Virus record (IMG/VR): IMGVR_UViG_3300027566_000003 | DNA length: 64,000 nt | From: a virus | Taxonomy: Duplodnaviria; Caudoviricetes | Strand: one strand, 5' to 3' | In this document: in pieces, positions 1 to 64,000 of the stretch | How the letters are laid out: every line of letters begins with the position of its first letter | How positions within the stretch are numbered: the stretch's first letter is position 1 | The notes under the pieces: generated by a model | Told to the model about the DNA's origin: nothing | The model's input: only the letters and a program-made list of their open reading frames with translations | Databases searched by the model: none | Translations under genes and position numbers: made by a program

Positions 1-357
1 TATACCTCTTGCATCCTGTCTATTTAAATCAACGAATTTAACAATATTCATTTTTCCTTCAATACACACTACCGCCCAACTATGTCCTTGATCTGGTTTA
101 CATACATCTGTTCCAATATGCACAACATTTTCCACAGTATTATGTAAAACATTTACTGAATTTTGAAAATGTGAAATATATTTTGCATTTTCATTTATTA
201 GTTTTCTTAGATATGTAGTTTTGTCATGTATATCACTTTCAATATCTGAAAATCGTATGCTATTAAATGTTTCGTGGTCTTTAAAATTTGATTCAATGTC
301 TCCTACTCCCAGAAAATCTCTTAATTTAAATCGCAACCAGTTCTTAAATTTATTCAT
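1..357 (-). CDS. hypothetical protein, runs off the window edge (MNKFKNWLRFKLRDFLG...)
   Basis: Manually translated open frame from ATG at 357 to the window edge, with RBS upstream. Confidence 0.6.
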   Translation of the reverse strand, partial: MNKFKNWLRFKLRDFLGVGDIESNFKDHETFNSIRFSDIESDIHDKTTYLRKLINENAKYISHFQNSVNVLHNTVENVVHIGTDVCKPDQGHSWAVVCIEGKMNIVKFVDLNRQDARGI

Positions 358-379
358 ATTTTCCTCCTTATTTATTATA

Positions 380-3300
380 TTACTTCCTCATAAACCCCAA
401 TCCTTCAATTGCGTCTCTGTATTCTTTTAATCTATTTTCCATATTTTGACCTTCTTTTAATGCTAAAAGTACCACATCACGAATATCATCTGCTATATCT
501 TGTACTTCATAAAGAAGATCTTCTATTTCATCATATGAATTGTTCTTAATTTTTAAAATTTCAAGTGCTTTATCTTCTATATATTGATGATAAGTACAAA
601 TTTGTTCATTTTCTTTTGGTTTTCGCATAATTTATCCTTCCCTTTAAAAGTTTACTTTATTTTATTAATTTAATTCCCCATCTACATAAAAAATTCACAT
701 GGGTTTCTTTGTCTTTTATTAAGAAATCAAAATATATATTTCTTTTTGCAAACCAATCATCAATATCAAGTAATAAAAATCCTAACCAATTACGCATCTT
801 TGAAAAAATCTCCTTTAAAATTTGGATTTCATGGGATATTAGTATTTGAAAACAAGAGCATTTGGAAGCATAGTGGAGTATATGGAAGATGATTATTTTG
901 TCTTTATATATTTTTCTAACATTTTATATAGTTCAGGTTCATTACAAAAATCATCAATAGGATATGCTGAACTTCTCTTACCTCTTAAATTATTGGGGTC
1001 AGGAAATCCTATAATATCTAACTCAGATATCAAACCAACATAGATATCATTTCCACTGTTTACTTTTCCAATGTGTTCTAAAAACTTGTCTTCCGCATCT
1101 TTCTGACTCTTTGCTTCAATTCTAACTACGTGTAATTGAACATAAGGTTCATCATAAATTCCTATATATTGAGCGTACATCCCATCATACTCCTCTATCA
1201 TTGGATTACCCATATTTTATTTTGAGTCTCCACTTTAACACTACCATTCTCTAAATGCTCTACATTAATAACTTTTTCGTGGTTAAAAAATGAACCTTTT
1301 TCATAAACTACCAATAATGGATTGTTAACAATTATTACGGTTTTACTCATATCCAACTCTTTATGTAGATAATGAGAGCAGACATCAATATTAGTATTTT
1401 TGTTTTTAATTGATGTAATTTTCATACATCCTCCTTGAAATTATTTTTTATTTCTTTTAATATTCACACTCTGGACAAAATGCTCCTGCATTTTCAATCT
1501 CATATTCGATTTTATTATCTTTTAATGCTTTAAGATAACCTATAATTTGATATTCAATTTTATCATGATAGTAATCACCAGAAAGTAATTCAATAAAGAA
1601 TAATTCATCTTTCTCATTTTCAATTTTTAACAGTCTTTTACGCCCACAATCACAATTTGTAGATTCTTTTATTAATCTCATTTTTATAATCCTCCCTCTT
1701 TTATTTATTTTTACTATCAAAATAATTGCTCAAAGATTCACCATACCACTCCCAATTATCCACTCCACCATTTTCCAATGCAGTTAGTATTTCATCTCTA
1801 TGTATAAGTTCATCATATTCCTCTTTGGAAATTGCATTTTTAGTATTTTTAATTTTAATGCTATTTCCTGTAATCGCATTAATTAACTCAGACATAGAAT
1901 TATTGATTTCAGATTTTACTTGATTTTGAATATCTGAATATAAGTTACTATACAGTCTATCAATAGTTTCAGATTTAATTTCATCCATAATTTCTTCTTC
2001 AGCAAGATCAAGTGATTTTGTCACATCTTTACTAAATGTGTCTTCATACTTCTTTTTATATTCATCTTTAATTTCTGAAATTAATTTTTGATATACCTTT
2101 TCTTTAATTTCCTTTTTAATTTCATCTCTGATTTCATATTCATCTTTATATGTAAGAGATATCTTATTTTTCATTTCGTTTTTAACCTGATTAATTGCAC
2201 TAGTGGTAATGTCATCAAAAGTTGCTTCTGACATTTCTTTAATTACCCCCCAACTTAATACCCTCAAAAACTTCTTCGAAATCAAATTCAAATTTAAGTG
2301 CCGTACTCATTATATTAACTCCTCATTATTTAATAATTTTACACTATTTTTATATTTTATTAATTTTATAGATGCATTATTGTCATCTAAATACGTTTCA
2401 TAAGACTCTTCGCACCACATTCCTTCACAAGATGAATATCCAGAAGGTGTGACACAGGATTTATGCTCTCCATAATCTGTTCGATAACAATAGTCACAAA
2501 TTGTTTCATCGTCGCACATTTCTTCAAATGATTTTAGTACCATACTTTTCTCCTTTAAAATTCTTTTTTATAGTAACTTTATTTCGTCACTAGACCAATA
2601 ATCTCCCAACTCTAAACACCTATAAATTTGTTTTTCTCCGCACCAATGAGTTTTTTCGACGGTAACATAGCATCCAATGAATTTTCGTTTCCACTTCTTA
2701 TTGTTTTCATTATTATTATCATTTAACTCTTTATAAAGATGATACATTCCAGTCATATTAGTTTCGTCTACAGAAATAATAATTGCTTCATATTGTTGAG
2801 AGTGATAGTGTACATGACAATCATAAATAGTACCTGTTTTTATTCCTATGTAATTGCCATTTTCATTGCGAAGACATTCTTCGTTTAACCCTGTTTTATT
2901 ATTGTTCCATACAGTTAATATTTCCATTTTATTTTCCATCCTTTAAAATCAGTTCTTTATGCTATTTAACATTTTCATTCAATTCATCTATCATTTGATT
3001 GATAAGTTTTACTTTCGAAATTGATCTGCTTTTATCATCTCCAGACAAATAATTCTTGTTCTCATATTCTAAAGTTTCCATTGCTAATAAAATAGCAAGA
3101 TTAGATTTAAATATTTTCTTAGATTGTAAATCCATTTATGCATCCTCCTTTTATAAGCAGTTAAAATGTTAAGTTCGTAGTAGTTCTTTCCCACACATAG
3201 GACAATAATTTATTTTTATTTGTACTGATTCAGTAGCATCGCATAAATAAGGCATAACCGTCATATCCCCATCATCTTCTATGTATACTTCACGTAAATT

Positions 3301-6300
3301 AGGATTGTTGCATTTACTGTCAAAATATAGTGATTTATTTTTCGTACAATAATCACATGATTTTTCATAATCTAATTCATCTTCAGCGAACAACAAAAGT
3401 GACTCATCATCAAATTCAACTGCATATGGATATTCCCTATCAACTATTTCTGTTACTATACCAATTTGATTTATAAAATTATTTGGATCGTAACCTGAAG
3501 TTTCTTTATCAAATTTTATAATTTTAACTTTATCCCCTATTTTATATCTCATTTATTATTTTCCTCCTTTAATTTTTATCCCTTGAAAGATTCGTTTTAT
3601 CTGATTTATCTCAATAACTTAAATCCACCCTTAATCAACCAATGCTTTACTTCTCTTACTTCTTCTATGTCTGTACCTTCAGTAATCATAACACTTTCAA
3701 TATGAACAAATTGATTAGATTCGCCCATTCCCAAATATTCATCCGAAAAGTATAAATAGAGCCAAATCTTATCATTAAAGATAATAATATATTCTCTTGT
3801 ACTATCAGGAAGAGGCATACTAAATCCTGTATCTCCTTCTTCTATCTCGACTTCATCTATGAGATAGGAAAGGAAGTCTGCCATTTCTTCTTCATCACTT
3901 CTATATGTATCCATACCATAGAATTCACTTCTAAATATCTTGTGGTATTCCGGTTCATCTCTTCTAATACCATCAAGAGAAATCATTTTGCCTTCTTTAA
4001 CTAATTCTTTATGTTTGAAGTATGCATTGATTCTTCTTACACTATCTTTTTGATCTTTGTATTTAATTACTTTCATTATTATCTCTCCCCTCATAATCCT
4101 CAACAATTTTCCAAAACTCACTTGTTTTTAATTCAATAAACCCCTCTGGAGTATCTTCAAAATTATATTCGTTTGCAAAAGAGCAATATACTTTTTCATC
4201 TATAGAAAATATTCTTGAACGATTTTTGCCTAAACAATTCATAAAACTAAAACCAACATATGGTTTATTTATAATTTTAAATTGTTTTCCCTCTAATAAT
4301 TTCCCCCATGCTTTACCAATTTTCGAATTAGATTTGAAAGCCCTTAAATCGTTTACCAATGGTTTGCATAATGATTTACAAAATGCCTCCAAATCATTTT
4401 CAGTAGGTACAATATAAAATGTATTACCTTGATTTGCATACTCTTCTGTTTCAATCCCTTGAGAATCCATAAATTCTTTTGAGATATCACATAATAGCTC
4501 TTGATTATATTTATATTCCATATATTGATTATATAAATTTGCTTGATTTGTTACTTCAAAATATCTTTCCATTATTTAATTTCCTCCACTTCAACTTCAC
4601 AATCTTCATCTTCGCTTTTAATAATTATATTTATTCCTTTATTAACATCTTTTTCATCTTCAACACTCCAAGACTTTTTACCATTGATCAACACTTCTCC
4701 ATATCCTTCAATAAAACTTTGTTCAAATCTTGCTCTACATTGTGCTAAATATTCAGCATGTTCTTCATAAGTATCAAATCCATGAAAATATCTTGCGAAA
4801 TCTTCCATCCATTCTTCAGTAATAATATTCTCATCAATCTCAATTATGTATTCATCAGTTCTGGTTATTGTTGTTTTGAATCTTTTCATTTATTAATCTC
4901 CTTTATTTTATTATATTTCGACACAACAAAAGGTAGTATTTAAAGCATCTCATTTCTTCCAACAATTTTATAATTCCCACACTCAACCTCTGATAATGGC
5001 ACTAGGTCTTCAAATCCATCTGGAAATTTAATTACATAACATAATCTAAAATCTGAACTTAAATTTGGCATTACATTATGCACTCCAATTATTGTTCCTT
5101 CATTTTCATATCCTTTATGGTGATATGCATTTATACTAATTGGTATTAAATACGTATCGTATCTAATCATTATTTTCACTATCCTCCTTAAAAACAAAGG
5201 TGTAATATATTTTATTTTCCACTTATTATATTACACCTTAAAATCCTAAAAATCAACTATAAATTAACTCAACAATTACTCTAACATGATGAACAAATAA
5301 TTCGTCTTTGTAATTATTTTTATTTTTCATTTTAAAATCTAATGCTTCTTTTGAATTTTTAAAATGTCTTGATCTTAAAGGATCTGTGATAAGGATTTTG
5401 CTACTACTGTGATTGATGAATCCATTACCTTTTTCATTACCTAACACATAAAATGTTTTAATATAACCATTAGGAGTAGGAATATTATTCATAATAATCA
5501 CCTCATTTCTGCATTAACATTGTAGTTGGTTCAGTGATTATTATTTTCGGGTTATGTGGTTAGTATGCATAATAACAGGCAGAAAGTCAAATTTATTTTA
5601 GATTTTAATTTCTAGACAATTTTTGATATTCTTTCTGGATACCCTCCCAATTTAATCTATTAACATCTCTTCTCGCATTATTAAAATCTTTAAAATCAAA
5701 TATTCCTAATTCCTTTGCCCTCATCCAAACTTTATCTCTAAGATAATTTGCATTTTGATTAATTGCTCTTAGCTCATGAGCATTTGCTGGTTTAGTAAAC
5801 CCTTGACTATCTAAACCCCCATGACAGACGTTCCTATTAAATTTCTCACAATTGTATTCATAGTCAACCCATAATTCATATGCACTTGAATAACATTCTG
5901 ATGGTTGATATAATTTTCCTAAATATTCACGCCTAAATAATTCTTTGTTGTTCATGTTAATTCCTTTCTAACAATCCATTTCATTCCCAAAATTTATCAT
6001 CTGAAATGTCTTTATATCTAACAAATCCAATTACTATTTCATCTTCGCCATGTACAGGATTTTCAAAATTATCAACATAATATTTATTGTTTTTACTTAT
6101 CCACGCATAACCAACATAGTCATTAAAATCTTTTGACTCATTTCCAACCCATATATAAGGTTTTAGTATCTTTAAAATAACTTCATCTTTAAATCTTTTG
6201 TCAATTATCATGCAAATATAAAAATCATTACCTTCATAAATTGCGTCCTCGTTAGTTTTGTTTATACATTCATTAAGAGGGAATTTTGTTTCCATGTGTT

Positions 6301-8922
6301 GTAACAATGAATTAAAATTTGATATGTTCATTAAGGGTATCTCCTCTCATATTTTAATCATAAATAAAATTGAGATACAAATTCAAGATGTTCAATAATT
6401 TCATCAAGTTCTAATATTGTACCTTTCGACATCCCTTCAACACCTTTTAATTTATTTATAAGCATTATTGCCTTTCTTATACCTTGCCCTCTGGTCATAA
6501 TCAAACTCCTTTCTTAGTACGATGAAATATTCATTTTGTAGTATTTAATCTCCATTGTAGATATTCAATTTCTTTCCTCATTTGTCCGAAAACAGAACCA
6601 ATAACCACTGCTTCATCATAATGTAATTTATTTATATTAGTGGCTGAAGATAATATTTTCCATAATTCATCTAACGTTTCTTTGTTCATTTTGCCTATCA
6701 CTCCTGCCTTTCATCACATTCATTTTCAAATGCACAACCATTACATAACCACACTTTGCACTTTTCACAAAAACACATTGAAAATCATTTGGATCGTTCA
6801 TTATTAATCTCCTTCCTAATTATCACTATCTGTAAGAAAATCTGCTTCAATTTTATTGATATATACTCTTGGATAAAAGAATTCGCATTTATCAAATTTT
6901 GCAAGAATGTTAAAGGTTATATTGTCTTTATTTTGTTTAAAAATTATTTCCTTAGCTAAAGATAAATCAAACCCTGAAATACAATTCACACATTACCCTC
7001 CTCACTTGAAACGCTTCTTTGATTCTGGTTACTCATCTGCTTGATGTAGTAATTTCTTCATGTATTTTTCCAAACTAATTTTTATATTGATCATAGTATT
7101 AATATCTCTACCATAAGCACGACCAAAAGCTTGCTTTTCTATTTTAATTTCTTTCTCTAACCATTTAACGCAACCTCTAACACCCTCAGATTTATAAAAT
7201 AATTCCCTATTCATTTCATTTTTATCTCCTTCCTCATGAAATGTATCATTGATTTGATTTTACTTTCTTATTATTTTTCCTTAAATAACAGTCTATATAA
7301 TAAGTATTTAAATTACGATCTAAATGCCCATTTTCATTACAAGGTCTATCTTTGATTGGGATAATATTGTAATCACATTCTACACAAATATCTTTTAACT
7401 CTTTAAAAACATCTTTACTCAATTTATTCTCCTCTTTTTATTTTCTCTTCAATTTCTTTGATTGCTCTTTCTTCTTGTTTAATAATTCCTTTTGCTCTCT
7501 TTAACAATTCTTTTCTCAACTCCATATTAGTCATATCATTTACATATCCAAAAGTAGTCATCATATTACCACATGTTAAGAATAATCTAGGGTCATCTGC
7601 ATGATTTGATTGTGCTACAATTACTGGACTAGAATGATTTCCAATACTGTAATCATTAATATATCTCCCACAACCCCTGAATTCATCTATTCCATTCATA
7701 CCTGCATTAATATTATCAATGAATTGTTGTTGATTCTTTTCAATAACGTGCCACGCATCGTTTAAAATTGTGATTGTTGTCATATATCCCATTATTATTT
7801 CATCCTTCCTAAAATCAATTAAAAATGCAATTTTAAGCGAACAACTTATTAAATCTATCGACCGTAGATTCAATTTGCTCTTTAATTTCTGCTTCCTTCA
7901 ATTTCTTATTCTCCTCAATATTTTTATGATATAAGTTAATCTTTGACTTAAGATCATTTAAATAATTAGTAATTAATTTTACCCAATTCCCTTCATGTTT
8001 CCAACCATAATATTCTGTCCATCCATTCTGACCACCTAAAACTCCATAAACTTCAAAACGATTACTAGAATTAATTAATTCTTTGTCAGTTAAACCATGT
8101 ATATTTTCAACTAAGAATACTCTAAAACATTTACCTCTTGCATGGTCGCTTAATGCATATATAATATTACCATTAATATAGCACTCCTTGCCTAGACCCC
8201 ATGCGTCATCTGTGTTTAGTCTTCTTAAATTACCTATCTTAAATCTATCTGCCTCTGAAATAATATTATAATATCCTCTTGCACCTTTCATAATTTCTCT
8301 CCTTTATAATTATTTCCCAATAAGTTGTTCTTTTCGAAGGGTTTACTTATTTGGTAAATCGTTAATAATCAAACCAATTATTTGTGATATATTTAAATCT
8401 TCAAATAATCCTTCATTCTTCATATCTTTTGCCATTTGATACATAGCACCATAAAGAAAATAAAGTTTTTGTTCTTCGGTCATCTTCTTCATTGTCCGTA
8501 CTCCATTTCTAATGCCTTCTCCCAACAACTAGTGCAAAAGAATACTGGGCAACCACTTTCTTTTTTATCAAAAAGATCAAATTCACTAGGGCAACTTCCT
8601 CCAAGTATTAAATCTGCTAAATTCTCATTGCTCATTTTTGCGAGTGTTTGGTTAAACTTTTCTCTTCCTGTCTTTTATTTGTTTCCTTTCTACTTAACAT
8701 CAAACCATAATTTTATCTGTTGATTTTTACTATCCCGTATGCAAAAGAAATACCCATATTATCATCTGTAATTAAACAATCTTTGTTTTTATCGTACTTC
8801 AATTTAGTAATATAATATCCATGTATTATTTTTCCTTCGTAACCATTTTCCATAACGTGTGGCATTGAAATTATATCACCTTCTTTTAAAATGTTTTCAT
8901 AAATATCTTTAATTTCTTTCAT
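380..8922 (-). other. array of about 25 short co-oriented hypothetical phage genes (e.g. 380-628, 893-1213, 1701-2291, 2568-2939, 3169-3552, 4063-4572, 4572-4889, 5605-5955, 5981-6331, 7833-8291)
   Basis: Tightly packed minus-strand ORFs with GGAGG/AAGGA RBS; no recognisable family motifs. Confidence 0.75.
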
Positions 8923-8950
8923 ATATACCAGTCCTTTCTATTTTAATTAT

Positions 8951-9820
8951 TTAATTTATTAATCTACTTTTGCTTATTCCAATTGCTTTTTGATTAATAT
9001 CGCAACCTATGTATTGTCTACCTAATTCTTTAGCAACCACTAATGTAGTACCACTCCCACAAAAGAAATCTGCTACAATATCGCCTTCATTACTACTTGA
9101 TTTTATTATTCTTTCTAATAATTCTTTAGGTTTTTGAGTATCGTAATCCAACCTCTCATTCCCCATAGAATTAATCATGTTGATATCATCCCATATATTT
9201 TCAATTGGTATCCCTTTCAATTCCCAAGTATATTGTTTATACTCAGGATATTTCGCATTTTCAGAATATCTTAATCTGTTCTCTTTTTTGTATTGATTAT
9301 ATCTATCTTCTGAATATGTTGCCATAACTTGCCATCTATACTTACCACGTTCATCCTCATATTTAAATCTTTCATAATATTCTTTAGGATAATCTTTATA
9401 TTGAATATTAAAAGTATATTTTTTGCTTTTTGTGTAAAACAATATATTATCATTTGAAATTGAAAAATTCTTTGTTTTTGCTTTAACTGTATTTGTTCTT
9501 CTTTTCCAAATTATTTCCGACTTGAAGTTTTTGTTTCCGAATAATTTATCCATTTCTATTTTTATGTAATGAGACAATCTGCAATCCATTTGAAGATAAA
9601 TACTACCAGTGTCTTTTAACACTCTATACATTTCAATTAATCTTGGTTTATACCATTCTATTGCTTCTTGTGGAGTACCTAAATTATCATCATAGTCTTT
9701 AAATTTTTTACCTGTATTGTACAAAACATCACAATAAATTAAGTCTAAATAGTTGTTTGGTATTTGCTTCAGCAATTCAAGATTATCCATATTATAAATT
9801 TTATCAATTTCTATATCTAT
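8951..9820 (-). CDS. DNA N6-adenine/N4-cytosine methyltransferase (beta class)
   Basis: DLIYCDVLYNTG (motif IV position), YDTQKPKELLERII, VADFFCGSGTT and GRQYIGCDI motifs; the in-frame N-terminus IEIDKIYNMD extends to an ATA at 9820. Confidence 0.85.
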   Translation of the reverse strand: MDIEIDKIYNMDNLELLKQIPNNYLDLIYCDVLYNTGKKFKDYDDNLGTPQEAIEWYKPRLIEMYRVLKDTGSIYLQMDCRLSHYIKIEMDKLFGNKNFKSEIIWKRRTNTVKAKTKNFSISNDNILFYTKSKKYTFNIQYKDYPKEYYERFKYEDERGKYRWQVMATYSEDRYNQYKKENRLRYSENAKYPEYKQYTWELKGIPIENIWDDINMINSMGNERLDYDTQKPKELLERIIKSSSNEGDIVADFFCGSGTTLVVAKELGRQYIGCDINQKAIGISKSRLIN

Positions 9821-10618
9821 TACATCCTTTCAAAATTATACTCCTTCAATACTTCCGTTGGTATCGGTTTTTTATCTTCAATAGCATTAAGTACACAATC
9901 TTTATGCCACTGTAGATATTCGTTTACATATTCTTCTTTTGTTAATTGGTTTAAAAACATTCTAGTATGTAATAATTTCTTTTTAGATTCACTTCTCATT
10001 TTCTTTGTTAATTTATTATATTCATTCATCCTATTTTGATTGATATTATCATATATTTCTTCTAATTGAGTTTTATATTTTTGACTAGTTAATTCCCATG
10101 CATTTTTCACAATAAATCACCTTTTAATCCGATAAAAGTTAAATTTGGTTGGATTGCTCTACAAACAAATATTCTTTAAATAATTTTTCAGCTTGTTCTC
10201 TACCATGTTCTTGTGCGAATTCTCTTACTCTACTTGTAAAATAATCCATTAAAACTTCTCTGTAAACCTTTTTTAATGATTGAATGTTTTGTTTATTAAG
10301 TGATGCTAATACATCTTCAGGAGTTACATCTTTAATGATTTCTTTAATTACTTGTTCTCCAATATCATAAATATTTAGTCTTTTAACCGCTTCATTAAGT
10401 CCTCCGTAACCTCCATTTAATTCCCAACCACTTTTCCATGAATCTCTTCTTAAACCCAATTGTTTAAATACAATATCTTGCCCTGATTTTTCTAATTGAC
10501 TTTGAATTGTTTTTCTCAAATTCTCTTCCGATAAATTACCTTGAACATATTTTTGTAATTCCTCTTTAACGATTTGTTTTACACGGTCGATTGAGATTTC
10601 TTGTTTATTGTTGCTCAT
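9820..10618 (-). other. two hypothetical genes (9820-10110, 10139-10618)
   Basis: ORF track; RBS present. Confidence 0.65.
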
Positions 10619-10622
10619 TTAT

Positions 10623-11564
10623 TCATTCTCCTTTCGATTCAAACACTAAATCAATAATCTTATTTCTCATATCCTCATCAATAGGACTACCACTTGCAGA
10701 AATATGTCCACCTCCACCGAACGCACTAGCGACAATACTCAAGTCAATACCTTTCTTCACAGTTCTATAACTAACAGAATGAGATGGATTAATAATTGCA
10801 ATGAAATCTAGTTCTGGATGTAATTCAGATAATTTATTACCCAATTCTGAAGAATATCTTTCTGCGAAAACTACTCCTGCCTGATACCCTCGAATATCTT
10901 TTACGATGATTGATTCGTTTTTAGTGTCTATGTAACTATCAATTTTTTCTTGGTTCCTTCTAAGCAATACGTAATCTTCTTCTTTTAATTCAAATTCACG
11001 CATCATCGTAAATTGGTTTAAGACGTTATATACAAATGCTTCTCTTCCAATAATATACATTAAGTCATTTACTTGTTTAGGAATAATATTATTATATTTA
11101 TTTTTCCATTCCCATGTGTCATATTGCCTAACTATTTCAACAAAACTGTCAGCGTTTTCTAAGATATTATATCTTGTATGATATTCTGGAATATAAAACA
11201 ATAAGATATTTTGATAAAACATATATGTTCCACTATTTTTTCTATCAACTAAACCTTCGCTAACATCTACCCATCTATATTTATTTAGTCACAAAGCAGT
11301 TTTATGATGATCCAACAATACAAATTCGTGTTCTTGAGTAAATACATTATCAATTAATTTTGCCACTTCTTCATTTACTGAAATATCAGTAATAAATATT
11401 GTATCATAATCTTTATATTCTTCTGACTCTATGTATTGTTTGATTTTATCATTTACGTTATCATAATCACAGTATTCAATATTAATTTCTGGAAAAGCTA
11501 ATTTACCTATAATTCCACAAGAAACACCGTCTAAATCTGTATGCGTAAACAATTTTACTTTCAT
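10623..11564 (-). pseudogene. DHH/DHHA1-family phosphoesterase interrupted by one in-frame TGA (11289-11291)
   Basis: THTDLDG, FITDISV and LLDHHKTAL*LNKYRW continue in the same frame into the C-terminal half ending FGGGGHISASG. Confidence 0.8.
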
Positions 11565-11618
11565 TTATATAATCCTTCTTCCTTCTTTAAAAATAACATA
11601 AAAGAACTTTTTATGGTA

Positions 11619-12366
11619 CTACTTTTCACCTAAATATTCTTTTACCCTACTCCTTAATTCTACAACTAAATTTTTCATATCTTCATGTATTTGATTTTCT
11701 GCTTTTACTGCATCTTCTGAAGTTTTATCTATGACTCCATAAACCTTCATTAAAGCTTTTTGAAGTAATTCTGTATCTTCTTCAGTTGAACCATATCCAT
11801 CAGCATACATATCACTTTCAAGTAAAGCTCCATAAAGTAAAATTTCTGTTTTTGTCATTGCTGTTTCAGTCATTATTTTATCATCCTTTCTATTCTCTAA
11901 AATACTTATCTGTTTCTTCAAATGTTAAATATAGTAGAATATCATCTCCATATACCTCTATTTCATCGTCTCCAATTTGTTCGCCCCTGTAATAATTGCC
12001 AACTTTAAATGATGAACTATGGGGTATAGGACGAATTAATTTCATATAACTTTCTTTTAAACCCTCTAACAATTCTTCTCTTGTCATGTTGTCAAAATCC
12101 ATTTATAATTACCTCCTCCAACTTATGAGGTTTCTATATAATTATTTTAATGATTTTAATGTCTTAACAACTTTATTGTGCAATTTCTTTGTCATGGTAG
12201 ACACTTGAGAATCAGTTGCCACATGAAACATACACATATTTATAGAATTTCTAATCTCCTCAAATATCTCTGCTTTATCTCCTAATGTATAACCCTGTTC
12301 ATTTGCTTGTTTTTCTAATGGATCATATAAAACTCCATAACTAAATCCTACTTTATTTTCACTCAT
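11619..12366 (-). other. three short hypothetical genes
   Basis: ORF track 11619-11921, 11890-12102, 12142-12366. Confidence 0.6.
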
Positions 12367-12604
12367 AGTAAATACCCCTTTCTTCTACCCTTTAAAATTG
12401 GGCTATGATTGTATTGTAATTTCTAAATCTGTTAATATCTCACATATAGTTATCCTGTGATTTGTTACATTTTTATCTAGTTTACATTCTGAGCAATTCA
12501 TACCACATTGCCAATCTTTATGTTTAAATATAACTTTTAATAATTCATCCTTAATTACTTCATCCAATTAAATTTCAGTCCTTTCCAACAAAATCGATAT
12601 TCTG

Positions 12605-12805
12605 AAGGGGTTGTTGAATAATAAGGACTAACAGTTACAAAAGTGAAACACTAAGCCAAAAAGCCTTTTGTAATTTTCAGTGACCAAATCCTAGTTAGTC
12701 CTTAAACATTTCGTGTTATAAATTGAGCAAACACCCAGTTTTATTATTAATCACACCGTTTGGGATTCGGTTTTTATTGTGACTGGATCTGTTTTTCAAC
12801 CCCTC
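12605..12805. ncRNA. candidate structured non-coding RNA downstream of ligA
   Basis: Nested complementary segments: AGGGGTTG/CAACCCCT, TAAGGACTAAC/GTTAGTCCTTA, TTACAAAAG/CTTTTGTAA, GTGTT/AACAC, CCAGT/ACTGG, ACCG/CGGT; no ORF. Confidence 0.55.
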
Positions 12806-12819
12806 GCTCAATTATTATT

Positions 12820-14820
12820 CTAATCTATTTCCCCTATCATCGTTAAAAATTCATTCTCTTGTAATACTTTAACTCCTGCGTCCAATGCTTTTTGAGTTTT
12901 TGAAGAACCTTTTAATTTTCCTACAACTAAAAAATCCAAAGATTTATTAAATCCATTTGCAAATTCTCCACCTAATCCCTCTACAATATTCTTTAATTCT
13001 TCCTTCTTATACGATTCGAACGTGCCTGTACAGTAACACTTTTTACCACTTAAAATACCGTCCACATCACTCACTTCCTTCTTTCCCTCACTCTTAAATG
13101 TAATGTATTCTAACAACCCTTCTACCAGTAAACGATGATCTTTATTATTGAAATAACTGTAAACACTATCAGATGTAATTGGACCAAAATCCTTTACTTT
13201 TAACAATTCTGTTTTTGTTGCATTCATAATATCATTTATATTATTATTGAAATGATTACATAAATTCTTTGAACCTCCTAACCCAATATCATCAATCCCC
13301 AGACTAAAAATAAATTGTTGCAATGTTGCAGTTTTACAATTTTCAATAGATTGAATTAGATTATTATATTTCTTGACTCCAAATTTAGGTAACTTGATTA
13401 TTTTCTCCCTTCTACTTTCAAGACTAAATAAATCCAAAACATTATCAATAATTCCATTTTTAATAAATAATTCTGCTGTCTTCTCACTAAATCCATCAAT
13501 ATTCATAGCTTGAAGACTACCAAAATGGTCTATTGATTTTACAATTTGTGCTTTACAGTTTAGTGAATTCATACAAAAATAATGTACCCCATCTTGAACT
13601 AATTCACTTCCACATGATTGACAATGTGTTGGCATTTTAATATCTGGCATATCATCTGTAACACTATCTTCCACAACACCTAAGACTTCAGGAATAACGT
13701 CATTTGAGCGTCTTATAAATATTGTTGCACCAATTTTAACCCCTTTGCGTTTAATATCATCCATACTGTTTAATGTTACATAATTTACAGTCGCTCCCAT
13801 CAATTCAACTGGTTCTACTAGACCTCTAGGAGTTACTTTTCCAGTTCTTCCTGTGTTGAATTCTGCATCCAATATTTCTGTTGTTGCCTCTTCTGACTCA
13901 TATTTATATGCAATTGCCCATCGAGGAAATTTTGTAGCAAATCCCATTAATTCTCTTGTTTGAATATCATTGATGCTTACTATTGCGCCATCTATTTCAT
14001 AATCTAAATTTGGTCTAAGTTTTTCAATTAATGCAATTTTCTCTTTAACTTCTTCAATAGTGTTGCAGAGATAATAATCTTGATCAACTGGCAATCTCAT
14101 ATCCTCAATGAATTTCATCATATCCATGTAAGTATTAAACTTTAATCCCTCGCTATAACCGATATCATAAAAGAAAGCATCTAAATTTTTATTAGCAGTT
14201 TCATTTGCATCTAAATTTTTGATTGCTCCAGATGCACCATTTCTTACATTTTTTAAAGGAATTTGAACAGCTTCATTATACTTATTAAATACACTTTTCT
14301 TCATATACGCTTCACCATGTACTTCTAATAAAATATCGCTGGGGATACTTAATGGAATTGATTTGATTGTTTTAACTTGTGCTGTAACTAATTCTCCTTT
14401 AATTCCACCAGTGCCTCTAGTTGCAGAAGACAATAGTATACCTTTGTATGTATTATTGATTGTGAGACCATCGAATTTTTTCTCTACAACATATTGAAGT
14501 TTTGGTAATTTATTTTGTTTTGCAAATTGTATATTTTTATTATGCCAAATATCAAGTTCTTCTATATTTTGTGCCTTATCCATCGAATATAATCTGGCTT
14601 TGTGTTCATGTTTCTCAAATTTATCTAATACAACGTCTCCAATTCTTTGTGTCGGACTGTCGGGAAGTATTACATTTAATTCTGCTTCTAAAGCTTCTAG
14701 TGACCGATATTTCGCGTCATACTCTTTGTCTGAGACACTTGGATTACTTAAAGTATAATATTCGTAAGAGTGCTTATTAAGTTCTTTTACAAGTTCTTTC
14801 ATTTGAATCATTTTATCCAT
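12820..14820 (-). CDS. ligA: NAD-dependent DNA ligase
   Basis: EKKFDG adenylation motif, YEIDGAIV, PRWAIAYK, C-x2-C zinc finger, HhH repeats and C-terminal BRCT. Confidence 0.97.
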   Translation of the reverse strand: MDKMIQMKELVKELNKHSYEYYTLSNPSVSDKEYDAKYRSLEALEAELNVILPDSPTQRIGDVVLDKFEKHEHKARLYSMDKAQNIEELDIWHNKNIQFAKQNKLPKLQYVVEKKFDGLTINNTYKGILLSSATRGTGGIKGELVTAQVKTIKSIPLSIPSDILLEVHGEAYMKKSVFNKYNEAVQIPLKNVRNGASGAIKNLDANETANKNLDAFFYDIGYSEGLKFNTYMDMMKFIEDMRLPVDQDYYLCNTIEEVKEKIALIEKLRPNLDYEIDGAIVSINDIQTRELMGFATKFPRWAIAYKYESEEATTEILDAEFNTGRTGKVTPRGLVEPVELMGATVNYVTLNSMDDIKRKGVKIGATIFIRRSNDVIPEVLGVVEDSVTDDMPDIKMPTHCQSCGSELVQDGVHYFCMNSLNCKAQIVKSIDHFGSLQAMNIDGFSEKTAELFIKNGIIDNVLDLFSLESRREKIIKLPKFGVKKYNNLIQSIENCKTATLQQFIFSLGIDDIGLGGSKNLCNHFNNNINDIMNATKTELLKVKDFGPITSDSVYSYFNNKDHRLLVEGLLEYITFKSEGKKEVSDVDGILSGKKCYCTGTFESYKKEELKNIVEGLGGEFANGFNKSLDFLVVGKLKGSSKTQKALDAGVKVLQENEFLTMIGEID

Positions 14821-14872
14821 TTACACATTCCTTCTTTCTTATATAAAAATTTAGACTTAATCCCTATGTTTA

Positions 14873-14901
14873 ATAATACATGAATTAAGTCACGATGTCA
14901 A
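14873..14901 (-). promoter_or_regulatory. sigmaA-type promoter upstream of ligA
   Basis: TTGACA-17 nt-TATTAT. Confidence 0.6.
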
Positions 14902-15017
14902 ATATTTTATTTTTGTCTTTATACCCTCTAAAATCACAATTTTAAGGGAATTTATGGTCTTGAAAAACGGAGCATTTAAGAGTATAAGTGAGTATGAGAG
15001 AGGTTAGTTTTTATGTA

Positions 15018-15692
15018 TTATTTAATTAATGAGTTATTTAAATATGTATTATCAATTTCAATCCCTAAAAATTGTCTACCCATATCTTTTGCTACTTTTG
15101 CCACCACACAGCTACCCATGAATGGGTCGAGTATCACTTCGTTTTCTTTAGTACAACTTTCTATAATTGGTCTAATTAATTCTTCTGGTTTTTGAGTTGG
15201 ATGAACTTTATTTTTACCTCTTGGCATCACTACGTCAAATACTGTTTTCTGACCAAATTTTTCAAGTTTTCTATACCCACCCTTTCTAAACATAAGAATA
15301 AACTCACATGATTTATAGAAATAAGATGAAGGTACTGCATTTGTTTTATTCATTACTAAAAGTTCACAAAATACAAAACCTGCTTTCTCACATTCATCCC
15401 AAATTACTCTCATATTTCTATCATTTGTCATAATAAATATGTAACTACTATTTTTCATAATGGGATATAAAAGAGGTATCCATTCACTAAATTCTGGCGT
15501 TTTATAATTAAAGCATTCTCCTGATGTCGTGAATGGATTCTCACCATCATTGTTTCTTAGAAGTGAATTCTTTCTACCTCCAGCCACTAATTTATATGGA
15601 GGATCTGTAAAAATCATATCAATACTTTCTGGAAGAATATTTTTCAATCCTTCAATTGCATCTATATTATGTACTTTATTTAATTCTAATAT
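15018..15692 (-). CDS. DNA N6A/N4C methyltransferase
   Basis: DMIFTDPPY, HPTQKP, ILDPFMGS; N-terminus extends in frame to ATA-TTA-GAA-TTA-AAT-AAA (xLELNK) behind a GAGGT RBS. Confidence 0.88.
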   Translation of the reverse strand: MLELNKVHNIDAIEGLKNILPESIDMIFTDPPYKLVAGGRKNSLLRNNDGENPFTTSGECFNYKTPEFSEWIPLLYPIMKNSSYIFIMTNDRNMRVIWDECEKAGFVFCELLVMNKTNAVPSSYFYKSCEFILMFRKGGYRKLEKFGQKTVFDVVMPRGKNKVHPTQKPEELIRPIIESCTKENEVILDPFMGSCVVAKVAKDMGRQFLGIEIDNTYLNNSLIK

Positions 15693-15756
15693 CTTAATTA
15701 CCTCTTTCTTATTTATTATTTTATTTTTATTTACAAATTAGCATGAAACTTCTCAT

Positions 15757-16002
15757 TTATTTGCTCATATCGACTGGCACAAATCTATATTCCTGTTTAT
15801 ATAAACCCTTTGTAACATCATCCAATTCTTCCACGAACATAGCAAATGGTCTAACATAACACTCATAATCACTATATAAAGCATGGTATACAACCATTAA
15901 TTCATTTGTTTCTGTATGCTCTGCTAAATCCATAACATAATAATAATTTCCTTTATAATGTCTATAAACTTTATTTGTCTCAAATTCTTCAATGTTTATT
16001 AT
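15757..16002 (-). CDS. DUF1653-like small protein (no ATG start)
   Basis: Manual translation: VYRHYKGNYYYVMDLAEHTETNELMVVYHALY...VRPFAMF. Confidence 0.75.
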   Translation of the reverse strand: MINIEEFETNKVYRHYKGNYYYVMDLAEHTETNELMVVYHALYSDYECYVRPFAMFVEELDDVTKGLYKQEYRFVPVDMSK

Positions 16003-16326
16003 TTATTCATCAATCCCTTTTACATTATAATCACCGTATTCCATATCTTCATCCTTTAAAAGTTTCTCTACAACTGGATACCCTAACTCCTTCAATAACC
16101 TAATCCAATCTTCATTTGAGACTCTATGCCCTTCACGTACAAAATCTTCACCTAAATTTACTTGTAATACCTCCCAATCTCCTGATTCACAAGTTATTAA
16201 TTCAATTAATGGTTTAATCATCTTATATCTCTCCTCCATACTTACCAAACTCCAACTAATAGGTGATGGGCAACTACCCATAAGTTCTTTTAGTTGTTTT
16301 TTCTTTTCAGGTGTAAGACCAGACAT
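16003..16326 (-). CDS. hypothetical protein
   Basis: ORF with GGAGG RBS. Confidence 0.6.
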   Translation of the reverse strand: MSGLTPEKKKQLKELMGSCPSPISWSLVSMEERYKMIKPLIELITCESGDWEVLQVNLGEDFVREGHRVSNEDWIRLLKELGYPVVEKLLKDEDMEYGDYNVKGIDE

Positions 16327-16405
16327 AAACCCTCCTTTCTAAATAGCTCAAAATCCTGATTTCATAGGAAATATGTATTTCTAAAAGTGGCTTATAGCAA
16401 TGGTT

Positions 16406-17185
16406 TCAGGCTATGCTCTCTAATCTAATTTTAGTTAATTCGCAATATTTTTCTTCTAATTCAATTCCTATACTTTTTCTATGTAAATTCCTGGCTGAAA
16501 CAGATGTACTTCCACTCCCGCAAAAAGGATCTAATATTATATCATTTATATTACTACTAATTTCTATAAACCAATTTAAACACTCAATATTTTTCTCTGT
16601 AGGATGAATTAAATCTTCATTTTGATTTGAAACATTTACTGTAGATTTTGGATATGTATTATAATTTGTATCAAACCAAACATTAGGTAATCTTGTTCTG
16701 TATTCACTTGCTCCCTTTCTACCATCTGTCTTAGCTAGTTGTGTTTTATTAAACTTTCTTCTGCCTTTGTTAGCATATATTATGTATTCACAATCATTTG
16801 CGTATTGAGCTTGTAAATCACCGTTCCCTCCCTTCTGTCCTTTTTGAAGAACTAAAAGGTTTTTTACTTTAAATCCACTTTTCACCAAACACTGATACAT
16901 TAATGGGTATACGTCATATCTTGTAAAACAATAGAACGCTGAATTATCTTTTAGTGTTTTATAGCATTGATCTGAAAAATTTTGAAACCAATCAAGGTTG
17001 TCATCATTTTTTATTTTATCTAATTTATTGCCATTTCTTCCCCAATTACTTTGATATTCTATTCCATACGGAGGGTCAGTTAATATCATATCTACTTGAA
17101 TACTTTTTTCTATCATATTATTTAAAACTTCACTACAATCACCATGAATAAGTTTCGCATATTCATCTTTATAATATAATTTCAA
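16406..17185 (-). CDS. DNA N6A/N4C methyltransferase
   Basis: DMILTDPPYG, HPTEKN, ILDPFCGSGST, SIGIELE. Confidence 0.9.
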   Translation of the reverse strand: MKLYYKDEYAKLIHGDCSEVLNNMIEKSIQVDMILTDPPYGIEYQSNWGRNGNKLDKIKNDDNLDWFQNFSDQCYKTLKDNSAFYCFTRYDVYPLMYQCLVKSGFKVKNLLVLQKGQKGGNGDLQAQYANDCEYIIYANKGRRKFNKTQLAKTDGRKGASEYRTRLPNVWFDTNYNTYPKSTVNVSNQNEDLIHPTEKNIECLNWFIEISSNINDIILDPFCGSGSTSVSARNLHRKSIGIELEEKYCELTKIRLESIA

Positions 17186-17240
17186 ATATTTTATTCCTCC
17201 TAATGATTATTTTTGTCTATTTAAGTATAGAATACATTTT

Positions 17241-17579
17241 TTATAGCAACTGCAATCTCTTCACAAATTTCTGTGCGTCGCTTTTTAACATAGGTGGCAA
17301 TCCTACCACCGTAAGACTTCCATAAGGAATTTCGGTTAACCCATTATCTCTTATAAAATAAAATCCTTGCCCAATTAATTTTTCCAAATCTTTTTGTTTT
17401 CCTCGTAAAATAATTTTCTTTTGATCTGATTCATACCATTGCCAAAACAAATCCCATCGTTTGTTGTTTTTGCCTATCGCAATCATTGTTGCAACATGAC
17501 CAACTTGTGCAGCAATCTTGCCACAACTCATGTTTAATTCAGAATTCACAACAAAATATTCTACTAGTTCATCGTCCAT
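17241..17579 (-). CDS. pth2: peptidyl-tRNA hydrolase, Pth2 family (copy 1)
   Basis: MSCGKIAAQVGH, QKKIIL, IRDNGLTEI, LTVVGLPP motifs. Confidence 0.88.
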   Translation of the reverse strand: MDDELVEYFVVNSELNMSCGKIAAQVGHVATMIAIGKNNKRWDLFWQWYESDQKKIILRGKQKDLEKLIGQGFYFIRDNGLTEIPYGSLTVVGLPPMLKSDAQKFVKRLQLL

Positions 17580-18277
17580 TTTTAAACCTCCTTATTCTGA
17601 TTCTTATAATGATACATAATTATCTTATCCAATGCACATTGATACTCTCTCAACTCATTTTCTACTTGCACAATCTTGTCAGACAGTAAGCAATCAGGCT
17701 CTTCACCATGAACAAATGTGTTTAATAATTCACAAAATCCACAATTATCTGATATGTATTTTAGTTTACATGCTTCTTTGATGCATTTCATATTAATCAC
17801 CCTTTCTTATTTTTCTTAATAATCCTTCTAATCCACTCACAAGGTTTTTCACAAATATTATTTTCAACACAAAAATAACAACATCTTTTATCTTCATATT
17901 TCCAACAAATAATTCTGCACTTATTATCTTTTGTCGTTAGATTACATGTGTTTCCCATCATCCTTTCCATCTCCTTATTTATTAAATTTTATTTATGTAT
18001 TAGATTTAGATATTACTCCACAATAAATTGGCTATCGCATCGATAACAAATCCAATAAGGGATTTCTACTTTTAAATCTCTATTATGAATAATTGATCCA
18101 CAAAATGGACATTTATTATTAATCCATAAAAAATCTTGTTCTTCAGAATTTAGTTCTTCTATTTTAACTAATTTGCTCATTTTTTATTGCGTCTCCTTTC
18201 TATCTTTATTAGTGTATAATTATGACTACATTGGGCATTATAACTTTGTCAACAAAAATGCTCTCGTCTTACATCCA

Positions 18278-18310
18278 ACCTTGCCTTACTTTTGGGTAAG
18301 GTCTTTTTAT
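18278..18310 (+). terminator. hairpin with U-tract in the leader of the plus-strand peptide gene
   Basis: ACCTTGCC...GGGTAAGGT followed by CTTTTTAT. Confidence 0.5.
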
Positions 18311-18330
18311 TATATTAAGGAGTGATTGAA

Positions 18331-18423
18331 ATGAGATTTAAAAGAATTGTAATTACAATTTTAGGGATTGTGGTAATAATTACTCCATTTGTAAGTATGT
18401 TAATTTATCACTATTTGAGATGA
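18331..18423 (+). CDS. 30-aa hydrophobic peptide MRFKRIVITILGIVVIITPFVSMLIYHYLR
   Basis: AAGGAG RBS upstream of the ATG; a single TM-like helix; the only convincing plus-strand ORF found. Confidence 0.6.
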   Translation: MRFKRIVITILGIVVIITPFVSMLIYHYLR

Positions 18424-18438
18424 ATTTTACCCTTAAAT

Positions 18439-18863
18439 TTAACGTAAACCAAATACTAGGACTATCTGATTTAAAAGTTTAAATAACAACCATACACCCA
18501 CACCAAACAGCAATAAAGACACAAAACGTGAAATAATTTTATCTAATGTATTAATAATTATATTTAATTTTACATATGGTAATAACTCTTTTGACATATT
18601 GTTGATTAGTTGTTTCATATTAATCACTCCTTTCGCATTTTAAATAATTGATCTTTTAAATTATCAATAGTATCAAATAAATCTCTAACCATATCATTAG
18701 CTCCACCAATAAGATTAAATAACCCATATTTATTGCATACATCAATTAAACCACAACATGGATTTTTAAGTGTACATTTCATACAATTATTGTTATCTTC
18801 CTCATCTATTGGGCCAAGAATTAGAACTTCTAGTTTTATTAATTCTTCATTACTTAATATCAT
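18439..18863 (-). other. two short hypothetical genes (one with a hydrophobic C-terminus)
   Basis: ORF track 18439-18627, 18624-18863. Confidence 0.55.
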
Positions 18864-19313
18864 TTATTTGCTCAATCCTTTCTTTGCAATTTCACTCGCC
18901 ATCTTTCCATTGTACTTTCCACCATGCAATAATTTTAGCATACCCATAACCTCTCTCATTAGTTTTGGAGATTTATCTTGTATCGAAGTCAATCCTTTAA
19001 TTATACCTCTGATAACATGACCAAGTTCATCTTCACTCATTTTCTTAGGTAAATACTTACTTAAAACTTTAATTTCTGAAACAATATTACAAGTATCTTT
19101 ATTATTTTTCAAAAGAATTGTTTGAATCTCATTTGCATTCTTAACAAACTTCTCAACGACTTGTAATACTTCTGCATCTGTAGATTCTCTGTTTCCGGCA
19201 TTCTTTCCTACCATAGAAGCTTCAGAATATAGGGTTGTTAATAATGTTGCGGTATCAGTTTTTCGAGCCTTACGTGCCTCAAGAGAGTCTGATTTAATTT
19301 GTTCTAATAACAT
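18864..19313 (-). CDS. GatB/YqeY domain protein
   Basis: EQIKSDSLEARKARK...TDAEVLQVVEK...EIKVLSKYLPKKMSEDEL pattern. Confidence 0.8.
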   Translation of the reverse strand: MLLEQIKSDSLEARKARKTDTATLLTTLYSEASMVGKNAGNRESTDAEVLQVVEKFVKNANEIQTILLKNNKDTCNIVSEIKVLSKYLPKKMSEDELGHVIRGIIKGLTSIQDKSPKLMREVMGMLKLLHGGKYNGKMASEIAKKGLSK

Positions 19314-19582
19314 TTTTATTTTACCTCTTTCTATGATTGATTTGGACAATACCATACTCTCAATTCCAGTGAATTACAAAATGGGTTATCACAGTTTTCA
19401 CATGGCATCCAATTAGTTTCGCTTTTCAATTGACTCTCAGCAAAACCATAATAAATTTGAAATTTTTCTTCACTACATTCAATCTCTTTATCTTTCATGA
19501 ATTCTATAATCTCAATAGATAATTGCTTATTTTTTAACTTTTAGAAATCACCTCCTTCCATATAAAATTCCTATTATTTTTA

Positions 19583-20602
19583 TCACCTCAATATATTAAA
19601 TATCTCAGTACGATTCTCTAAAATAAAATCAATCACATCTTGACATTCCAATTCATGTGGATAATGGTTTTTAACATAATCGCTTAATTCTTTTGCAATG
19701 TCTTTGCCATGAACCACTTCATATTCATCTGGACGAATAATTATATTTCCCATATCTTTGACAAAAACAATTGCAGATTTATCTTTAGTATTAAATGTTT
19801 CGACATCGAATACTTGACCAATATATTTTTTAATATTTGTGATATTACTATTATAATTAGGATTGTTTTTAGTAATTTTTATTCTCATTATAGTTCTCTC
19901 CTTTATTCTGTGACTTCTGGTTTATAATATTCAAACTGATAAATTATTGTATCATTCTCTTCTTCATTTAATTCACTTTCATCTTCCATTCCATCTCTAC
20001 AATAATAATCTCTATATGGATTTTCGTTACATTCCCACTCGCCAGTCGTTTTCCAATGATCAAATAATTTTTGATGTAAGCTATGATCTAAATCAAAGGA
20101 AGAGGTAAAATTTGGGTCACTCATAAAATTAGTAGGAACTATAGCAAAAGTTTTTATGAATTCTATCCAACAATTATCACATATTTCTGATTTACAGTTA
20201 CCATATTCTCCTAAAGGAGTATTTGAGGATTGAATTCTATCATCATATATTTCAAATGGGAGACCACATTTATTACACACCTTACCTACAGGAATTTGTT
20301 TAATTTCTGTTACCTCAACTGGTTTAGTGATAATCATAAGTCCTTCACTCTTCTTTCTAGATATTTATTTTATACTTTAAGAAGACACGTAGTTAATAAT
20401 AAATACTTGAATCCCAATACTCACAAATTAAACAATCACCTTGTCTGGAAATTCTAAAATTACCTTTGTTTAATTTCTTCTTTTCAATCATTTCTCTTTC
20501 TAAGGCTGTAGTTTTCTTAATTCTTTTTTTTTCATTAAAAAATCTTAAACCAATATAGACATTATAGTCATTTTTCACAGGAAAATCTAAAGGACTAATC
20601 AT
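19583..20602 (-). other. three hypothetical genes
   Basis: ORF track 19583-19888, 19903-20337 (CxxC), 20393-20602. Confidence 0.6.
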
Positions 20603-20660
20603 CTTGATCCCTTCCCCTCTTCATATTTTTATTTTTGTCTTTATATTTTATTCTATGTAA

Positions 20661-21209
20661 TTATTTTAGTATTGTTACAGTAGCGGTTGTAACTCCAAAT
20701 ATATTTGCCATTTTAGTAGACTTTCTGAAATCACCAATAAACAAATCGATGTGGTTATTTTTTATTAAACCACCTTGATCCAATGCATAATACACATTAT
20801 TATACTTTGTATATTTAGGATCATTAAAAACAATTTTTACTTTGCTGCCAGTTGGGATAATTTTAGGATCTGTTGAAATTACTCTTGCTGAAGATAATGT
20901 ATGCCCTTTTAAATCAAATCCAGAACTAGTGATACCATACTGTGAATTATTTCTTGATTTCTGACAAGATTGGTAAGACAAGTCATACGCCGACACTATG
21001 ACTTCAATTGATGGAATTGGTTTCTTTGTAGTATAATGTTGCGTTTTATGGATTTCATTAATTGGAAAATTTGTTTTAAACTTATATTTCTCTGTTTTAA
21101 TATTGTTTTCAATAATATTATGATTACCTGCTTGACTAACAACTAAAGTAGTGAAGATACACACAAAGATTCCGAATCTTCGTGCTGTGATTAGTTTAGT
21201 TTTCTTCAA
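20661..21209 (-). CDS. secreted/membrane-anchored 3D-domain cell-wall protein
   Basis: N-terminal hydrophobic segment; SAY, STDPKIIPTGS, ALDQGGLIKNNHIDLF (three Asp). Confidence 0.85.
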   Translation of the reverse strand: MKKTKLITARRFGIFVCIFTTLVVSQAGNHNIIENNIKTEKYKFKTNFPINEIHKTQHYTTKKPIPSIEVIVSAYDLSYQSCQKSRNNSQYGITSSGFDLKGHTLSSARVISTDPKIIPTGSKVKIVFNDPKYTKYNNVYYALDQGGLIKNNHIDLFIGDFRKSTKMANIFGVTTATVTILK

Positions 21210-21861
21210 TTTTAGTTTCCTCTTTCGTATGTATTTTATTTTTGTTTGATTAGTTGAAATATAAGAGAGAAGGGGCTATTGCCCCATATATTCAATTTTT
21301 CTTTTAATATAATCATCCATCGTCATTCCTCCTTTTATTATTTCATATTTAAATGGACATTTTTTTATCCCCATCTTATGCTCTTTAATCATTACTTCCA
21401 TAATATCAATTTTTTCTATATGGAATTGTATACCAAATTTTATTTTAATTCCCTTATCTCGGAGAACATGCAAACATGTGATTGCATCTAATTCGCTAGA
21501 GTATGTATAAAATCCATTTATAAGCTGTTCTGAAGAAGAATATATATCTTGCTTAGTGATTTCGTCAAATGTAATAGAATTTATCCCCACATAATTCCCC
21601 TTACTGTCCTTAAGCGCATACTCTTCTATTTTCCTCATTACATCTTCTCCTCTTATTTTTATAGTGAAACCAAAACACTTGTTCCTTTCTACACATTGTT
21701 TTAGAACTGTAGTTCGTTCTATGTGTACATACATTATCCCACCTTTCATACTTAATATCAACTTTTTCTTTCCCCTTTATTAGTCAGTCTTTCGACAAAA
21801 TATTACTTTTTAACTAATTTTATTTTTTACCTTATGACAATTTTAAATTTTGGTTAGGGAA

Positions 21862-21891
21862 TCTAACCCCAAATATTACTTTGGGGTTAGA
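21862..21891. repeat. perfect 12-bp inverted repeat with 6-bp spacer overlapping the stop codon of the recombinase-fold gene
   Basis: TCTAACCCCAAA-TATTAC-TTTGGGGTTAGA. Confidence 0.85.
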
Positions 21892-22859
21892 CTACTTTTG
21901 TAACTGTCATACATTTCCTTTAAAGAGTTGCCATTTCTTTCATCCAATTCTAAATTCCTGTATAGTTGTTTAAAGTGATCCGGCTTCAATTCCCCTAATT
22001 CTTTCTCCATTGATAAGCATTTATCTAATAAACCACTTTTAAATATAAGAGTTGGTGTTAAGAACTTTACATTTAAATAACTTCTAAAATTTCTAAATCT
22101 TGAACTAATATTTCCTGGAGTCATTCTATCATCATCGCTAAAGAATACGTCCATAGACCTAATAATAAAGGGGGTATCCTTTAGTGGTAAAATAGAAAAT
22201 GTGTCTGTTGCATCACCATTTGATTTATGATAATATTCTTCCTTAGATGCTGCTATTAGGATATCCATAGTTCTTTGATCCACTTGAACTTTTCTTGGTG
22301 AAGGATTTTTAATTAAGTCATCGGGGTCTTTAATAACATTCACTATATTAAATTCTGGAATAAGATCAGTCTTTTTGAGATTTCTTATTTCTTCATAGGA
22401 AAATCCCTCTTTAGTTCTGCCTCTTATTCCTTCGTATAGTAATGCTATTAATGCTTTGTCAACGTAGTTGTGGAGTCTGTTGCAGTAGTCATACATTTGA
22501 TCTCTTGAAATAAATGAATTTTTTTGAGCAACTTTATGGATGTATTTTTTTAAGTCTTCCTTGTTGACTAGTTTCAAAACATTCATTGAAGAATAGTGTT
22601 TATCCAAACAGCACCAGTCTAAATATTGCATAATAATTGCATAAGCTACACCCATTGATCTAAGAGATTTCTTTTTCATTCCAATTAATAAGTCTTTAAT
22701 TTCTTCGTAACTAAAACTACACAAATCTTTATCTAGTTCATACTCAAATCTTCCTACGCTTCTTAAAATAGAAGTGTTTGTTGATCTGGTTGATTCATTT
22801 GGATATTTCTCATTTAAGAAGCAATTTTTACGATCTTCATTAAATAATTTATGATCCAT
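21876..22859 (-). CDS. tyrosine-recombinase-fold protein, probably a repressor similar to SPbeta YopR/MrpR (SroF)
   Basis: SAM-like N-terminus, LLYEGIRG box I Arg, TPTLIFKSG where HxxR is expected; 327 aa from the RBS-supported ATG; follows a YopQ-like gene. Confidence 0.65.
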   Translation of the reverse strand: MDHKLFNEDRKNCFLNEKYPNESTRSTNTSILRSVGRFEYELDKDLCSFSYEEIKDLLIGMKKKSLRSMGVAYAIIMQYLDWCCLDKHYSSMNVLKLVNKEDLKKYIHKVAQKNSFISRDQMYDYCNRLHNYVDKALIALLYEGIRGRTKEGFSYEEIRNLKKTDLIPEFNIVNVIKDPDDLIKNPSPRKVQVDQRTMDILIAASKEEYYHKSNGDATDTFSILPLKDTPFIIRSMDVFFSDDDRMTPGNISSRFRNFRSYLNVKFLTPTLIFKSGLLDKCLSMEKELGELKPDHFKQLYRNLELDERNGNSLKEMYDSYKSSLTPK

Positions 22860-22860
22860 T

Positions 22861-24210
22861 TTATTGAACCTCCCATTGAGCAACAATAGATTTAAAATAG
22901 TCAGATATTTTATCCATTGTTTTTTTGTTGACATTGTTTTCAATACCAATTTTCTTCCAAATATCGTTTGTTTTGCTAAAGTCTAAAGTTTTTAATATTT
23001 TAGTCAATTGATTTTTCCAATCATCACCATATTTTTGTTTAACTAATTCACCTAAAACAACATATCCAATAAACATATTGTTTGATGAAACATATGAATT
23101 CTCTCTCGCTTCAGTTAATTTACTGTTAAAAGATTCATAATTTACACCAATACAAATATTAAAAAGTTTTATTAAAAACTCTTCTACATTTTCTGACTCT
23201 GTAATAGGTAAATTTTTTAAATCATATACATAATCAATCGTTTTTGACAAAGTGTCAAACGTAACTAGTTTATTTTCAACTTTTAGCTCTTGTTCATTTA
23301 ATCCAATGCGGTTAAACATTTCATTTTTCTTTTGCTTTTCATTAATTGATCTTGCAGTTAACATATTAATATTGCTAGAACTTTTATACTGGATGGATTC
23401 CGGTGGGATGGGTGCTGCCAAACTTTCTTGTTCAATTATTTCATTCGCTCTTTCTTCTGTAACATGATGAATATAAATACTAGTTACCCTCTGAATGTCC
23501 TTACTTTTTTCAATGCATTTTAGCATTCCCCCTGTCCGATTTGCTCCGTCAATTATGTCCACTGACGTAGATATACCATCAGGTTCAATTAATAAGGTTC
23601 TTGCTTTACTATCATATTTAAATTTCTGAATGCCTTTTATCTTGCGTATATTCCATGTTATGGCATTGGGGCAAAACGTATTATTTAACATAGAGTTGGC
23701 GATTTCAGCAACTTTATCTGGGTCAATATCAATGGATTCAATTATTTTGTTTCCACTTTTCCTTTTCTGGAGTGGTCTTTGGGTGTTTGGGTTATATGTT
23801 AATAATCCATTTCCCATATACAAACCAATATTTTGATAAGTTTCTTTTGTACACAACCATTGAGACTCGCTGATTTGGTCAACATTGTGTAACATAATAT
23901 ATTTTACTTTTTCTTCTTCGGTTTTTTGATATGAATCTGCATATGATAATTCAATATCAGTAAACCACTCATTTGGCTTGATTTTTAATTCATGTGTAAA
24001 TTCATAAAGATGTTTTACAAATAAACATAATTCATTTTCTGTGAGATATACTAATGGAGTTACTTTGGTAAATATACCAGTAGTTCTACCTCGACTAATT
24101 CCTTTTTCAATCAACTTAGAAATAACCTTTTCTTGAATCTTAGTATCAACTGAATATTCTTCGACGATTAAATCTAAAACATCTTCAAGTTTTTGACGGT
24201 CTTGCTTCAT
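22861..24210 (-). CDS. DndB/ParB-like (DGQHR-type) protein similar to SPbeta YopQ (SroE)
   Basis: YNPNTQR, PNAITWN and IIDGANRTG motifs; 449 aa; stop adjacent to the start of the next gene. Confidence 0.6.
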   Translation of the reverse strand: MKQDRQKLEDVLDLIVEEYSVDTKIQEKVISKLIEKGISRGRTTGIFTKVTPLVYLTENELCLFVKHLYEFTHELKIKPNEWFTDIELSYADSYQKTEEEKVKYIMLHNVDQISESQWLCTKETYQNIGLYMGNGLLTYNPNTQRPLQKRKSGNKIIESIDIDPDKVAEIANSMLNNTFCPNAITWNIRKIKGIQKFKYDSKARTLLIEPDGISTSVDIIDGANRTGGMLKCIEKSKDIQRVTSIYIHHVTEERANEIIEQESLAAPIPPESIQYKSSSNINMLTARSINEKQKKNEMFNRIGLNEQELKVENKLVTFDTLSKTIDYVYDLKNLPITESENVEEFLIKLFNICIGVNYESFNSKLTEARENSYVSSNNMFIGYVVLGELVKQKYGDDWKNQLTKILKTLDFSKTNDIWKKIGIENNVNKKTMDKISDYFKSIVAQWEVQ

Positions 24211-24239
24211 GTTTATTCCTCCTTGGATATTAATTTAAT

Positions 24240-24290
24240 TGATACATGTAATTTGTATCAATATGTATCAATATGTATCAATATGTATCA
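24240..24290. repeat. operator-like array: four TGTATCA at exact 10-bp period plus one inverted copy
   Basis: TGTATCA at 24254, 24264, 24274, 24284; TGATACA at 24240. Confidence 0.9.
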
Positions 24291-24297
24291 TAATTAT

Positions 24298-24326
24298 ATT
24301 ATATAATAGTATAAACAAAAAAGCAA
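24298..24326 (-). promoter_or_regulatory. sigmaA-type promoter for the yopQ/yopR-like pair
   Basis: TTGCTT-17 nt-TATAAT immediately upstream of the repeat array. Confidence 0.6.
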
Positions 24327-24427
24327 GATATAATTCACTTAAAGATATATGTTATTTGATTATGTTTGGTCTTGTTTTGTTGTGTTGTTATTGGTTGGAT
24401 GGATTTTGGTTTAAGGGTATCGTTGTC

Positions 24428-25135
24428 TTAAGGTTTTTGTTTTGAGTCTAGTAAGGGATAGATATAATTATAACCTATATTAGAAATACTTAGCAACTCT
24501 AAAAGTAAACCGAAACAACTTGATATGACAATTATTTTTATATTAAAGAGCAAGAAGATGGTCATTAATACGGCCCATATGGATAAATAATATAATGACC
24601 ATCGTTTAAATTTATGACGTTCTAATTGTTCTGCAATTGGTTTATTTGGCGTGTCTCTTGGAATATAGCGATAAACTATATATAATGTCATAACAACACA
24701 AAAAATAAATAAATACCAAATTCCTAAAAATGGCCAATATTGGAGAGTGTATTTTACTATTAGCGATGTTGTAATGAATTGAATTAAAGATATTACTGTA
24801 CATTTATTATATGTTTTAAAATGATATCCACCTGCCATTGGTCTTAAAGACATAAAAGTTAAGACTACTACAATGGCAGGTGAAAAGACTCCCAAGATTA
24901 ATGACAACAATACTAATAATAAACCTTTAAATACCGCACCAACAGGAAACATGAATGCTAGACTATATACGCTTATAAGTTCTTCAGTGGTTTTTATTTT
25001 TTTAATATTAAACTTATGAGAGAGTTGTGGAAATACCCCTGCGATCCATCCCCAAGCATATTCAATTTGATCTAATGGTACTTTCTTTACCATTTTATGA
25101 GCTAAATTATTTGATATAATTTGAATTAGATTCAT
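24428..25135 (-). CDS. agrB: accessory gene regulator B (AIP-processing membrane peptidase)
   Basis: LRPMAGGYHFKTYNKC catalytic His/Cys motif, YIPRDTPNKPI, multiple TM segments. Confidence 0.92.
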   Translation of the reverse strand: MNLIQIISNNLAHKMVKKVPLDQIEYAWGWIAGVFPQLSHKFNIKKIKTTEELISVYSLAFMFPVGAVFKGLLLVLLSLILGVFSPAIVVVLTFMSLRPMAGGYHFKTYNKCTVISLIQFITTSLIVKYTLQYWPFLGIWYLFIFCVVMTLYIVYRYIPRDTPNKPIAEQLERHKFKRWSLYYLSIWAVLMTIFLLFNIKIIVISSCFGLLLELLSISNIGYNYIYPLLDSKQKP

Positions 25136-25151
25136 TTAAACTCCTTTCAAT

Positions 25152-25943
25152 TTAGGCAAATGCTACTTGCCTCCCTGTATTATAGTTATTTTGATATTGA
25201 AATGTTTTTTGTGTTCTCTCTTTGTTAAAAGTTTCTAGAACTTCAATAGCAAACTTTTCAGGAACATCTAAAGGAATATATCCGTCTGCCTTACCAAGTC
25301 CAACGGCAACTTTCATCATTAATTCTTTCGAACATTCTGCTACTTTTTCTACTACTCCTGATCCTGAAATTAATCTTCTTTTACTGATTGTGTCTTCTAA
25401 TTCACAACAAATGATAGAATCACATCTTAAACCATGCTCCTTTCCTATAAAAACATGAGTCGGTAATGGCGGTTTACTGCCTACACGACTAGTTATTGCT
25501 AAAACCTTTGTGTTACTACTGAATAAATTACCTTTTGGATTTTGCACCACGAGCACAGGTCGATGTCCTATCACCTCTGAATCAATCCCACTGTCAGAAA
25601 AATTACAAAAATATATTCCTCCACGTTCTATTTTTATATTTCTAATTTTTTCTAAATCATTATTTGTATAATTAGAATATCCACAAGCCAAAGTCAAATC
25701 CTTAAACGAAACTCGCCCTTGAGAATTATCAGAAATTACCTTTAGAAATGTTATATCTGGGTATGTAGACATTTTAGTCTTAATTACACCCTCCATATAA
25801 TCCCCGCTAACCTTACAATCTGCTGCAAAATTATCAATTGATCTATTACCTTTTGCAAGTATAACGTAATTTGCAAGTTTCTTAAAATCTTTTTTAGCAT
25901 TTTCCTCAGTATTAGATTTCCTAGTAATTAATTTGTTAAACAT
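25152..25943 (-). CDS. XRE-like HTH domain fused to a PemK/MazF endoribonuclease
   Basis: N-terminal AKGNRSIDNFAADCKVSGDYM helix pattern; C-terminal RGGIYF...HRPVLVVQN...LAITS...LPTHV. Confidence 0.85.
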   Translation of the reverse strand: MFNKLITRKSNTEENAKKDFKKLANYVILAKGNRSIDNFAADCKVSGDYMEGVIKTKMSTYPDITFLKVISDNSQGRVSFKDLTLACGYSNYTNNDLEKIRNIKIERGGIYFCNFSDSGIDSEVIGHRPVLVVQNPKGNLFSSNTKVLAITSRVGSKPPLPTHVFIGKEHGLRCDSIICCELEDTISKRRLISGSGVVEKVAECSKELMMKVAVGLGKADGYIPLDVPEKFAIEVLETFNKERTQKTFQYQNNYNTGRQVAFA

Positions 25944-26004
25944 ATCAATACACATCCTTTTTATTTTTAGTAAGATATTTCAATATTCGGTATTTAATAA
26001 TATA

Positions 26005-26034
26005 ATTATATCTTACAATGGATATGTATGTCAA
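26005..26034 (-). promoter_or_regulatory. sigmaA-type promoter for HTH-mazF and agrB
   Basis: TTGACA-18 nt-TATAAT. Confidence 0.65.
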
Positions 26035-26072
26035 TATATATTTTATTTTTTGTCATTACATTATTTTATGAT

Positions 26073-26100
26073 TATAGGGAAGACCGTAGCCTTCCCTATA
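26073..26100. terminator. 10-bp stem hairpin just downstream of agrD
   Basis: TATAGGGAAG-ACCGTAGC-CTTCCCTATA; lacks a clear U-tract, so it may be a stabilising stem. Confidence 0.55.
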
Positions 26101-26112
26101 TGTAATATGAAC

Positions 26113-26232
26113 TTATTCGAAACATTTAAGGGTTTCTGGTTGATAACTCCACATTGCGGAAGCTAAACATAAGGAACATACTGTAGCAATTGTGATAAGA
26201 CATCCTGCAATAATAGTATATTTGTTTTTCAT
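26113..26232 (-). CDS. agrD: AgrD-type cyclic autoinducer prepeptide MKNKYTIIAGCLITIATVCSLCLASAMWSYQPETLKCFE (39 aa)
   Basis: GGAGGTG RBS, TAATG overlap with the upstream gene, hydrophobic leader, xxxWx-YQPE motif and charged tail; near agrB. Confidence 0.88.
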   Translation of the reverse strand: MKNKYTIIAGCLITIATVCSLCLASAMWSYQPETLKCFE

Positions 26233-27062
26233 TAGAATTCACCTCCTTTTTCATTAATTTTTACATCATCCATTACTATATCCTGCGTAGCAAGATTTTC
26301 GTATGTCTGGTGTATTCTTTTTTCAACTTTTAGGATATAATTAACTATTAATAATATAAATGTTATAGTAATCGTCGGGATAATAAACATCATAACTACT
26401 ATAATTAATTGTTCAAAAAACGATAAATTTATTAAAATTAAATCTATTCCTATTAGTTTAATTAAGTAAATCATTGTAATCATTATACCTATCAATAAAC
26501 TAAACATTGATCTTTTTAAGAAACTATTTTTTAGTATTATATCAAATAACTTAATTTTTACATCTTCACTTTTTTTTACTATTAAGTATGTCAATATAGA
26601 ATATTCTATTACTCTTGCTGGTAATGAACATAAAAAATTCAAAATAAAGTTGGAGTTTATGTATAAGATATTTGTTTTTGTGAGAGATAATATTAACGGG
26701 TAGTAGCATTCTAATATTGAAATAATGAAAATTCCTAATATTGTATAAAACAATGCTTTAAAGTATTTAATCTTCTCTTGAAGTAAATTATTATTTTTTA
26801 TAACAACTAATGTTAATAAATATAATACTAGTATACCAGTTATTTGGGCAATAGATTTTGAAATATTTGTTAATCTTGCAAAACTTATTATAAAAGACAT
26901 TCCAATTGCTGGTAAAGCGACCCATTTTATATTATCTTTCCACATTCTGATATCTAATAAATCATCTCTACTTATACCTATTAATACTATTGCTACAACG
27001 AACAATTCTTCTGGTAAACTTACTAAAAACATGTTTAATAAGGCATTAATTGTACTTTGCAT
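26232..27062 (-). CDS. polytopic membrane protein, AgrC-sensor-like but without a histidine kinase domain
   Basis: Several hydrophobic segments, short cytoplasmic tail, no HisKA/GHKL motifs; translationally coupled to agrD. Confidence 0.55.
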   Translation of the reverse strand: MQSTINALLNMFLVSLPEELFVVAIVLIGISRDDLLDIRMWKDNIKWVALPAIGMSFIISFARLTNISKSIAQITGILVLYLLTLVVIKNNNLLQEKIKYFKALFYTILGIFIISILECYYPLILSLTKTNILYINSNFILNFLCSLPARVIEYSILTYLIVKKSEDVKIKLFDIILKNSFLKRSMFSLLIGIMITMIYLIKLIGIDLILINLSFFEQLIIVVMMFIIPTITITFILLIVNYILKVEKRIHQTYENLATQDIVMDDVKINEKGGEF

Positions 27063-27080
27063 ATGTATCTACTCCCTATC

Positions 27081-27144
27081 TCTTATTATTTATCTTATTA
27101 TTTATCTTAGGATAATTATACCATATGCAAAGTATATAAGTCAA
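27081..27144 (-). promoter_or_regulatory. promoter for the receptor-agrD unit with downstream direct repeats
   Basis: TTGACT-18 nt-TGgTATAAT; TCTTATTATTTA twice plus TCTTAGGATAA at 27081-27115. Confidence 0.65.
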
Positions 27145-27153
27145 TAAATAATT

Positions 27154-27717
27154 TTATATTTTGTTTATTATATGTATTTGGTTGGACGCTTTTATGGAAT
27201 TGTAAGTAATTATAAATACAAACGATCTGAATATTAAATCCCCTGGCGACATACAACACCATCCGAAATCCCACACATCACAAAGCGGTATCATTTTTGT
27301 AAATTCATCTCCCATTATATGATAGTCTCCATACGGTAATGCTTTAACAAACATATCATGTTTTGCATATCCAGTTGCCCATGAGTTAGAAAAAAATACT
27401 GGCATTTTCCCTGAATTAGCTCTTATTGCAATTGTATTAAGTATACTACCTATCCAAACAAGAGGAATAAAACAAAAATATAACTTCATTTTATTATAAG
27501 ATATCGCCAATAATAAGAAACAACTTAAATAAACAGTTTTAAATAAATATGTATATTTAACTAAAGAATAATCACCTTGCCAAATTGTCGATTCAAGATA
27601 AATGTATAGAAGCACCATAAACATAACAGGGTAAATACTCCATTTTTTAAAAATAGGAAGTATTTTATAGTTATTCCATTTGGCAACTAAAAAAGATAAG
27701 AAAACAGTTTCAATCAT
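27154..27717 (-). CDS. DUF5317-like membrane protein
   Basis: GSILNTIAIRANSGKMPV and LCD...SPGDLI motifs. Confidence 0.7.
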   Translation of the reverse strand: MIETVFLSFLVAKWNNYKILPIFKKWSIYPVMFMVLLYIYLESTIWQGDYSLVKYTYLFKTVYLSCFLLLAISYNKMKLYFCFIPLVWIGSILNTIAIRANSGKMPVFFSNSWATGYAKHDMFVKALPYGDYHIMGDEFTKMIPLCDVWDFGWCCMSPGDLIFRSFVFIITYNSIKASNQIHIINKI

Positions 27718-27764
27718 TCTATATTATTTTCTCCTTTATTATTTATTATTTTATTTATGTATTA

Positions 27765-29381
27765 TTACGGAGGTTCATCATCTTTTTTAATCATATTCTC
27801 ATAGTCTACCAAATACATCCATCTATAACCTTTTGCAAACTCACGAACTTTATTAGTATCTGATCTTATCCTCTTGGTCAAACAACTACTAATTGCAGAG
27901 TTATTCGCAAGACCTAAATCTTTTGTTGCATCTCTCACAGAATTATATTGTTTAACAAATTTATAATCCTTAGATAAACAAATAATTTTTATAGTTCCTG
28001 TTTGATGATAATCATCTGGTTTAATTAAGATATTGTTCCAAATTGAATAACTTATAGCACCTTTAGTTGCTCCTACATATTCAGCAACTTCATCAAAATT
28101 ATAACCATTATCTAATAATCTTTGTGCTTCTTCTACGTCCCAATCTCTTCTTGTATTTTTACTATCATCAATATATTCTGGCATTTCTTTAATATATGGG
28201 AAAAACATCTGTATTGCTTCCAAAGGAGAATAATCTCTGTGGTCTAAATCTATGTAATTATATTTATTATCTATTGCAAATTGCTTTTTAAGTTTATCTC
28301 GCGCCATATGTATTTCATCATCATGATATTCGCTTTGACATTCTATTAATAGATTTAATCTTGGAACATAAATATCATATTTGCTTACACCATTTTTATC
28401 TGTTCTAAATCCTATATCATATTCCCATTTTGTATCATGATCTTCATGCTTAAATACTTGTTTAAGCGTTGTTGCCATTCTAGACTCTACTTTTTCTCTT
28501 ACACATTCAGGACATCCAAAATTACAATTTTTTGCACTATATATTATTTGTGGATAATCTTCATGTTTACACTCTTTACATTTCCACCAAACTTTTGTAC
28601 TGCTTCCTGGGGTATATTCATATGGAGATTTATTATTTTTATCAGACCAAATTTCTATTGTTTGAGGATATAAATATCCTAAACTATCATATTTATGTAC
28701 TTTTACACGCGAATTACAATACCCACACCTCCCTCCACTAATAAATTCTCCGCAAAGAATATCATAACTCCCATGGTAATCTTTTTCTTGGCATTTAATC
28801 CAAACTTTTCTATTAGTATATTTAGTGTATTTAAAAGGGTCAATTGTATTTTTATCATAGTCCCAATATAATTCTAACGCAGTAACACCAAACGAATCTA
28901 TTAAAAATTGTCCAAAACTATCTTTAGGATGTACAGAATTTTGTCCTTTACAATAACTACATCTATTACCTCTTATAAAATCCGAACCACTAATTTGATA
29001 ACTTCCATGATAGTTTTTCTTTCTACAAAAGATATAAAATTTTTTGTAATTATTATAATTAATTTTCCAAGGATCAATGCCTAATTCATTATTCTTCTCA
29101 TAATCCCAATATTCTTTAAGAAAATCTTCTCCTAAATTATCTATCCCCCATTCTGCGAATGTATAACACAATCCACAACTACTTTTAGATTTTCTATTTA
29201 TAATACCAGAAGGACTGACTAACCAATCCTTGCCGCACGTACAAGTATGTAGTATTTTAGTATTAGCACCAATATATTCAACTCCTTCTTTTAACTTTAT
29301 ATTTGTATCATATTTTAAATTATATTCTTCTAATTCTTGTTTATATTGTTCTGTTGTCTTCTTATTAGTTTTCTTAGTCAA
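27765..29381 (-). CDS. free-standing homing-endonuclease-like protein (repeated zinc ribbons, PD-(D/E)xK-like nuclease, C-terminal NUMOD1-like domain)
   Basis: Repeated KVWxKC...H...C..C units, YDIYVPRLNLLIECQSEYH, KQYNSVRDATKDLG. Confidence 0.7.
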   Translation of the reverse strand: MTKKTNKKTTEQYKQELEEYNLKYDTNIKLKEGVEYIGANTKILHTCTCGKDWLVSPSGIINRKSKSSCGLCYTFAEWGIDNLGEDFLKEYWDYEKNNELGIDPWKINYNNYKKFYIFCRKKNYHGSYQISGSDFIRGNRCSYCKGQNSVHPKDSFGQFLIDSFGVTALELYWDYDKNTIDPFKYTKYTNRKVWIKCQEKDYHGSYDILCGEFISGGRCGYCNSRVKVHKYDSLGYLYPQTIEIWSDKNNKSPYEYTPGSSTKVWWKCKECKHEDYPQIIYSAKNCNFGCPECVREKVESRMATTLKQVFKHEDHDTKWEYDIGFRTDKNGVSKYDIYVPRLNLLIECQSEYHDDEIHMARDKLKKQFAIDNKYNYIDLDHRDYSPLEAIQMFFPYIKEMPEYIDDSKNTRRDWDVEEAQRLLDNGYNFDEVAEYVGATKGAISYSIWNNILIKPDDYHQTGTIKIICLSKDYKFVKQYNSVRDATKDLGLANNSAISSCLTKRIRSDTNKVREFAKGYRWMYLVDYENMIKKDDEPP

Positions 29382-29412
29382 TATTTAATTTATTTCCTCC
29401 TCTTTATTTTTA

Positions 29413-29820
29413 TTATGCATAAACTACACCATTTTTATTTCTTAATTCTACCAATCCAAACTGTATACCGATTCCTCTATCAATTCTTAACATAGTTTCC
29501 TCATCGCATTGTCCTATTTTTTCTTCAATCAAATCTCTCGTGACTGGCATGGACTGTTCGCAGAGAGCAATAGAATCCATTTTTAGGCCAGAATTTCTAC
29601 TGATGGGTATATGAGTAGGTAATTTTGATTTTGTGGTCACAGAAGTTAAAGGACATATATGTAGTACATTGGAATATTGATTACAGGCGTTGTTGCTAAT
29701 TATCACTACGGGACGCTTAAATTGTTGGATAGATCCATTACTGTTGGGAAGATTTGCAATATAGATATCGCCCCTCTTAATCTCTTTTTGAGCTTGAACA
29801 TTATTTATTGTTTGTTTCAT
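29413..29820 (-). CDS. PemK/MazF-family endoribonuclease
   Basis: KRGDIYIANL...KRPVVIISN...ICPLTS...KLPTHI; no MazE-like gene adjacent. Confidence 0.9.
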   Translation of the reverse strand: MKQTINNVQAQKEIKRGDIYIANLPNSNGSIQQFKRPVVIISNNACNQYSNVLHICPLTSVTTKSKLPTHIPISRNSGLKMDSIALCEQSMPVTRDLIEEKIGQCDEETMLRIDRGIGIQFGLVELRNKNGVVYA

Positions 29821-29954
29821 AATACTAATCACTCCTTTTTATTTTCTTATGATTAGTATTATGACCAATAATTTGTCCAATATACCTATTATTTTATAAA
29901 AATTTTATTTATATTGTATAACTATTACTTGCAATCAAAATTACATTCTAATTA

Positions 29955-30347
29955 TTACCACCATAAACTATCCAAACACAAAGCAAACAAACTAACTACA
30001 TCATCAGCTTTCTCTTTTTGCGCATCTGTCATTTTGTATTCATCGATAGTTAAATAAATCTTTAAACCATCTAACATCCTATCAATACATTCTTGAAATG
30101 TAATTGTTTTCCCTTTGAACTCGTATTTATGAAAAGACGTATCAATACTATTTACTTCATTATACATAGATAATCTTTCATATAACCATAATTTAAATGT
30201 AAAATCCATCGACCAAGTTTCCTTTTCATCAAAACCATATATTTCTCTTTCTTTCGACCATTTCTCCTGTCTAGGATCATCTTTATTCCAACCTTGATGA
30301 GTATTATCCTCTTTTATACCGATGTCTTTAAGATATTTGCCTAACAT
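29955..30347 (-). CDS. hypothetical phage protein
   Basis: ORF with RBS. Confidence 0.65.
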   Translation of the reverse strand: MLGKYLKDIGIKEDNTHQGWNKDDPRQEKWSKEREIYGFDEKETWSMDFTFKLWLYERLSMYNEVNSIDTSFHKYEFKGKTITFQECIDRMLDGLKIYLTIDEYKMTDAQKEKADDVVSLFALCLDSLWW

Positions 30348-30411
30348 TTAATTATCATCCTTAAATATTAAATCCTTTAAAAAACTTGTTTGCTAGGATT
30401 GTTTAAATAAT

Positions 30412-30607
30412 TTACAATAATCTTCCCATACATTCATTGCAAGTATTTTCTATATATTTAACAATTTCACTATATGTCTCAAAACTTATTTTCTTGTTCT
30501 TCTCACAATTCTTACACTTATTAAGCGATCCTAATATAAAATTTACCTGTAATAATACACGTAATTTTATATATTCCCATTCTATCTTCAGTATTTTTAT
30601 ATGGCAT
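30412..30607 (-). pseudogene. GIY-YIG endonuclease remnant with a +1 frameshift at 30532
   Basis: GIYKITCIITGKFYI; the conserved GS follows only in the +1 frame. Confidence 0.55.
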
Positions 30608-30630
30608 GTTTCTCCTTTACTATTTATATT

Positions 30631-31155
30631 TTATAGTAATTGTAATCTCTTCACATACTTTTTCGCATCTTGTTTAAGCATAGGTGGCAATCCTACCACC
30701 GTAAGACTTCCATAAGGAATTTCGGTTAACCCATTATCCCTTATGTAATAAAACCCTGCGTCAATTAACTTCTCCAAATCCTTTTGTTTACCACGCAAAA
30801 TTATTTTCTTTTGATCTAATTCATACCATTGCCAAAATAATCCCCATCGTTTAAAACTATTTTCTACTGCAATTATTGTTGCAACATGAGCTACTTGGGC
30901 AGCAACCTTCCCTGGGCTTAGGTTTAATTCTGAATTCACGATAAAATATTCTACAATTTCAAATTCCTCTGGTTTAATAAAACTCATATTAAATTCCTCT
31001 TTACAATTAGGACAATTAAAATAACTACCACTAGAATTTTGTTCGATAGGTATGATGTCTACAATATCATATTTTTTAAATTGTTTTTTAGTTTCTCTAT
31101 TCCATTCTTCAGATGTTGATAACGCTCCGCAATTTGGGCATATGTATTTTTTCAT
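30631..31155 (-). CDS. pth2: zinc-ribbon domain fused to Pth2 (copy 2)
   Basis: N-terminal CPNC...CPNC; C-terminal part nearly identical in DNA to 17241-17579. Confidence 0.85.
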   Translation of the reverse strand: MKKYICPNCGALSTSEEWNRETKKQFKKYDIVDIIPIEQNSSGSYFNCPNCKEEFNMSFIKPEEFEIVEYFIVNSELNLSPGKVAAQVAHVATIIAVENSFKRWGLFWQWYELDQKKIILRGKQKDLEKLIDAGFYYIRDNGLTEIPYGSLTVVGLPPMLKQDAKKYVKRLQLL

Positions 31156-31851
31156 TTTTTATTTTCCTTTTTACTCCTTTAAATCTGTTCTTTAAGGTTA
31201 TTCAATAAAAAATTTTAGTTCAGGAAATGTCTCAATTGATAATATTTTACCTGCTAGTCTTACCCATTTATCAACCGCAATAGGATTATTCATATATACT
31301 TTATCTGGTAAATGCTCTGCCAATTCTAGAACTGCTTTTGCTAAGTCAATCTTTTCTTGATCCATTATGTTTAGTTACCTCCTATCTATCTGAACACTTT
31401 CTATTTCAGATAATCTATAAATAATACAAGTCTTATCATTTTCTAAAGCATTAAAATCAGTTTTACTATTTAACAACCAATCTTCAAAGAATTCTTTAGT
31501 TAATTTAGCATCGGGATAATTATGTACTACTCCGCTTTTTAATTGAATTTTTATCGCCATTTAAAATCACTCCTTTTTTTTGATCCATTAAAACTGTTTC
31601 ATTTATTTGCTTCTCTAAAAGCATTTTTAAGCATCTTAAGTTCCATATTTTGAATTGTTTTTGTACTTGGAAATAATATATTATCAACACAATTGTTAAT
31701 AAAAACTAAAACCTCTTTGTCTGTCTTATTTAACCATTCTTGATCCTCCATAATTGTAGCAAAATATTCCCTATAATTTTGAATAAATTCTTTCATTATT
31801 TTCACCTCCATTTGATTAAAATAACTCTTTTGAGAGAGTTGTATTTTTTTA

Positions 31852-32610
31852 TTAGTCTTTCCCTGCAAATTCCTTATAATATTTCTGTCTCATTTCCTCT
31901 GCTAGTACCCCTGCTTTTTCTAAATCGTCAAACTTAAACCTACCAAAACATTTGCTCTTACCTTCAATTTGTAAAACTACAAACCATCTCTCATCTTTCT
32001 TATTCCAAAATACATTTCTATGTCCAGAAGTATTGTTTTTATTTTTACCATTTTGTCTATTTTTAAGATTTAATGAATTACTAGTACATCTCAAATTATC
32101 TTTACAATTCTTTAATGAATCTCCGTTCTTATGATCAACTTTTATATTCTTGTCATTAACTCGCATAATTAATTTAGTTAAGGCTAAATTTCTAGTCATA
32201 TATTTTTTAGTTGCAATGTCACAAATAGTTAAAGTTGTAGTTATATAGTATCTTCCTCTATCTAATCTTGCAAACCATGATAAATCTTTTACTAAATCTA
32301 ATTCTTCAGTATCTATTTCAACATCTATCCTTCCTCCTTTCTTACTATTTACAATCATTATTGTTTTATCACTATTAACTATATATTCATTTCTTGTAGA
32401 TTTAGGTTTATATGTATTGATGTCATTTACTTTCCTATTTAAATATTCTTCATTAACATCAAATTTCTCAGATAAAATCTTTAAACATTTGTCAGGTACT
32501 TTTTCTCTTCTAAACCAATCCCATATAGTACCAGGACTTACTCCAATTTCTTTAGCAAAATTAGTAATATGAATGTCTCTATCTCTAATTAACTCTTCAA
32601 ATCCAATCAA
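31852..32610 (-). CDS. XRE-HTH + HNH + AP2 homing endonuclease
   Basis: FAKEIGVSPGTIWDW; VDHKNGDSLKNCKDNLR; SGHRNVFWNKKDERW. Confidence 0.85.
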   Translation of the reverse strand: MIGFEELIRDRDIHITNFAKEIGVSPGTIWDWFRREKVPDKCLKILSEKFDVNEEYLNRKVNDINTYKPKSTRNEYIVNSDKTIMIVNSKKGGRIDVEIDTEELDLVKDLSWFARLDRGRYYITTTLTICDIATKKYMTRNLALTKLIMRVNDKNIKVDHKNGDSLKNCKDNLRCTSNSLNLKNRQNGKNKNNTSGHRNVFWNKKDERWFVVLQIEGKSKCFGRFKFDDLEKAGVLAEEMRQKYYKEFAGKD

Positions 32611-35600
32611 TTATTATATTCTCCTTTTTCAGTATAAAACATCTCTCGAAGTGTAATAATATCTTTCCTTAATACTTCTTTAGTTTGATGCCTTAACCAT
32701 CCATAAAACTCATTAGCTAGAGGTGTGGCTAAAGAACTAGTATATTTAGTATATCCATTCCTAGAAACGTCCTCTTTAACACTTCTCATATGTTTCCAAA
32801 AACCATAATACTGCAATTTTATTTTAGTCATAAATCCAACATTATCTTCTAAAACAAATCCTTCGATATATTGCCCCTTATATTTATAGTCATCTGCGGT
32901 TACTTCTTCATACCATTGATAGAATTCTCTCCAATTATCTAATATCTTTGCTTTTACTTTCAAAGGTATATTATATTTATTTGAAAACAACTGTATTTCT
33001 TCATATGATTTTTTCTTTGGTTCATTGATATCATTCTCTACAATTTCTAATAATACTAAATGAGGGAAAATATATTTAATCATATGAGGATCATTAGTGG
33101 GATCAATTACTTCAAATACTAAAGTTGATTTTTGTTCTTTGAGATATTCCTTTATCTCTGATTGCTGGTCTAGAGTAAGAGTATCATTAAATATATCTCT
33201 AAAATATCCTGCAAATTCACTATTAGGATTTGATTTTGAGCTAATTAATAATTCATCTCGACTAGAATCATACCCTACTAAACCTAAGAACCCATTGTAT
33301 TTTACCCATGCCGTTACAGGGAATTGGAATACATTTTTAAGATTATCTAGTTTGACATTCTCTCTTTGATTGACGTTAAAGAATTTTTCATAGCTACGAG
33401 CTACCACTTCTCCAGTTTCAATATTAAAAAATAATCCTCTCGCTTTTATAGTTTGTTCATCCCATATATTTTTATAGAATGCATCTTTTGTAAAATTAAA
33501 AGAAGATATGTGACCGAATTTAGATTCTCTGACATATCTATTCGCTCTTAGTTTCTCTATTAATTCCATATTAGAAACTACAATCTCTTCGGATTTAATT
33601 GATTCAATTTTCTCTTCAATAGGCTTAAAGATATTATTTTTAACCTCAATAGTATTAAATCCTTTGTCATCTAATGTGACAATCCTTAAGTACCCTCCAA
33701 ACTCACATTTTCCTTCGAGGCAAAAACATCTTTCATTGATTTGAATTGGAGAATCTGCCACGTTCCTATGACCGTGGATTTGGTAATAATTATTTGGAGT
33801 TGAATTAAGAAATCTACCATTGACCATTTCCATTTCTTTATATTCTCCAACTCCTTTGATCAATTGTTCTGTGGCAAGAAATTCAAATCTTTCTGGTATT
33901 GTACTGATACCACCATGAGTAACAACTACTACTTTATTATTATATGTATAATATGCCAACTGTCTTAATTTTCTATAGAATATTCTTAATTTCTTCTTAT
34001 CTATTTGCAATTTATTCAACTCTCTTTTGGTAACTTGCTCAAATTCTTTACTCTTTGTTGGCATGTCGTTAGAATAGTCCCACAAATGACAATTACCAGT
34101 AATAATAACCCTACCATCAAGTCTAGTAATCAAAGTTCCTTTAGACATTGTGCAACAATAAGTCAAATTATTATATTCTTCTTCCGTAACCGTTACTGGA
34201 TGGTTAACACTTCCATAATAAAATATACTCGCAACATATTGATATTTTCCATTAGAAAAACCACTTCCTTCTTTATAATCATATTTACAAATAATTCCGT
34301 TTTTTACGCACATTTCTTGAACAATATCTATATTTTGACTGTTAATTGTTCTCCACTCAATATTATTGGCTTTTAAATATCCGTCTGATTTTATTAATGT
34401 ATCTAAAAATATAGACACTTGTCTTTGATTAAAGTATTTCCATTCGTTAGGTATTAATCTTTCATTATGTATTTTATTGAATATATCTCTAGCATATTCT
34501 CCATATATTCTTATGTAATAGGGTTGTACTCTATTTAAGTCACTCATTTTTGCTTTTTGAAAAGTATAAGGTATGTCCATTCTATCCAACAATTGCTTAA
34601 CACTTTTTATTTTTCTTTCTTTGCTAAATTTAAATTGGATTCTCTTTTTAATAGAATTTGGATTACCTTTTATATTATCCACAATTGTAGAATCCATTAT
34701 TACCCATGTTAATAATCTAATCCAATCATCTTCTATATTAACTACATTATCATTTGTATACCCCCATAGAGTAAAATCACGTTCTTCTAAATTATGTTTA
34801 TTCAAAAGATCTTTTGCTTTAACTTTTTCTCCTTTATATATTATATCATGATTAGGCGTAACCTTATGTCTGATATTATGACTATTGAAATTGATTATAG
34901 TATTTGATTCTTTTTTAATTGTTTCAATTGGGTTATCAAAACTAATTTCTTTTGATATGAGGTCATATTGTGCCACCACATCTTCTTTTGTAATATTTTC
35001 TATAACTTTCCAGCCATCTTTTGTAAGTATTTCAGTTCCTTTTGCTAAACATTCATGGTTCCCTTGTAAAAATATCACATTTAATTTATCCATAACTGAA
35101 AACAAGTAATTAAGTAATTCTACATTCTCAATTCCTCGATCAACATAATCACCAACAAATACATATAGTTCATCTTCTTTTAATTCTCCACCTAAATATT
35201 CTTGCAAGACGGTATTACATCCATGCAAATCTCCAATATGATGAATCTTTTTATAATTAGAAAAATCTAAAGGTGAATATGTAATTGTGTCCCAAAATTC
35301 TTCTGGTTTAATAGCTTTTACTCCACTAGAAATCTTTTGAGACTCAAATCTAGCATACATATTGTCAATTACAAAATCATGCACTACTTTATAATCAGGT
35401 TTCCTATTTTGATTTCTTTCTTTACAAACTTCAATAGGAACATCTGTCATATCAACACAAATGATTCTGTATCTATATGTTTCTGCCATACTTTTATATC
35501 GATTTAATTCAACTGTTTTAGAATTAGTTGCATCAACAACTACAAATTCTCCACGAATCATTCTTTGTTCTAGAATATCAAATAACAATTCCCAAACTTT

Positions 35601-36728
35601 TTTATCATTCTTTTGACTAATTCCATACCTTCCGTCAGTAGTCATTATGGGAGACTGTAGTAGTAACCTAATATTGTCTGCACTTAAAGCATATTGTTCT
35701 AAATTATTATCTTTAATAAATGTACTCTTGCCACAATTACCAGTAATATTTATATGACCATCTCTTCGTAAAACCAACATACCACTTGGAACAGTAAAAC
35801 AATACTTATGTCCATCTAGTGTTTTATATTCTTTAATTATTTTATCCTTATATTCTTCTCTCCCTTTTGTAGATATTCCTACCAAATTATAAGAACATTT
35901 ACTCACACGATAAGTAATGGGTTTGTCTTCTCTTTCATCAATAGATATACCACTTTTATAACCAGTAGATGAAAAAACATATTGAATAAAATCAGCATCT
36001 TGTTTATTAGTAGTATAATAAGCAATTGAGTTGTCTTGTTTATTAATCGAACCATCCCATTTTATACATTCATCACTAATTATATCTAAACACTTTCTCG
36101 ATAGGTTATACCAATTATGAGGAAAATTTTTTATTCTCAATGGTGATTTGAACATAAAATTAATGTACCCTTCAACATTTGTCTCATTGTATATTTTTTC
36201 TTCAAAATCAATATTGCATTTATTTAATAAAAATCTTATTCTTTCTATTTTTCTTTGTTTTTTAATTCTTATTCTACATCTATTGGTGTCTCTAGGATAA
36301 TTGCCATCTGCACAAATAGCAACTGTCAATCTTAATTCAAATTCGTTAAGTTCTGAATTTTCATTACCATATGTATTAAAAGTAGTTATAAATTTTCCTC
36401 TGAAGCCATGATTGTTTTTTAAATGTTGTTTATAAACATCTGAAAAAACTTTTTTATTTATATTGCCTTTTGAACTTATATATACTAAATTATGATCCAA
36501 AGAAACACATTGACTAACTCCTTGTGTTTGAATTAAATACAAATTGTCTTCTTTATATTTGTGATATTCCAAGGGACTCACCAACTCAGAGCTTCCGTCG
36601 TCATTATATTGTAAAACTTTATCTCCTTCAGTATATTCTGATATTCTTTTCCATTCTACTCCATTAAAATATTCCGTGTCACAGTCTACACAAGCTGGAG
36701 CACCCCTAAATAATGTTAATATCCTCAA
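32607..36728 (-). CDS. polynucleotide kinase-phosphatase-RNA ligase (Pnkp-like RNA repair enzyme) precursor with two inteins
   Basis: GAPA|CGKST P-loop; IGDLHG, GDYVDRG, GNHE metallophosphoesterase; HGHRN; KFFN and KYNGFLG ligase motifs, EGFV, KIK. Confidence 0.9.
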   Translation of the reverse strand: MRILTLFRGAPACVDCDTEYFNGVEWKRISEYTEGDKVLQYNDDGSSELVSPLEYHKYKEDNLYLIQTQGVSQCVSLDHNLVYISSKGNINKKVFSDVYKQHLKNNHGFRGKFITTFNTYGNENSELNEFELRLTVAICADGNYPRDTNRCRIRIKKQRKIERIRFLLNKCNIDFEEKIYNETNVEGYINFMFKSPLRIKNFPHNWYNLSRKCLDIISDECIKWDGSINKQDNSIAYYTTNKQDADFIQYVFSSTGYKSGISIDEREDKPITYRVSKCSYNLVGISTKGREEYKDKIIKEYKTLDGHKYCFTVPSGMLVLRRDGHINITGNCGKSTFIKDNNLEQYALSADNIRLLLQSPIMTTDGRYGISQKNDKKVWELLFDILEQRMIRGEFVVVDATNSKTVELNRYKSMAETYRYRIICVDMTDVPIEVCKERNQNRKPDYKVVHDFVIDNMYARFESQKISSGVKAIKPEEFWDTITYSPLDFSNYKKIHHIGDLHGCNTVLQEYLGGELKEDELYVFVGDYVDRGIENVELLNYLFSVMDKLNVIFLQGNHECLAKGTEILTKDGWKVIENITKEDVVAQYDLISKEISFDNPIETIKKESNTIINFNSHNIRHKVTPNHDIIYKGEKVKAKDLLNKHNLEERDFTLWGYTNDNVVNIEDDWIRLLTWVIMDSTIVDNIKGNPNSIKKRIQFKFSKERKIKSVKQLLDRMDIPYTFQKAKMSDLNRVQPYYIRIYGEYARDIFNKIHNERLIPNEWKYFNQRQVSIFLDTLIKSDGYLKANNIEWRTINSQNIDIVQEMCVKNGIICKYDYKEGSGFSNGKYQYVASIFYYGSVNHPVTVTEEEYNNLTYCCTMSKGTLITRLDGRVIITGNCHLWDYSNDMPTKSKEFEQVTKRELNKLQIDKKKLRIFYRKLRQLAYYTYNNKVVVVTHGGISTIPERFEFLATEQLIKGVGEYKEMEMVNGRFLNSTPNNYYQIHGHRNVADSPIQINERCFCLEGKCEFGGYLRIVTLDDKGFNTIEVKNNIFKPIEEKIESIKSEEIVVSNMELIEKLRANRYVRESKFGHISSFNFTKDAFYKNIWDEQTIKARGLFFNIETGEVVARSYEKFFNVNQRENVKLDNLKNVFQFPVTAWVKYNGFLGLVGYDSSRDELLISSKSNPNSEFAGYFRDIFNDTLTLDQQSEIKEYLKEQKSTLVFEVIDPTNDPHMIKYIFPHLVLLEIVENDINEPKKKSYEEIQLFSNKYNIPLKVKAKILDNWREFYQWYEEVTADDYKYKGQYIEGFVLEDNVGFMTKIKLQYYGFWKHMRSVKEDVSRNGYTKYTSSLATPLANEFYGWLRHQTKEVLRKDIITLREMFYTEKGEYNN
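34092..35051 (-). mobile_element. intein 2 (320 aa) inserted right after GNHE of the phosphatase domain
   Basis: Begins CLAKGTEIL, ends ITGN followed by Cys; LAGLIDADG-like blocks. Confidence 0.88.
35736..36692 (-). mobile_element. intein 1 (319 aa) inserted in the kinase P-loop
   Basis: Begins CVDCDTEYF, ends ITGN followed by CGKST; VAICADG block. Confidence 0.88.
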
Positions 36729-36948
36729 TCTTCTTTCCTCCTTTTAATCCCAACGAAATCCACATTTCAATTGCTTTCTAATAGACTTTCAATGGCATAT
36801 CTAACTCTTTGAAAAGCACTTGCTTCAGCAGAATGAACCATATTCCCTATCATATTATTTTCATCTAAACATTTGAATGCATAACCATAGTACCTATCTT
36901 CTTCTTTAGTTACATAATCTAAGAGTTTTTCTAAATTATTATCCATTA

Positions 36949-39900
36949 TTACCTCTCCTCCACTTCATTTATTTCTTGTTGACTCATATACTTCCTTGCC
37001 GTAGGGCAAACATATGTAATATTAACTTGTTTAATCTCGCCTTTATATATAAACCAAGTAGAAACAATAAGATTAAATATTGTCGAAAATCCAAATAAGA
37101 TCAAAGCAAGTTCTGCCTTTGACACAATACCTTCTTGTGGTATTGCTAAATTAAATAAGCATCCAAGCAACATACTTAAAGAAACGCTCCAAATTACACT
37201 CACTGGATTTTTACTTAAATTGTAATTAAACCTTTTAAACATGATTCACCTCCTTTCATAACCAGACCAAAACAATATTTTATTTACTCTGACTGTTCCA
37301 ATCTAAACAAACTTCTTTTCCATTAACCAAAATACCGCCACAATTACAATATAATTTATATTCTGTTTCCGAATAATAATTTTTATATGATTGTGAACAA
37401 GTAGCACATGTAATATTATTTTTCTGACACCATGATCTTAAATTAATTATATTCATTTTTAAAACTTCCTTTCTACCAATCAAATATTTGATTCAAACCA
37501 TTACAATAGTACCACCATAATCACCATAATATGTACAAACACATCCTACAACCTTATATTTAAACATTACTTCTACTTCTTTGTCATCTGTTGGGACAGC
37601 AAACATTTTCCCAATTGGCCTGATTGTATGTAATTTTCCATCTAATGTTTGAACATAAATATCTCCAATAATATTTTTATCTTCTGGTAATTTACCAATA
37701 CCATTATTAAGTTTGATATTCAATCTATGGAATATTTCCACTTCTTTCTTTTCTTCTTTATAAATATTCCAATCGTTAAGTCTTAATATACGATTACTCA
37801 TATTAAGTAATCCTGGTCTTGGATGAAAATGATCATCCCACATTATGCTTCCGTTAACACATTTTACTTTCCATAATTCATCTCTAACAACACAATGGGC
37901 TTTTAAGTTTGGATTTTTTCTCAATTCATTTACCATTTCTAATGTATTCATTTATATAACCCCTTCCATTATCTCTATCACACTTCCTACAAAACAATGA
38001 AATCATTTCACTCTCAAAATATTCTCCACAATGACTACAATTTCCACCAAACATTATTTTATGTTTATCTCCATCATATATAATATATAATCCATATTTC
38101 TCAGATTCTATTGCAAAATCTAAAATATATTTACCTCCAACTCTACCACAACCTTCACATGGATGAGAAATATGATTTAAACAACCTCTGTGTTTACATG
38201 GTTCTCCTTCTCTCATATGTTTAATCCTCCTTTCTTATTCTACTGACTCATAATTTTTAGAATCTACCCAACTCCAGCCTCCAGAATAAATTAAGAATTC
38301 GGTTATTTCTTCTGTCCATGAATTATCATATTCTCTTTGCTTTTGTTCATAAACCCTAACTCCATACACTTCATATGTTTCTTCCTGTTTATCTTCGTCA
38401 TCTCTGTAATACGTATAACTTTTATATTTTATTTTTGGCATTATTATTTTCACTCCATTCTAATAGGTTAAAACGATTATTTTACCTTACCAATCCTCTT
38501 CCCAGTTCTCCTACAAACCACATTTCCTTTCCAATAAACTAATTCAGATTCAAAATGAAGTCTTTTGCATTTAGGACAAAACAGATCTCTCACTCCTATC
38601 CACAATTAATAAACTCATTAACATAATGATCGACCAAAGTGCCATCCCATTGAATTGTATATACCTTATCTGTGGAATCGAATTCTACATCGCAATCCAT
38701 ACAAAACCACGTTGTGAGTGTCACTTTGTTTGTTTTTTCACTATGGCAAGCCGGACAAATATGTACTTTCTTATCATTTTTTGTGTTCCTCATTTTTGTC
38801 TCTGCTTTTGTTTTGTTAGCCATTTATGTATTCCCTCCGTATTTTTATTTTCTACTTATAGTATATATTGTTAAGGTTTAAAAGTCAAAATAATTTTGAA
38901 AGATCATTATGATAAATGGGTAACGGCATAGTTATTATCGCAAATATGATTGTAGATATCACTTTAACTTTATTAAATTTAATATGAAACCCATAATTGT
39001 TTGAAAATCCATAAAACAGGGCAATCAATACAAAATATAATAATAAGAACATTAATATACCACCTCTTTGTTAAAAAACTGATTAAAATGAGTATTCTAT
39101 TCATTAATTTCTTCATTTGTTTTATCGTCGATTAATTCATAATCACTCCCTTTCATATACTTATTAACTTTTGCAATAAATACACATGAATCATTATCTG
39201 GATGCTCACCTATAATGATATCTTCTTTAATATCATTATACTTTTCTATTGCGTCTAATTCTTTTTCAAATTTATAAATTCTAGGATAATAATCCATATC
39301 ATGTCCAACAATCCACATAATTGTTTATCACTCCTTCCTCGAAATCAAAGTTTTAAAGTGTTTACAAAAATCTAACCACCCATTCCCCATATTTAAAAAT
39401 ATTTTCTATTCTAGGATCTAATATATTCTTATACATATTATTTTCCCTGTCTGTAGGATAAAATTTACCTTCATATAACAATTGAAAACGTAATTTTATA
39501 ATTCTATCTGCACATCCATCTCCTCTATCTTTATAAATTTCTAAATTACCATATCCATCTTCAATTAAATTATCAATCTTTTCTTTTAAATCATTGATAT
39601 TCATTAATTATACCCCCTCCAATACTATCAATTATTAGTTTTATTCGTCTATCGGATTATTTGTTAACTCTTTATTATTATCAAATATTTGTAAAAATTT
39701 GTTGCCATCTGTATTAGTATCCACAACAATCATAGTAAAATCTTCTGCCCTATAAACAAACTTAGGTAGATGTCTATAGGTAAAAATCTCATTACTATAA
39801 TACTTTTCCGTTTGGAAATCATCTTTTGTCTTTGCAAAGTAAACTTCATTTGCGTTTTCATACCAAAAATATTCCCTACTATCATCAAGAGGTATCACTT

Positions 39901-41495
39901 TCCAATCATCGACATACCCAAAATAATCATAAATTTGTTTTTGAATGGTAAAATAATCATCTAAAAGTTTCATGAGAATTCCTCCTTAAAATAGCATAGA
40001 CTCCTCGTTTGTTGGGATTGGGAATAAATTATTCCCAATCCTTATCAATAACATCTACAGCCTCTTGAACCGTGTTAAAATATTCTTCTCCTGAAATTGT
40101 TTTAGTCATATATTTGAGACTATCGCCTTTAGATGGATTAGTTTCTTTTAAAATCCAAATGTCAATACCTCTATGATTATGAACAGAGACGTATTCACCT
40201 TTATCAGTTGTCATAGTTTTCATAATAACACTCCTTTTTTAATATAGTAAGTTCATTATAAACTATTTAAATTAATTTATAAAGTTGTAAATGAAGACAT
40301 ATTGCCAAATGAAACTAGATTTTATTGGAACGCCTTCATTAATTCTTGAATATTTACATGGTATTGATTCACAGTTTCTTCTAATTTTAAACGAATTTTT
40401 TCTTCTATTTCAACAATACTACATTCTTCACAAAAACATGCAAAAGAGATATATTTAGTATTATTGTTAATATCCGAAAATATCTTATTCAACTCTTCTT
40501 TCTTAAGTCTTTTTGTTCTCATTTCAGATTTAATTTCAAAATAATTTTTAGTTTCTTTAATGAAACTCCCATTCTCCTTTAATGAATCTAATTTCACTAT
40601 CCGCAAGTATTCCAATTAATTTATAAATTTTCACATTTTATCTCCATTCAAATTGCTTTTTCATTCCATGCATTTAGATACTAACTCAACAGCTATATTT
40701 AAACATTGAATGTAATATTTTTCGTTTCTTCTTCATTCATATCGGGAATTATTTGTCCTGTTTCTAAACTCAATCTTGGGACAACCTCACTTTTAAGATC
40801 ATTTAAGACAGAAATAACATCTTTCTTTTGAAAGTCTTTATTTTTATCATTCCATGTTAATCGCATTATGACTTTACATTTCCCTTCATTATGGATACAA
40901 GAAACTTCTTTTACTGTATAATTTGTAATATCATTATTCCTAATAAATTCATTTATTACTTTTTCAAAATAAAGTGTGTCAATTGAATTATAACCATCTA
41001 CAGACCAACTCTTTACATCTCCAATAAATTCAAATTCTTTTGTATTCATATTAAATATTTTCTCCTTCCGATAAAACCACACTTTTAATGCCTATTAAGG
41101 CATATCTTTTTTAATTCTACTACATATTCAATCATTGTATTAATTGCAATTTGTTCACCATCGTATTCATTGCAATCACCTGTATAAGTAACTATAACCC
41201 CTATATTATTTAACTGATGATAAAGAATATTCATCTCATCTTCCAATATATTTCCAAGATGCTCCATATCGGTAACAATACTACTTTTATATACATTTAA
41301 ATCATCTAATTGTGCTTTGCTTATTGTATCAATAATATAACCACCTGTAGAATACAAATATGGATTGACTGTATAATAATTGTCTGACTTCCCATGTACT
41401 TTAAATGGATTATCAAAATCAATTTCAATAATATCTTTGCTAACAGTATGCATAATATTCAACTCTGGAATAAAAACTGTCATATAAGTTTTCAT
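36949..41495 (-). other. array of short hypothetical genes (including a 2-TM protein at 36949-37242 and a zinc-ribbon protein at 38596-38823)
   Basis: Packed minus-strand ORFs with RBS. Confidence 0.7.
38860..38888 (-). promoter_or_regulatory. sigmaA-type promoter
   Basis: TTGACT-17 nt-TATACT with an AT-rich upstream element. Confidence 0.7.
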
Positions 41496-41511
41496 AATTT
41501 ATCAATCCTTT

Positions 41512-41979
41512 CTAACTAACCTTTAACCACTCAGGAACATTCCCTTTATACTGTAGTATATCCTTCTTCTCACCCACATAATAAGCCCTATATGCCTTTA
41601 CAACATCTTCATGCCTATACTCTATTGGCATTGCTTGAGCAAACTTCGTTAACCCCTTATCAGGCAAATTAGGAACATCTAAACCTAAAATAACATCTCC
41701 TGATTTATGATCTTTGTTACCATATCTTTTTCTATATTCATCATATAAAGCTAGACCCAAATTTCTTAACCATAACCAATTAGATAAACTTTCTCTTGTC
41801 CATAAGGAGCATGGGTGGTTTTTGTGCGTGAGTTTATAGGGAGATTTGTGAGATTCATTTGTAAAGTAATAAGTACTACATAAAATTTGTGATGTTTCCA
41901 ATAGCATTTTTACAACATGCTTATCACAATGATATTCAGCACATTTTTTAATGTCTAAGTCTAGGACAAATATGTTCAT
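41512..41979 (-). CDS. pyrimidine-dimer DNA glycosylase/endonuclease V-like protein
   Basis: MNIFVLD...HCDKHVVKMLLETSQIL...HKNHPCSLW...YRAYY. Confidence 0.75.
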   Translation of the reverse strand: MNIFVLDLDIKKCAEYHCDKHVVKMLLETSQILCSTYYFTNESHKSPYKLTHKNHPCSLWTRESLSNWLWLRNLGLALYDEYRKRYGNKDHKSGDVILGLDVPNLPDKGLTKFAQAMPIEYRHEDVVKAYRAYYVGEKKDILQYKGNVPEWLKVS

Positions 41980-42369
41980 TATGTACTTCCTCCTTTTGAA
42001 TATAAAGCTTAATATAATTATTTTAACATGATATAGATGTTCTTTCAATAATTATATTAAGCTTTATTTACTATTCTAGATTTAAGTCAACATAAATGTC
42101 ACTTAATACAATTGGTCTTTTCGCTTGAAGCAATAAACTTTTAAATATTTCTTAATCAATAATGTCGCCAGATATATACGATTTTCCATATTCATCAGCA
42201 TATCTGCATTTGTGGACATAATATTGTTCTAATGTTTCAATTTTGGTAACTACTAAATCAGCAATATCTCTAACTCTTTTAGTTTTAAAGAAATTTATAA
42301 ACGGAGTTAGTTTATTATATATTGTTAATCGATCCTCTTTTCATTTTAAAATCCATCCAAAGAATAAAT

Positions 42370-44023
42370 TTATACACAATTCTTTTCTATCCAATCTTTA
42401 ATAACACTTGGTGTTACTGCAAACATATATCCATTATCAAACGATTCCCAAGATACTCCACTTATCTCAGATTTGTCCGTTAAATATTTTTTACCTTGGG
42501 GATTCTTTATTATAACAGTACCCTTCACATATCTCCATAACCATATACCATTATCTAAAACTAATTTTCTCATAATTAATCACTCCTCACTATCACCAAG
42601 CATTTTAAATTCTTTCTGCAACCCCTCTAGTCCTGCTGAAGTAACCTTATGCATAACAAAACCTTCAAATTCACCTTTCGCTTCAAGCACAGTTTTGTCC
42701 ATTTGCTCATTAAAACTACTTTGAATAAAAGGAACGTTACTTTCAATTTCTTGTCGCAACATCTTAATGCCACTGAGTATCGCTTCTTTATCTGCTTTTG
42801 TTGGTGCTTTTTTCTCACTCAATAACGCTTCAGCTTGCTGAGTAAGCATCCTAAGTGACTTTCCGATCTTTAGCATTTCTTTTTCAAACTCTTTCTCAAA
42901 TTCCTGCCGTTTATCAAATTGTGGGCAGTCTTCAATCATTCTACCATCTAATCGTCTAAGTGTGACAGGTACTCCATCTCCCACATTCATTGAAGTAATC
43001 GCCTCTGTAAATTGTGAATATGACATTTCAACTTCAATATAAGGTTTTGTATTAGCATGAAACCAATCCCTATTTAACATTCGATCAATTTTTGCAGGAG
43101 CAATTTTGAGTTTAATTGTGTGACTATGTTGAATAGAACTTCCAAATAAATTCTGGCTAGAACTACATGAACTCCTTGCGAGTCCTAACATTGCAAAACT
43201 TTCATGTTCAATAGTTGTACGATCATCCATGATATTTGACCTTCTTTCTTTAAATATTTTTAAACTTAATATTGCTCGGTATATTTAGTGATAATCATGC
43301 TTTCTAATTAATGAAGTTCTTTCTTGTTCAAACCGTTCTCTTAACATATATACCACACCTTTCAATTTTTAAATAATTTCCCCCTAAGTTCATTTCCTTG
43401 GGGGTCGGAGCGTCTTCATCTGTGATACACCAGATGTTGCCCATAACACTTAACTGTCTTATATTAGTCAGATATAAGATTAGCTCACCTTTCACATCTC
43501 AGTACGGGTGATTTGGGCAAATGTAATTTTCTATTTTAAAAAATCTAACACATTCCCAACATCGACAGATAAAATATCTGATATTTTATTCCACTCTACA
43601 AATTCCGTGTCAAATTCTTCATCTTCTGTGTAAAATAAACCTTCTGGAACAATACTTGTGATTACGCCTGAATGTTTATATGCACCACTATTAATAAACG
43701 TGATATTCGCTCCAATAAAGATTATGAATGATTTGTTTTCTTCAGGAACAGTTATAATTCTACAATCTCTCATAATTACTGTTTTCATCCTAACATTCCT
43801 CCTCTAAAATATCTTTCAATTCCTCAATCACACTTTGAATCCTCATAATCGTCACATGTGGTAATACACCATGTTTATCGCTCGATAATTCTAAAAACTC
43901 AATGGCCTTTCTGATAAATGCGATATCGCTTTCTCTTACCATTATTATACACTCTCCTCCCAAATAAATCAATAGTTTAGAATATTTTATTTTCCACTTT
44001 ATTATACTACCACAGAAAAACAA
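42370..44023 (-). other. hypothetical genes (42370-42573, 42580-43230, 43531-43788 and a short ORF near 43790)
   Basis: ORF track; RBS present. Confidence 0.65.
43380..43520. ncRNA. candidate structured RNA or attenuator in an intergenic region
   Basis: Five stems: CCCCTAAG/CTTGGGGG, CATCTG/CAGATG, TTGCCCA/TGGGCAA, TCTTATAT/ATATAAGA, TCACC/GGTGA. Confidence 0.5.
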
Positions 44024-44384
44024 ATATTACAACTATTCTTCATCAATTATTCTCATAATTTTATGTCCATATTTTCTACAATGACTAATTGCCTCATCTC
44101 TGAAATAAAAAGCATCGATCCAAACATCAGTGTCATACATTTGAAACAGGAAAATGATTATGGGTAATTCAAATCCGAACCTCTGCACACGCTAAAGCGT
44201 GGCAGGTTCTTATGTACTCATGAATTTCTTTTATACTCTCATTTATAGGTATTGTACTCATCTATAAACTACAACATATAAATACTAATCATTTTCCATA
44301 AGAATTTCACTAACAATTAGTCCATTAACTAAATTGGCGTTAGTATCAAGCCCGATTCTCGACTTGTTTTTAATATCTAATATT

Positions 44385-45837
44385 TTAAAATATATTCCTT
44401 AACATTATTTTCAACTCTGAATTTTTTAATCGCTCTATCTCAATATCATGTAAAACTTTAAAGCTTTGAAATTTCTCAAAACATAAATCCCTATTAATTG
44501 TTTCTAAATCATCATTAACATTCATAATAAGAAAACTGCTATATAAGTCTCTCTGTATCTTAAATTCACAAAAATCATTCCATCTTTCGTCTAGTTCCTT
44601 TTTTTGTGAATTGGTCATTAATATGATTATATTGACTAGCTTTCACTTTCCAAGTATCAATTTTCTTTAAATTCTTATCAATCCATTTTAATTTATTGTC
44701 CAATATAGTCAAAAACATAGCTGGTGCTTTATTTGCTAATGATTTTCCAAATCTTTTTTTCTTGTTAAACTTACCTGTCTTTTTATCGACAGTAGTATTC
44801 TTAGCTCTAGCTTGTAACCCCTTGTAGCTCATTGTCTCAACCTTAATATCATTACCCAATGTTAAAATATAATTAGCAAGTCGATTATGAGATTGCTTTC
44901 TAATTTCTCTTTGCTTTCGTTGCAATTCTTTTAACTTCATTTGAGTTTTTATATAATGATTGGATTTGATCCATTTGTTTTTATCTTTGGTATTAATTGT
45001 ACCGTTATCGTTAAACTTATTAGGATTAGTAGAACGTCTGGAACGATCCATTTTTCTTTGTAATACTCTCTTTTGCTTTTCAATATTTTGTACTTCTGGA
45101 ACTAATTCAAGTAATTTGACTTCACTATTAGAACAATAAGCTACAGTTTGGGTTCCAATGTCTAAACCAACTACACCATCATTATTATAATGTTTAATTT
45201 CGCCTGTATCTTTGTTGATCTTTATTGGAGGAATTCCATCTAAAACTAACTGAACATAATAATGATATTTACCTTTAATTATTTCTCGTTTAATACGGCA
45301 ATATTTTACTCTATTTTGTAAAGACATATGAACATATATATCATTCTTCTTGATGATCACAGGAATTTTTAGTCCTGCAAACAATATATTATTATCTCTA
45401 AACCTAATACCTTGTTTATTAGTTTTTCCTTCAATGGAATTTAATTCACCATAAGACTTATATTTAATCTTTTTAGCTTTATGAAATATTAATCCTTGGA
45501 AAGCATTAAATGCTCTTGTAGCAATTTTTTGAACAGTCATAGCATCAATATTAAAATATTTTCCCATTGGTTTAATAAAGTCATGAAGTGAATACTCTGT
45601 TAATTTATACTTTTTGTTCAAAGTATTAAATATTTTATTTCTATCTTTACCTTTATATTTACAATTCTTTTGGTATTCTTTAGATTCTCTCATATGGTTA
45701 TATCTTTTATGCAATTCAGTAATGCAAGCATTATAAATTTTTCTACATTTCTCAAAATTCTTATCCAAGACATCATCTTGAAATTTTTCTGTTTTTAGTG
45801 GAAGAGTCAAAACAAAATTAGACAGAGTATTCACCAC
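44385..45837 (-). pseudogene. tnpB: TnpB RNA-guided endonuclease with a +1 frameshift in an A7 run (44599-44605)
   Basis: VGLDIGTQT (RuvC-I), IKVETMS (RuvC-II); QRDLYSSF (RuvC-III) lies in a different frame. Confidence 0.82.
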
Positions 45838-45882
45838 CTTTCATTAATTTATTATATCATGTTTGTATATTAATTACAAAAA

Positions 45883-46047
45883 TTATTTTCCTTGATTTTC
45901 AATATATTGTTTAACTGTTTCCAATGATACACTACCAACCGTACTAACAAAACTACTTCCACTCCAGAACTTTCCACCCCATAATTTAGTTTTTCTAATA
46001 TGAGGAAATTCCTCAAACAATCTGTAAGCATTTTCTTGTTTTAGCAT
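45883..46047 (-). pseudogene. tnpA: C-terminal remnant of a Y1 transposase
   Basis: LFEEFPHIRKTKLWGGKFWSGSSFVSTVGSVSLETVKQYIENQ; the HUH region is missing. Confidence 0.8.
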
Positions 46048-46196
46048 AAGCTAAGGCTTAGCAGTTATGTTTCATTTGTATGAATAATTTCTACTTGCAT
46101 GATTTACACCTCTTGTATTCTATTATACTCCTATTTATTTAATTTTTCTACTGTTAAAATTTATATATTTAATTTAAAATGCGTGTTTGAATTGAT

Positions 46197-46985
46197 TTAT
46201 AAATATTTCTCGATATATTCCCTGTCTTGTGTAAAAATAGGAATATTTTCATCAATTACCCACCTGCTTCGCATAATCCCTTCTTTATCATATTGCTCTT
46301 TTACAATACAAATTCCACGCTTTTGATAAGTTGGCAAATCATTAAAGTTAATTTCTTTCTCTTGAAATAACATCTCTTGAATTTGATTACATGTTTTATT
46401 TTGTAGTTGTTTGTGACTAAAGTTTGCCTGACCAACCATTTGTATAGCATTCCTAGTTGCGTCTTGTTGTCTCCAAATAAAAGCGTTGCATACTTCCTCT
46501 TTTGGAATATTATAAACTCTACTATCAAACATTGCAGTTCCGACTCTTGAATAATATCTTTCCCATTGCCTACCTTCCTCGCCACTATTGACTTCAAGAT
46601 TATTTACTTTTTCTCTAAAACCTTCATTAAAAGCCATAGTTGCCATACTTGCAGAGATAGAAACCATCTTTTGTATGTTTTTATCAAACCATGCTTGAGT
46701 AGTAAGAGCATCGTAATCAGTAATTAGTAAAGTTATTTCATCACTTTGAGTATACGCAATTTTACAACCCATAACATTCTTACAAAGATACTGTGCTGTT
46801 TCCCACATACTATTCATTAATATCATATCAAATGGTCTTTGGAATCCTTTAGTGAATGTATGAAATGCTTTGCCATCAAGTCTGATTAATGTAGGCATTC
46901 TTTTTGTTAGATGTTTTCTCTCAATATTTTCATAACCCTTCATTCTATCTCCAAGATTATCTTTGCTCATTTTTATCTCCTCCAT
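46197..46985 (-). CDS. thg1: tRNA(His) guanylyltransferase Thg1-like protein
   Basis: RLDGKAFHTFT, AYTQSDEITL, FDSRVY, WRQQDATRN. Confidence 0.92.
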   Translation of the reverse strand: MEEIKMSKDNLGDRMKGYENIERKHLTKRMPTLIRLDGKAFHTFTKGFQRPFDMILMNSMWETAQYLCKNVMGCKIAYTQSDEITLLITDYDALTTQAWFDKNIQKMVSISASMATMAFNEGFREKVNNLEVNSGEEGRQWERYYSRVGTAMFDSRVYNIPKEEVCNAFIWRQQDATRNAIQMVGQANFSHKQLQNKTCNQIQEMLFQEKEINFNDLPTYQKRGICIVKEQYDKEGIMRSRWVIDENIPIFTQDREYIEKYL

Positions 46986-47056
46986 ACTTCCATTTACTCA
47001 TTCGTTCTCTATCTTTCAATATCTAAAAGACTATAAAATATCTATTTCGAAGTGTA

Positions 47057-47811
47057 TTATTTTCTGATTGTTACTCCAATTAAACCTTTAATAATTTCTT
47101 CCTTTTCTTTAGTATAAATTCTTTTTAATTCTAATTCATAATTAATTGTATTAGTCTCAAGAAAATCAATAAATTTTCTATCAAATTCCATTCCGTCTTT
47201 AACTTCAATTGTAATATTGACATTATATTTTTCTATTTGATTGTTTTTAGTTTCATCAAATTTCTCTAAACAACTTTCTAACCAGGCGTTTCCCCACGAA
47301 CCACTTTTCTCATCAATTTTAAGTTTGTAACACAATGGATAACTACTACTAAGTTGTTCAATAATTCCAATCTTTCCTATGTTGTCATGATTCATTGCGT
47401 CTATTATTTTAACTTTATCTCCTACTTTAAATTTATGCATTGATAACACTTCCTTTGCTATTTTTATAACATAAAACTCTACTTTCGTATGCTTTCCCAT
47501 TTACCAATAGGACAATCTGGAAAATCCCCTTGATGACTAATCGCCCAATTTAAGTCACTGAAAATCATCTTATTATTTTGTAATTTACAATGATAATCTA
47601 TTGAATCAATTGTTCCTGTTTCATAAACTATCGTATAAGAGTGTAAACAATTATAGCATAACTGTGGCTCTAAATAATGTTCACATATAATTTCTTTTGG
47701 TATGAATTTATTTTGTTTATTACAAAAAGAATAAAACTCCCATATACCATTTTGTTTATCATACTCATCTTTAAAATATCTGCATTCTTTATCAGAACAA
47801 GTTTCTTCCAA
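47057..47811 (-). other. two hypothetical genes
   Basis: ORF track 47057-47500, 47479-47811. Confidence 0.6.
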
Positions 47812-48015
47812 CTTATTTTACCTCCAATTCCATCGAAACTTTTGATTTATCCCCTAACCTAATCTCATAATTAACTCAAATATATTTTTACACTTTTTAC
47901 ATTTAATCCTTATCATTTCACTTGTTTTCAATGGGTCATTATTTAGATTTTCATAAGTTTGGACTGTATCACAATCCGCACAAATCCATTCTAATTTTAT
48001 CATTCTTTTCACTCC

Positions 48016-48453
48016 TTATTGCATATTAAATAAAATATTTATCAATTTATCCCTAGCATTCCCATACTTAACCATACGATCATAATCTTTCCCAGTTGGA
48101 TTCTTGATTCTAGACATATTCATATTGTCCTCTAAATCTGCTAACTTAACATTAATAGCTAATTCATCCTGACTTATGCGATCAATATAATCATCATAAC
48201 TCTCGTTTTTACGTCTAGTCAAAGTTAAAATATGATTAACTAATTCATAATCCAATCCTTGATTTAACAAATCTTGGTCTGTTAATTTTGTGTCCTCAAT
48301 AATATCATGCAGCACAGCAATAATTCTTTGTTTCTCATCTTTAAGTTTCATCATAACTCTTAATGGATGCAAAATGTAAGGTTCGCCACCTTTATCCAAT
48401 TGCCCTTCATGTGCTAAAGATGCTATTGAAATTGCTTGTTCTAAAGTCATCAT
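48016..48453 (-). CDS. stand-alone RelA/SpoT-type HD hydrolase (small alarmone hydrolase-like)
   Basis: AHEGQLDKGGEPYILHPLRV, AVLHDIIEDT, VKLADLEDN. Confidence 0.8.
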   Translation of the reverse strand: MMTLEQAISIASLAHEGQLDKGGEPYILHPLRVMMKLKDEKQRIIAVLHDIIEDTKLTDQDLLNQGLDYELVNHILTLTRRKNESYDDYIDRISQDELAINVKLADLEDNMNMSRIKNPTGKDYDRMVKYGNARDKLINILFNMQ

Positions 48454-48458
48454 TATAT

Positions 48459-49563
48459 TTAATCCACCTCTCCAATCATAATATTTTCCATTAATTCTAC
48501 CACTTCATCCTCAGAATATCTATCAAAAAGATAATACATTTCTCTATCTAAACTATCTAATATATTCTTGTTATTTTTCGCTTTAATGATACCTGCTTTG
48601 ATTAAATTGTTGAGTGCCACCATCGCATATGCTTGTGCTTCAGAATTTGTCATTTGAATATCCTCCTTTTATTAATTTTAAACTAAATCAAAATCTCCTT
48701 TTATGCTATAAATTAAAATAATCCCCAAATAAATCTACCCTAATATGGTTGTAATTTCTTCAATGCTTTTTTCGGTACAATACAATTAGTAAATTCACCT
48801 TCACCGTATTCGCTTAATTTGATACCAAATCCTTCAAGTAAGATTTTATCATCTTTATTACACGCTATCCATCCTTTTAACATAAATTCAATAAACATTA
48901 ATATAATAATTTTCAAGGAAATCATCAATTAGCATTTTCCAATGGTTATTATAACCATGTTTATTATATAATTTATCCTCGATATTTACTTCCCACAAAT
49001 TTACTTTTGCACAGTTTGATACCCAGTCTGATTTTTCGATAAATTTGGTCAAATATCTTCTACCAAAGACATCAAGTTTTGTTTTATCTTGTATATTTCC
49101 TAGATACTCTTTCATGCAAAACTTTTTTAATTCTATAGGGATGTATATCTCAATAAATTCTGTGTCAATATCTTTTAACTCTCTGCAATAAAAATTTTCT
49201 TTCCGATCAAATATTTTAGCTTTATTAATATCATTTGTAAATATTAGAACATTTTCATCTCTTAATAATATTTTATTAATGTTCTCATTTATGTAACCAT
49301 TTATTGTATGACAATAATACATTTTACTCCTCCTTAAAACACATAAAAAGCAAGATTTGCTGGTATTATTTTAAATCAATATTTCTTACTCCTAAAATTT
49401 CCATTGCATCTTGTATTTCAAAATCTTTCAAAAACCCTCTTTTAAAATCTACATCTTCAATCATAGATTCCTCTGATTCATACCAACTATAACCAAAATC
49501 AGTCATTCCTTCATTGTTTTCATAGGAATAAGTTATTAGAAAATTATTATCCACATAATTCAC
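48459..49563 (-). other. short hypothetical genes
   Basis: ORF track. Confidence 0.55.
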
Positions 49564-49566
49564 TCC

Positions 49567-49743
49567 TTATACTCTCATATTCCATTTATCAATAGCATCA
49601 TTTTCTGTTGCTCCATTATTCCCGTCTACCCATGCACCTTCAGCACCACAAGACTGACATTCTATCCACATAGAACCCCAACCACCTTCTTCTCTAAATT
49701 CACCTTCGCCTCCACAAAATGGACATGGTTTAATTTCTTTCAC
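49567..49743 (-). CDS. Lar-family restriction-alleviation protein
   Basis: Manual translation: KPCPFCGG...IECQSCGA...AIDKWNMR. Confidence 0.75.
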   Translation of the reverse strand: MKEIKPCPFCGGEGEFREEGGWGSMWIECQSCGAEGAWVDGNNGATENDAIDKWNMRV

Positions 49744-50511
49744 TTATACCATTCCTTTCTAAAATACTAGGAAAATATAATTTTATCCTACTTTTCAATC
49801 TCTAATAAGTGGTATTCCATATTTCTCTTTCCAATATTCTACTTGATTTAACGCCTCTGGTTTAGAATACACGTAAACTGCATCGCCAATCTGATTACCT
49901 TCTTCATCTTTTATTCTAACTACCCACGATCTTTCTGAACGAAAGTGCCACATATCAATACTAAATGGTTTTGCATTATGATATTCTATTTCTGTGTCAA
50001 CACTGTCTAGAAATTTCATGTGGTACTCATCTCCTTTAAATTAATAACACTCTGTCCAATGTTCTCCGGTTTCCTCTCCCCATTGTGAACGATGGTCAAG
50101 TAAATCGCCCTGCATATTATAATCACTATCGCATTTATCACAAGTGTTTGTAAAACTACTTAGAACAACTTCTTCTCCACATGAACATTTACCAATAGCT
50201 GGTTCAGTATAACTCCACTTGTCTTTCTGTATTCCTTCGGCAATTACATCATATTCACCATTAATACATTTTTGGTAATTCTCTTTATTTGCATCTGTTA
50301 ATAATACATTGCCTTTTTCATCACAGTCAAAGTTAAATCCACTACCAGGAGTATCACTCCACTCAAATGATAAATAATACCGAACATTAGTTTTTCTTTC
50401 ACGCTGTTTAATGATTTTCATATGTATTACCTCCTAGATTTTCTTCTTGACAATAGTATATACCCTATCACAATTGAATGCAATAGGGTATAAATAATTA
50501 TTTTATGTTTA

Positions 50512-51912
50512 TTATGTATTCGAAAATAGTGCCTTGAATATTTCTTCTAAGACATTAACCACAATACTATTTCCAGCCATCTTATATATTTGACTATTTG
50601 AAATACCGCTATCTTTTAATATGTAATAATCTTCATCATCAAAACCCATAAGCCGGAGGCACTCCAAAGGAGTTAGTTTTCTAATTCTATATGTATTTTC
50701 TAAATATAATCCAGTATTACTACCCAAACCTCCTCCATTAGTTTTCTGACAACATGCAATTCCTTCACTATCATAAACTCTATATCCTTCTTTATAATTT
50801 CTACTTAAATTATTTTTATCTTCTATCCATTTTTCTGTTGTATCAATACCTCCAACAAATTTTAATTCATTGTTTTCGAGTATCTTTGGTTGCCTGTTCC
50901 CTCCTGTCATTGTATTAAGCGTAGGACTTAACCCATCTGGGTCATACACCCTTCTTATTTGCTCGTTTCCTTTTATATCTAACATTCCAACTTGCATAAT
51001 CCCTGTTCTGGCGGCGTGATTGTCCAATCCTTTACCATAATTAGCATCAATACAACTACAAATATCATCTTCTTTTATTTTTACTGTTCCATGATTTATT
51101 TGCATTGCTACTTGTGGTGGTTCTTTATACATAGAAGAAGTTAAAGTGCAACATAATCCATCATCTCTTATTTGAGTATCTTGCATTTTTGTATTTACAC
51201 AAACCATATCCCACTGATGTCTATCTAATGACCCTCTTCCTCCAGACCGTACAGTATTAGAAAATTCTTTTTCTTTTAATTGTTCAACTAATTTTTCAGT
51301 CTTATCTTGATTTATATAATATTTTTCATCTACATCAGGTTCGAGTAAATCCCTTAATCTTAAACCGTTATCAAATTCTTTTGGAAAATTGAATTTTTGT
51401 ATTACATCCTTACGTATACTAATAATAAAAATTCTTTCTCTATTTTGTGGTATTCCATGATTTTTTGCATTCAATATTTGTTTATAATTTACATATCCAG
51501 CTTCTTCAAGACTGTTTAACATTTCTTTGAATTCATTTTTAAATTTCTTTTGGGTTAAACCTTTAACATTTTCCATTATACAATATTTTGGTTTCTTCTC
51601 TTTAATAATTCTCAACGCATCGAAAAACAATATTCCTCTTTTATCTTCAAATCCTAGCTGCTTTCCGGCATTACTGAATGCTTGGCATGGGGGCGAGTAA
51701 CATATCATATCACAATCTGGCAATGACCTTTCATCAAGTGTAGTGATATCTGTTACTTGATAGTTTGAATTATGTATTACATTATAACTTTTTATTGTTT
51801 TTTTATCTTTTTCTATTGCAGATACAACTTCATAGTTTACATTTAATCTATCTAATGCTTTGGAATATGCTCCTATTCCAGCAAACAATTCTATAACTTT
51901 TAACTTTTCCAA
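50512..51912 (-). CDS. C5-cytosine DNA methyltransferase with an expanded variable region
   Basis: ELFAGIG, SPPCQAFS, MENVKG, PQNRER, RKLTPLECLRLMGF, MAGNSI. Confidence 0.95.
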   Translation of the reverse strand: MEKLKVIELFAGIGAYSKALDRLNVNYEVVSAIEKDKKTIKSYNVIHNSNYQVTDITTLDERSLPDCDMICYSPPCQAFSNAGKQLGFEDKRGILFFDALRIIKEKKPKYCIMENVKGLTQKKFKNEFKEMLNSLEEAGYVNYKQILNAKNHGIPQNRERIFIISIRKDVIQKFNFPKEFDNGLRLRDLLEPDVDEKYYINQDKTEKLVEQLKEKEFSNTVRSGGRGSLDRHQWDMVCVNTKMQDTQIRDDGLCCTLTSSMYKEPPQVAMQINHGTVKIKEDDICSCIDANYGKGLDNHAARTGIMQVGMLDIKGNEQIRRVYDPDGLSPTLNTMTGGNRQPKILENNELKFVGGIDTTEKWIEDKNNLSRNYKEGYRVYDSEGIACCQKTNGGGLGSNTGLYLENTYRIRKLTPLECLRLMGFDDEDYYILKDSGISNSQIYKMAGNSIVVNVLEEIFKALFSNT

Positions 51913-51990
51913 TGTATTTTAATCCCTCTTTCTTATATTATTATATTTATACAATAAAGTATGAATATTATCGGAAATTTATTTTATGTA

Positions 51991-52723
51991 TTAACCATTT
52001 CCAGCAAACTCACCATACAATTCTTGTCTCATCCTTTTAGCATATGCTCCGGCTTCTTCTAACTGGTTTTTCTTAAACCTCTTTAAACAAGTATTTTTGC
52101 CATCTACCATAAGTTGAACAGACCACCCACTTCCATTCCAAGAGACGTTGCGATGACCAGATTTATTATTAGAATTTTTACCACTTCTATGTGTATCATT
52201 TGGTCCAATAACCGTAATTCTTAAATTTTCTTTTCTATTATCTAAGGTATCGTGATTCCAATGATCTACTGTAATATTAGGATCTGTTACATTCATAATA
52301 AATCTTGCCAAATAAATAGTTTTATGTGTTTTCTCGCCATCTGTTTCTTCATATAAAGTGTACGCAGAATAATATGTTTTTGTACATGGTTTATAATGAG
52401 TATTCCACATGTAATTAACTTCTTTTAATCTTTCAATTTCGTCTGCGTCTACTATTATTTCATGTATATCTCCATTTCTTTTTTCAAAATAAAGTGTTGC
52501 CACTTCTCCTTCAATTTTGTAACTATTGAATCCTTTATTATTCTTCTTTATACATCCTACACGACCCCTTGCCTCCTAGTAATTCTTTTGCTGTAGTTAT
52601 GTAATTTTTATTTCCACATTTACATTCGCATCTATAATATTCTGCTGTTTTATGTTTCTTACTATAATCTCTTTCAATAACTGTTAATCTACAAAATTCC
52701 CTACCAATTAAATTTTCTATAAT
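51991..52723 (-). pseudogene. HNH-AP2 homing endonuclease split by a +1 frameshift at 52558
   Basis: Upstream piece LIGREFCRLTVIE...CECKCGN...SC; skipping one A gives SCGCIKK...IEGEVATLYF, continuous with VDHWNHDTLDNRKENLR and AP2. Confidence 0.75.
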
Positions 52724-52756
52724 TAATCAATCTCCTTTATTATATTTCATTTTTGA

Positions 52757-53258
<502 letters not shown>

Positions 53259-53774
53259 TTATTTCCTCTTTCTATTATTTATTTATTACTTCCGATCAAT
53301 TCTGGTTTTTATTGCAATTGTTCATCATACTCTTCTTCTTTACAAAAATAATCACTCGCTCAATATCTTTTATATTCTATTTCAGGGACTATTAATCTGT
53401 AATCATTTCCGTAATTAGTTTTCTGCTTGATTATTTCCAACGAACGACTATTTGTGGCATCAGTATTATAATTAATCATAAATCCTAATATAAGAATTTG
53501 TTTCGCAATATCATCAGAAATATTTTCAAATCTATTTTCACATAGTTTGTCGCAAATATATTTGGTTTTATCATCAAATCCATCTGTATAATCAACAGTA
53601 GTATAACCCCACACATATTTACCACTAGGAAATCCATTTTTAAACATAACATATACATAAAAATGATATTTTTTATTTGAATCACCATTTTTATGCAAAG
53701 ATATTTTTAATGTCTCTTCATCAGGAAAATATGAAAACAATTTATTTATTTCATTTAACATCTTTACATCCCCT

Positions 53775-54344
53775 TTATTGTTTGTTACTCAACAACTCAT
53801 AACTATCAATACCATACCTATCTCTAATAAATCCAAAATACCTATTATATGTATCTTCATCATCCATATTTGCAAAATCTTCTAATGTATGACCATAATT
53901 ACATGCTAAACTATCATTCAGATTCAGCATCATTTCTAATATCATTCTGGTTTCATATTCCAATTTAATCTTTCTATAATTATTTAAATAATACTCCTGT
54001 GCTGAACCTCCAAACTTTAAACTCATAACCTCCCAATCAGATATCATTTGTCTTAAATAACGATCAGGGATCGGTTTAGGTTTGCCATTTTCATCTAACC
54101 AGTGATCCCAATGATGAGGATTGTTTTTGTAATGATGTTCCCATGCTTTATCAAATTCTTCTTTAAATTCATCTTTGTTTATGTAAAAATATTTTGCATA
54201 TGCTACAAACTCTTGTGGACTGAATTTACTTAAATCATGGGTGATGGCGTGTTTGTATAGCCCCTTCGACCAACAAATTTTAAATATATTCTTCTTGTGT
54301 TCTAATACATATTTAAAGTAATCCCAATATGGTTTAATATTCAT
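53775..54344 (-). CDS. DUF5662-like HD-related protein
   Basis: HDLSKFSPQEF...AWEHHYKNNPHHW...EMISDW pattern. Confidence 0.65.
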   Translation of the reverse strand: MNIKPYWDYFKYVLEHKKNIFKICWSKGLYKHAITHDLSKFSPQEFVAYAKYFYINKDEFKEEFDKAWEHHYKNNPHHWDHWLDENGKPKPIPDRYLRQMISDWEVMSLKFGGSAQEYYLNNYRKIKLEYETRMILEMMLNLNDSLACNYGHTLEDFANMDDEDTYNRYFGFIRDRYGIDSYELLSNKQ

Positions 54345-56129
54345 TTAATAATTTCCTTTCCTTTAAATATATTTGCTATTTCAAAACATTCATCTAATTT
54401 AAGATTACCATCAATATCCAATTCCCCAACATAAAATTCTCTCCCTTTGGAGTCTTTTGCAAAATATTCTTCTGTAAATTCATATAACTTTGCCTTAAAT
54501 ATTTCTCCTATTTTTACTTCTGCTAAAATTTCTGTCTCATCGTGTTTATATAAAATAAAACCTTCTTTTGCTTTTACTTTTAAATACATTATCAATCATC
54601 CTTTTCTTCTTTATTAAATACCACGAAAATTGACTTTCATTGTACCCTATTCTTCCTTTAGTATTTTTCTATATGTCTTTTGTAAATATCCATCATCGTC
54701 ATATAATAATCTTTTTTGAGACTCTTGCATTTCTTTTTTAGTAAGGTCTTTACAAAATTCATCAAATTGTCCCTCATACATAGGTGTTACTCTTATATCT
54801 AAATAATCAACTAGATTTTTATTTCTTACACATTCATCACAATACCAACTATCATGATTAAAACATATATGATATGCTTCACAACAATTTTTTCTATTGC
54901 CCATTATTATTTCTCCTTTCATAATAGGTTAAAAATGACTTTCATTTACTTACATACTTTTCAAACCATTCGTTGTCATTACCAACGTCACGAACACTAA
55001 TTATATAATTTTGATTAATTACTTCTATATCAAGACTTCCTAAACGATATTTCATAAATGGTAACTTCTTTTTTAAATTCCAAACTGTAAAGGTGACATA
55101 ATTATAATCAATATCATATTTTGATCTATCCACAATTACTTGATTATTAAACCATGTCACATCTTCACAAGCATAAAATTTTCTGCCATTGGATAATATC
55201 ACTTCAATCATACTTCCCACCACCTATATCTAAATCCTTGGAATCCCTTAATTGTGAATGGTAAATTTTCGTTCCTTAAATCTCTTAATAATAACAAACA
55301 ACCTTGCCATACTCTGCCAGTTACTTCACAGGTTAATCCAGATAATTCATCACCCTTGCCACAAAACTCCATTGATGATTCTACTTTATTATTTTTAATA
55401 AAATATAATCTATCACCAATGTTTAGACTCCTAGGCATTTTACTTAAAGTCTAAAATTGATACGCATCTGGGTTATTTAATAAGAATTCTGTTTCCTTGT
55501 CATCGTTTTTATATTCTGATTTAGAAATCGTGACCACAATATCCATATAAATTCTCCTTTCAATTGGCTTAAAACATAACATTCGAAGTACTAATCTTTA
55601 TCATATAATCCAAAACAAAGGACTCTATCCGAATATCCAACATCATGAAATTCTAATATACATTCCTGACGCATCCACGGATAAGGATATGACATCTTTG
55701 ACAATTGTTCATCTGTTAGTAATATCATATAATCCATTTCTAATTTAAAATCATCGTCAAAATCTTTTAATATTGCTCTTAATTGTCCAACTGTTTTTAT
55801 ATTTGTGTTCATTATTCTATTTCTCCTTTACAATCCTTAATCAACACTGGCACAGGTGAAATTCCAAAGTCCCATCTAGACACTAACCCACACTTACTAC
55901 ATTTATAAGTAACAAATTTCTCATCACTAACAAAACTATCACTACTTATTAATTCATTGAAGCATAAAGGACAATAACAAAATGTTTGTTGATTACATTT
56001 GTCTAATTTTTCTACATAATAATTCAATTCTTTTTGTTTATTTATGTTGTATTCGCCTGTGATATTTTCATAGTATACTAAGTCTCTTTTGAGTTTCCAA
56101 ATTTTTAAACGATAATATAGTTTAAACAT
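54341..56129 (-). other. short hypothetical genes
   Basis: ORF track. Confidence 0.6.
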
Positions 56130-56863
56130 TAATTTAAACCTCCTTCGATTTCTACAACATTAAATCCTAACTCCTCTGCCTCGTTTCTATCAAAACCGCT
56201 ATCTAAATGCATACAGTATATTTTATTTCTTAACTCTTCAGGAATTAATTCTGTAAGTCTTCTCAATGACAAATGAACATTACCATTATAATCTGCTTTG
56301 CAAGTATCTTGGTATAGATAATTAATCTTACCTTCTTTAAATCCATCTAAAATATTATCTTCTATGTCACAACTGTCACCACTATAATAAATAATATATT
56401 CATGTTCTTCTTCAGAAGGATTTTTAACTAATAATAGCCCAAATGTCATAAGTTCTTTAACATGATTATTTTCTAGGAAATATAATCCTAAATCTAAACT
56501 ATCAATCATTACAGAAGGATCAAAAGCACAATTATCAAATTCGCAATGATCTTCTGTAACTCCCATAATTTCAAGTAATTCAATAAAATCATTATCAGCA
56601 GAATGGAATGTTGGTTTAATTTTCTTGATAAAATAACAGTAAAATATGAAACTACCTAGACTACCTATATGATCTGGATGAGTATGGGTTACTACAATAT
56701 GAACTTCATTAACATCTGATAATAGATTTAGAGATAATATTCTATCAAAAGTCAATTCACCACAATCAAGAAGTAATAGTGTGTTGTTTTCTTTGATGTA
56801 GGCACTTGTGTTTCCTAGTTTTGTGTTGAAAGCCGAACCTGTTCCTATGAATTTTAATTTCAT
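56129..56863 (-). CDS. metallo-beta-lactamase-fold hydrolase (RNase Z / Apyc1-like)
   Basis: FIGTGSAF, LLDCG, THTHPDHIGSL, YSGDS, HL, MHLD. Confidence 0.85.
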   Translation of the reverse strand: MKLKFIGTGSAFNTKLGNTSAYIKENNTLLLLDCGELTFDRILSLNLLSDVNEVHIVVTHTHPDHIGSLGSFIFYCYFIKKIKPTFHSADNDFIELLEIMGVTEDHCEFDNCAFDPSVMIDSLDLGLYFLENNHVKELMTFGLLLVKNPSEEEHEYIIYYSGDSCDIEDNILDGFKEGKINYLYQDTCKADYNGNVHLSLRRLTELIPEELRNKIYCMHLDSGFDRNEAEELGFNVVEIEGGLN

Positions 56864-57257
56864 TTATTTTACGCTCCTTAATAATTTATTTAAAATCATG
56901 TTCTTTTCTCCAAGCAATTACATTATCACAATTATTAAATTTCCATGTTTTAATTTCCATTCTTGATTTAAAACATTCTACATAATCAAATTCTGCAATA
57001 ATAGTTAGTTCACTATCTTGATGGAATTCATCACAGTGAGGGCAGTATAGCATTTTGTTTCTCACCTCCCTTATATATTATAGGGAATTACCATATTTTT
57101 GGATGTGTCAGGACTTTACATAATATATTATTTTGCTCTTACGTTACGTTCTTCGTTCCCTACGTAACCCCGAAGGTGTGTCTCTTAATCCATTACCACT
57201 ATTACTATTAATTAGAGTATTATAAGAGAGATAAAGATTAAGAGATAAGATAAAGTA

Positions 57258-58844
57258 TTAAACCTTAACAATATTATTATTTTTATAATCCATTAAATCC
57301 TCATAGAATCTTCTTCCGCATAGTGATTTTATTTCTTTATTCTCAAAGTTATTTATAATACAATTATTAAATGATTCTATATAATTATCTCCCTCATTAA
57401 ATTCAAAACATTTTTCTTCTTCAACATCCTTATCCTCTACAATATTTAAAGTAATTTTATATTTGTTTGGTTCTTTCATAAACTTATGCTCAATAGGAGT
57501 ATTTCTTGAAACAATTTCTATAAATTTATTTTCTGATAGTTGATTGACTATTTTTATTAATGTTGGTCTTGATAAATCTGTTGCTAACATCATTAAACTA
57601 TATGGAAAATAAAATATGCCTGATTTCTTAGCATACCTCTTACTGTGGATAAGCATCGAGTATAATACTAATTTGTCATTCTTGCTCTTCGCTTTAAGTA
57701 TTTCTCTTATTTCTTCATATGTAATCTTTACTGTTTTTACTCCACCGACCAAATTAAATTCATGAGTATAAACATATTCAATAATATTATTTATGTCTTT
57801 TAAAACATTATTCCATTTTGTGGTATAACATTTCTTATCCTGTTGGTTCATCCATTCGGTGATCCACTCTTTACAATCATCTCTTGATACTTCAAGATGT
57901 TTATAATATTTAGCAATATTTATTAACGACTTCCATCTAGTACCTGTTCTAGTTAAACCAGTTTCAATTAACTCCTGAATTGCTTCAATTGTAATTTTTT
58001 CATCAATATTCTGGTTGTATTGAGTCAATGGATTGTGTGTTTCTTTTATTTCAATATAGTTTTCTATGTTCTTTACACTTGTTTCAATTTCTTCAATGTC
58101 AAATATTTTATCTAATATCAATCTAAATAGAATATTATCCATCTTTTTTATTTTAGTTATATGTAATGGATCTCTAATTTGTCTTAAACCTTTACTATAT
58201 TCACAGAAATAGCAATAATTATTTTTATCAATTTTATTATTGAAATTAATCCCTAAAGGAAGTTTAACTCCTAGTTTATTTGTTGGTCTATATTCTACTT
58301 TACCATAATTATCTCCATCAATAATTAAATCTTCTTTTTCTTTTAAACCCTCTTTATCTAATACATATTTGTGAAATCTCTTTAGTAAATTTACTTCTAT
58401 CGGTTCATCAAAAAATATCTCTATATGATAACCTTTACCTCCTGAAAAACTAATATTAATAAATTCATCATCTATCCCTACTTCCTGTAAAGCATGAACA
58501 ACTTTACTTGTAACCCATTTCGCTTTCTCTATATTTTTCTTTTTCTCTTCTTTATCAGTTTTATCTTTTTGTCCAATATCCACATCAAAACATATGAATT
58601 TACTATCTTCAACTCCTTTCATATCCCTAGCAAAGACACCTATAGTTTTAATTCCATCAATATGATTTTTAACTATAGAATCCGTTAATATTGGCCCGTT
58701 AGTCTTTTCTGGATAATCCTTATAATAATGAATTGAAACATAAGTATCTGCTTTTGTACTCCATATAAGATATTTGAATCTTTGTAATATGTATAAATCA
58801 TTAATTGCTTTAACAATTGCCTCTTTCTCTGGATTTATTATCAT
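57258..58844 (-). CDS. archaeo-eukaryotic primase-like replication protein with a C-terminal winged helix
   Basis: HIDGIKTIGVF, FICFDVD, FSGGKGYHIEIFF, KLPLG; SRPTLIKIVNQL...NKYKI. Confidence 0.75.
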   Translation of the reverse strand: MIINPEKEAIVKAINDLYILQRFKYLIWSTKADTYVSIHYYKDYPEKTNGPILTDSIVKNHIDGIKTIGVFARDMKGVEDSKFICFDVDIGQKDKTDKEEKKKNIEKAKWVTSKVVHALQEVGIDDEFINISFSGGKGYHIEIFFDEPIEVNLLKRFHKYVLDKEGLKEKEDLIIDGDNYGKVEYRPTNKLGVKLPLGINFNNKIDKNNYCYFCEYSKGLRQIRDPLHITKIKKMDNILFRLILDKIFDIEEIETSVKNIENYIEIKETHNPLTQYNQNIDEKITIEAIQELIETGLTRTGTRWKSLINIAKYYKHLEVSRDDCKEWITEWMNQQDKKCYTTKWNNVLKDINNIIEYVYTHEFNLVGGVKTVKITYEEIREILKAKSKNDKLVLYSMLIHSKRYAKKSGIFYFPYSLMMLATDLSRPTLIKIVNQLSENKFIEIVSRNTPIEHKFMKEPNKYKITLNIVEDKDVEEEKCFEFNEGDNYIESFNNCIINNFENKEIKSLCGRRFYEDLMDYKNNNIVKV

Positions 58845-60127
58845 TACTATTTCTTGGTCACTATTCCTTTCATTTTCACATCATGGTCAGTTTAAACCAT
58901 AGGTCTCCACCGATTGCACCATTCATCAAAAGCAGATTGTAATTCATTTGATTTTGCGAACTGCACAAAGGTATCTCCCTTAGTTCCAACGCCAACCTTT
59001 AGTGGAGTAATACCTTTACTAAAATAGAACTCAGCCTGAGTTAAATTATAAACGAATATGTATTTTCGCTCAGTCATAATTGAAATGCTCCTCCGTTTGT
59101 TTAATTTGCTCCTAATATTTGTTTGAAAGATAATTTTATTTCTTACCTAAGTAAATCCATACACAATCATTTTATTGCTAATATTTCTCACCTCCTTTTA
59201 TTAATAATGATTATTTATTCTTTGGTTCAAACATTCCACAAATACAAGGGGAAACCAATTTCTTCATTGTAATTATCTGGATTATTTTCTTGTGGATTAT
59301 CACAATCAATTTGCAATATTTCATAGAAACCATTTATCCTATTTTCACAATCCATTGTTTTTCACATCCTCCTTTATTTTACTTCTTCATTCCCCTAACT
59401 CTATCAATTACTCTATATCTTTTCTTACCAATATTCTTTTTACCATATCTTTCTTGAACTTTTTCAAATCCTTTTGCGAACTCAGGATCTTTACATTTTC
59501 CTTCAATAATTGCATCAATATCAACTTCTGCAAAATAACCTTTATCTTCGTGCATATTTTCACCTCCTTTTAATAAAATTTCATACTCTAAATATCTGTT
59601 ATTTTTCTACCCCAATCAATACGATATTGTGCTTCTAAATCCCTAAGACAATCTTGATAATTTTTCATCACTTCACTCATTACAAATGGTTTTATGACAA
59701 CTTTCAAAACTTCTTCTAATTTATAATTCACAATATACCCAATAATTTCATCATCAGTTAATATTGATAATTTATCGAGAGTTGATTTAATCATTGTCGG
59801 TATTAAATTAACATTTAGAATATTATCTTTTCGTGCTAGTTTTAAAAGTCGTTCAGATTCTACTATTTCATAAATTAATTCACTAATAATATGAGTTTGA
59901 CTATATTTATTAGTGAACCATTCAGAAAAACTTGTTAACGGAATAATATATTTCTTTTCGAATTTCTTTTTGTATTCTGCTTTTACAACAATAAAACCAA
60001 TTTCATTAGTATACACGTTTGTATCTTTAATAATTTCTTTTGGTATTTCTTGATTGAATTCATAATTAACATATAACCTTTTATTCATAATTCTTAACTC
60101 CTTAACTTATATTTCTACCACATATTA

Positions 60128-60156
60128 ATTATACTACACAATAAATAACATGTCAA
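60128..60156 (-). promoter_or_regulatory. consensus sigmaA promoter
   Basis: TTGACA-17 nt-TATAAT. Confidence 0.8.
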
Positions 60157-60183
60157 TTAATTTATTTTTGAATTTATAATTAT

Positions 60184-60204
60184 AAAAGGGAGAATAAACT
60201 CCCT
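60184..60204 (-). terminator. intrinsic terminator
   Basis: AGGGAG-TTTATT-CTCCCT followed by a T run on the minus strand. Confidence 0.65.
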
Positions 60205-60684
60205 AATATTTACCTTTCTTCTTCCATGTAATTATCTCCCATATTAATACTCATCTCCTTAACTTAATATCTATCCAGATCAAGGTTCCCACACAAACAA
60301 TTTATAATCATCTTCTTTTAATACAGGCCAAACATCATCACCATCTTTAACTTTGCTTTGTAGAAAATCACAAATAAGTTTGCCATAATAATTATTAAGT
60401 CCTTCTGCAATGATATATTCGCTGAAATCATCTAAATCATAATTACTTGTTGCTATTATTTTCATATATAATCATTCTCCTTTTTATCATAATCTAATCC
60501 CGTAAATCCCATTTTATGTAATTCAGTTAATTTTATTTTCACTTCGTGTAAATCAAACAATATAGCATCCTCTATAAATGATGTTAATTTAGGCATACCA
60601 TTGTCATAATTTCTTTCGTAATATTCATTAATAAAATTATATATTACATATTTTTTGTCCATATTCTCACCTCCTTGAACTATA

Positions 60685-60714
60685 AGTATAACATATTATT
60701 TACAATAATGTCAA
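60685..60714 (-). promoter_or_regulatory. sigmaA-type promoter
   Basis: TTGACA-18 nt-TATACT. Confidence 0.65.
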
Positions 60715-63700
60715 TATTTATTTCCTGTTTATTATTAATCTTCATAACCTCGAATACCTTTGATTCTTCTTATTAATGATTCATATTGAGCTTTTGCAAT
60801 TTTTCTAGATACTATTGTGAAAAATTTATCATTGATTTTCTTGATTAATTCTTTTATTTTGTTGGCCTCTTCTTGGGTGACATAAAGTTTCATAATTTAA
60901 TTTCTCCTTTAAAATGACAATTCTATTTCTTTTGTAATTTTAATTTCTTCTCAATGTTGTTTACCAATTCTTTAAGTGTCCACCCATCAGCAAATTCAAA
61001 TCCTTTATTCTCTGAGTCATTTTCATGTGCTACCCAGTATAAATGACTATCATCAAACCCGAAGTCTCTAATTAATTCACAATTATATTTCTTTTCAATT
61101 AATTTTTTAGTTAATTGCATCTTATTTTCTCCTTTCTAATTCCATTCAAATAATGCTTTGTTAGGATTTTAATACAATTCATTTTCATGTTTATAAATAC
61201 CAAGTAAACTCCTAAAGCTATATCTTAAATTATCTTCTGCTTCTTCAACCCATTTAGTTTTTAATCTCTTTATAACATCCTCAAGTTCCACATCTAATTT
61301 AGCATAATAACTTATATTGATATCATTGTAATTTCCTTTATATTCTAGGTAATGCCAATAGTCATTATTTTTTGTAAAACCAAGAGCTAAAAACATCTCA
61401 TCTGTCATTTTCATTAATTATTTTCCTCCTCTTTATCAAAATTTTCACATTCGGTTATCGGTAAATCTAGAAGTCCAAATCCATCAGGATCTATCTTATT
61501 ACTAGGAGCTTTATCACATATATACCAATCATAAAATTCCCAATTTTTGCAGTGTCTACATATCGATCCTATTAGACGTTCATCTATCCAAAAACTTACT
61601 TCTCTCATTTATATTACTTCCTCCTTGATATGTTCAATTAATTTAAGTATTTCTTTAGTGTTTTTATTTATTTTACTCTCTAATAATATATCTTTAAACT
61701 CTTTTTTACTCACAACATCCCAAGACCCATATCCTTTTGAATATTCACTAATTTCAATATTATACTCTCCCTCCCAATCACCAATTTTTTTCATATTATG
61801 TTTAGTAATTTTCTCAATATCAAGTGCATGTTCTAAGTAATAAGTTCCATCAGAAAGTGGATATTTATCAGAAAACATAGATGATAAATCTTTAATGGTC
61901 TGCTCATCTAATTCAAGAATGCTATTAATAGATTTAAGTTTATCACAGTATATTTTAACTTCTTGATATTCTTTATTAATCTCTTGAAGATATTTTAGAT
62001 ATTCATTTAATTTCTTAGTTTTTCTACTTTCTACCTTGTTTAGATATTCATCTCCTGCTTGAATTAGGCTTTGTTTTACCACATTTCCAATATTATGATA
62101 ACAGGTGTCGCATATGTAATTTCTAACTAGATGGGCTTTTTCTTCTGGCAATGGGTAATAATTTGTAACCATTACATATTCTCTATCTTCAATTTCTTCT
62201 TCTTGCCTTGAAAAGACTTTAAACTGATAACCACATAAATCACATTTAATATCTGGTGAATGACTCATTTTTATTTCCTTCTTTCATAGTTTTATTTAAT
62301 AGTTTCAAAGAATGATCTTAATGTATCCTTAAATATTCTTTTGTCACTTCCCATAGAGCATCACAAAATTCCATTCCATAATTACCGTAGATTTTATTTC
62401 TTATTCTTTCATCAAGCATTTTTAATGCACAGTTAATACAACTACAACCTAATAATATCTCAATCATCTGCCCAATATTCAAAAGTGGAATTGACATATT
62501 AAATGGTTTATTGTGTCCATCCCATGCAAATTGTTTACCATTTAGAAAATCATTTCCAAGACATATAAACACATCTCCTTGTTGTTGGCGTTCAGACCAC
62601 CATAATCTTAGATAATCTTGTTGCTCTTGTGTAAGTTCTTGAAGTTGAGATACGGTAATTCTTTGTTTCATTTTAAAATCTCCTTCACTTTCAAATGCTT
62701 TGAGTAGTTTATGAGAGTCCATTTCTCTAATTGTTTTGTTTGGTTTCATTACTTAATTCCTCTCTTAATTTGATGTTTGATATGTATGCTCTAAAATATT
62801 CTTAATAAGTAACTTTTCAAAGTATACACTGCCATCATTTAGCTCATCTGCATTATCTTCAACATCATCTTCTATTCTTCTTGCTAATTCTTTTGCCCAT
62901 TTATAACGATAATCTTTAACATCTACTTTCATTTTATCAACTCCTATAAATGTTGTATTTTATGGTAAGTTATATTTCAAGGACAACTATAACCACAATG
63001 TCCATATTTAGCCGATACAGATCCCTTTGCTAAAGGCATATAGCAATACTGACAATATTCAATTTTATAATCTCCTTCATCGTATGTTCTTAAATGTTCA
63101 TCAATTAATTCTTGCATTTTATTTTGATATACTTTTCTTTCTTCGTCCGTTGATAATCTATCAATATACGATTGCCTATATTTCCAAAACCTAATTAATC
63201 TACTTTCCAGATATTCTTTGCTTTGGTATTTTCTTTGATATTCATCATTTGTCATTATATAATCTCCTTTTCATTTTAATTTCTATTCCCTCGAAAGATG
63301 TCTTTGCTAGGATTAATCCCAATTAATATGTTCATGAATTTTTGTAATCTTATCAATATCTACTACTTTAAATCCAATTAATTGTTTTGTAAGTCCTCTC
63401 TTAACAGACGTAAATCTATAATCATCATCTAAGCTCATACAATAACATTCACTATCGCTATTAAAATACTCAAATTTCTTTGGTAATGTATAAGAAAATA
63501 TAATCCATTTACATTTTTGGTCATAATTTATCTCTCTGTATTTTAATTTGTTTTTCACACAATATTCTTTAAGGATAATTTCTAATTGTTCGATAGTTAA
63601 TTCTTTCATTTACATCATCCCTTTCCTGTTTGCCATTTTATAAATTCTTTAGTCTCTTCATCTTGTTCCATTAGTGCAATTATCCGAGAATGAAATATTA

Positions 63701-63905
63701 TATAACTCCAATCATCATCTTTAATATTATACTTTTCTTTCATTTCTTGTAAGATACTTTTTGAGTATTCTGGCTGCTGTACTTTTTCTTCATTGTTCAT
63801 AATTCTCATCCTTTCTTAACCCGACCAAAGTGGGATTTTATTGTTTATCTTCTTGTATTGTGATTTCCATTTTTATTTCCACAAATGCTGTTTTAGTATG
63901 ATTTC

Positions 63906-64000
63906 TGAAACACTGCACGAGCTAAAGCTCGGCAGGTTCTTATGTACTCATGAATTTCTTTTATACTCTCATTTGCAAGTATGGTATTTCATTCACATTT
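63906..64000 (-). mobile_element. right end (omegaRNA 3' region) of a second related IS200/IS605 element whose body lies beyond the window
   Basis: 63913-63974 matches 44183-44244 except for four compensatory stem changes. Confidence 0.8.

Follow-up and report, generated by a model that had tools for sequence, protein, structure and literature searches.

Directly upstream of the SroE/SroF (YopQ/YopR) operon, where by gene order SPbeta-group phages have arbitrium, large SPbeta/c-st-like Clostridium phages carry a conserved cassette which is predicted to encode a cyclic peptide, together with a membrane-protein partner of a new kind and two MazF RNases; judged from its gene content, it is a strong candidate for a second communication system between phages, besides arbitrium. 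With a probability of about one half, we take it to be a pherotype-diversifying, kinase-less signalling cassette derived from agr that sits in the arbitrium slot, feeds into MazF and favours lysogeny.

Gene order of the cassette

In the window (the entire stretch of 64,000 nucleotides that was analysed, IMG/VR record IMGVR_UViG_3300027566_000003, Duplodnaviria; Caudoviricetes), the minus strand carries in this order genes for a PemK/MazF RNase, a homing endonuclease, a DUF5317 protein, a membrane protein (TM), AgrD, an XRE-HTH::PemK fusion, AgrB, and the YopQ/YopR-like (SroE/SroF, MrpR-like) proteins (Table 1). Every gene listed in the preliminary description was found on this strand, and the agr genes and the YopQ/YopR pair, on whose synteny that description had staked its reading, are syntenic in all 15 distinct phage lineages from metagenomes (TM identity 35-91%), which share the order PemK-DUF5317-TM-AgrD-HTH::PemK-AgrB-(TM2)-YopQ-YopR. 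The stand-alone PemK is present in 14 of these, L011 being broken off by the contig end, and DUF5317 likewise in 14, with none in L084. The homing-endonuclease-like product combines DUF4379 zinc fingers with a match to the HNH-endonuclease family; L002 and L008 lack the gene at this position, and other lineages have unrelated inserts there or after AgrB. Neither an AgrC-type kinase nor a LytTR gene was detected among the cassette genes or in the related phage loci with precomputed Pfam hits.

Table 1. Features of the cassette and the adjoining repressor genes, with positions in the window
Position	Strand	Feature	Basis
21876..22949	-	YopR/SroF/MrpR-like integrase-fold repressor	MrpR_N_CB E=1e-17, MrpR_C_cat E=2e-8
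22861..24210	-	YopQ/SroE-like protein, DndB-like	phrog_5732 E=4e-62
24250..24326	-	Promoter TTGCTT-17-TATAAT and TGATACA heptamers in yopQ-yopR leader	Repeat analysis
24428..25135	-	AgrB peptidase-cyclase	PF04647 E=3e-33
25152..25955	-	XRE-HTH::PemK fusion	PemK domain at residues 110-220, E=4e-18
25975..26034	-	Promoter TTGACA-18-TATAAT of HTH::PemK-agrB unit	12/12 promoter match; site 26034-26005
26073..26100	-	GC-rich hairpin 3' of agrD	-19.3 kcal/mol, z=-6.4
26113..26232	-	AgrD precursor, 39 aa	TAATG overlap with TM stop codon
26232..27062	-	TM protein, 276 aa, seven predicted helices	No Pfam, PHROG or NCBIfam match; AlphaFold2
27081..27144	-	Promoter-like TTGACT-18-TATAAT, then 12-bp tandem repeat, in TM-agrD leader	Site at 27144-27115
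27154..27717	-	DUF5317 membrane protein, accessory in variable block	PF17248 E=2e-15
27765..29381	-	Homing-endonuclease-like gene, lineage-specific insertion	DUF4379 E=1e-19; phrog_559 HNH endonuclease
29413..29832	-	Stand-alone PemK/MazF RNase	PF02452 E=1e-24; phrog_1936 MazF-like
29817..29864	-	15-bp hairpin pairing the PemK start codon, Shine-Dalgarno in loop	Sequence

The AgrD peptide and its predicted processing

With respect to the peptide, TIGR04223 (AgrD) is matched by 13 of 15 peptides encoded at the corresponding syntenic position or in related loci (best E=8e-15), the window's own 39-aa peptide giving no match to AgrD models, and all 15 aligned peptides have Ser or Cys in the nucleophile column. 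Five residues ahead of [YH]QP, the lineages have an invariant Ser as nucleophile, replaced by Cys in a single lineage; the window's Cys, formerly proposed as the ring nucleophile, was accordingly rejected on the peptide alignment in favour of the conserved Ser, so that the predicted ring is S-A-M-W-S, preceding a YQP follower. A Ser nucleophile is termed rare in the literature, e.g., in H. thermocellum (as cited in PMC8251862). The 15 lineages have 15 different rings, and in the alignment the four residues behind the predicted nucleophile are hypervariable, differing in nearly every lineage. In AgrB the motif GG-x-H-x6-C is intact in all 15 lineages, its catalytic His and Cys being retained. 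The hairpin that follows agrD is kept in all lineages with both arms changed (e.g., in L083, L005 and L011), and is predicted to act as a terminator or 3' stabiliser.

Co-variation of the peptide with the membrane protein

The AlphaFold2 model of the TM protein consists of seven long helices (pLDDT 77.7) and has no convincing match among solved structures, the only hint being a TM-score of 0.44 to an AgrC-type kinase cluster. However, the earlier reading of the protein as a truncated AgrC has to be abandoned, since profile comparison with a host AgrC gave a probability of 0.3% and none of the 224 clusters of the family (complete members 240-330 aa) reaches kinase length. On these comparisons it belongs to a new, unnamed family that is not detectably AgrC-like.

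As had been anticipated, the similarity of the AgrD rings co-varies with that of the TM protein, the candidate receptor (Mantel r=0.51, p=2e-4). The partial correlation stays at 0.42-0.45 with HTH::PemK, AgrB or DUF5317 controlled, whereas the correlations of AgrB and HTH::PemK with the ring vanish once TM is controlled; DUF5317 retains a weak partial correlation (r=0.31, p=0.014), and YopQ, YopR and the stand-alone PemK have none in the Mantel test. Natural swaps point in the same direction. Lineages L014 and L083 share about 100% DNA identity outside an island comprising TM and agrD, where it falls to 63-74%. L084 and L014 are about 100% identical across YopQ/YopR, with near-identity setting in at the 3' end of AgrB, but over the whole cassette the two are just 50-70% identical. 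By these alignments, the cassette is swapped between phages both whole and as a smaller sub-unit of TM and agrD. We therefore propose TM as the cognate partner of the peptide and, most likely, as its receptor.

The co-variation would, however, also be expected of a protein that acts specifically in maturation or immunity, and it is conceivable, although improbable, that the cassette signals while TM acts in maturation, leader removal, export or self-protection for AgrD, in a role like that of staphylococcal MroQ, the sensing being left to DUF5317, the second TM paralogue (TM2) or a host kinase. In line with this, TM precedes agrD with a TAATG overlap, as a processing enzyme might, and an intramembrane P-E-E in helix 1 is near-invariant across the whole family, with Glu118 and Arg150 invariant within the phage clade only, residues that would also suit an enzyme or transporter; there is neither a kinase nor similarity to AgrC nor a bias of the variable residues to the predicted outer face, and the partial ring correlation of DUF5317 fits as well. 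Against a dedicated maturation enzyme, no conserved His and no Pfam CPBP/Abi protease match were found in TM, and several phages have TM2 without a peptide of its own, which would be odd for such an enzyme. In addition, 13 of 20 cellular TM loci lack a nearby AgrB and thereby resemble receptor-peptide pairs.

Cellular relatives and the host agr locus

In Clostridia, the TM family adjoins AgrD, with AgrB or an XRE regulator close by in about one third of loci. An AgrD-like ORF follows TM in 15 of the 20 cellular loci, and seven have an XRE-HTH gene no more than 6 kb away, directly adjacent in six; no AgrC-like kinase was detected near TM in the 20 loci, and DUF5317 was not found beside cellular TM-AgrD pairs.

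The only genome with such a prophage has a canonical agrD-agrC-agrB locus and two LytTR regulators, its host AgrD being of the same Ser-x4-HQP design. Together with the precedent of phiCDHM1, for which host quorum-sensing reprogramming was proposed (PMC3901668), this would suit a lysogenic-conversion moron, whose peptide is an agonist or antagonist of the host AgrC/AgrA and does not serve the phage's own decision. We regard this as somewhat less probable still, as the cassette is fixed at one site adjoining the repressor operon in all 15 lineages and carries its own partner protein and regulator, and as near-identical phages diversify it in the manner of private channels, unlike mimicry of one host signal.

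MazF genes, promoters and repressor genes

The HTH::PemK family (52 clusters) is the most conserved of the cassette proteins, with a mean identity of 62%, and the ATG at 25943 probably serves as its conserved start. Its N-domain model (pLDDT 80.6) folds as an XRE/SinR-type HTH, nearly all of the best 50 Foldseek matches being XRE/SinR/Cro-type HTH domains, and in HMM comparison the domain shows no similarity to the XRE genes near cellular TM; the PemK part aligns to the structures of B. subtilis EndoA/YdcE across the RP and ITS motifs. The fusion gene has a common promoter with agrB, from which it is separated by 16 bp, and in the 15-lineage alignment an inverted repeat surrounds the start site, with TAAGATAT at -10 and ATATCTTA about 30 nt downstream. 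For the stand-alone PemK the ATG at 29820 is the probable start; we recognised no adjacent antitoxin gene, the small upstream ORFs having no Pfam match, and a hairpin at its start, equivalent but with arms of other sequence, is found in 10 of 13 lineages. In the TM-agrD leader, the tandem repeat has a period of 12 with 2.4 copies and 100% matches, and most lineages have a TAAGATA-like box behind the -10 element.

By tblastn the YopQ-like protein matches two genes with a yopQ-homologue annotation, CST029 of c-st and phi3T_96, and the YopR-like gene, with a probable start at the ATG at 22859, also matches phrog_5830 (E=2e-55). In the yopQ leader, a promoter is accompanied by a repeat or palindrome in all lineages, in the window by an array of four TGATACA heptamers spaced at 10 bp and one further copy in inverted orientation (24250-24290, 10-bp period, 4.1 copies). 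A tie of this array to HTH::PemK was rejected, as the type of element tracks the similarity of YopQ/YopR. The pentamer UACAU, the site of Bacillus-type MazF and assumed here for the phage PemKs, is five-fold depleted in yopR across 12 lineages (3 observed vs 15.5 expected), a count that was not reached by any of 5000 synonymous shuffles and that places it third among 1024 pentamers, and is not depleted across the whole window (86 vs 70).

A toxin-antitoxin, defence or addiction module, in which the two MazFs serve to maintain a plasmid-like prophage or to keep other phages out and the adjacency of agr has no signalling meaning, is the least probable of the alternatives: although c-st has a PemK adjoining yopQ/yopR without agr genes, HigA-type antitoxins are among the XRE proteins whose folds the fused XRE-HTH resembles and the stand-alone PemK is predicted to be silenced in cis by its hairpin, such a module leaves unexplained the conserved AgrB, AgrD and TM and their pherotype-like diversification, and it sits ill with the promoter common to HTH::PemK and agrB and with a UACAU avoidance specific to the repressor gene.

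Proposed function

In the kinase-less signalling cassette that we favour, AgrB would convert AgrD into a lactone of five residues, with possible rearrangement to a homodetic cyclopeptide, and TM would be its cognate receptor. The signal might then reach the XRE-HTH::MazF fusion and/or the hairpin-silenced stand-alone MazF without a phosphorelay, and we infer that the MazF domains are the effectors of the peptide. MazF activity would spare the UACAU-poor repressor mRNA and therefore favour lysogeny at high peptide concentration, as does the host MazF in phi3T, where MazF promotes lysogeny and arbitrium has a functional link to it (PMC10769878). In favour of a MazF link in the present phages are the UACAU depletion of yopR and the PemK that c-st retains beside yopQ/yopR. 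That the peptide sets the lysis-lysogeny decision is suggested by the position of the cassette. Of the preliminary interpretation, the gene calls, synteny, ring co-variation and arbitrium position were thus borne out, whereas the truncated AgrC, the Cys nucleophile and the link between operator and HTH::PemK were not.

Comparison with known systems

With canonical agr systems the cassette has in common the catalytic His and Cys of AgrB, an AgrD with leader, five-residue ring and Pro-containing follower, and a hypervariable specificity region spanning agrD and its partner. However, an unrelated seven-helix protein and an XRE-HTH stand in place of the AgrC kinase and the LytTR regulator, AgrB loses its correlation with the ring when TM is controlled, and the nucleophile is Ser. 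The temperate C. difficile myovirus phiCDHM1 has an agr3 locus with agrB and agrD but without agrA, interpreted as horizontally acquired from the host (PMC3901668), and is therefore similar in carrying these genes on a temperate phage of Clostridia, but differs in the presence of an AgrC-type kinase. Neither the window's AgrB nor its cassette had a match in 50,697 phage records.

In c-st, CST027-CST030 comprise a PemK-family gene, one further gene and the yopQ and yopR homologues, and an NAD-dependent DNA ligase lies two genes beyond yopR in the downstream direction, matching the wider layout of the window; AgrB, AgrD, TM and DUF5317 are absent, and the c-st PemK, to which the stand-alone PemK is the nearer of the two, has a C-terminal extension as opposed to the N-terminal HTH of the fusion. 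The SroE/SroF genes of SPbeta are resembled in the matches to both MrpR domains, N- and C-terminal, in the YopQ homologue immediately upstream and in the repeated operator-like elements, although the window's proteins are only about 25% identical to those of Bacillus, the operators are lineage-specific and there is no yopP-like gene between cassette and yopQ.

Arbitrium, finally, relies on a linear hexapeptide which, after re-import, binds to an RRNPP-type TPR receptor in the cytoplasm, whereas here a peptide predicted to be processed by AgrB, an integral membrane candidate receptor and phage-owned MazF genes are found, and Pfam and PHROG matches revealed no AimR, AimP or AimX homologues among the cassette genes. 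Nevertheless, both systems place a phage-encoded secreted peptide directly upstream of yopQ/yopR (sroE/sroF), as aimR-aimP-aimX likewise precedes yopP-yopQ-yopR in phi3T, and in both of them related phages differ in the peptide and its partner.

Gene content and conservation of the cassette

With respect to gene content, all genes which the preliminary description had named within 21876-29832 could be borne out by Pfam and PHROG matches and by ORF calls. On the minus strand, these genes code for a stand-alone PemK protein, a DUF4379/HNH homing endonuclease, a DUF5317 protein, a 276-aa membrane protein (TM in the following) without any family match, a 39-aa ORF (agrD), a fusion of a helix-turn-helix (HTH) domain to PemK (HTH::PemK), AgrB, and homologues of YopQ and MrpR/YopR. 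In particular, AgrB matches PF04647 (E = 3e-33), and the catalytic His and Cys of its GG-x-H-x6-C motif are kept in 15/15 lineages. YopR matches PF22822 and PF22823, i.e., the MrpR/YopR integrase-fold repressor, and is directly preceded by the gene for YopQ, which matches phrog_5732 and gave tblastn matches to genes annotated as yopQ homologues.

Protein searches returned 26 close relatives of TM, all of them metagenomic, and 52 relatives of the HTH::PemK fusion; the relatives of the window are IMG/VR viral contigs of 121-230 kb, while the TM protein itself was assigned to a contig of 237 kb. The gene order PemK, DUF5317, TM, small ORF, HTH::PemK, AgrB, YopQ, YopR is common to every contig examined and to 13 further IMG/VR loci, and removal of duplicates left 15 lineages (denoted L) with a TM identity of 35-91% between them. 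In each of the 15 lineages the cassette precedes yopQ/yopR, the repression genes of an SPbeta-like phage, so that the synteny of the agr genes with the repressor pair, on which the initial proposal of agr-type signalling had been made to depend, holds throughout; DUF5317 is missing in one lineage. A set of 50,697 phage records, queried with the region (megablast) and with AgrB (tblastn), contained no match to either.

The points at which homing endonucleases are inserted differ between lineages, which gives the region the look of an insertion hot spot for mobile elements. Unrelated inserts lie at different points of the cassette and comprise, across lineages, a DUF4379/HNH endonuclease, a GIY-YIG endonuclease and an uncharacterised 578-aa gene without Pfam match. 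A few kb upstream of the cassette, some relatives carry genes for a candidate PP2C-like phosphatase (weak Pfam match) and a Ser/Thr kinase, preceded in L002 by a 229-aa protein that appears vWA-like by eye. Upstream of the cassette, relatives also carry the NAD-salvage genes NAMPT and PRPP-synthetase-like as well as a PTH2 peptidyl-tRNA hydrolase, with a nucleoside deoxyribosyltransferase among those of L005.

The window itself has a G + C content of 28%, and nearly all ORFs of at least 100 aa reside on its minus strand. Among sequencing runs, the full window is contained only in one from a groundwater metagenome, its possible source, and the locus was found in no RNA run. The genes are those of early or middle phage functions and code for an NAD-dependent DNA ligase, several DNA methyltransferases and a Thg1-like enzyme. 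Another of them, a 1373-aa ORF for a polynucleotide kinase-phosphatase/RNA ligase, contains two aligned pieces common to SPbeta-group and other phages; the two-piece alignment to the SPbeta-group homologues spans only 53% of the ORF, which points to large insertions, perhaps in the form of inteins or homing-endonuclease domains.

Coordinates of the features discussed (in the window unless a lineage is named)
Feature	Position	Strand
Confirmed cassette and repressor genes	21876-29832	-
Stand-alone PemK	29413..29832	-
PemK start-codon hairpin	29817-29864	-
Insert, window	27765-29381	
Insert, L002	L002:12749-13525	
Insert, L005	L005:7535-9271	
TM, promoter-like site	27144-27115	
TM leader, tandem repeat	27081-27109	
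TM leader, UACAU at start codon	about 27058-27070	-
TM	26232..27062	-
agrD	26113..26232	-
Hairpin 3' of agrD	26073-26100	-
HTH::PemK-agrB, promoter-like site	26034-26005	
HTH::PemK-agrB, inverted repeat	25975-26015	-
HTH::PemK	25152..25955	-
yopQ	22861..24210	-
yopR	21876..22949	-
yopR, part used for UACAU counts	21876-22859	-
Kinase-phosphatase/RNA ligase, 1373 aa	32607-36728	-
TM2 (second TM paralogue)	L005:12647-13456; L009:12770-13621; L011:3389-4180	
Phosphatase and kinase genes	L002:3666-6762; L006:3010-5351	
NAD-salvage and PTH2 genes	L005:863-3956; L008:5556-8154; L009:3138-5679	
Host agrD-agrC-agrB locus	L053:309-2412	

The AgrD peptide

The small ORFs of the 15 lineages begin Lys-rich, continue with a hydrophobic leader and Ala-Ser, then have four variable residues, aromatic for the most part, and a follower of the form [YHN]-Q-P-x-x-P/L-x-C, and thus display the leader, the Cys/Ser nucleophile, the five-residue ring and the Pro-containing follower of an AgrD. 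In AgrD of C. perfringens and Listeria, the ring consists of the five residues preceding [YH]QP. At the start of the ring, 14 lineages have Ser and one (L012) has Cys, and all cellular homologues in the alignment likewise have one of these two residues there; a Cys three residues upstream in the window peptide is unconserved. While 13/15 of the aligned peptides match the AgrD family TIGR04223 of NCBIfam (best E = 8e-15), the window peptide falls below the threshold, as presumably does a 95% identical relative, probably because the follower reads P-E-T-L instead of P-x-x-P; yet it aligns column for column. The ring of the window peptide is predicted as S-A-M-W-S; without a tail it would have a calculated monoisotopic mass of 562.22 ([M+H]+ about 563.23), and the peptide may be extended at its N-terminus.

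Serine-cyclised AIPs have been described as rare, and clostridial thiolactones that have no tail undergo rearrangement to homodetic cyclopeptides (PMC8251862); the predicted phage peptide could therefore end as something other than a simple lactone. A canonical host agrD-agrC-agrB locus, in a Clostridium sp. MAG with a related prophage (G001), likewise encodes a ring that starts with Ser (S-L-I-S-T, followed by HQP). Ser rings may therefore be usual in that host group, and, judging from these sequences, cross-talk of the host AgrD signal with the phage peptides is conceivable.

Pairing of ring and membrane protein

The 15 lineages carry 15 different ring sequences. When identity at the four variable ring positions was compared with the identity of each cassette protein by Mantel tests, the strongest correlation was obtained for TM (r = 0.51, p = 2e-4), followed by DUF5317 (r = 0.38, p = 0.004), HTH::PemK (r = 0.34, p = 0.001) and AgrB (r = 0.30, p = 0.002), with r about 0 and no significance for the stand-alone PemK, YopQ and YopR. 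The co-variation of the AgrD ring with a candidate receptor, which had been suggested as a check, is thus found for TM. The TM-ring correlation persists after control for either flanking gene (r = 0.42-0.45, p ≤ 4e-4), and the signals of AgrB and HTH::PemK vanish once TM is controlled; since TM and HTH::PemK flank agrD equally closely, these partial correlations do not result from linkage alone.

Natural recombinants support the same pairing without statistics. The DNA of L014 and L083 is about 100% identical across PemK, most of HTH::PemK, AgrB, YopQ and YopR, but only 63-74% identical in agrD and in TM beyond about codon 40, with a ring change from SWLWS to SWLFT. In turn, L084 and L014 are about 100% identical across YopQ/YopR, with near-identity setting in at the 3' end of agrB, but just 50-70% identical over the entire PemK-to-AgrB block. 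These exchanges follow the same pattern as the staphylococcal agr hypervariable region and the exchange of AimR/AimP alleles. A TM protein acting in the specific maturation of the peptide or in immunity to it would, however, be expected to co-vary with the ring equally.

The membrane protein and its family

TM is predicted to have seven helices (pLDDT 77.7), and its N-terminus would lie outside according to the positive-inside rule, as read by eye. The C-terminal cytoplasmic helix has a motif of the type E-K-x-x-Q-Q-T-Y-E-N-L. In five lineages (L005, L009, L011, L081 and L089), a second full-length paralogue without a peptide gene of its own (TM2), which keeps this juxtamembrane motif (Q-x-Y-E-N), lies between agrB and yopQ; a 98-aa remnant is found in L079, and none in the window. 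The TM2 paralogues form a separate and old clade (46-84% identity), which rules out a recent copy of another lineage's TM1 and therefore leaves eavesdropping without direct evidence.

When 1.84 billion representatives were searched with a profile, 224 clusters of the TM family were obtained, with lengths of 240-330 aa apart from fragments and no kinase-length member among them; ten distant members gave no Pfam matches. Comparison with a host AgrC by hhalign showed no similarity (probability 0.3%). The structural model gave nothing above helical-bundle background against PDB and Swiss-Prot models (Foldseek) or 48,161 chains (VIA-align). Against the AFDB clusters it retrieved one uncharacterised relative (TM-score 0.68), and its N-terminal half weakly resembled MreD, ECF-S components and the 7TM region of a histidine kinase; a TM-score of 0.44 to an AgrC-type kinase cluster in the ESM Atlas is too weak for use. 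Variability was not biased towards the predicted outer face (p = 0.2-0.7), and the predicted complex of TM with HTH::PemK scored 0.00, a value that counts neither for nor against an interaction.

The alignment of the TM clade matched one species-representative genome only, a Clostridium sp. MAG, and the TM family is present, often in multiple copies, in 21/399 sampled Clostridia genomes. Within 6 kb of 20 cellular TM-family genes, an AgrD-like ORF follows the TM gene in 15, AgrB is found in 7, an XRE-HTH gene also in 7 (directly beside the TM or agrD gene in 6 of those) and a LytTR gene in 1. An AgrC-like kinase was detected in 0/20 by phmmer with a single seed, an absence count to be read as a floor, not as proof. 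The cellular XRE neighbours have a C-terminal helical extension in common; a by-eye similarity to them of the N-domain of HTH::PemK was dropped, as its HMM had no match among the ORFs of the 20 loci (HMMER). Given the family length, the lack of similarity to AgrC and the kinase-less neighbourhoods, TM is therefore not a decayed AgrC. Rather, these sequence comparisons characterise TM as the putative hallmark of a separate kinase-less agr variant captured by phages.

Transcription units and candidate operators

Promoter-like sequences suggest three transcription units for the cassette and the repressor genes. The candidate TM-agrD unit extends from a promoter-like site to a hairpin (-19.3 kcal/mol, z = -6.4), the HTH::PemK-agrB unit has a perfect TTGACA-18-TATAAT and 16 bp between both genes, and the yopQ-yopR unit has TTGCTT-17-TATAAT followed by a TGATACA array phased at 10 bp.

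The TGATACA array is real and found nowhere else in the window; at the same site, other lineages have palindromes unlike it. Lineages with a common operator element are alike in YopQ/YopR (73-97% identity) but not in HTH::PemK (51-58%), and the array is therefore more likely an autoregulatory site of YopR/YopQ. A better candidate for the HTH target, judged by conservation only, is an inverted repeat at the HTH::PemK-agrB promoter, combined with a TAAGATA-like box which the TM promoter has behind its -10 element. One half of this repeat (TAAGATAT) overlaps the -10 element, the other (ATATCTTA) lies about 30 nt downstream, and the repeat is conserved in about 9/15 lineages; in L089 both halves are altered in a partly complementary manner (GATGTAT / ATACATC). 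Between the -10 element and the ribosome-binding site, the TM leader also contains an exact 12-bp tandem repeat (2.4 copies), with one copy fewer in L002.

The hairpin 3' of agrD (stem U-A-U-A-G-G-G-A-R-G, loop often CUUCGG) is kept in sequence across lineages although their proteins share only 40-60% identity. It shows paired changes on both arms, is without a clear U-tract and may be more than a terminator.

The HTH::PemK fusion and MazF sites

The N-terminal 105 residues of HTH::PemK have only a weak PHROG match, and their profile found nothing among PDB sequences. In a model built with 34 homologues, the core has a pLDDT above 90, and nearly all of the top 50 Foldseek matches are XRE/SinR/Cro-type HTH domains (SinR: rmsd 1.5 Å over 67 residues). 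Both PemK domains match PF02452 and retain the positions of the catalytic Arg and Thr; RP and ITS motifs align to the EndoA/YdcE structures, and in the fusion family the Arg never varies and the Thr hardly does. Searches of the upstream small ORFs in five lineages gave no MazE, AbrB or SpoVT match. The start codon of the stand-alone PemK is paired in a perfect 15-bp hairpin with the Shine-Dalgarno sequence in its loop, and an equivalent hairpin with differing arms (compensatory changes) occurs in 10/13 lineages, which suggests translational silencing in cis in place of an antitoxin.

MazF of B. subtilis, S. aureus and C. difficile recognises UACAU, which was chosen a priori as the motif and is assumed, not derived, for the phage PemKs. 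In yopR of 12 lineages (the window and 11 others), UACAU occurs 3 times against 15.5 expected from synonymous shuffles. This five-fold depletion was reached in 0/5000 shuffles and makes UACAU the third most depleted of 1024 pentamers, behind two A-rich words. The corresponding figures are 16 against 24.4 in yopQ and 86 against 70 in the window ORFs as a whole, with no depletion in the other cassette genes. For phi3T and c-st, with a single yopR gene each, the UACAU counts are too small to carry statistical weight. Conversely, the leaders of yopQ (9 against 1.8), TM (9 against 2.0) and HTH::PemK (7 against 2.0) are rich in UACAU, these being rough figures from related lineages with expectations taken from mean density across loci, without shuffles. 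In TM leaders, the conserved spacer A-A-U-A-C-A-U-A-U-G places UACAU, i.e., a site of the Bacillus MazF type, between ribosome-binding site and start codon; the UACAU abutting the AUG is kept in 10/14 lineages. MazF activity favours lysogeny in phage phi3T, and a repressor mRNA escaping a putatively UACAU-specific phage RNase would fit that finding (PMC10769878).

A possible second phage communication system

Taken together, there is good support for the signalling cassette and for the logic of its pairing, whereas control of lysis-lysogeny by the cassette and MazF as its output are put forward as hypotheses; the route of transduction has a real chance of being novel. In the full reading, the phage AgrB/AgrD pair would produce a serine-cyclised pentapeptide as pherotype, sensed by a phage-encoded kinase-less seven-helix receptor of a previously unnamed family, which would act without phosphorelay on an XRE-HTH::MazF regulator-RNase, lysogeny being favoured by a repressor mRNA purged of MazF sites. 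That this constitutes a second, mechanistically distinct phage communication system, and that the receptor family with its XRE regulators represents an unrecognised agr transduction route in about 5% of sampled Clostridia genomes, is a tentative proposal to which we assign a probability of roughly 0.3.

If true, phages would have adopted two unrelated chemistries of bacterial signalling for one decision, that served by arbitrium, as the agr-type cassette in the genomic slot of arbitrium and its similar pherotype diversification would indicate. Furthermore, a widespread orphan membrane-protein family accompanying AgrD in Clostridia without AgrC/AgrA would gain a function, which bears on the long-standing question of how the signals of 'orphan' agrBD loci are sensed. 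A phage-borne MazF with a MazF-site-free repressor gene would also extend the recent arbitrium-MazF link from a host toxin to a phage-owned one.

Comparison with known systems

The cassette shares the biosynthesis side of agr, from which it is derived, but lacks two defining agr features: no AgrC histidine kinase (HPK10 type, HATPase_c_5) was found either in the cassette or in those related phage loci for which precomputed Pfam matches exist, and no AgrA LytTR response regulator in the cassette or related phage loci. In contrast, the agr locus of phage phiCDHM1, the only phage agr locus found in the literature searched, includes an AgrC-type kinase (PMC3901668).

Compared to type II MazEF systems, the MazF/PemK fold with catalytic Arg and Thr is kept, whereas a start-codon hairpin and a fused HTH domain are found instead of a MazE antitoxin.

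To our knowledge, arbitrium, with its cytoplasmic RRNPP-type receptor, is the sole phage-to-phage communication system characterised in detail so far. The cassette itself is not an arbitrium/RRNPP system, as its nine proteins have no TPR or AimR-type Pfam or PHROG match and the peptide is of AgrD type, but it resembles arbitrium in position, pherotype diversification and the connection to MazF. At the corresponding place, phi3T carries aimR-aimP-aimX, then four genes, then yopQ-yopR, while the C. botulinum phage c-st has a PemK gene, one unknown gene and yopQ and yopR homologues, with no agr genes; the presence of a MazF gene next to the repressor pair thus predates the agr insertion.

Follow-up and report, generated by a model that had tools for sequence, protein, structure and literature searches.

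The locus considered here raises the question of why a phage should carry two MazF/PemK-family genes, neither with an adjacent antitoxin gene and one fused to a helix-turn-helix (HTH) domain and placed before agrB, i.e. whether they are ordinary toxin-antitoxin (TA) pairs or have a regulatory role. The window analyzed, i.e. the whole stretch of 64,000 nucleotides, is from an SPbeta-like phage of large size whose hosts are anaerobic Clostridia; all features located below are on its minus strand. The best explanation of the results is that both MazF genes are working parts of a lysis-lysogeny/communication module, and not a TA addiction pair.

A conserved agr-type cassette beside repressor genes

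The two MazF genes are conserved parts of an agr-type cassette beside SPbeta-type repressor genes. The cassette runs short MazF, DUF5317 protein, ~270-residue membrane protein, AgrD, HTH-MazF fusion, AgrB, and adjoins, on their upstream side, genes resembling yopQ/yopR (SroE/SroF-like), a position occupied in phi3T by aimR-aimP-aimX. In all 10 loci found via homologues of the fusion (48-94% identity) or of the short MazF, the cassette lies beside DndB-like and MrpR-like genes. A MazF gene immediately precedes agrB in every locus examined, and AgrD-like and membrane-protein genes are still adjacent to more distant HTH-PemK fusions, even at low sequence identity; one locus (L006) is without the short MazF. 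The yopQ-like gene (22861-24210; DndB-like, 449 residues) has 25% identity to phi3T_96 (E 3e-18) and the yopR/SroF-like gene (21876-22949; MrpR-type recombinase fold, 357 residues) 29% identity to phi3T_97 (E 4e-21, 82% of the query covered). In the phi3T gene map aimR-aimP-aimX-92-93-94-yopP is directly upstream of yopQ-yopR; a tblastn search of the window with phi3T proteins recovered only YopQ and YopR, and no homologue of AimR, AimP, AimX, phi3T_92-94 or YopP.

The preliminary description had the fusion and agrB sharing a promoter, which is borne out by a sigma-70 promoter (26005-26034; TTGACA, 18 nt, TATAAT) that matches the consensus at 12/12 positions and is the best within a 10-kb region, by the 16-nt gap, including a ribosome binding site, from the fusion stop to the agrB ATG, and by the lack of any predicted terminator in that gap. 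Most related loci have an alignable TTGACA-like -35 box. The inverted repeats in the promoter region are rich in A+T and do not clearly exceed chance expectation. The agrB product (24428-25135) is a PF04647 match (E 3e-33) in which the His and Cys of the GGYH...C motif are seven residues apart. The 39-residue AgrD-like prepeptide (26113-26232; MKNK...SAMWS-YQPETLKCFE) was read from the sequence; AgrD-like small ORFs are present in 8/8 loci, with a variable five-residue core followed by a conserved (Y/N)QP motif. Just 3' of agrD is a G+C-rich hairpin (26073-26100; a 10-bp perfect inverted repeat), terminator-like though without a clear U-run, which is conserved in eight loci with compensatory changes. 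The cassette proteins and 10 further large ORFs of the window, like the Pfam tracks of related loci, yielded no AgrC histidine kinase and no AgrA LytTR regulator.

The remaining cassette genes encode membrane proteins. That for a conserved polytopic protein of 276 residues (26232-27062), the stop codon of which overlaps the agrD start (TAATG), is present in 8/8 loci, with additional paralogues in L002, L005 and L013, and its product has no match in Pfam, PHROG or PADLOC. The DUF5317 gene (27154-27717; PF17248, E 2e-15), likewise in 8/8 loci, is directly downstream of short mazF in most of them. In this phage alone the two are parted by a gene for a 538-residue DUF4379 zinc-ribbon protein (27765-29381; PF14311, E 1e-19), probably an insertion; it is missing at this position in L001, L004, L007, L009, L015 and L017.

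Two unequal MazF proteins

The fusion ORF (25152-25955, 267 residues) likely starts at Met5 (ATG 25943), as homologues begin MFNK. It comprises an XRE-fold HTH domain (residues 15-90), a linker, CGYSNYxNND (91-100), a MazF core (109-224), an extra helix (233-249) and a tail ending ...QVAFA, with the linker and C-terminal extension strongly conserved across the fusion family. Residues 110-220 match PF02452 (E 4e-18) with 66 bits, the curated cut-off being 23.1 bits; Foldseek aligns the MazF part with the MazF structures of B. subtilis, B. anthracis and S. aureus at TM 0.89-0.91, and it has 38% identity to B. anthracis MoxT. The short MazF (29413-29820; 135 residues from the likely start ATG 29820, with an alternative GTG at 29832, and ending ...NKNGVVYA) matches, as the ORF 29413-29832, PF02452 (E 1e-24, 87.3 bits) and MazF entries in the PDB (E 2e-19), its PemK fold being judged from sequence; its close homologues are confined to this cassette.

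The claim that both proteins keep the catalytic Arg and Thr positions is sustained, equivalents of Arg25 and Thr48 (B. subtilis MazF numbering) being present in both and conserved within their families. What had been missed is that the two are not equivalent. The fusion has the full residue set, i.e. Ser19, Glu20, Arg25, Asn36, Thr48 and Glu78; its family (48-94% identity) keeps the DSE loop, Arg132, Asn143, Thr155/Ser156 and Glu185, with Glu20, Arg25, Thr48/Ser49, Asn36 and Glu78 invariant or nearly so. Within the family, Pro26 is Leu or Met in half of the members; the fusion has Asp at the Gly18 position, and Gln21 and Gln79 are variable. By contrast, in the short MazF, and throughout its clade, Glu20 is replaced by Ile and Arg85 is missing, although a second short-MazF subclade (L004, L007, P0079, P0089) retains both. 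In MazF-Da, G18, E20 and R25 are essential, the E20A substitution abolishing activity, and in MazF-Bs R25 and T48 are essential (PMC8634880). Lacking the Glu20 needed for activity in other MazFs, the short MazF may have reduced RNase activity or serve as a decoy; the active RNase of the pair is probably the fusion.

Multimer modelling, which had been proposed as a check, predicts a MazF-type homodimer for the fusion with itself, with an ipSAE of 0.80 against 0.03 for the best control. The ipSAE mark is reached by 20/30 proteins solved as same-chain pairs and 1/23 solved as single chains, counts that apply only roughly here since the dimer run used its own alignment. Contact agreement between runs is at least 68% and partner pLDDT at least 76. 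In the model the interface is formed by the MazF core and the extra helix, and linker residues 101 and 104 contact the partner chain. As MazF dimers have already been solved, the score may in part reflect likeness to these.

The assignment of an XRE-like N-terminal domain stands with respect to fold and profile kinship, but not as a direct Pfam HTH match. The five-helix fold is of the XRE type, the top 50 PDB matches in Foldseek are all XRE-family proteins, and the SinR DNA-binding domain superposes with TM 0.81 and rmsd 1.5 Å, albeit with weak E-values of ~0.03. The domain profile reaches HTH_3 proteins (E 1e-12 to 1e-9) and phrog_18248, a transcriptional regulator family (E 2e-4). Pfam HTH families gave no match at E <= 0.01 to 24 fusion-family members, and a PDB profile search with the domain returned nothing relevant. 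No confident docking of the HTH domain onto the MazF core is seen in either the monomer or the dimer model.

Antitoxins, possible restraint and UACAUA sites

As had been stated, no MazE-like ORF adjoins either gene. Pfam searches found no antitoxin family among the cassette neighbors and no AbrB, RHH or MazE family among the 98 small coding-strand ORFs of the window, and no conserved ORF lies upstream of short mazF in eight loci. As far as recognizable cognate antitoxins are concerned, the view that these are not classical TA pairs holds. The term antitoxin-less applies only to recognizable phage-encoded partners, since a candidate host MAG (metagenome-assembled genome) carries a canonical alr-mazE-mazF locus, the MazE of which could act in trans; cross-neutralization between non-cognate MazEF pairs has been reported (PMC10893535). 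PADLOC matched no defence model. PHROGs classes phage MazFs as 'growth inhibitor' morons, and MazF-like genes are also present in unrelated large Lactobacillus phages.

The short mazF leader folds into a hairpin (29817-29864) with a 16-bp stem, the Shine-Dalgarno sequence in the loop and the AUG (29820-29818) in the 3' arm (dG -18.6 kcal/mol, z -6.4; none of 200 shuffles folds as well). A comparable hairpin is found in six of eight loci; pairing of the AUG is preserved in all seven aligned sequences, with compensatory changes at 5 of 14 pairs. With its start codon so sequestered, the primary transcript is probably poorly translated. The only antisense signal near short mazF is a weak promoter-like match.

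Both proteins end in a common ssrA-like tail, N-[IV]-A-[YF]-A, which is present in 44/50 fusions and 16/20 members of the short clade, as against 2/100 other MazFs; among the 141 ORFs of the window, only the two MazFs have it. The tmRNA tag of a candidate host is ANDNLALAA. The tail is probably a degron, a reading suggested by resemblance, or a dock to a common partner; its presence on both toxins hints at a reversal of the usual stable toxin/labile antitoxin arrangement.

UACAUA is the conserved cut site of Bacillota MazFs (10.64898/2026.08.06.743204). On the sense strand of the window TACATA occurs 80 times where 34.7 copies are expected, giving z 7.7 and rank 2 among 1845 hexamers, compared with 35 against 41.5 on the antisense strand. 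None of its single-base variants is enriched, and the copies show no preference for a codon phase; in ORFs of 120 residues or more there are 46 copies, compared with 19.1 +/- 4.2 once codons are shuffled. Enrichment is also seen in related loci (68 versus 34.5), whereas a Clostridium MAG chromosome of equal GC content is not (43 versus 54.8). The hexamer CACACA is even more over-represented than TACATA, for unknown reasons. The same UACAUA enrichment has been published for phi3T and SPbeta (10.1101/2023.04.27.537455), and, as in Bacillus, it could here arise from host MazF alone. The phage MazFs have only 34-40% identity to UACAUA-cutting MazFs, and the specificity of the fusion may differ from UACAUA given the Asp at Gly18 and the variation at Gln21 and Gln79.

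The leader of the yopQ-like operon has three exact UACAUA hexamers (24254-24290), carried in TGATACATAT units spaced 10 nt apart, and a TGATACA/TGTATCA palindrome follows. The TGATACATAT array is unique within the window, and related loci do not share it as an array: L002, L004, L005 and L012 have a single UACAUA just after the -10 box, and four of the eight other loci have none. With its inverted copy, the array also looks like a DNA operator. The agrB, yopQ and yopR coding regions contain no UACAUA.

Proposed role and relation to known systems

The preliminary description appealed to a connection of MazF with arbitrium-phage lysogeny, and this is real: in phi3T MazF activity promotes lysogeny, and the phage sequesters MazE (PMC10769878). 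The proposed regulatory RNase role has independent backing in the sense-strand UACAUA enrichment and the three tandem leader sites, while the activity itself we infer. The lack of an antitoxin gene, the position in a signalling cassette and the UACAUA-rich messages suggest that the RNases regulate gene expression of the phage itself, and we give about an even chance to their being self-limited regulatory RNases acting on phage mRNAs, i.e. a phage-encoded arbitrium MazF arm.

In such a scheme the fusion would be a dimer with two flexibly tethered XRE HTH domains, probably DNA-binding, the target of which would most simply be the fusion's own consensus promoter, so tying expression of the fusion and agrB to the fusion level. 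The short MazF would be restrained in cis, its AUG locked in the conserved hairpin, and the type found in the window, with Ile for Glu20, may have weakened or changed RNase activity, or act as a decoy for MazF or MazE partners. The common tail would probably make both proteins short-lived or dock them to a shared partner, such that control of synthesis and turnover would replace a labile antitoxin. The substrates would probably be the phage's own UACAUA-enriched transcripts, the leader of the repressor operon (yopQ/yopR-like) among them, and MazF activity would adjust both the expression of phage genes and the choice between lysis and lysogeny, in the way that host MazF acts for phi3T. By gene order, the AgrD peptide may be linked to one or other MazF.

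It may instead be, though we consider this rather unlikely, that the fusion is a single-chain TA protein, the HTH, linker or C-terminal extension neutralizing the MazF core in cis until triggered, with the short MazF a host-dependent toxin neutralized by host MazE. The role would then be prophage maintenance, superinfection exclusion or abortive infection, and the agr-cassette position would result from co-expression in lysogens instead of signalling. Examples of fused TA proteins exist and XRE domains are common DNA-binding modules of antitoxins (PMC2701414, PMC4826407), the conserved linker and C-terminal extension and the partner contacts of residues 101 and 104 in the dimer model would suit such neutralization, and the host mazE-mazF locus, the reported cross-neutralization and the PHROGs category are in keeping with it. 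However, a large census lists AbrB, RHH, MazF/ccd and XF1863, and not Xre, as antitoxin classes partnering MazF (PMC2701414), the models do not dock the HTH confidently on the core, and no PADLOC defence model matches. The persistence of the fusion at agrD/agrB or AgrD-like genes is poorly explained by hitch-hiking alone, and the strand-specific UACAUA enrichment points to phage mRNA targets.

The Ile at Glu20 and loss of Arg85 in the short clade, together with the inactivity of MazF-Da E20A, could alternatively mean that catalysis is not the point, with the fusion a transcription factor using its MazF domain only to dimerize or to sense a ligand, either RNA or peptide, and the short MazF a non-catalytic modulator, e.g. 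a host-MazE sponge that frees host MazF, like phi3T_93. The predicted core-plus-helix dimer would make a bivalent HTH protein, Pro26 is replaced in half of the fusion family, and phi3T itself promotes lysogeny via MazE sequestration; we nonetheless regard this combined reading as unlikely, as near-invariant active site residues are unexpected in a domain for dimerization only, and the second short subclade keeps Glu20 and Arg85. We find it more improbable still that the MazF genes are accessory cargo playing no part in the decision, and that the UACAUA enrichment reflects composition or some DNA-level signal independent of MazF. Morons are numerous in large phages, unrelated large Lactobacillus phages have MazF-like genes, and CACACA exceeds TACATA in over-representation; but the cassette order and repressor-adjacent position are conserved in at least 10 loci, and the enrichment is strand-specific, limited to the exact hexamer, independent of phase, robust to codon shuffling and absent from the host-like chromosome.

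Several known systems come close. The arbitrium-MazEF system of phi3T/SPbeta (AimR-AimP-AimX, YosL, phi3T_92/93 and host MazE-MazF) occupies the same genome position upstream of yopQ/yopR (sroE/sroF) and likewise combines a peptide-signal gene, phage transcripts enriched in MazF sites and a MazF-family RNase. It differs in that its MazF is host-encoded rather than phage-encoded and its peptide system is of the RRNPP type, rather than an AgrD-like peptide with AgrB; no MazE mimic was recognized in the present phage. Canonical Bacillota MazEF (EndoAI/EndoA) has in common with the phage proteins the MazF fold, at 34-40% identity, the (here predicted) dimer and the Arg25/Thr48 catalytic pair. The phage copies, by contrast, have no adjacent MazE gene and both have a C-terminal tail that canonical MazF lacks; one has an XRE HTH domain and an extra C-terminal helix, and the other the Glu20 to Ile change.

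The MazF-mx of Myxococcus xanthus is also a solitary MazF, recruited to a developmental or decision pathway and coupled to a DNA-binding regulator (PMC2701414), but that regulator, MrpC, is separate and encoded elsewhere, whereas in the phage the HTH domain is covalently fused. The C. difficile phage phiCDHM1 (PMC3901668) similarly carries agrB and agrD, yet with an AgrC kinase and no MazF; here a MazF precedes agrB, with no kinase or response regulator among the proteins tested. Finally, the stable 5' hairpin that sequesters the start codon of short mazF recalls the locked toxin mRNAs of type I TA systems, in which, however, the toxin is a small membrane peptide and the partner an antisense RNA, as opposed to a MazF RNase with a weak antisense promoter-like match.

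Conservation of the cassette and its position

In the window, which has a G+C content of 28% and carries almost all of its genes on the minus strand, the region begins in transcription order with the gene for a short MazF (29820-29413, -), followed by genes for a 538-residue DUF4379 zinc-ribbon protein (27765-29381, -), a DUF5317 protein (27717-27154, -) and a 276-residue membrane protein (27062-26232, -), the last joined via TAATG to a 39-residue AgrD-like ORF (26232-26113, -). A G+C-rich hairpin and a sigma-70 promoter (26034-26005, -; 12/12 match) then precede the second mazF gene, in which an N-terminal domain is fused to MazF (25955/25943-25152, -). The agrB gene (25135-24428, -) lies 16 nt downstream of this fusion, and two further genes come after it, one DndB-like and one with an MrpR-type recombinase fold.

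Full-length homologues of the fusion fall into about 50 clusters (48-94% identity), all metagenomic; one further homologue is in a Clostridium MAG, the single locus given by a scan of GTDB species genomes. Whether related phage loci were reached via fusion homologues (L001, L002, L004-L007, L009) or via short-MazF homologues (L015-L017), the cassette is present at every locus examined, in the order short MazF (where present), DUF5317, ~270-residue membrane protein, AgrD, fusion and AgrB, then DndB-like and MrpR-like genes. The short MazF is found in eight loci, is missing from L006 and is lost to the contig end in L002. In L017 (6001-9678) agrB has moved from behind the fusion to directly behind short mazF, so a MazF gene directly precedes agrB in all loci, with a gap of 13-28 nt. 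Even the distant fusions P0173, P0176 and P0178 adjoin a DndB-like gene as well as genes for AgrD-like and membrane proteins. Two homologues considered as split 'HTH-only' genes, P0051 and P0052, appear to be frameshifted or chimeric and come from very short contigs.

Some parts of the region vary. The DUF4379 protein, with three treble-clef zinc-finger repeats, is encoded between short mazF and DUF5317 only in the window phage; a different 300-residue gene holds this spot in L005, and a DUF7487 protein is encoded downstream of the fusion in L012. The pattern suggests an insertion hot spot used by mobile or homing-type elements. An extra paralogue of the ~270-residue membrane protein follows agrB or the fusion at L002:3389-4180, L005:8622-9473 and L013:1271-2092. 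In the AgrD-like ORFs (window 26113-26232; L001, L002, L004, L009, L013, L014) the five residues before a conserved (Y/N/H)QP vary, e.g. SAMWS, SFAFS, SYFWT, CFFWF and SWLWS; most of these cores start with Ser, not Cys, which would make the ring a lactone rather than a thiolactone. There was no match to the 9.4-kb region among phage genomes (megablast), to positions 21000-31500 in Rfam (E <= 0.1), or, at a usable level, to the 276-residue membrane protein in a language-model atlas; literature searches found no paper on DUF5317, or on an HTH-MazF fusion within a phage agr cassette. PHROGs does include a family of MazF-like 'growth inhibitors' from phages. Among listed sequencing runs, only a groundwater metagenome, perhaps the source of this DNA, contains the region in full, and no RNA run is listed as containing it.

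The 449-residue product of the DndB-like gene is homologous to phi3T_96 (yopQ), and the 357-residue MrpR-type protein to phi3T_97 (yopR/SroF). Immediately upstream of yopQ/yopR, phi3T carries aimR-aimP-aimX-92-93-94-yopP; in the window phage, a distant relative of SPbeta phages in anaerobic Clostridia, the cassette thus sits at the place of the arbitrium genes. No homologue of phi3T AimR, AimP, AimX, 92-94 or YopP was detectable in the window by tblastn.

Elsewhere, the window encodes a 1373-residue polynucleotide kinase-phosphatase/RNA-ligase-type protein (32607-36728, -) with intein-like insertions and 46% identity to SPbeta-group proteins. MazF cleavage yields 2',3'-cyclic phosphate and 5'-OH ends, which are handled by kinase-phosphatase/ligase RNA-repair enzymes, and a functional link between this protein and the phage MazFs is possible. 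Further RNA/translation-repair genes (30631-31155, -; 46197-46985, -; and one small ORF elsewhere) comprise two PTH2 peptidyl-tRNA hydrolases, one with fused zinc ribbons, together with a Thg1-like tRNA-His guanylyltransferase. A metallo-beta-lactamase-fold protein (56129-56863, -) resembles the anti-Pycsar protein Apyc1 at 47.7 bits, slightly below the cut-off of 50, and several DNA methylases, an NAD-dependent DNA ligase and an AEP primase-like protein are also present.

Structural and catalytic features of the two MazFs

The assignment of both ORFs to the MazF/PemK family, as made in the preliminary description, is borne out by solid PF02452 matches in Pfam (E 4e-18 for the fusion, 1e-24 for the short MazF). 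The closest solved relatives of both are MazF/EndoA proteins of Bacillus and Staphylococcus, and the two phage proteins share 34% identity.

The AlphaFold model of the fusion, built on an alignment of 48 homologues (mean pLDDT 78), has a five-helix N-terminal domain (residues 15-90), a linker (CGYSNYxNND) that is poorly ordered yet highly conserved, a MazF core (109-224) on which solved MazFs overlay at TM 0.89-0.91, an added helix (233-249) and a disordered tail. Direct Pfam and PDB-profile searches gave no relevant match for the N-terminal domain, and a language-model atlas gave weak HTH leads only (0.83-0.85). When the domain is folded alone, its top 50 structure matches are all XRE-family HTH domains (SinR: TM 0.81, rmsd 1.5 Å), albeit with E-values of only ~0.03, and its profile, searched against 1.8 billion representative proteins, retrieved HTH_3 proteins and more distant HTH-PemK fusions. 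The earlier suggestion that one MazF carries an XRE-like N-terminal domain is thus supported at both the fold and the profile level.

Multimer prediction, also proposed in the preliminary description, was run on the fusion homodimer and passed (ipSAE 0.80 versus 0.03 for the best control), with at least 68% contact agreement across runs and partner pLDDT of at least 76. Among proteins with known structures, 20 of 30 same-chain pairs attain this ipSAE mark, as does 1 of 23 single-chain proteins; these counts hold only roughly for the fusion dimer because an author-built alignment was used. Since MazF dimers have already been solved, the pass may reflect likeness to known dimers. The confident interface involves the MazF core, the added helix (231-244, with 239 against 239) and, from the linker, residues 101 and 104; neither HTH domain takes part in it. 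The fusion is predicted from this model to be a MazF dimer with two loosely tethered HTH domains.

An imperfect inverted repeat at 25970-26016 (GTAAGATAT ... ATATCTTAC) flanks the -10 box and transcription start site of the fusion promoter, and could be an HTH operator. Similar repeats span this box in several related loci. All are rich in A+T and do not clearly exceed chance expectation, and an HTH operator at the fusion promoter was not retained.

The two families differ at positions important in other MazFs. Fusions retain Ser19, Glu20, Arg25, Asn36, Thr48/Ser49 and Glu78, with Gly18 replaced by Asp; in the entire clade of window-type short MazFs Glu20 is replaced by Ile or Leu and Arg85 is lost, both residues being retained in a sister short-MazF subclade (L004, L007, P0079, P0089). 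In MazF-Da the G18A, E20A and R25A substitutions each abolish activity, and MazF-Bs depends on R25 and T48 (PMC8634880). On the basis of these residue differences and the published mutants, the fusion and the short MazF are unlikely to be functionally equivalent. The short mazF leader forms a 16-bp hairpin (dG -18.6 kcal/mol, z -6.4), with the start codon in its 3' arm and the SD in its loop. A similar start-codon hairpin occurs in six of eight loci; the AUG is paired in all seven aligned leader sequences, and compensatory changes are found at 5 of 14 pairs. A promoter-like match antisense to the short mazF start is weak and no better than the chance background.

Both families run past the normal MazF C-terminus, with N-[IV]-A-[YF]-A or Q-V-A-F-A as the final residues. 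The motif [AVS][FYCL]A(x)-COOH is present in 44 of 50 fusions, in 16 of 20 short-clade members and in 2 of 100 other MazFs, these two being cassette-type short copies; among 141 predicted window ORFs it is unique to the two MazFs. The tail is similar to ANDNLALAA, the candidate host's tmRNA tag, and we infer that it may be a degron or a common docking motif.

Distribution of UACAUA sites in phage transcripts

Bacillota MazFs, including those of B. subtilis, Listeria and S. aureus, cleave U^ACAUA (10.64898/2026.08.06.743204; also PMC11780869). Against a third-order Markov expectation, TACATA is enriched on the sense strand of the window (80 versus 34.7 expected; z 7.7; rank 2 of 1845 hexamers) and not on the antisense strand (35 versus 41.5 expected), and its single-base variants show no enrichment. 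The most over-represented sense-strand hexamer is CACACA (35 versus 9.6 expected). TACATA sites have no codon-phase bias and are 2.4 times denser in intergenic leaders than in coding sequence. Compared with within-gene codon shuffling, sense-strand counts in ORFs of at least 120 residues were 46 versus 19.1 +/- 4.2 for the phage window (z 6.5; 1.25 sites/kb), 68 versus 34.5 +/- 5.4 for related phage loci (z 6.2; 0.93 sites/kb) and 43 versus 54.8 +/- 6.7 for 160 kb of Clostridium MAG chromosome of similar GC (z -1.8; 0.34 sites/kb).

The leader of the yopQ/yopR-like operon has three exact UACAUA copies at 10-nt spacing, an array found nowhere else in the window. The agrB, yopQ and yopR coding regions have none, and each mazF mRNA has one. 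In related loci the repressor operon has a single UACAUA just past the -10 box in four cases and none in four. The window array may just as well be a DNA operator, since its TGATACA units close with an inverted copy; long operators of ~24 bp are recognised by phi3T SroF (10.1101/2025.11.27.690993). Other copies lie at 26104, immediately before the hairpin following agrD, and at 27067, overlapping the start codon of the 276-residue membrane protein (GAUACAUAUG).

Proposed role of the phage MazFs

Together these observations fit putative regulatory RNases targeting phage mRNAs, which would give the phage its own version of what host MazF does in the arbitrium circuit (PMC10769878). In place of an antitoxin, the putative brakes would be the fused HTH, predicted to bind DNA, the locked start codon and the degron-like tail common to both proteins. 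The fuller proposal, that the MazF arm of the lysis-lysogeny decision has moved into the phage genome under agr-type peptide control, is tentative and on balance improbable. An agr-type cyclic peptide would be sensed through kinase-less membrane proteins and would set the amount or availability of a putative UACAUA-cutting HTH-MazF and of a short MazF of decoy-like character. Phage mRNAs would be cut by both, the leader of the SroE/SroF-like repressor operon among them, and this cutting would decide between lysis and lysogeny. The resulting peptide-to-RNase route would lack both a two-component system and an antitoxin.

A main rival is that the fusion is a single-chain toxin-antitoxin and the short protein a host-MazE-dependent toxin, serving defence or maintenance. 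The initial observation that neither gene has an adjacent MazE-like ORF withstood several searches: Pfam found no antitoxin family among the mazF neighbour genes, and no AbrB/MazE, RHH, PHD or similar domain among 98 small coding-strand ORFs in the 64 kb; PADLOC gave no match for the six cassette proteins; and all-against-all comparison of eight loci found no conserved ORF upstream of short mazF, its only conserved neighbours being DUF5317 and the remaining cassette genes. A 130-residue gene upstream (29955-30347) was discarded as an antitoxin, not being kept in this position in other loci. With respect to a single-chain pair, a large comparative census found Xre absent from the antitoxin classes paired with MazF. 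With respect to the host, the Clostridium MAG with the sole genomic copy of the cassette also has a canonical alr-mazE-mazF locus, and thus host MazE could act in trans on the phage MazFs.

The other main rival is a chiefly transcriptional or decoy role for the phage MazFs.

If the regulatory RNase proposal is correct, control of phage genes through MazF would count as an ancestral and portable trait in this phage family, and the cassette as a natural case of a toxin-family RNase controlled without an antitoxin. The kinase-less agr cassette would gain a concrete, testable output, with UACAUA sites, above all the three in the repressor-operon leader, as testable targets.

In Bacillus SPbeta phages the arbitrium signal works partly via modulation of host MazF (PMC10769878). 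By contrast with phi3T and SPbeta, the window phage has its own MazF genes at the matching locus. The phages are alike in that their transcripts are enriched in MazF sites, an excess of the same kind having been published for phi3T and SPbeta (10.1101/2023.04.27.537455).

Follow-up and report, generated by a model that had tools for sequence, protein, structure and literature searches.

A putative serine-type AgrD propeptide coupled to a membrane-protein gene in a groundwater Clostridium phage

Introduction

The window analysed here is a stretch of viral DNA of 64,000 nucleotides (64 kb). An earlier note, made from the letters alone, had singled out in it a 39-residue reading frame as an AgrD prepeptide with a ring closed through a serine. 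The locus raises the questions of whether the frame is a gene, whether its product belongs to the AgrD family, which residue would close the ring, which protein would process the peptide and what would become of the product. On the evidence below, we consider it probable that the ORF encodes the AgrD propeptide of a large temperate-type groundwater Clostridium phage, and that this propeptide is processed by the phage AgrB into a pentapeptide lactone closed through Ser25.

Results and Discussion

The agrD frame and its upstream neighbour

The agrD gene and the elements discussed with it are as follows.

26113..26232, minus strand: agrD, 39-aa propeptide (silent-site pattern, matches of orthologues to TIGR04223, sole match to the AgrD model, per-position conservation)
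26232-26161, minus strand: agrD leader, residues 1-24
26160-26146, minus strand: predicted ring S25-A-M-W-S29, register by alignment
26145-26116, minus strand: predicted AgrB-recognition tail, residues Y30-E39
26240..26246, minus strand: Shine-Dalgarno sequence GGAGGTG, 7 nt 5' of the agrD ATG
26232..27062, minus strand: 276-aa multi-helix membrane protein of an unnamed family, the constant upstream partner, whose stop overlaps the agrD start

The ORF comprises 39 codons followed by a TAA stop at 26115-26113 and is preceded by a strong ribosome-binding site; the site AAAGGAGGTGA was found 5' of every agrD orthologue. The agrD ATG (26232-26230) has its A in common with the TAA (26234-26232) of the 276-aa ORF, forming the TAATG junction. 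Both the frame itself and its proposed coupling to the upstream gene are thus borne out.

Near-identical copies of agrD are present on five metagenome contigs and one IMG/VR contig. Compared with L001-L007, the gene differs at 7-8 nt in 120 nt; six of these differences are silent, and one codon changes to give S29T. The silent differences fall at third or first codon positions, leaving six of the seven changed codons silent among these close relatives. An alternative frame that overlaps agrD is not kept across the near-identical copies. Because the changes are mostly silent and the overlapping frame is unpreserved, the substitution pattern indicates that the agrD frame is translated and under purifying selection. 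The gene had been described as unannotated, which is right for the ORF track used at the time but not for public gene calls: eight public contigs, up to 236,919 bp long, already have a gene call for the exact peptide, though without a name, and orthologues carry names. A search of sequencing runs for the locus gave no RNA run among the matches listed; the only full match was a groundwater metagenome, possibly the sample from which the window came, and the others covered small shares of the locus.

Relationship to the AgrD family

The peptide has a basic MKNK start and then about 20 hydrophobic residues ending in C-L-A|S, where the bar marks the predicted leader boundary. Its length of 39 aa sits within the range of 38-41 aa found across all relatives. 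The peptide of the window itself matches none of the Pfam and NCBIfam AgrD models (TIGR04223, PF05931), even at E<=10. Orthologues at the same position do score on TIGR04223, for which the curated cut-off is 19 bits: L015 reaches 32.1, L012 30.8, P0030 27.0, L010 22.8 and L016 21.5 bits. In the tail, Q31-P32 is invariant, and the second proline of the P-x-x-P motif, which the authors of the phiCDHM1 study regard as the AgrB-binding site (PMC3901668), is kept in 24 of 30 sequences. The remaining six, which form the sub-clade of the window, have Leu35 in its place, and this substitution accounts for the failure of the curated model on the window's copy. AgrDs in general have this second tail proline, and its loss counts against the main reading.

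The link between the window's copy and its scoring orthologues was made in several ways. Relatives were gathered through the neighbouring 276-aa protein family, and a profile of eleven orthologous peptides found 25 proteins, each 38-41 aa long. For four of these, NCBI or JGI gives the name “cyclic lactone autoinducer peptide”; the same words are the NCBI family name of TIGR04223. The window peptide is tied to the orthologues by this profile and by direct similarity (53% identity, E 4.9e-4, in an exhaustive search of 1.84 billion proteins). That exhaustive search added two more relatives and one false positive, P0029, a sushi-repeat protein. A word-indexed protein search with the window peptide returned only its own 90% cluster.

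As a control that depends less on the phage clade, 18 peptides encoded next to AgrB genes in 401 sampled Clostridia genomes were made into a model, which was then run against all stop-to-stop frames of 25 or more codons in the window (n=1,131). The agrD ORF was the sole match (22.5 bits, E 7.8e-6, for a model whose bacterial peptides were selected starting from the phage profile), with the next best frame at E 2. The same scan disposes of a second AgrD beside agrB, since no other frame of the window matches the model. Altogether, homology, synteny and conservation support the 39-codon ORF as a real AgrD-family precursor, its homology to the family running through its orthologues rather than through the curated model itself.

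Position and size of the predicted ring

Alignment of 30 family members (alignment A5) revealed invariant or nearly invariant residues at K4, A16, A24, S25, Q31, P32 and C37. Ser25 is found in 29 of the 30 sequences; the sole exception, P0052, has a cysteine in the same column, ahead of the tail Y-Q-P-K-E-P-K-C-L. The constant pattern of the family is A-S-x4-[YHN]-Q-P, which places Ser25 five residues ahead of Y30-Q31-P32. The same column holds the cysteine of L018, the chromosomal agrBD of the sole MAG that carries the module (...S-S-A-C-FWFS-YQPEEPKCL), and the Cys/Ser column of the bacterial model. The earlier assignment of the ring to S25-A-M-W-S29 is supported by this homology, by synteny and conservation, and by a C. 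thermocellum peptide with the same numbering. Ring sizes elsewhere in the family vary, with six residues in C. acetobutylicum and nine in E. faecalis (PMC4916163); the alignment predicts five residues here.

Ring positions 26-29 are among the most variable of the peptide, with an entropy of 1.9-2.1 bits, and lie between the near-invariant flanks A24, S25, Q31 and P32. The comparison of related phages that the earlier note had called for gave 24 different serine rings among the 29 Ser-type peptides. Such hypervariability is as expected of the specificity-determining core of an autoinducing peptide (AIP).

Two other readings of the peptide bear on this assignment. The frame might be a chance open frame, or encode an unrelated small membrane peptide that resembles AgrD; it is short and hydrophobic, and the curated AgrD models leave the window's copy unscored. 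Against this stand the dominance of silent changes among its substitutions, the retention of position, length and motif in more than 25 diverged relatives, the orthologues above the TIGR04223 cut-off and its being the only match in the window to a model built from bacterial AgrDs, and we regard a chance or unrelated frame as very improbable. If the peptide is an AgrD, its ring could instead be a thiolactone formed by one of the leader cysteines, which had been offered as alternatives, or by C37 of the tail. The window's copy does have C11, C19, C22 and C37, and C37 is shared by 29 of the 30 relatives. The leader cysteines are nevertheless rejected as ring formers because they are unconserved, with V, F and V at positions 11, 19 and 22 in most relatives, and because several orthologues lack any cysteine before the tail. 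As for C37, only two residues follow it, too few for a ring; its column is variable in bacterial AgrDs (PKCL, PKAL, PKSL, PEAL), and P0043 lacks it. A cysteine ring is hardly credible on these grounds, and Ser25 is retained as the predicted ring-closing residue.

Organization of the module

Around agrD lie further genes and signals of a conserved module.

24428..25135, minus strand: agrB, membrane cysteine peptidase/cyclase, the presumed propeptide processor (Pfam AgrB, 3.3e-33)
25152..25955, minus strand: 267-aa fusion protein with a C-terminal PemK/MazF domain (Pfam, 4.3e-18; synteny)
26005..26034, minus strand: predicted sigma-70-type promoter TTGACA-18-TATAAT, a perfect match (by consensus match only), past the hairpin and ahead of the PemK-fusion gene and agrB
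26073..26100, minus strand: hairpin of 12 bp with a UACG loop, 12 nt past the agrD stop (fold, shuffles, conservation)
27115..27144, minus strand: promoter-like site TTGACT-18-TATAAT with a TG extension, 11/12 (by consensus match only), ahead of the membrane-protein/agrD pair
27154..27717, minus strand: DUF5317 membrane protein, upstream module member (Pfam, 1.9e-15; synteny)

The module runs in the order PemK, an optional homing-endonuclease insert, DUF5317, the membrane protein of about 270 aa, the ORF of 38-41 aa, a PemK fusion of 260-270 aa and AgrB, followed by DndB-like and MrpR-like genes where the contig continues. This order is the same in every contig with readable DNA, and the PemK-fusion gene separates agrD from agrB in all relatives. 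The membrane-protein gene and agrD look like one transcription unit, and the PemK-fusion gene and agrB like another. The agrB gene lies 1 kb downstream of agrD, non-adjacent and in a separate promoter unit behind the PemK-fusion gene, which counts against the main reading.

The phage AgrB keeps the catalytic residues of its family: six phage copies all have R98, G103, H105 and C112, with a spacing of +5/+7/+14 that is the same as that of R70, G75, H77 and C84 of Staphylococcus aureus AgrB, which are required for proteolysis (PMC10196373). Near its N-terminus (residues 23-45), AgrB in the sub-clade of the window carries about 22 extra residues that L010, L012 and L015 lack (alignment A1).

The optional insert is a gene for a DUF4379 zinc-finger/NUMOD-type endonuclease, found in the window at 27765-29381 (minus strand), in L008 at 6641-8254 and in L016 at 1539-3200. 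Its site varies among being before DUF5317, between DUF5317 and the membrane-protein gene, and after AgrB, and this behaviour fits a mobile homing element.

Neither an AgrC-type kinase nor an AgrA-type LytTR protein was found in the module genes and 20 further large ORFs of the 64-kb window, which within these bounds does not carry a canonical agrBDCA set. Those 20 ORFs are of phage type and include an NAD-dependent DNA ligase, several methylases, an RNA ligase/kinase/phosphatase fusion, Thg1, PTH2, and Apyc1-like and T7 gp5.9-like proteins. A 1,373-aa ORF at 32607-36728 (minus strand) combines an AAA_33 kinase, a metallophosphatase and a T4-type RNA ligase with a LAGLIDADG-like segment, where an intein or a homing endonuclease may have been inserted into a protein of RNA repair. 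There are two counter-defence candidates: a T7 gp5.9-like RecBCD-inhibitor domain at 1701-2291 (minus strand; 1e-15), and an Apyc1-like metallo-beta-lactamase-fold protein at 56129-56863 (minus strand; 47.7 bits, just under the Pfam cut-off of 50).

Searches of 50,697 phage records (INPHARED) by megablast with the module and by tblastn with AgrB gave no match. An AgrB profile scan of GTDB genomes returned a single locus, in a Clostridium MAG, that is itself a copy of the phage module.

Further comparison of the module (window 24428-27717) with L006, L008, L010, L012, L015 and L017 revealed a mosaic. Between the window and L006, identity is 95% for AgrD, 91% for the 276-aa protein and 68% for AgrB. 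In the L010-L017 comparison, AgrD and the protein of about 270 aa stand at 67% and 68%; in that of L010-L012, DUF5317 (83%) and AgrB (72%) vary together, with the membrane protein at 41%. Over the seven mosaic loci, AgrD identity tracks the 276-aa protein more closely than AgrB, a further point against the main reading. The pattern suggests recombination between two sub-units of the module.

The hairpin downstream of agrD

The hairpin reported after the ORF is present and conserved. Its 10 perfect pairs become 12 when the G.U and C-G pairs bordering the UACG loop are counted, and its free energy is -21.3 kcal/mol (z-score of -5.1 against shuffles). It is kept in seven relatives (L006, L009, L010, L012, L015, L016 and L017), with a paired A-U co-insertion and compensatory changes; these relatives carry UNCG-type tetraloops, and a U-run never follows. 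Since it lacks a U-run, the hairpin is not a textbook intrinsic terminator and was not called by a terminator scan. Its probable role is that of a 3'-end or terminator-like element at the close of the transcription unit formed by the membrane-protein gene and agrD.

A UACAU pentamer lies 5' of or near the hairpin stem in all copies read except L015 (in the window, within 26073-26112). We take UACAU to be the cleavage motif of Bacillus subtilis MazF/EndoA. The module with this UACAU-flanked hairpin encodes two PemK/MazF proteins.

The 276-aa membrane protein

An AgrD ORF directly follows a homologue of the 276-aa protein in every related contig read, across a family that spans 37-100% identity. 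The protein matches no Pfam or NCBIfam model, and the family has no invariant Cys or His, which makes an AgrB-like cysteine-peptidase mechanism unlikely. Profile comparison of the family by hhalign, against a clostridial AgrC and against a membrane protein encoded upstream of an agrB, gave probabilities below 1%. The AlphaFold model of the protein has a pLDDT of 71. A Foldseek search with this model was uninformative for PDB and Swiss-Prot; among the AFDB clusters, the matches were uncharacterised proteins of similar length (TM 0.68) and, weakly, the helix bundles of MreD, ECF-S and kinase-7TM proteins. Prediction of a complex between the 276-aa protein and AgrD, made without control runs, yielded no verdict either way (score 0.00). 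The label “receptor-like” given to this gene is thus not established, there being no profile similarity to AgrC and fold matches only to uncharacterised proteins or weak helix bundles.

Homologues of the 276-aa protein also occur in bacterial chromosomes, each with an AgrD-like ORF immediately after it and no AgrB nearby, which is a point against the main reading. A Ser-type pair with the ring SVWCF lies at L052:7710-8758 (G046:C21), between sleB/ypeB and DnaD/DnaC-like replication genes, and ends in a classic terminator. Genome G382 (L055, L060) has two Cys-type pairs, with the rings CAWFG and CTWGF.

Proposed processing and stability of the product

We propose that the hydrophobic leader (residues 1-24) would place the peptide in the membrane, where the phage AgrB would recognise the tail Y30-Q-P-E-T-L-K-C-F-E and cut between S29 and Y30. 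The S29 carbonyl would be held as a thioester on the catalytic cysteine of AgrB, and attack by the side-chain oxygen of Ser25 would then give the five-residue lactone ring S-A-M-W-S. A host signal peptidase would cut after the near-invariant Ala24. As the leader would be cut directly after this residue, the released signal would be a tail-less cyclic pentapeptide. This pathway is most likely the standard AgrD route with oxygen replacing sulphur; its cleavage sites, the lactone chemistry and the sensing protein are all predictions.

A serine ring should give an ester signal that lives much longer than a tail-less cysteine ring, though not a stable end product. In Staphylococcus intermedius the mature AIP retains a tail at its N-terminus, and this tail prevents the O->N shift. 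The tail-less pentapeptide thiolactone of Listeria rearranges to the lactam with a half-life of 1.3 min at pH 7 and 37 °C, whereas its lactone analogue lasts many hours, with 36% hydrolysed and 48% O->N rearranged at 22 h under the same conditions (PMC11297923). Tail-less clostridial and listerial thiolactones alike rearrange to homodetic cyclopeptides, and Molloy et al. stated the fate of serine-cyclised tail-less AIPs to be unresolved (PMC8251862). The earlier claim that the lactone would be the more stable form therefore stands as to its slower rearrangement (hours versus 1.3 min for the thiolactone), but not as to a stable end product, in view of hydrolysis and the O->N shift.

It is accordingly a real possibility, though not the one we expect, that the precursor and register are as proposed and the persistent molecule is no lactone, having decayed to a head-to-tail cyclic pentapeptide (lactam) or a linear hydrolysate. 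A leader cut directly before Ser25, which the near-invariant Ala24 fits by leaving no exocyclic tail, would place a free alpha-amine beside the ester and allow an O->N acyl shift; the homodetic cyclopeptides from tail-less thiolactones (PMC8251862) and the extensive 22-h decay of the lactone analogue (PMC11297923) point the same way. On the other side, the shift in the lactone is slow enough that the molecule could signal in the meantime, a lactone is what was reported for C. thermocellum (PMC5322536), and the leader cleavage site is here itself predicted. A different doubt concerns the enzyme: the 276-aa protein, not AgrB, could be the primary partner of the peptide in maturation, export or sensing, within a self-standing two-gene unit that the phage has combined with AgrB. 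In all phage contigs read, the two genes either overlap or directly adjoin each other, the bacterial pairs of G046 and G382 have no AgrB beside them, AgrD identity follows the membrane protein over the mosaic loci, and the C. thermocellum AgrD is likewise orphaned from any agr operon (PMC5322536). However, the family lacks an invariant Cys or His, has no significant profile match to a clostridial AgrC or to an agrB-upstream membrane protein, and finds only uncharacterised proteins and weak helix bundles in fold searches; the co-variation may reflect physical linkage alone, and AgrB is present in every complete phage module. We hold this arrangement to be unlikely, and processing by the phage AgrB to a Ser25 lactone remains the preferred reading.

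Significance of the peptide family

Serine-ring AIPs (C. thermocellum, S. intermedius and GBAP of E. faecalis) and phage agr genes (phiCDHM1) are both already known. The novelty implied by the earlier note is overstated, because Ser-type AgrDs are common and documented, and the peptide itself adds one more clade to them. What sets the locus apart is the wealth of ring alleles within its phage clade, a tail that has lost its second proline, an agrB placed away from agrD, and the coupling of agrD to a membrane protein that is itself uncharacterised. At least 25 ring alleles, built on a near-invariant serine in large groundwater Clostridium phages, form a natural series for the diversification of AIP specificity. 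As the predicted product is tail-less, the family also lends itself well to asking whether AIPs that are cyclised through serine and lack a tail remain lactones or turn into lactams. Moreover, the constant pairing of agrD with the membrane protein, which recurs in bacterial chromosomes that lack agrB, points to a so far unrecognised part of certain agr-type systems.

Next to the module stand MrpR/YopR-like and DndB/YopQ-like repressor genes, and two MazF-type RNases are encoded within it. A more speculative reading, which we think rather unlikely, is that the serine-ring peptide and the membrane protein of about 270 aa form a kinase-free pair of ligand and partner, with the 24 or more rings acting as phage “pherotypes”, in a phage-to-phage communication over lysis and lysogeny that replaces arbitrium in SPbeta-like Clostridium phages.

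Comparison with known systems

One close likeness is to AgrD of Clostridium (Acetivibrio) thermocellum (Clo1313_2818), the only clostridial serine peptide with a chemical characterisation, for which a cut at A24|S25 and a ring S25-F29 followed by Y30 were predicted (Verbeke et al. 2017, PMC5322536). In the same study, LC-MS/MS with a synthetic standard for comparison revealed its cyclic pentapeptide in culture supernatant. By the text of that paper, both peptides have Ser25 after Ala24, a five-residue ring, Y30 and no predicted exocyclic tail. The C. thermocellum gene lies away from agrB, agrC and agrA, much as agrD of the window is not adjacent to agrB. They differ in that the C. thermocellum gene is chromosomal and has Pro35, whereas that of the window is phage-borne, has Leu35, is coupled to the 276-aa gene and lies 1 kb from its AgrB.

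Among phages, the agr3 locus of the C. difficile phage phiCDHM1 (Hargreaves et al. 2014, PMC3901668) likewise has agrD and agrB without a response regulator. Unlike the window, phiCDHM1 has an agrC histidine kinase, a 45-aa AgrD with P-x-x-P and adjacent genes; the window has no kinase found in its 64 kb, a different gene order with PemK/MazF interleaved, and a serine nucleophile.

Clostridial chromosomal agrBD pairs (L018 and nine Ser-type pairs among L030-L050) share the tail [YH]-Q-P-x-x-P-[KEN]-x-L and the A-[CS] junction. They differ in gene arrangement: bacterial agrD directly follows agrB, whereas the phage gene follows the 276-aa gene and agrB stands in the next unit. Of the 18 bacterial AgrDs recovered beside AgrB genes, nine are Ser-type, a share that is biased because the search profile contained serine.

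Two further serine lactones complete the comparison. Similar to the ring proposed here, the AIP of S. intermedius/pseudintermedius is closed through a serine oxygen (Ji et al. 2005, via PMC11297923 and PMC8251862); its system is a canonical agrBDCA operon with kinase and response regulator and is not phage-borne. FsrD/GBAP of E. faecalis (Nakayama et al. 2001, via PMC4916163) is also a serine lactone made from an AgrD-type precursor by an AgrB-type enzyme, but it has a nine-residue ring, another precursor architecture and a full two-component output.

Follow-up and report, generated by a model that had tools for sequence, protein, structure and literature searches.

The agr system is the textbook case of Gram-positive cyclic-peptide quorum sensing and is always drawn as a line from peptide to AgrC kinase to AgrA. 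The phage locus described here raises the question of what a kinase-free protein of the AgrC sensor type might do when it comes with its own peptide gene: such a pair points either to signalling without phosphotransfer or to a missing step in the making or export of the peptide. The protein, called X in the following, is encoded on a stretch of 64,000 nucleotides (IMG/VR virus record IMGVR_UViG_3300027566_000003), which was analysed as a whole and is referred to as the window. X is the sole plausible phage-encoded sensor in a cassette that is sited like arbitrium in SPbeta-like phages.

The phage and its agr cassette

The source of the window is a large Clostridium-type phage. The DNA is AT-rich (about 28% GC), and its 62 ORFs of at least 100 aa are all on the minus strand except one (34005-34376), which lies within the gene for a 1373-aa protein. 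Phage-type genes include those for RNA ligase/polynucleotide kinase, NAD-dependent DNA ligase, methyltransferases and tRNA-His guanylyltransferase (46197-46985, minus strand). The 1373-aa protein (32607-36728, minus strand) is a PhoH-like/phosphatase-kinase/RNA-ligase fusion; the RNA-repair genes of the window are found near two MazF-type RNase genes. The features of the cassette are as follows:

29413..29832: MazF/PemK gene, first in the transcription order of the cassette
27154..27717, minus strand: DUF5317 membrane protein, directly upstream of X (PF17248, E 1.9e-15)
26232..27062, minus strand: X, a kinase-less, AgrC-sensor-like protein of 276 aa with seven transmembrane helices (ORF, AlphaFold2 model, homologues, hhalign to AgrC-type kinases)
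26113..26232, minus strand: AgrD-like prepeptide of 39 aa with the predicted ring S-A-M-W-S just before YQP (ORF and motif comparison)
25152..25955, minus strand: HTH::MazF/PemK fusion of 267 aa, downstream of agrD (PF02452, E 4e-18; phrog_1936, phrog_18248)
24428..25135, minus strand: AgrB peptidase/cyclase homologue of 235 aa (PF04647, E 3.3e-33)

In the order of transcription, the genes are MazF/PemK, a zinc-finger endonuclease, DUF5317, X, agrD, HTH::MazF, AgrB, a DndB-like gene and an MrpR-like recombinase. The arrangement DUF5317-X-AgrD-HTH::MazF-AgrB was kept in 16 of 16 phage loci, with the HTH::MazF gene conserved in all of them and a detectable DUF5317 in 15 (none was detected in locus L094). 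Neither HATPase_c_5 nor a LytTR domain was found in two complete phage relatives (one of 230 kb, the other of 167 kb and bearing terminal repeats), and no LytTR domain scored above the cut-off in five related phage records, including two complete ones. Since the two complete relatives lack both domains, X is the sole gene of the cassette with receptor ancestry.

A second copy of X without a peptide gene of its own occurs in at least five distinct phages. These paralogues (L001:7635-8456, L009:8036-8827, L091:8764-9597, L098:8746-9597 and L099:8824-9687) are 23-44% identical to the first copy and are located after agrB or after HTH::mazF; the phage of the window has a single copy in the region searched.

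The DUF5317 proteins have invariant residues at G90, N94, N101, M105-P106, D147 and S157-x-G159-D160, and H133 is near-invariant (36 of 39 sequences). The pattern resembles a catalytic centre, and one may speculate that DUF5317 is a membrane hydrolase, for instance a peptidase of a GxGD-like kind that would take off the AgrD leader.

The X gene and its signals

The start codon of X is an ATG at 27062, which is preceded by GGGAG. The stop codon TAA (26234-26232) and the agrD start codon ATG (26232-26230) have one base in common (TAATG). The following signals were noted around the gene:

26240..26249, minus strand: Shine-Dalgarno sequence AAAGGAGGTG for agrD, within the last codons of X (read from the sequence)
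27115..27144, minus strand: promoter-like sequence TTGACT-18-TATAAT with TG, between the DUF5317 and X genes (consensus match only, 11 of 12)
26005..26034, minus strand: promoter-like site TTGACA-18-TATAAT, in the gap between agrD and HTH::mazF (12 of 12 matches, consensus only)

These two sites are the best promoter-like matches of the region, one in the gap upstream of X and one in the gap after the 39-aa ORF; this placement suggests that X makes up a two-gene unit with agrD. Promoter-like hits in the region were in total no more numerous than in shuffled sequences, and single sites are to be read as consensus matches only.

The AlphaFold2 model of X (pLDDT 78, pTM 0.70) has seven long helices and a C-terminal helix. 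From the Lys/Arg-rich loops we read the topology as N-out with a cytoplasmic tail. The protein ends about 31 residues past TM7, that is, before the position of the H-box. The original prediction of 276 aa in mostly hydrophobic helices with a short tail, translationally coupled to agrD, thus took on definite form: seven predicted helices, a tail of about 31 residues, the TAATG overlap and a Shine-Dalgarno sequence inside the end of X.

The AgrD-like peptide

Behind X, an ORF of 35-54 aa was found not only in the window but also in 15 further phage loci and 15 bacterial ones. All of these peptides end in (Y/H)QPxxP(K/N), with a Cys or Ser exactly five residues before the motif. Since this layout matches clostridial AgrD (that of C. 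perfringens has C-L-W-F-T before HQPEEP), the 39-aa ORF is, by its motifs, an AgrD. In each of the 16 phage loci the ring-forming residue is Ser and not Cys, and the peptide of the window probably carries a Ser-lactone ring, S-A-M-W-S, the lactone being deduced from the Ser. The four ring residues after the Ser vary between phages (SAMWS, SWLFS, SYFWT, SWAFS and others), a variability which resembles the specificity groups of staphylococcal AIPs.

A family without kinase domains

X is a genuine gene and not a chance ORF, since 26 close homologues of like length (38-92% identity, all 269-279 aa) and 146 representative clusters of relatives were found. The latter came from a full scan of a library of 1.84 billion proteins and are fragments or proteins of 250-326 aa. 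A profile search permitting lengths of up to 571 aa yielded 69 further relatives, none longer than 361 aa. No form fused to a kinase was present among the 146 clusters and the 69 further relatives. The identical protein is also encoded on a 237-kb contig, and the viral contigs of IMG/VR that carry relatives reach 230 kb. Besides large phages, the family occurs in 10 of 399 sampled Clostridia genomes (about 2.5%), with up to four copies in each; named members come from Ruminiclostridium and Anaerobacterium, where they are annotated as "hypothetical proteins". A search of GTDB genome contigs with the alignment of the phage clade gave no relative, and searches of the phage collection, with DNA and with protein, gave no match.

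The family as defined here comprises proteins of 250-360 aa with seven helices, (S)IPEE, LPxR in TM5 and an AgrD gene next to them. Its conserved features are the N-terminal (S)IPEE in TM1, a Glu and a Pro in TM4 and the LPxR of TM5; the phage clade additionally conserves cytoplasmic loop 1 (DLLDIRMW) and the tail motif EKxIQQTYENL. Conservation in this clade peaks in TM1 (0.74), cytoplasmic loop 1 (0.80) and the tail (0.68). X of the window matched the family HMM with an E value of 9e-76, has the family motifs and lies at distance 0 from its AgrD gene. The family is unnamed in Pfam, NCBIfam and PHROGs, and no discussion of it was found in the literature searched.

Since X matched no entry in Pfam, NCBIfam or PHROGs, it has no HisKA or HATPase domain. 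Neither X nor any of 100 family members scanned with Pfam has a HATPase_c_5 match, and an AgrC-kinase HMM found nothing above noise in a six-frame scan of the whole window. No alignment of the family contains an invariant or near-invariant His, and in the bacterial members the column aligned to the phospho-His of the kinases is not conserved. The absence of an H-box and of ATPase motifs, which had been noted for the single protein, therefore holds for the whole family, as judged from domain scans, lengths and the lack of an invariant His.

There is a very slight chance that X is what remains of a phage AgrC, now decaying after loss or frameshift of its kinase half. The missing kinase domain is the one point in its favour, and it is outweighed by the uniformity of the family: the 26 close and 146 distant relatives belong to the same length class, none exceeding 361 aa, and X is 38-92% identical across phages of up to 230 kb. 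The DNA downstream of X encodes AgrD and HTH::MazF, and all frames of the window are free of kinase fragments. A frameshifted kinase, named in the original prediction as a finding that would speak against it, is excluded by the kinase-free relatives, by the lack of a kinase fragment in the window and by the two complete relatives without HATPase_c_5.

Two kinds of protease were also considered and rejected. An intramembrane protease of the CPBP or MroQ type was dismissed since X gave no PF02517 hit, has only the PEE of the motifs EExxxR, FxxxH and HxxxN, and contains no conserved His. An AgrB paralogue or peptidase was dismissed since there was no PF04647 hit and a distinct AgrB gene is present at 24428-25135.

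Relationship to AgrC sensor domains

The reference set for AgrC (A4) consisted of 13 kinases of about 440 aa from X-carrying genomes and other Clostridia. They carry HATPase_c_5 and a SPOB_a DHp domain, the domain by which AgrC mainly dimerises; one of them adjoins an AgrB gene, and the best relative of the set with a solved structure is the kinase module of S. aureus AgrC (6e52, E 1e-29). In profile-profile comparisons with hhalign, the bacterial X proteins (A3) matched the kinases at 96% probability (E 4e-9) over 262 colinear columns (X 23-316, kinase 8-292), the phage clade (A1) at 93.7% (E 2e-7) over TM1-5, and the whole family (A2) at 97.3% (E 2e-11). The transmembrane part alone gave 91% (E 1e-6). 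The controls failed to match, with E values of 0.02-0.18 for reversed and 0.3-0.7 for column-shuffled templates. A plain kinase HMM, run on a small set, matched several divergent members of the family along the full length of the sensor (E 4e-12 to 9e-4), and the conserved Glu in TM1 of X is aligned with a conserved Glu of the kinases. With identities between X and AgrC of only 14-17%, the homology of these membrane proteins rests on profiles; at that level, homology of X to AgrC sensor domains is well supported.

The tail of the bacterial X proteins aligns in register with the DHp helices just past the H-box, and in the AlphaFold2 model of a bacterial relative (pLDDT 82) TM7 continues into a DHp-like helix-turn-helix hairpin, short of which phage X ends. 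The hairpin matched DHp domains (3zrv, Z 7.1; DesK, Z 6.8; EnvZ, Z 6.6), but unrelated hairpins matched equally well, and the tail by itself did not show significant similarity to the cytoplasmic part of the kinases (E 0.025). DHp ancestry of the bacterial tail is thus only suggestive.

Structure searches with the model of X (Foldseek against the PDB, ESM Atlas by shape, VIA-align wide) gave nothing over background, and the same was true of the bacterial model. A profile search against PDB sequences returned nothing for X, and a search of the ESM Atlas by features gave no usable hit. Such structure searches were unable to find an AgrC sensor because no solved structure covers one. Fold and profile comparison had been proposed with the original prediction, in which the likeness to AgrC came from gene context only: the Foldseek part brought nothing from the PDB, whereas the profile part matched AgrC sensors at 94-97% (E 2e-7 to 2e-11), and the likeness now has a footing of its own. 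Descent of X from the seven-helix, AIP-sensing module of AgrC-type (HPK10) kinases, with loss of the catalytic half, is the best explanation.

Bacterial loci

An AgrD gene directly follows X in the 15 bacterial loci mentioned above. AgrB adjoins X in 5 of 21 bacterial loci and was present elsewhere in the genome in all five X-bearing genomes that were checked. X is therefore more tightly tied to the peptide than AgrB is, since AgrD directly follows it in these 15 bacterial and all 16 phage loci and AgrB is adjacent in just those 5 of 21.

Of the 21 bacterial loci, 9 have an XRE-type HTH gene no more than 1.5 kb from X, as detected by HMM and confirmed by Pfam. Searches of equal flanks gave none in the controls (0 of 24 DUF5317 loci and 0 of 29 AgrC-kinase loci, 0 of 53 together); the HMM had been seeded from three of the X-adjacent XRE proteins. 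These proteins (loci L006, L011, L014, L015, L078, L081, L083, L086 and L087) are mutually close (E 1e-24 to 1e-33 against this HMM), and their sequences suggest a dedicated subfamily of regulators. The bacterial XRE HMM gave no match to the N-terminal domain of HTH::MazF from the phage, so that the link between the XRE genes of the bacteria and the HTH::MazF of the phages is one of class only.

A LytTR regulator stands beside X in only one of the 21 bacterial loci, L088. There, a divergent X-like protein of 291 aa and an AgrD gene lie beside a LytTR response regulator (L088:2131-4612); an AgrC-type kinase was not found in the stretch fetched. This protein may be an intermediate form.

X-bearing bacterial genomes also have canonical AgrC-type kinases elsewhere. 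This would suit a decoy, to which we assign a small chance: X might soak up its own or the host's peptide, or pair with a host kinase of the AgrC or VirS type, and so block or retune quorum sensing. Its sensor ancestry without an output domain agrees with such a role, and phages with agr genes but no response regulator are known (phiCDHM1, PMC3901668). Against it, the chromosomal copies of X each have their own peptide gene and often an XRE regulator, and thus look like self-contained modules. A decoy would have no need of the strongly conserved cytoplasmic loop and tail, and phage X lacks the DHp, which is the main dimerisation domain of AgrC.

agr operons of the Clostridium perfringens type

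The 24 best-scoring DUF5317 loci had no agr genes nearby; agr genes were found only beside the subgroup close to the phage protein. In bacteria, these close relatives form operons of DUF5317, a short membrane protein (150-190 aa) and AgrB, with an AgrD-like ORF beside four of eight such loci. The short proteins matched no Pfam or NCBIfam entry. By profile-profile comparison they resemble the first 150 or so residues of AgrC-type kinases (98%, E 3e-13). Their similarity to the phage X clade was marginal (51%, E 1.5e-4), and their HMM gave no hit on X of the window; X and the short protein both directly follow DUF5317.

A search by pattern for the AgrD of C. perfringens led to such an operon in strain v20 of this species (L139:904-2752; further cases are L127-L133), with DUF5317, the short protein (about 155-170 aa), AgrB and AgrD. 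A protein with GGDEF and HD domains is encoded directly after agrD (L139:2801-4504). The operon appears to match the published CPE1563-CPE1562-agrB-agrD, of which the two upstream genes are "hypothetical" (Vidal 2009, PMC2706048); by gene order, CPE1562 would be the short gene. The upstream genes are co-transcribed with agrBD, and an agrB mutant was complemented only by a plasmid with all four genes (PMC2706048). The operon is said to encode no AgrC homologue, sensing being assigned to a separate kinase, VirS (PMC7492741). The two "hypothetical" agr genes of C. perfringens thus gain an identity, namely DUF5317 and an AgrC-sensor-like protein. The phage cassette therefore has all four gene types of the clostridial peptide-production operon, the longer X replacing the short protein.

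Because a pair of DUF5317 and an AgrC-sensor-like protein turned up in an operon for AIP production, a role in peptide making, which the original prediction had not listed, became a serious, if still somewhat unlikely, explanation of the phage protein. X would then be a helper in maturation or export which, together with DUF5317 and AgrB, hands over, flips or presents AgrD or the cyclised intermediate. Removal of the leader would be an example of such a step, and it is likewise conceivable, with the same reserve, that X is the phage counterpart of the second C. perfringens agr gene, with sensing left to a host kinase or to something else. The position of X in the operon is that of the short AgrC-sensor-like gene in the agr-production operons of Clostridium, including C. 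perfringens, and the co-transcription and four-gene complementation reported there (PMC2706048) agree with a joint role. The translational coupling of X and agrD points in the same direction. The invariant N, H, D and SxGD of DUF5317 look like an active site, and a membrane peptidase beside X would fit.

Other properties are less easily reconciled with a helper. A conserved catalytic set is lacking in X, whose most conserved Glu also occurs in AgrC sensors, and most bacterial X-AgrD pairs have no adjacent AgrB or DUF5317. Second copies of X without a peptide gene exist, and the conserved cytoplasmic tail and the bacterial hairpin would be superfluous in a helper. Similarity between X and the short Clostridium proteins is no more than marginal, at the values given above, and any such role of the C. 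perfringens genes is itself putative.

X as a candidate peptide receptor

Our preferred reading, held tentatively and at a little less than an even chance, is that X is a non-phosphorylating peptide receptor. We infer peptide binding, a partner and an output for X along the following lines. The phage AgrB would make a cyclic peptide from the translationally coupled agrD, and X would bind this peptide, the phage's own, at the outer face of the membrane. Binding would shift the conformation of TM1 with its PEE, of loop 1 (DLLDIRMW) and of the juxtamembrane tail (EKxIQQTYENL), and the shifted parts would act on a partner by direct protein contact, without phosphotransfer. This partner could be HTH::MazF, the product of the gene next after agrD, whose sequestering the original prediction had also considered, or DUF5317, the product of the gene next before X. 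In this way, phage density might feed into the adjacent DndB-like/MrpR-like repressor region.

Points in favour of a receptor are the sensor ancestry, the full seven-helix module, the conserved loop and tail and the hairpin of the bacterial proteins, and further the linkage to AgrD, tighter than that of AgrB, the enrichment of XRE genes, the second copies without peptide genes and the lack of a kinase in the phage. Against it counts that the order DUF5317-X...AgrB, with AgrD, mirrors the peptide-production operon of C. perfringens, where sensing is assigned to VirS (PMC7492741); moreover, the tail alone is not significantly DHp-like, and in the phage it ends before the position of the H-box. 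A complex prediction for X with HTH::MazF scored 0.00 and has no bearing either way. Functions other than those discussed here take a modest share of the probability.

Because the X family always stands just upstream of a cyclic-peptide gene, the results suggest that agr signalling has a branch, so far unexplored, which works without phosphorylation. The phage protein and its bacterial relatives could, though this is somewhat unlikely, be receptors of a phosphorylation-independent agr pathway, in which the sensor binds the cyclic peptide (here with a Ser-lactone) and directly controls a partner. With equal caution, the partners might be the XRE regulators in Clostridia and the HTH::MazF RNase in large phages. 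If true, peptide quorum sensing would gain a new class, with X as the first receptor in a cyclic-peptide system of phage communication that is wired to the lysis-lysogeny region.

Comparison with known systems

X resembles AgrC in its polytopic N-terminal sensor module, which is colinear from residue 8 or so and has the same Glu in TM1, in its seven-helix topology (N-out, C-in) and in the location of its gene near agrD and agrB. It differs in that the phospho-accepting His, the HATPase_c_5 domain and an AgrA/LytTR partner are absent; its gene is upstream of agrD and not downstream, and the identity is about 15%. Among known proteins AgrC comes nearest: X has its sensor but not three of the traits that define it, namely the His, the ATPase domain and an AgrA partner.

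With CPE1562 of C. perfringens, X shares the character of a stand-alone, kinase-free, AgrC-sensor-like membrane protein encoded after DUF5317 in an operon with AgrB and AgrD. CPE1562, however, is shorter (150-190 aa, about five helices), lacks the conserved tail and is marginally similar to X; its gene precedes agrB, whereas that of X is located just before agrD.

The C. difficile phage phiCDHM1 has agrB, agrD and an AgrC-type gene, but no agrA, and its AgrC was described as a histidine kinase (Hargreaves 2014, PMC3901668). Both phages thus carry agr genes without agrA; in the window, however, the receptor-like protein is kinase-free, and the cassette adds DUF5317 and HTH::MazF beside a repressor region.

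A phage-encoded peptide module in a similar position invites, as an analogy, comparison with arbitrium. In SPbeta-like phages, the arbitrium genes (AimP/AimR) form a peptide communication module upstream of repressor genes. Arbitrium uses an imported linear peptide and a cytoplasmic TPR/HTH receptor, whereas the phage described here would use a cyclic peptide made by AgrB and a candidate receptor in the membrane.
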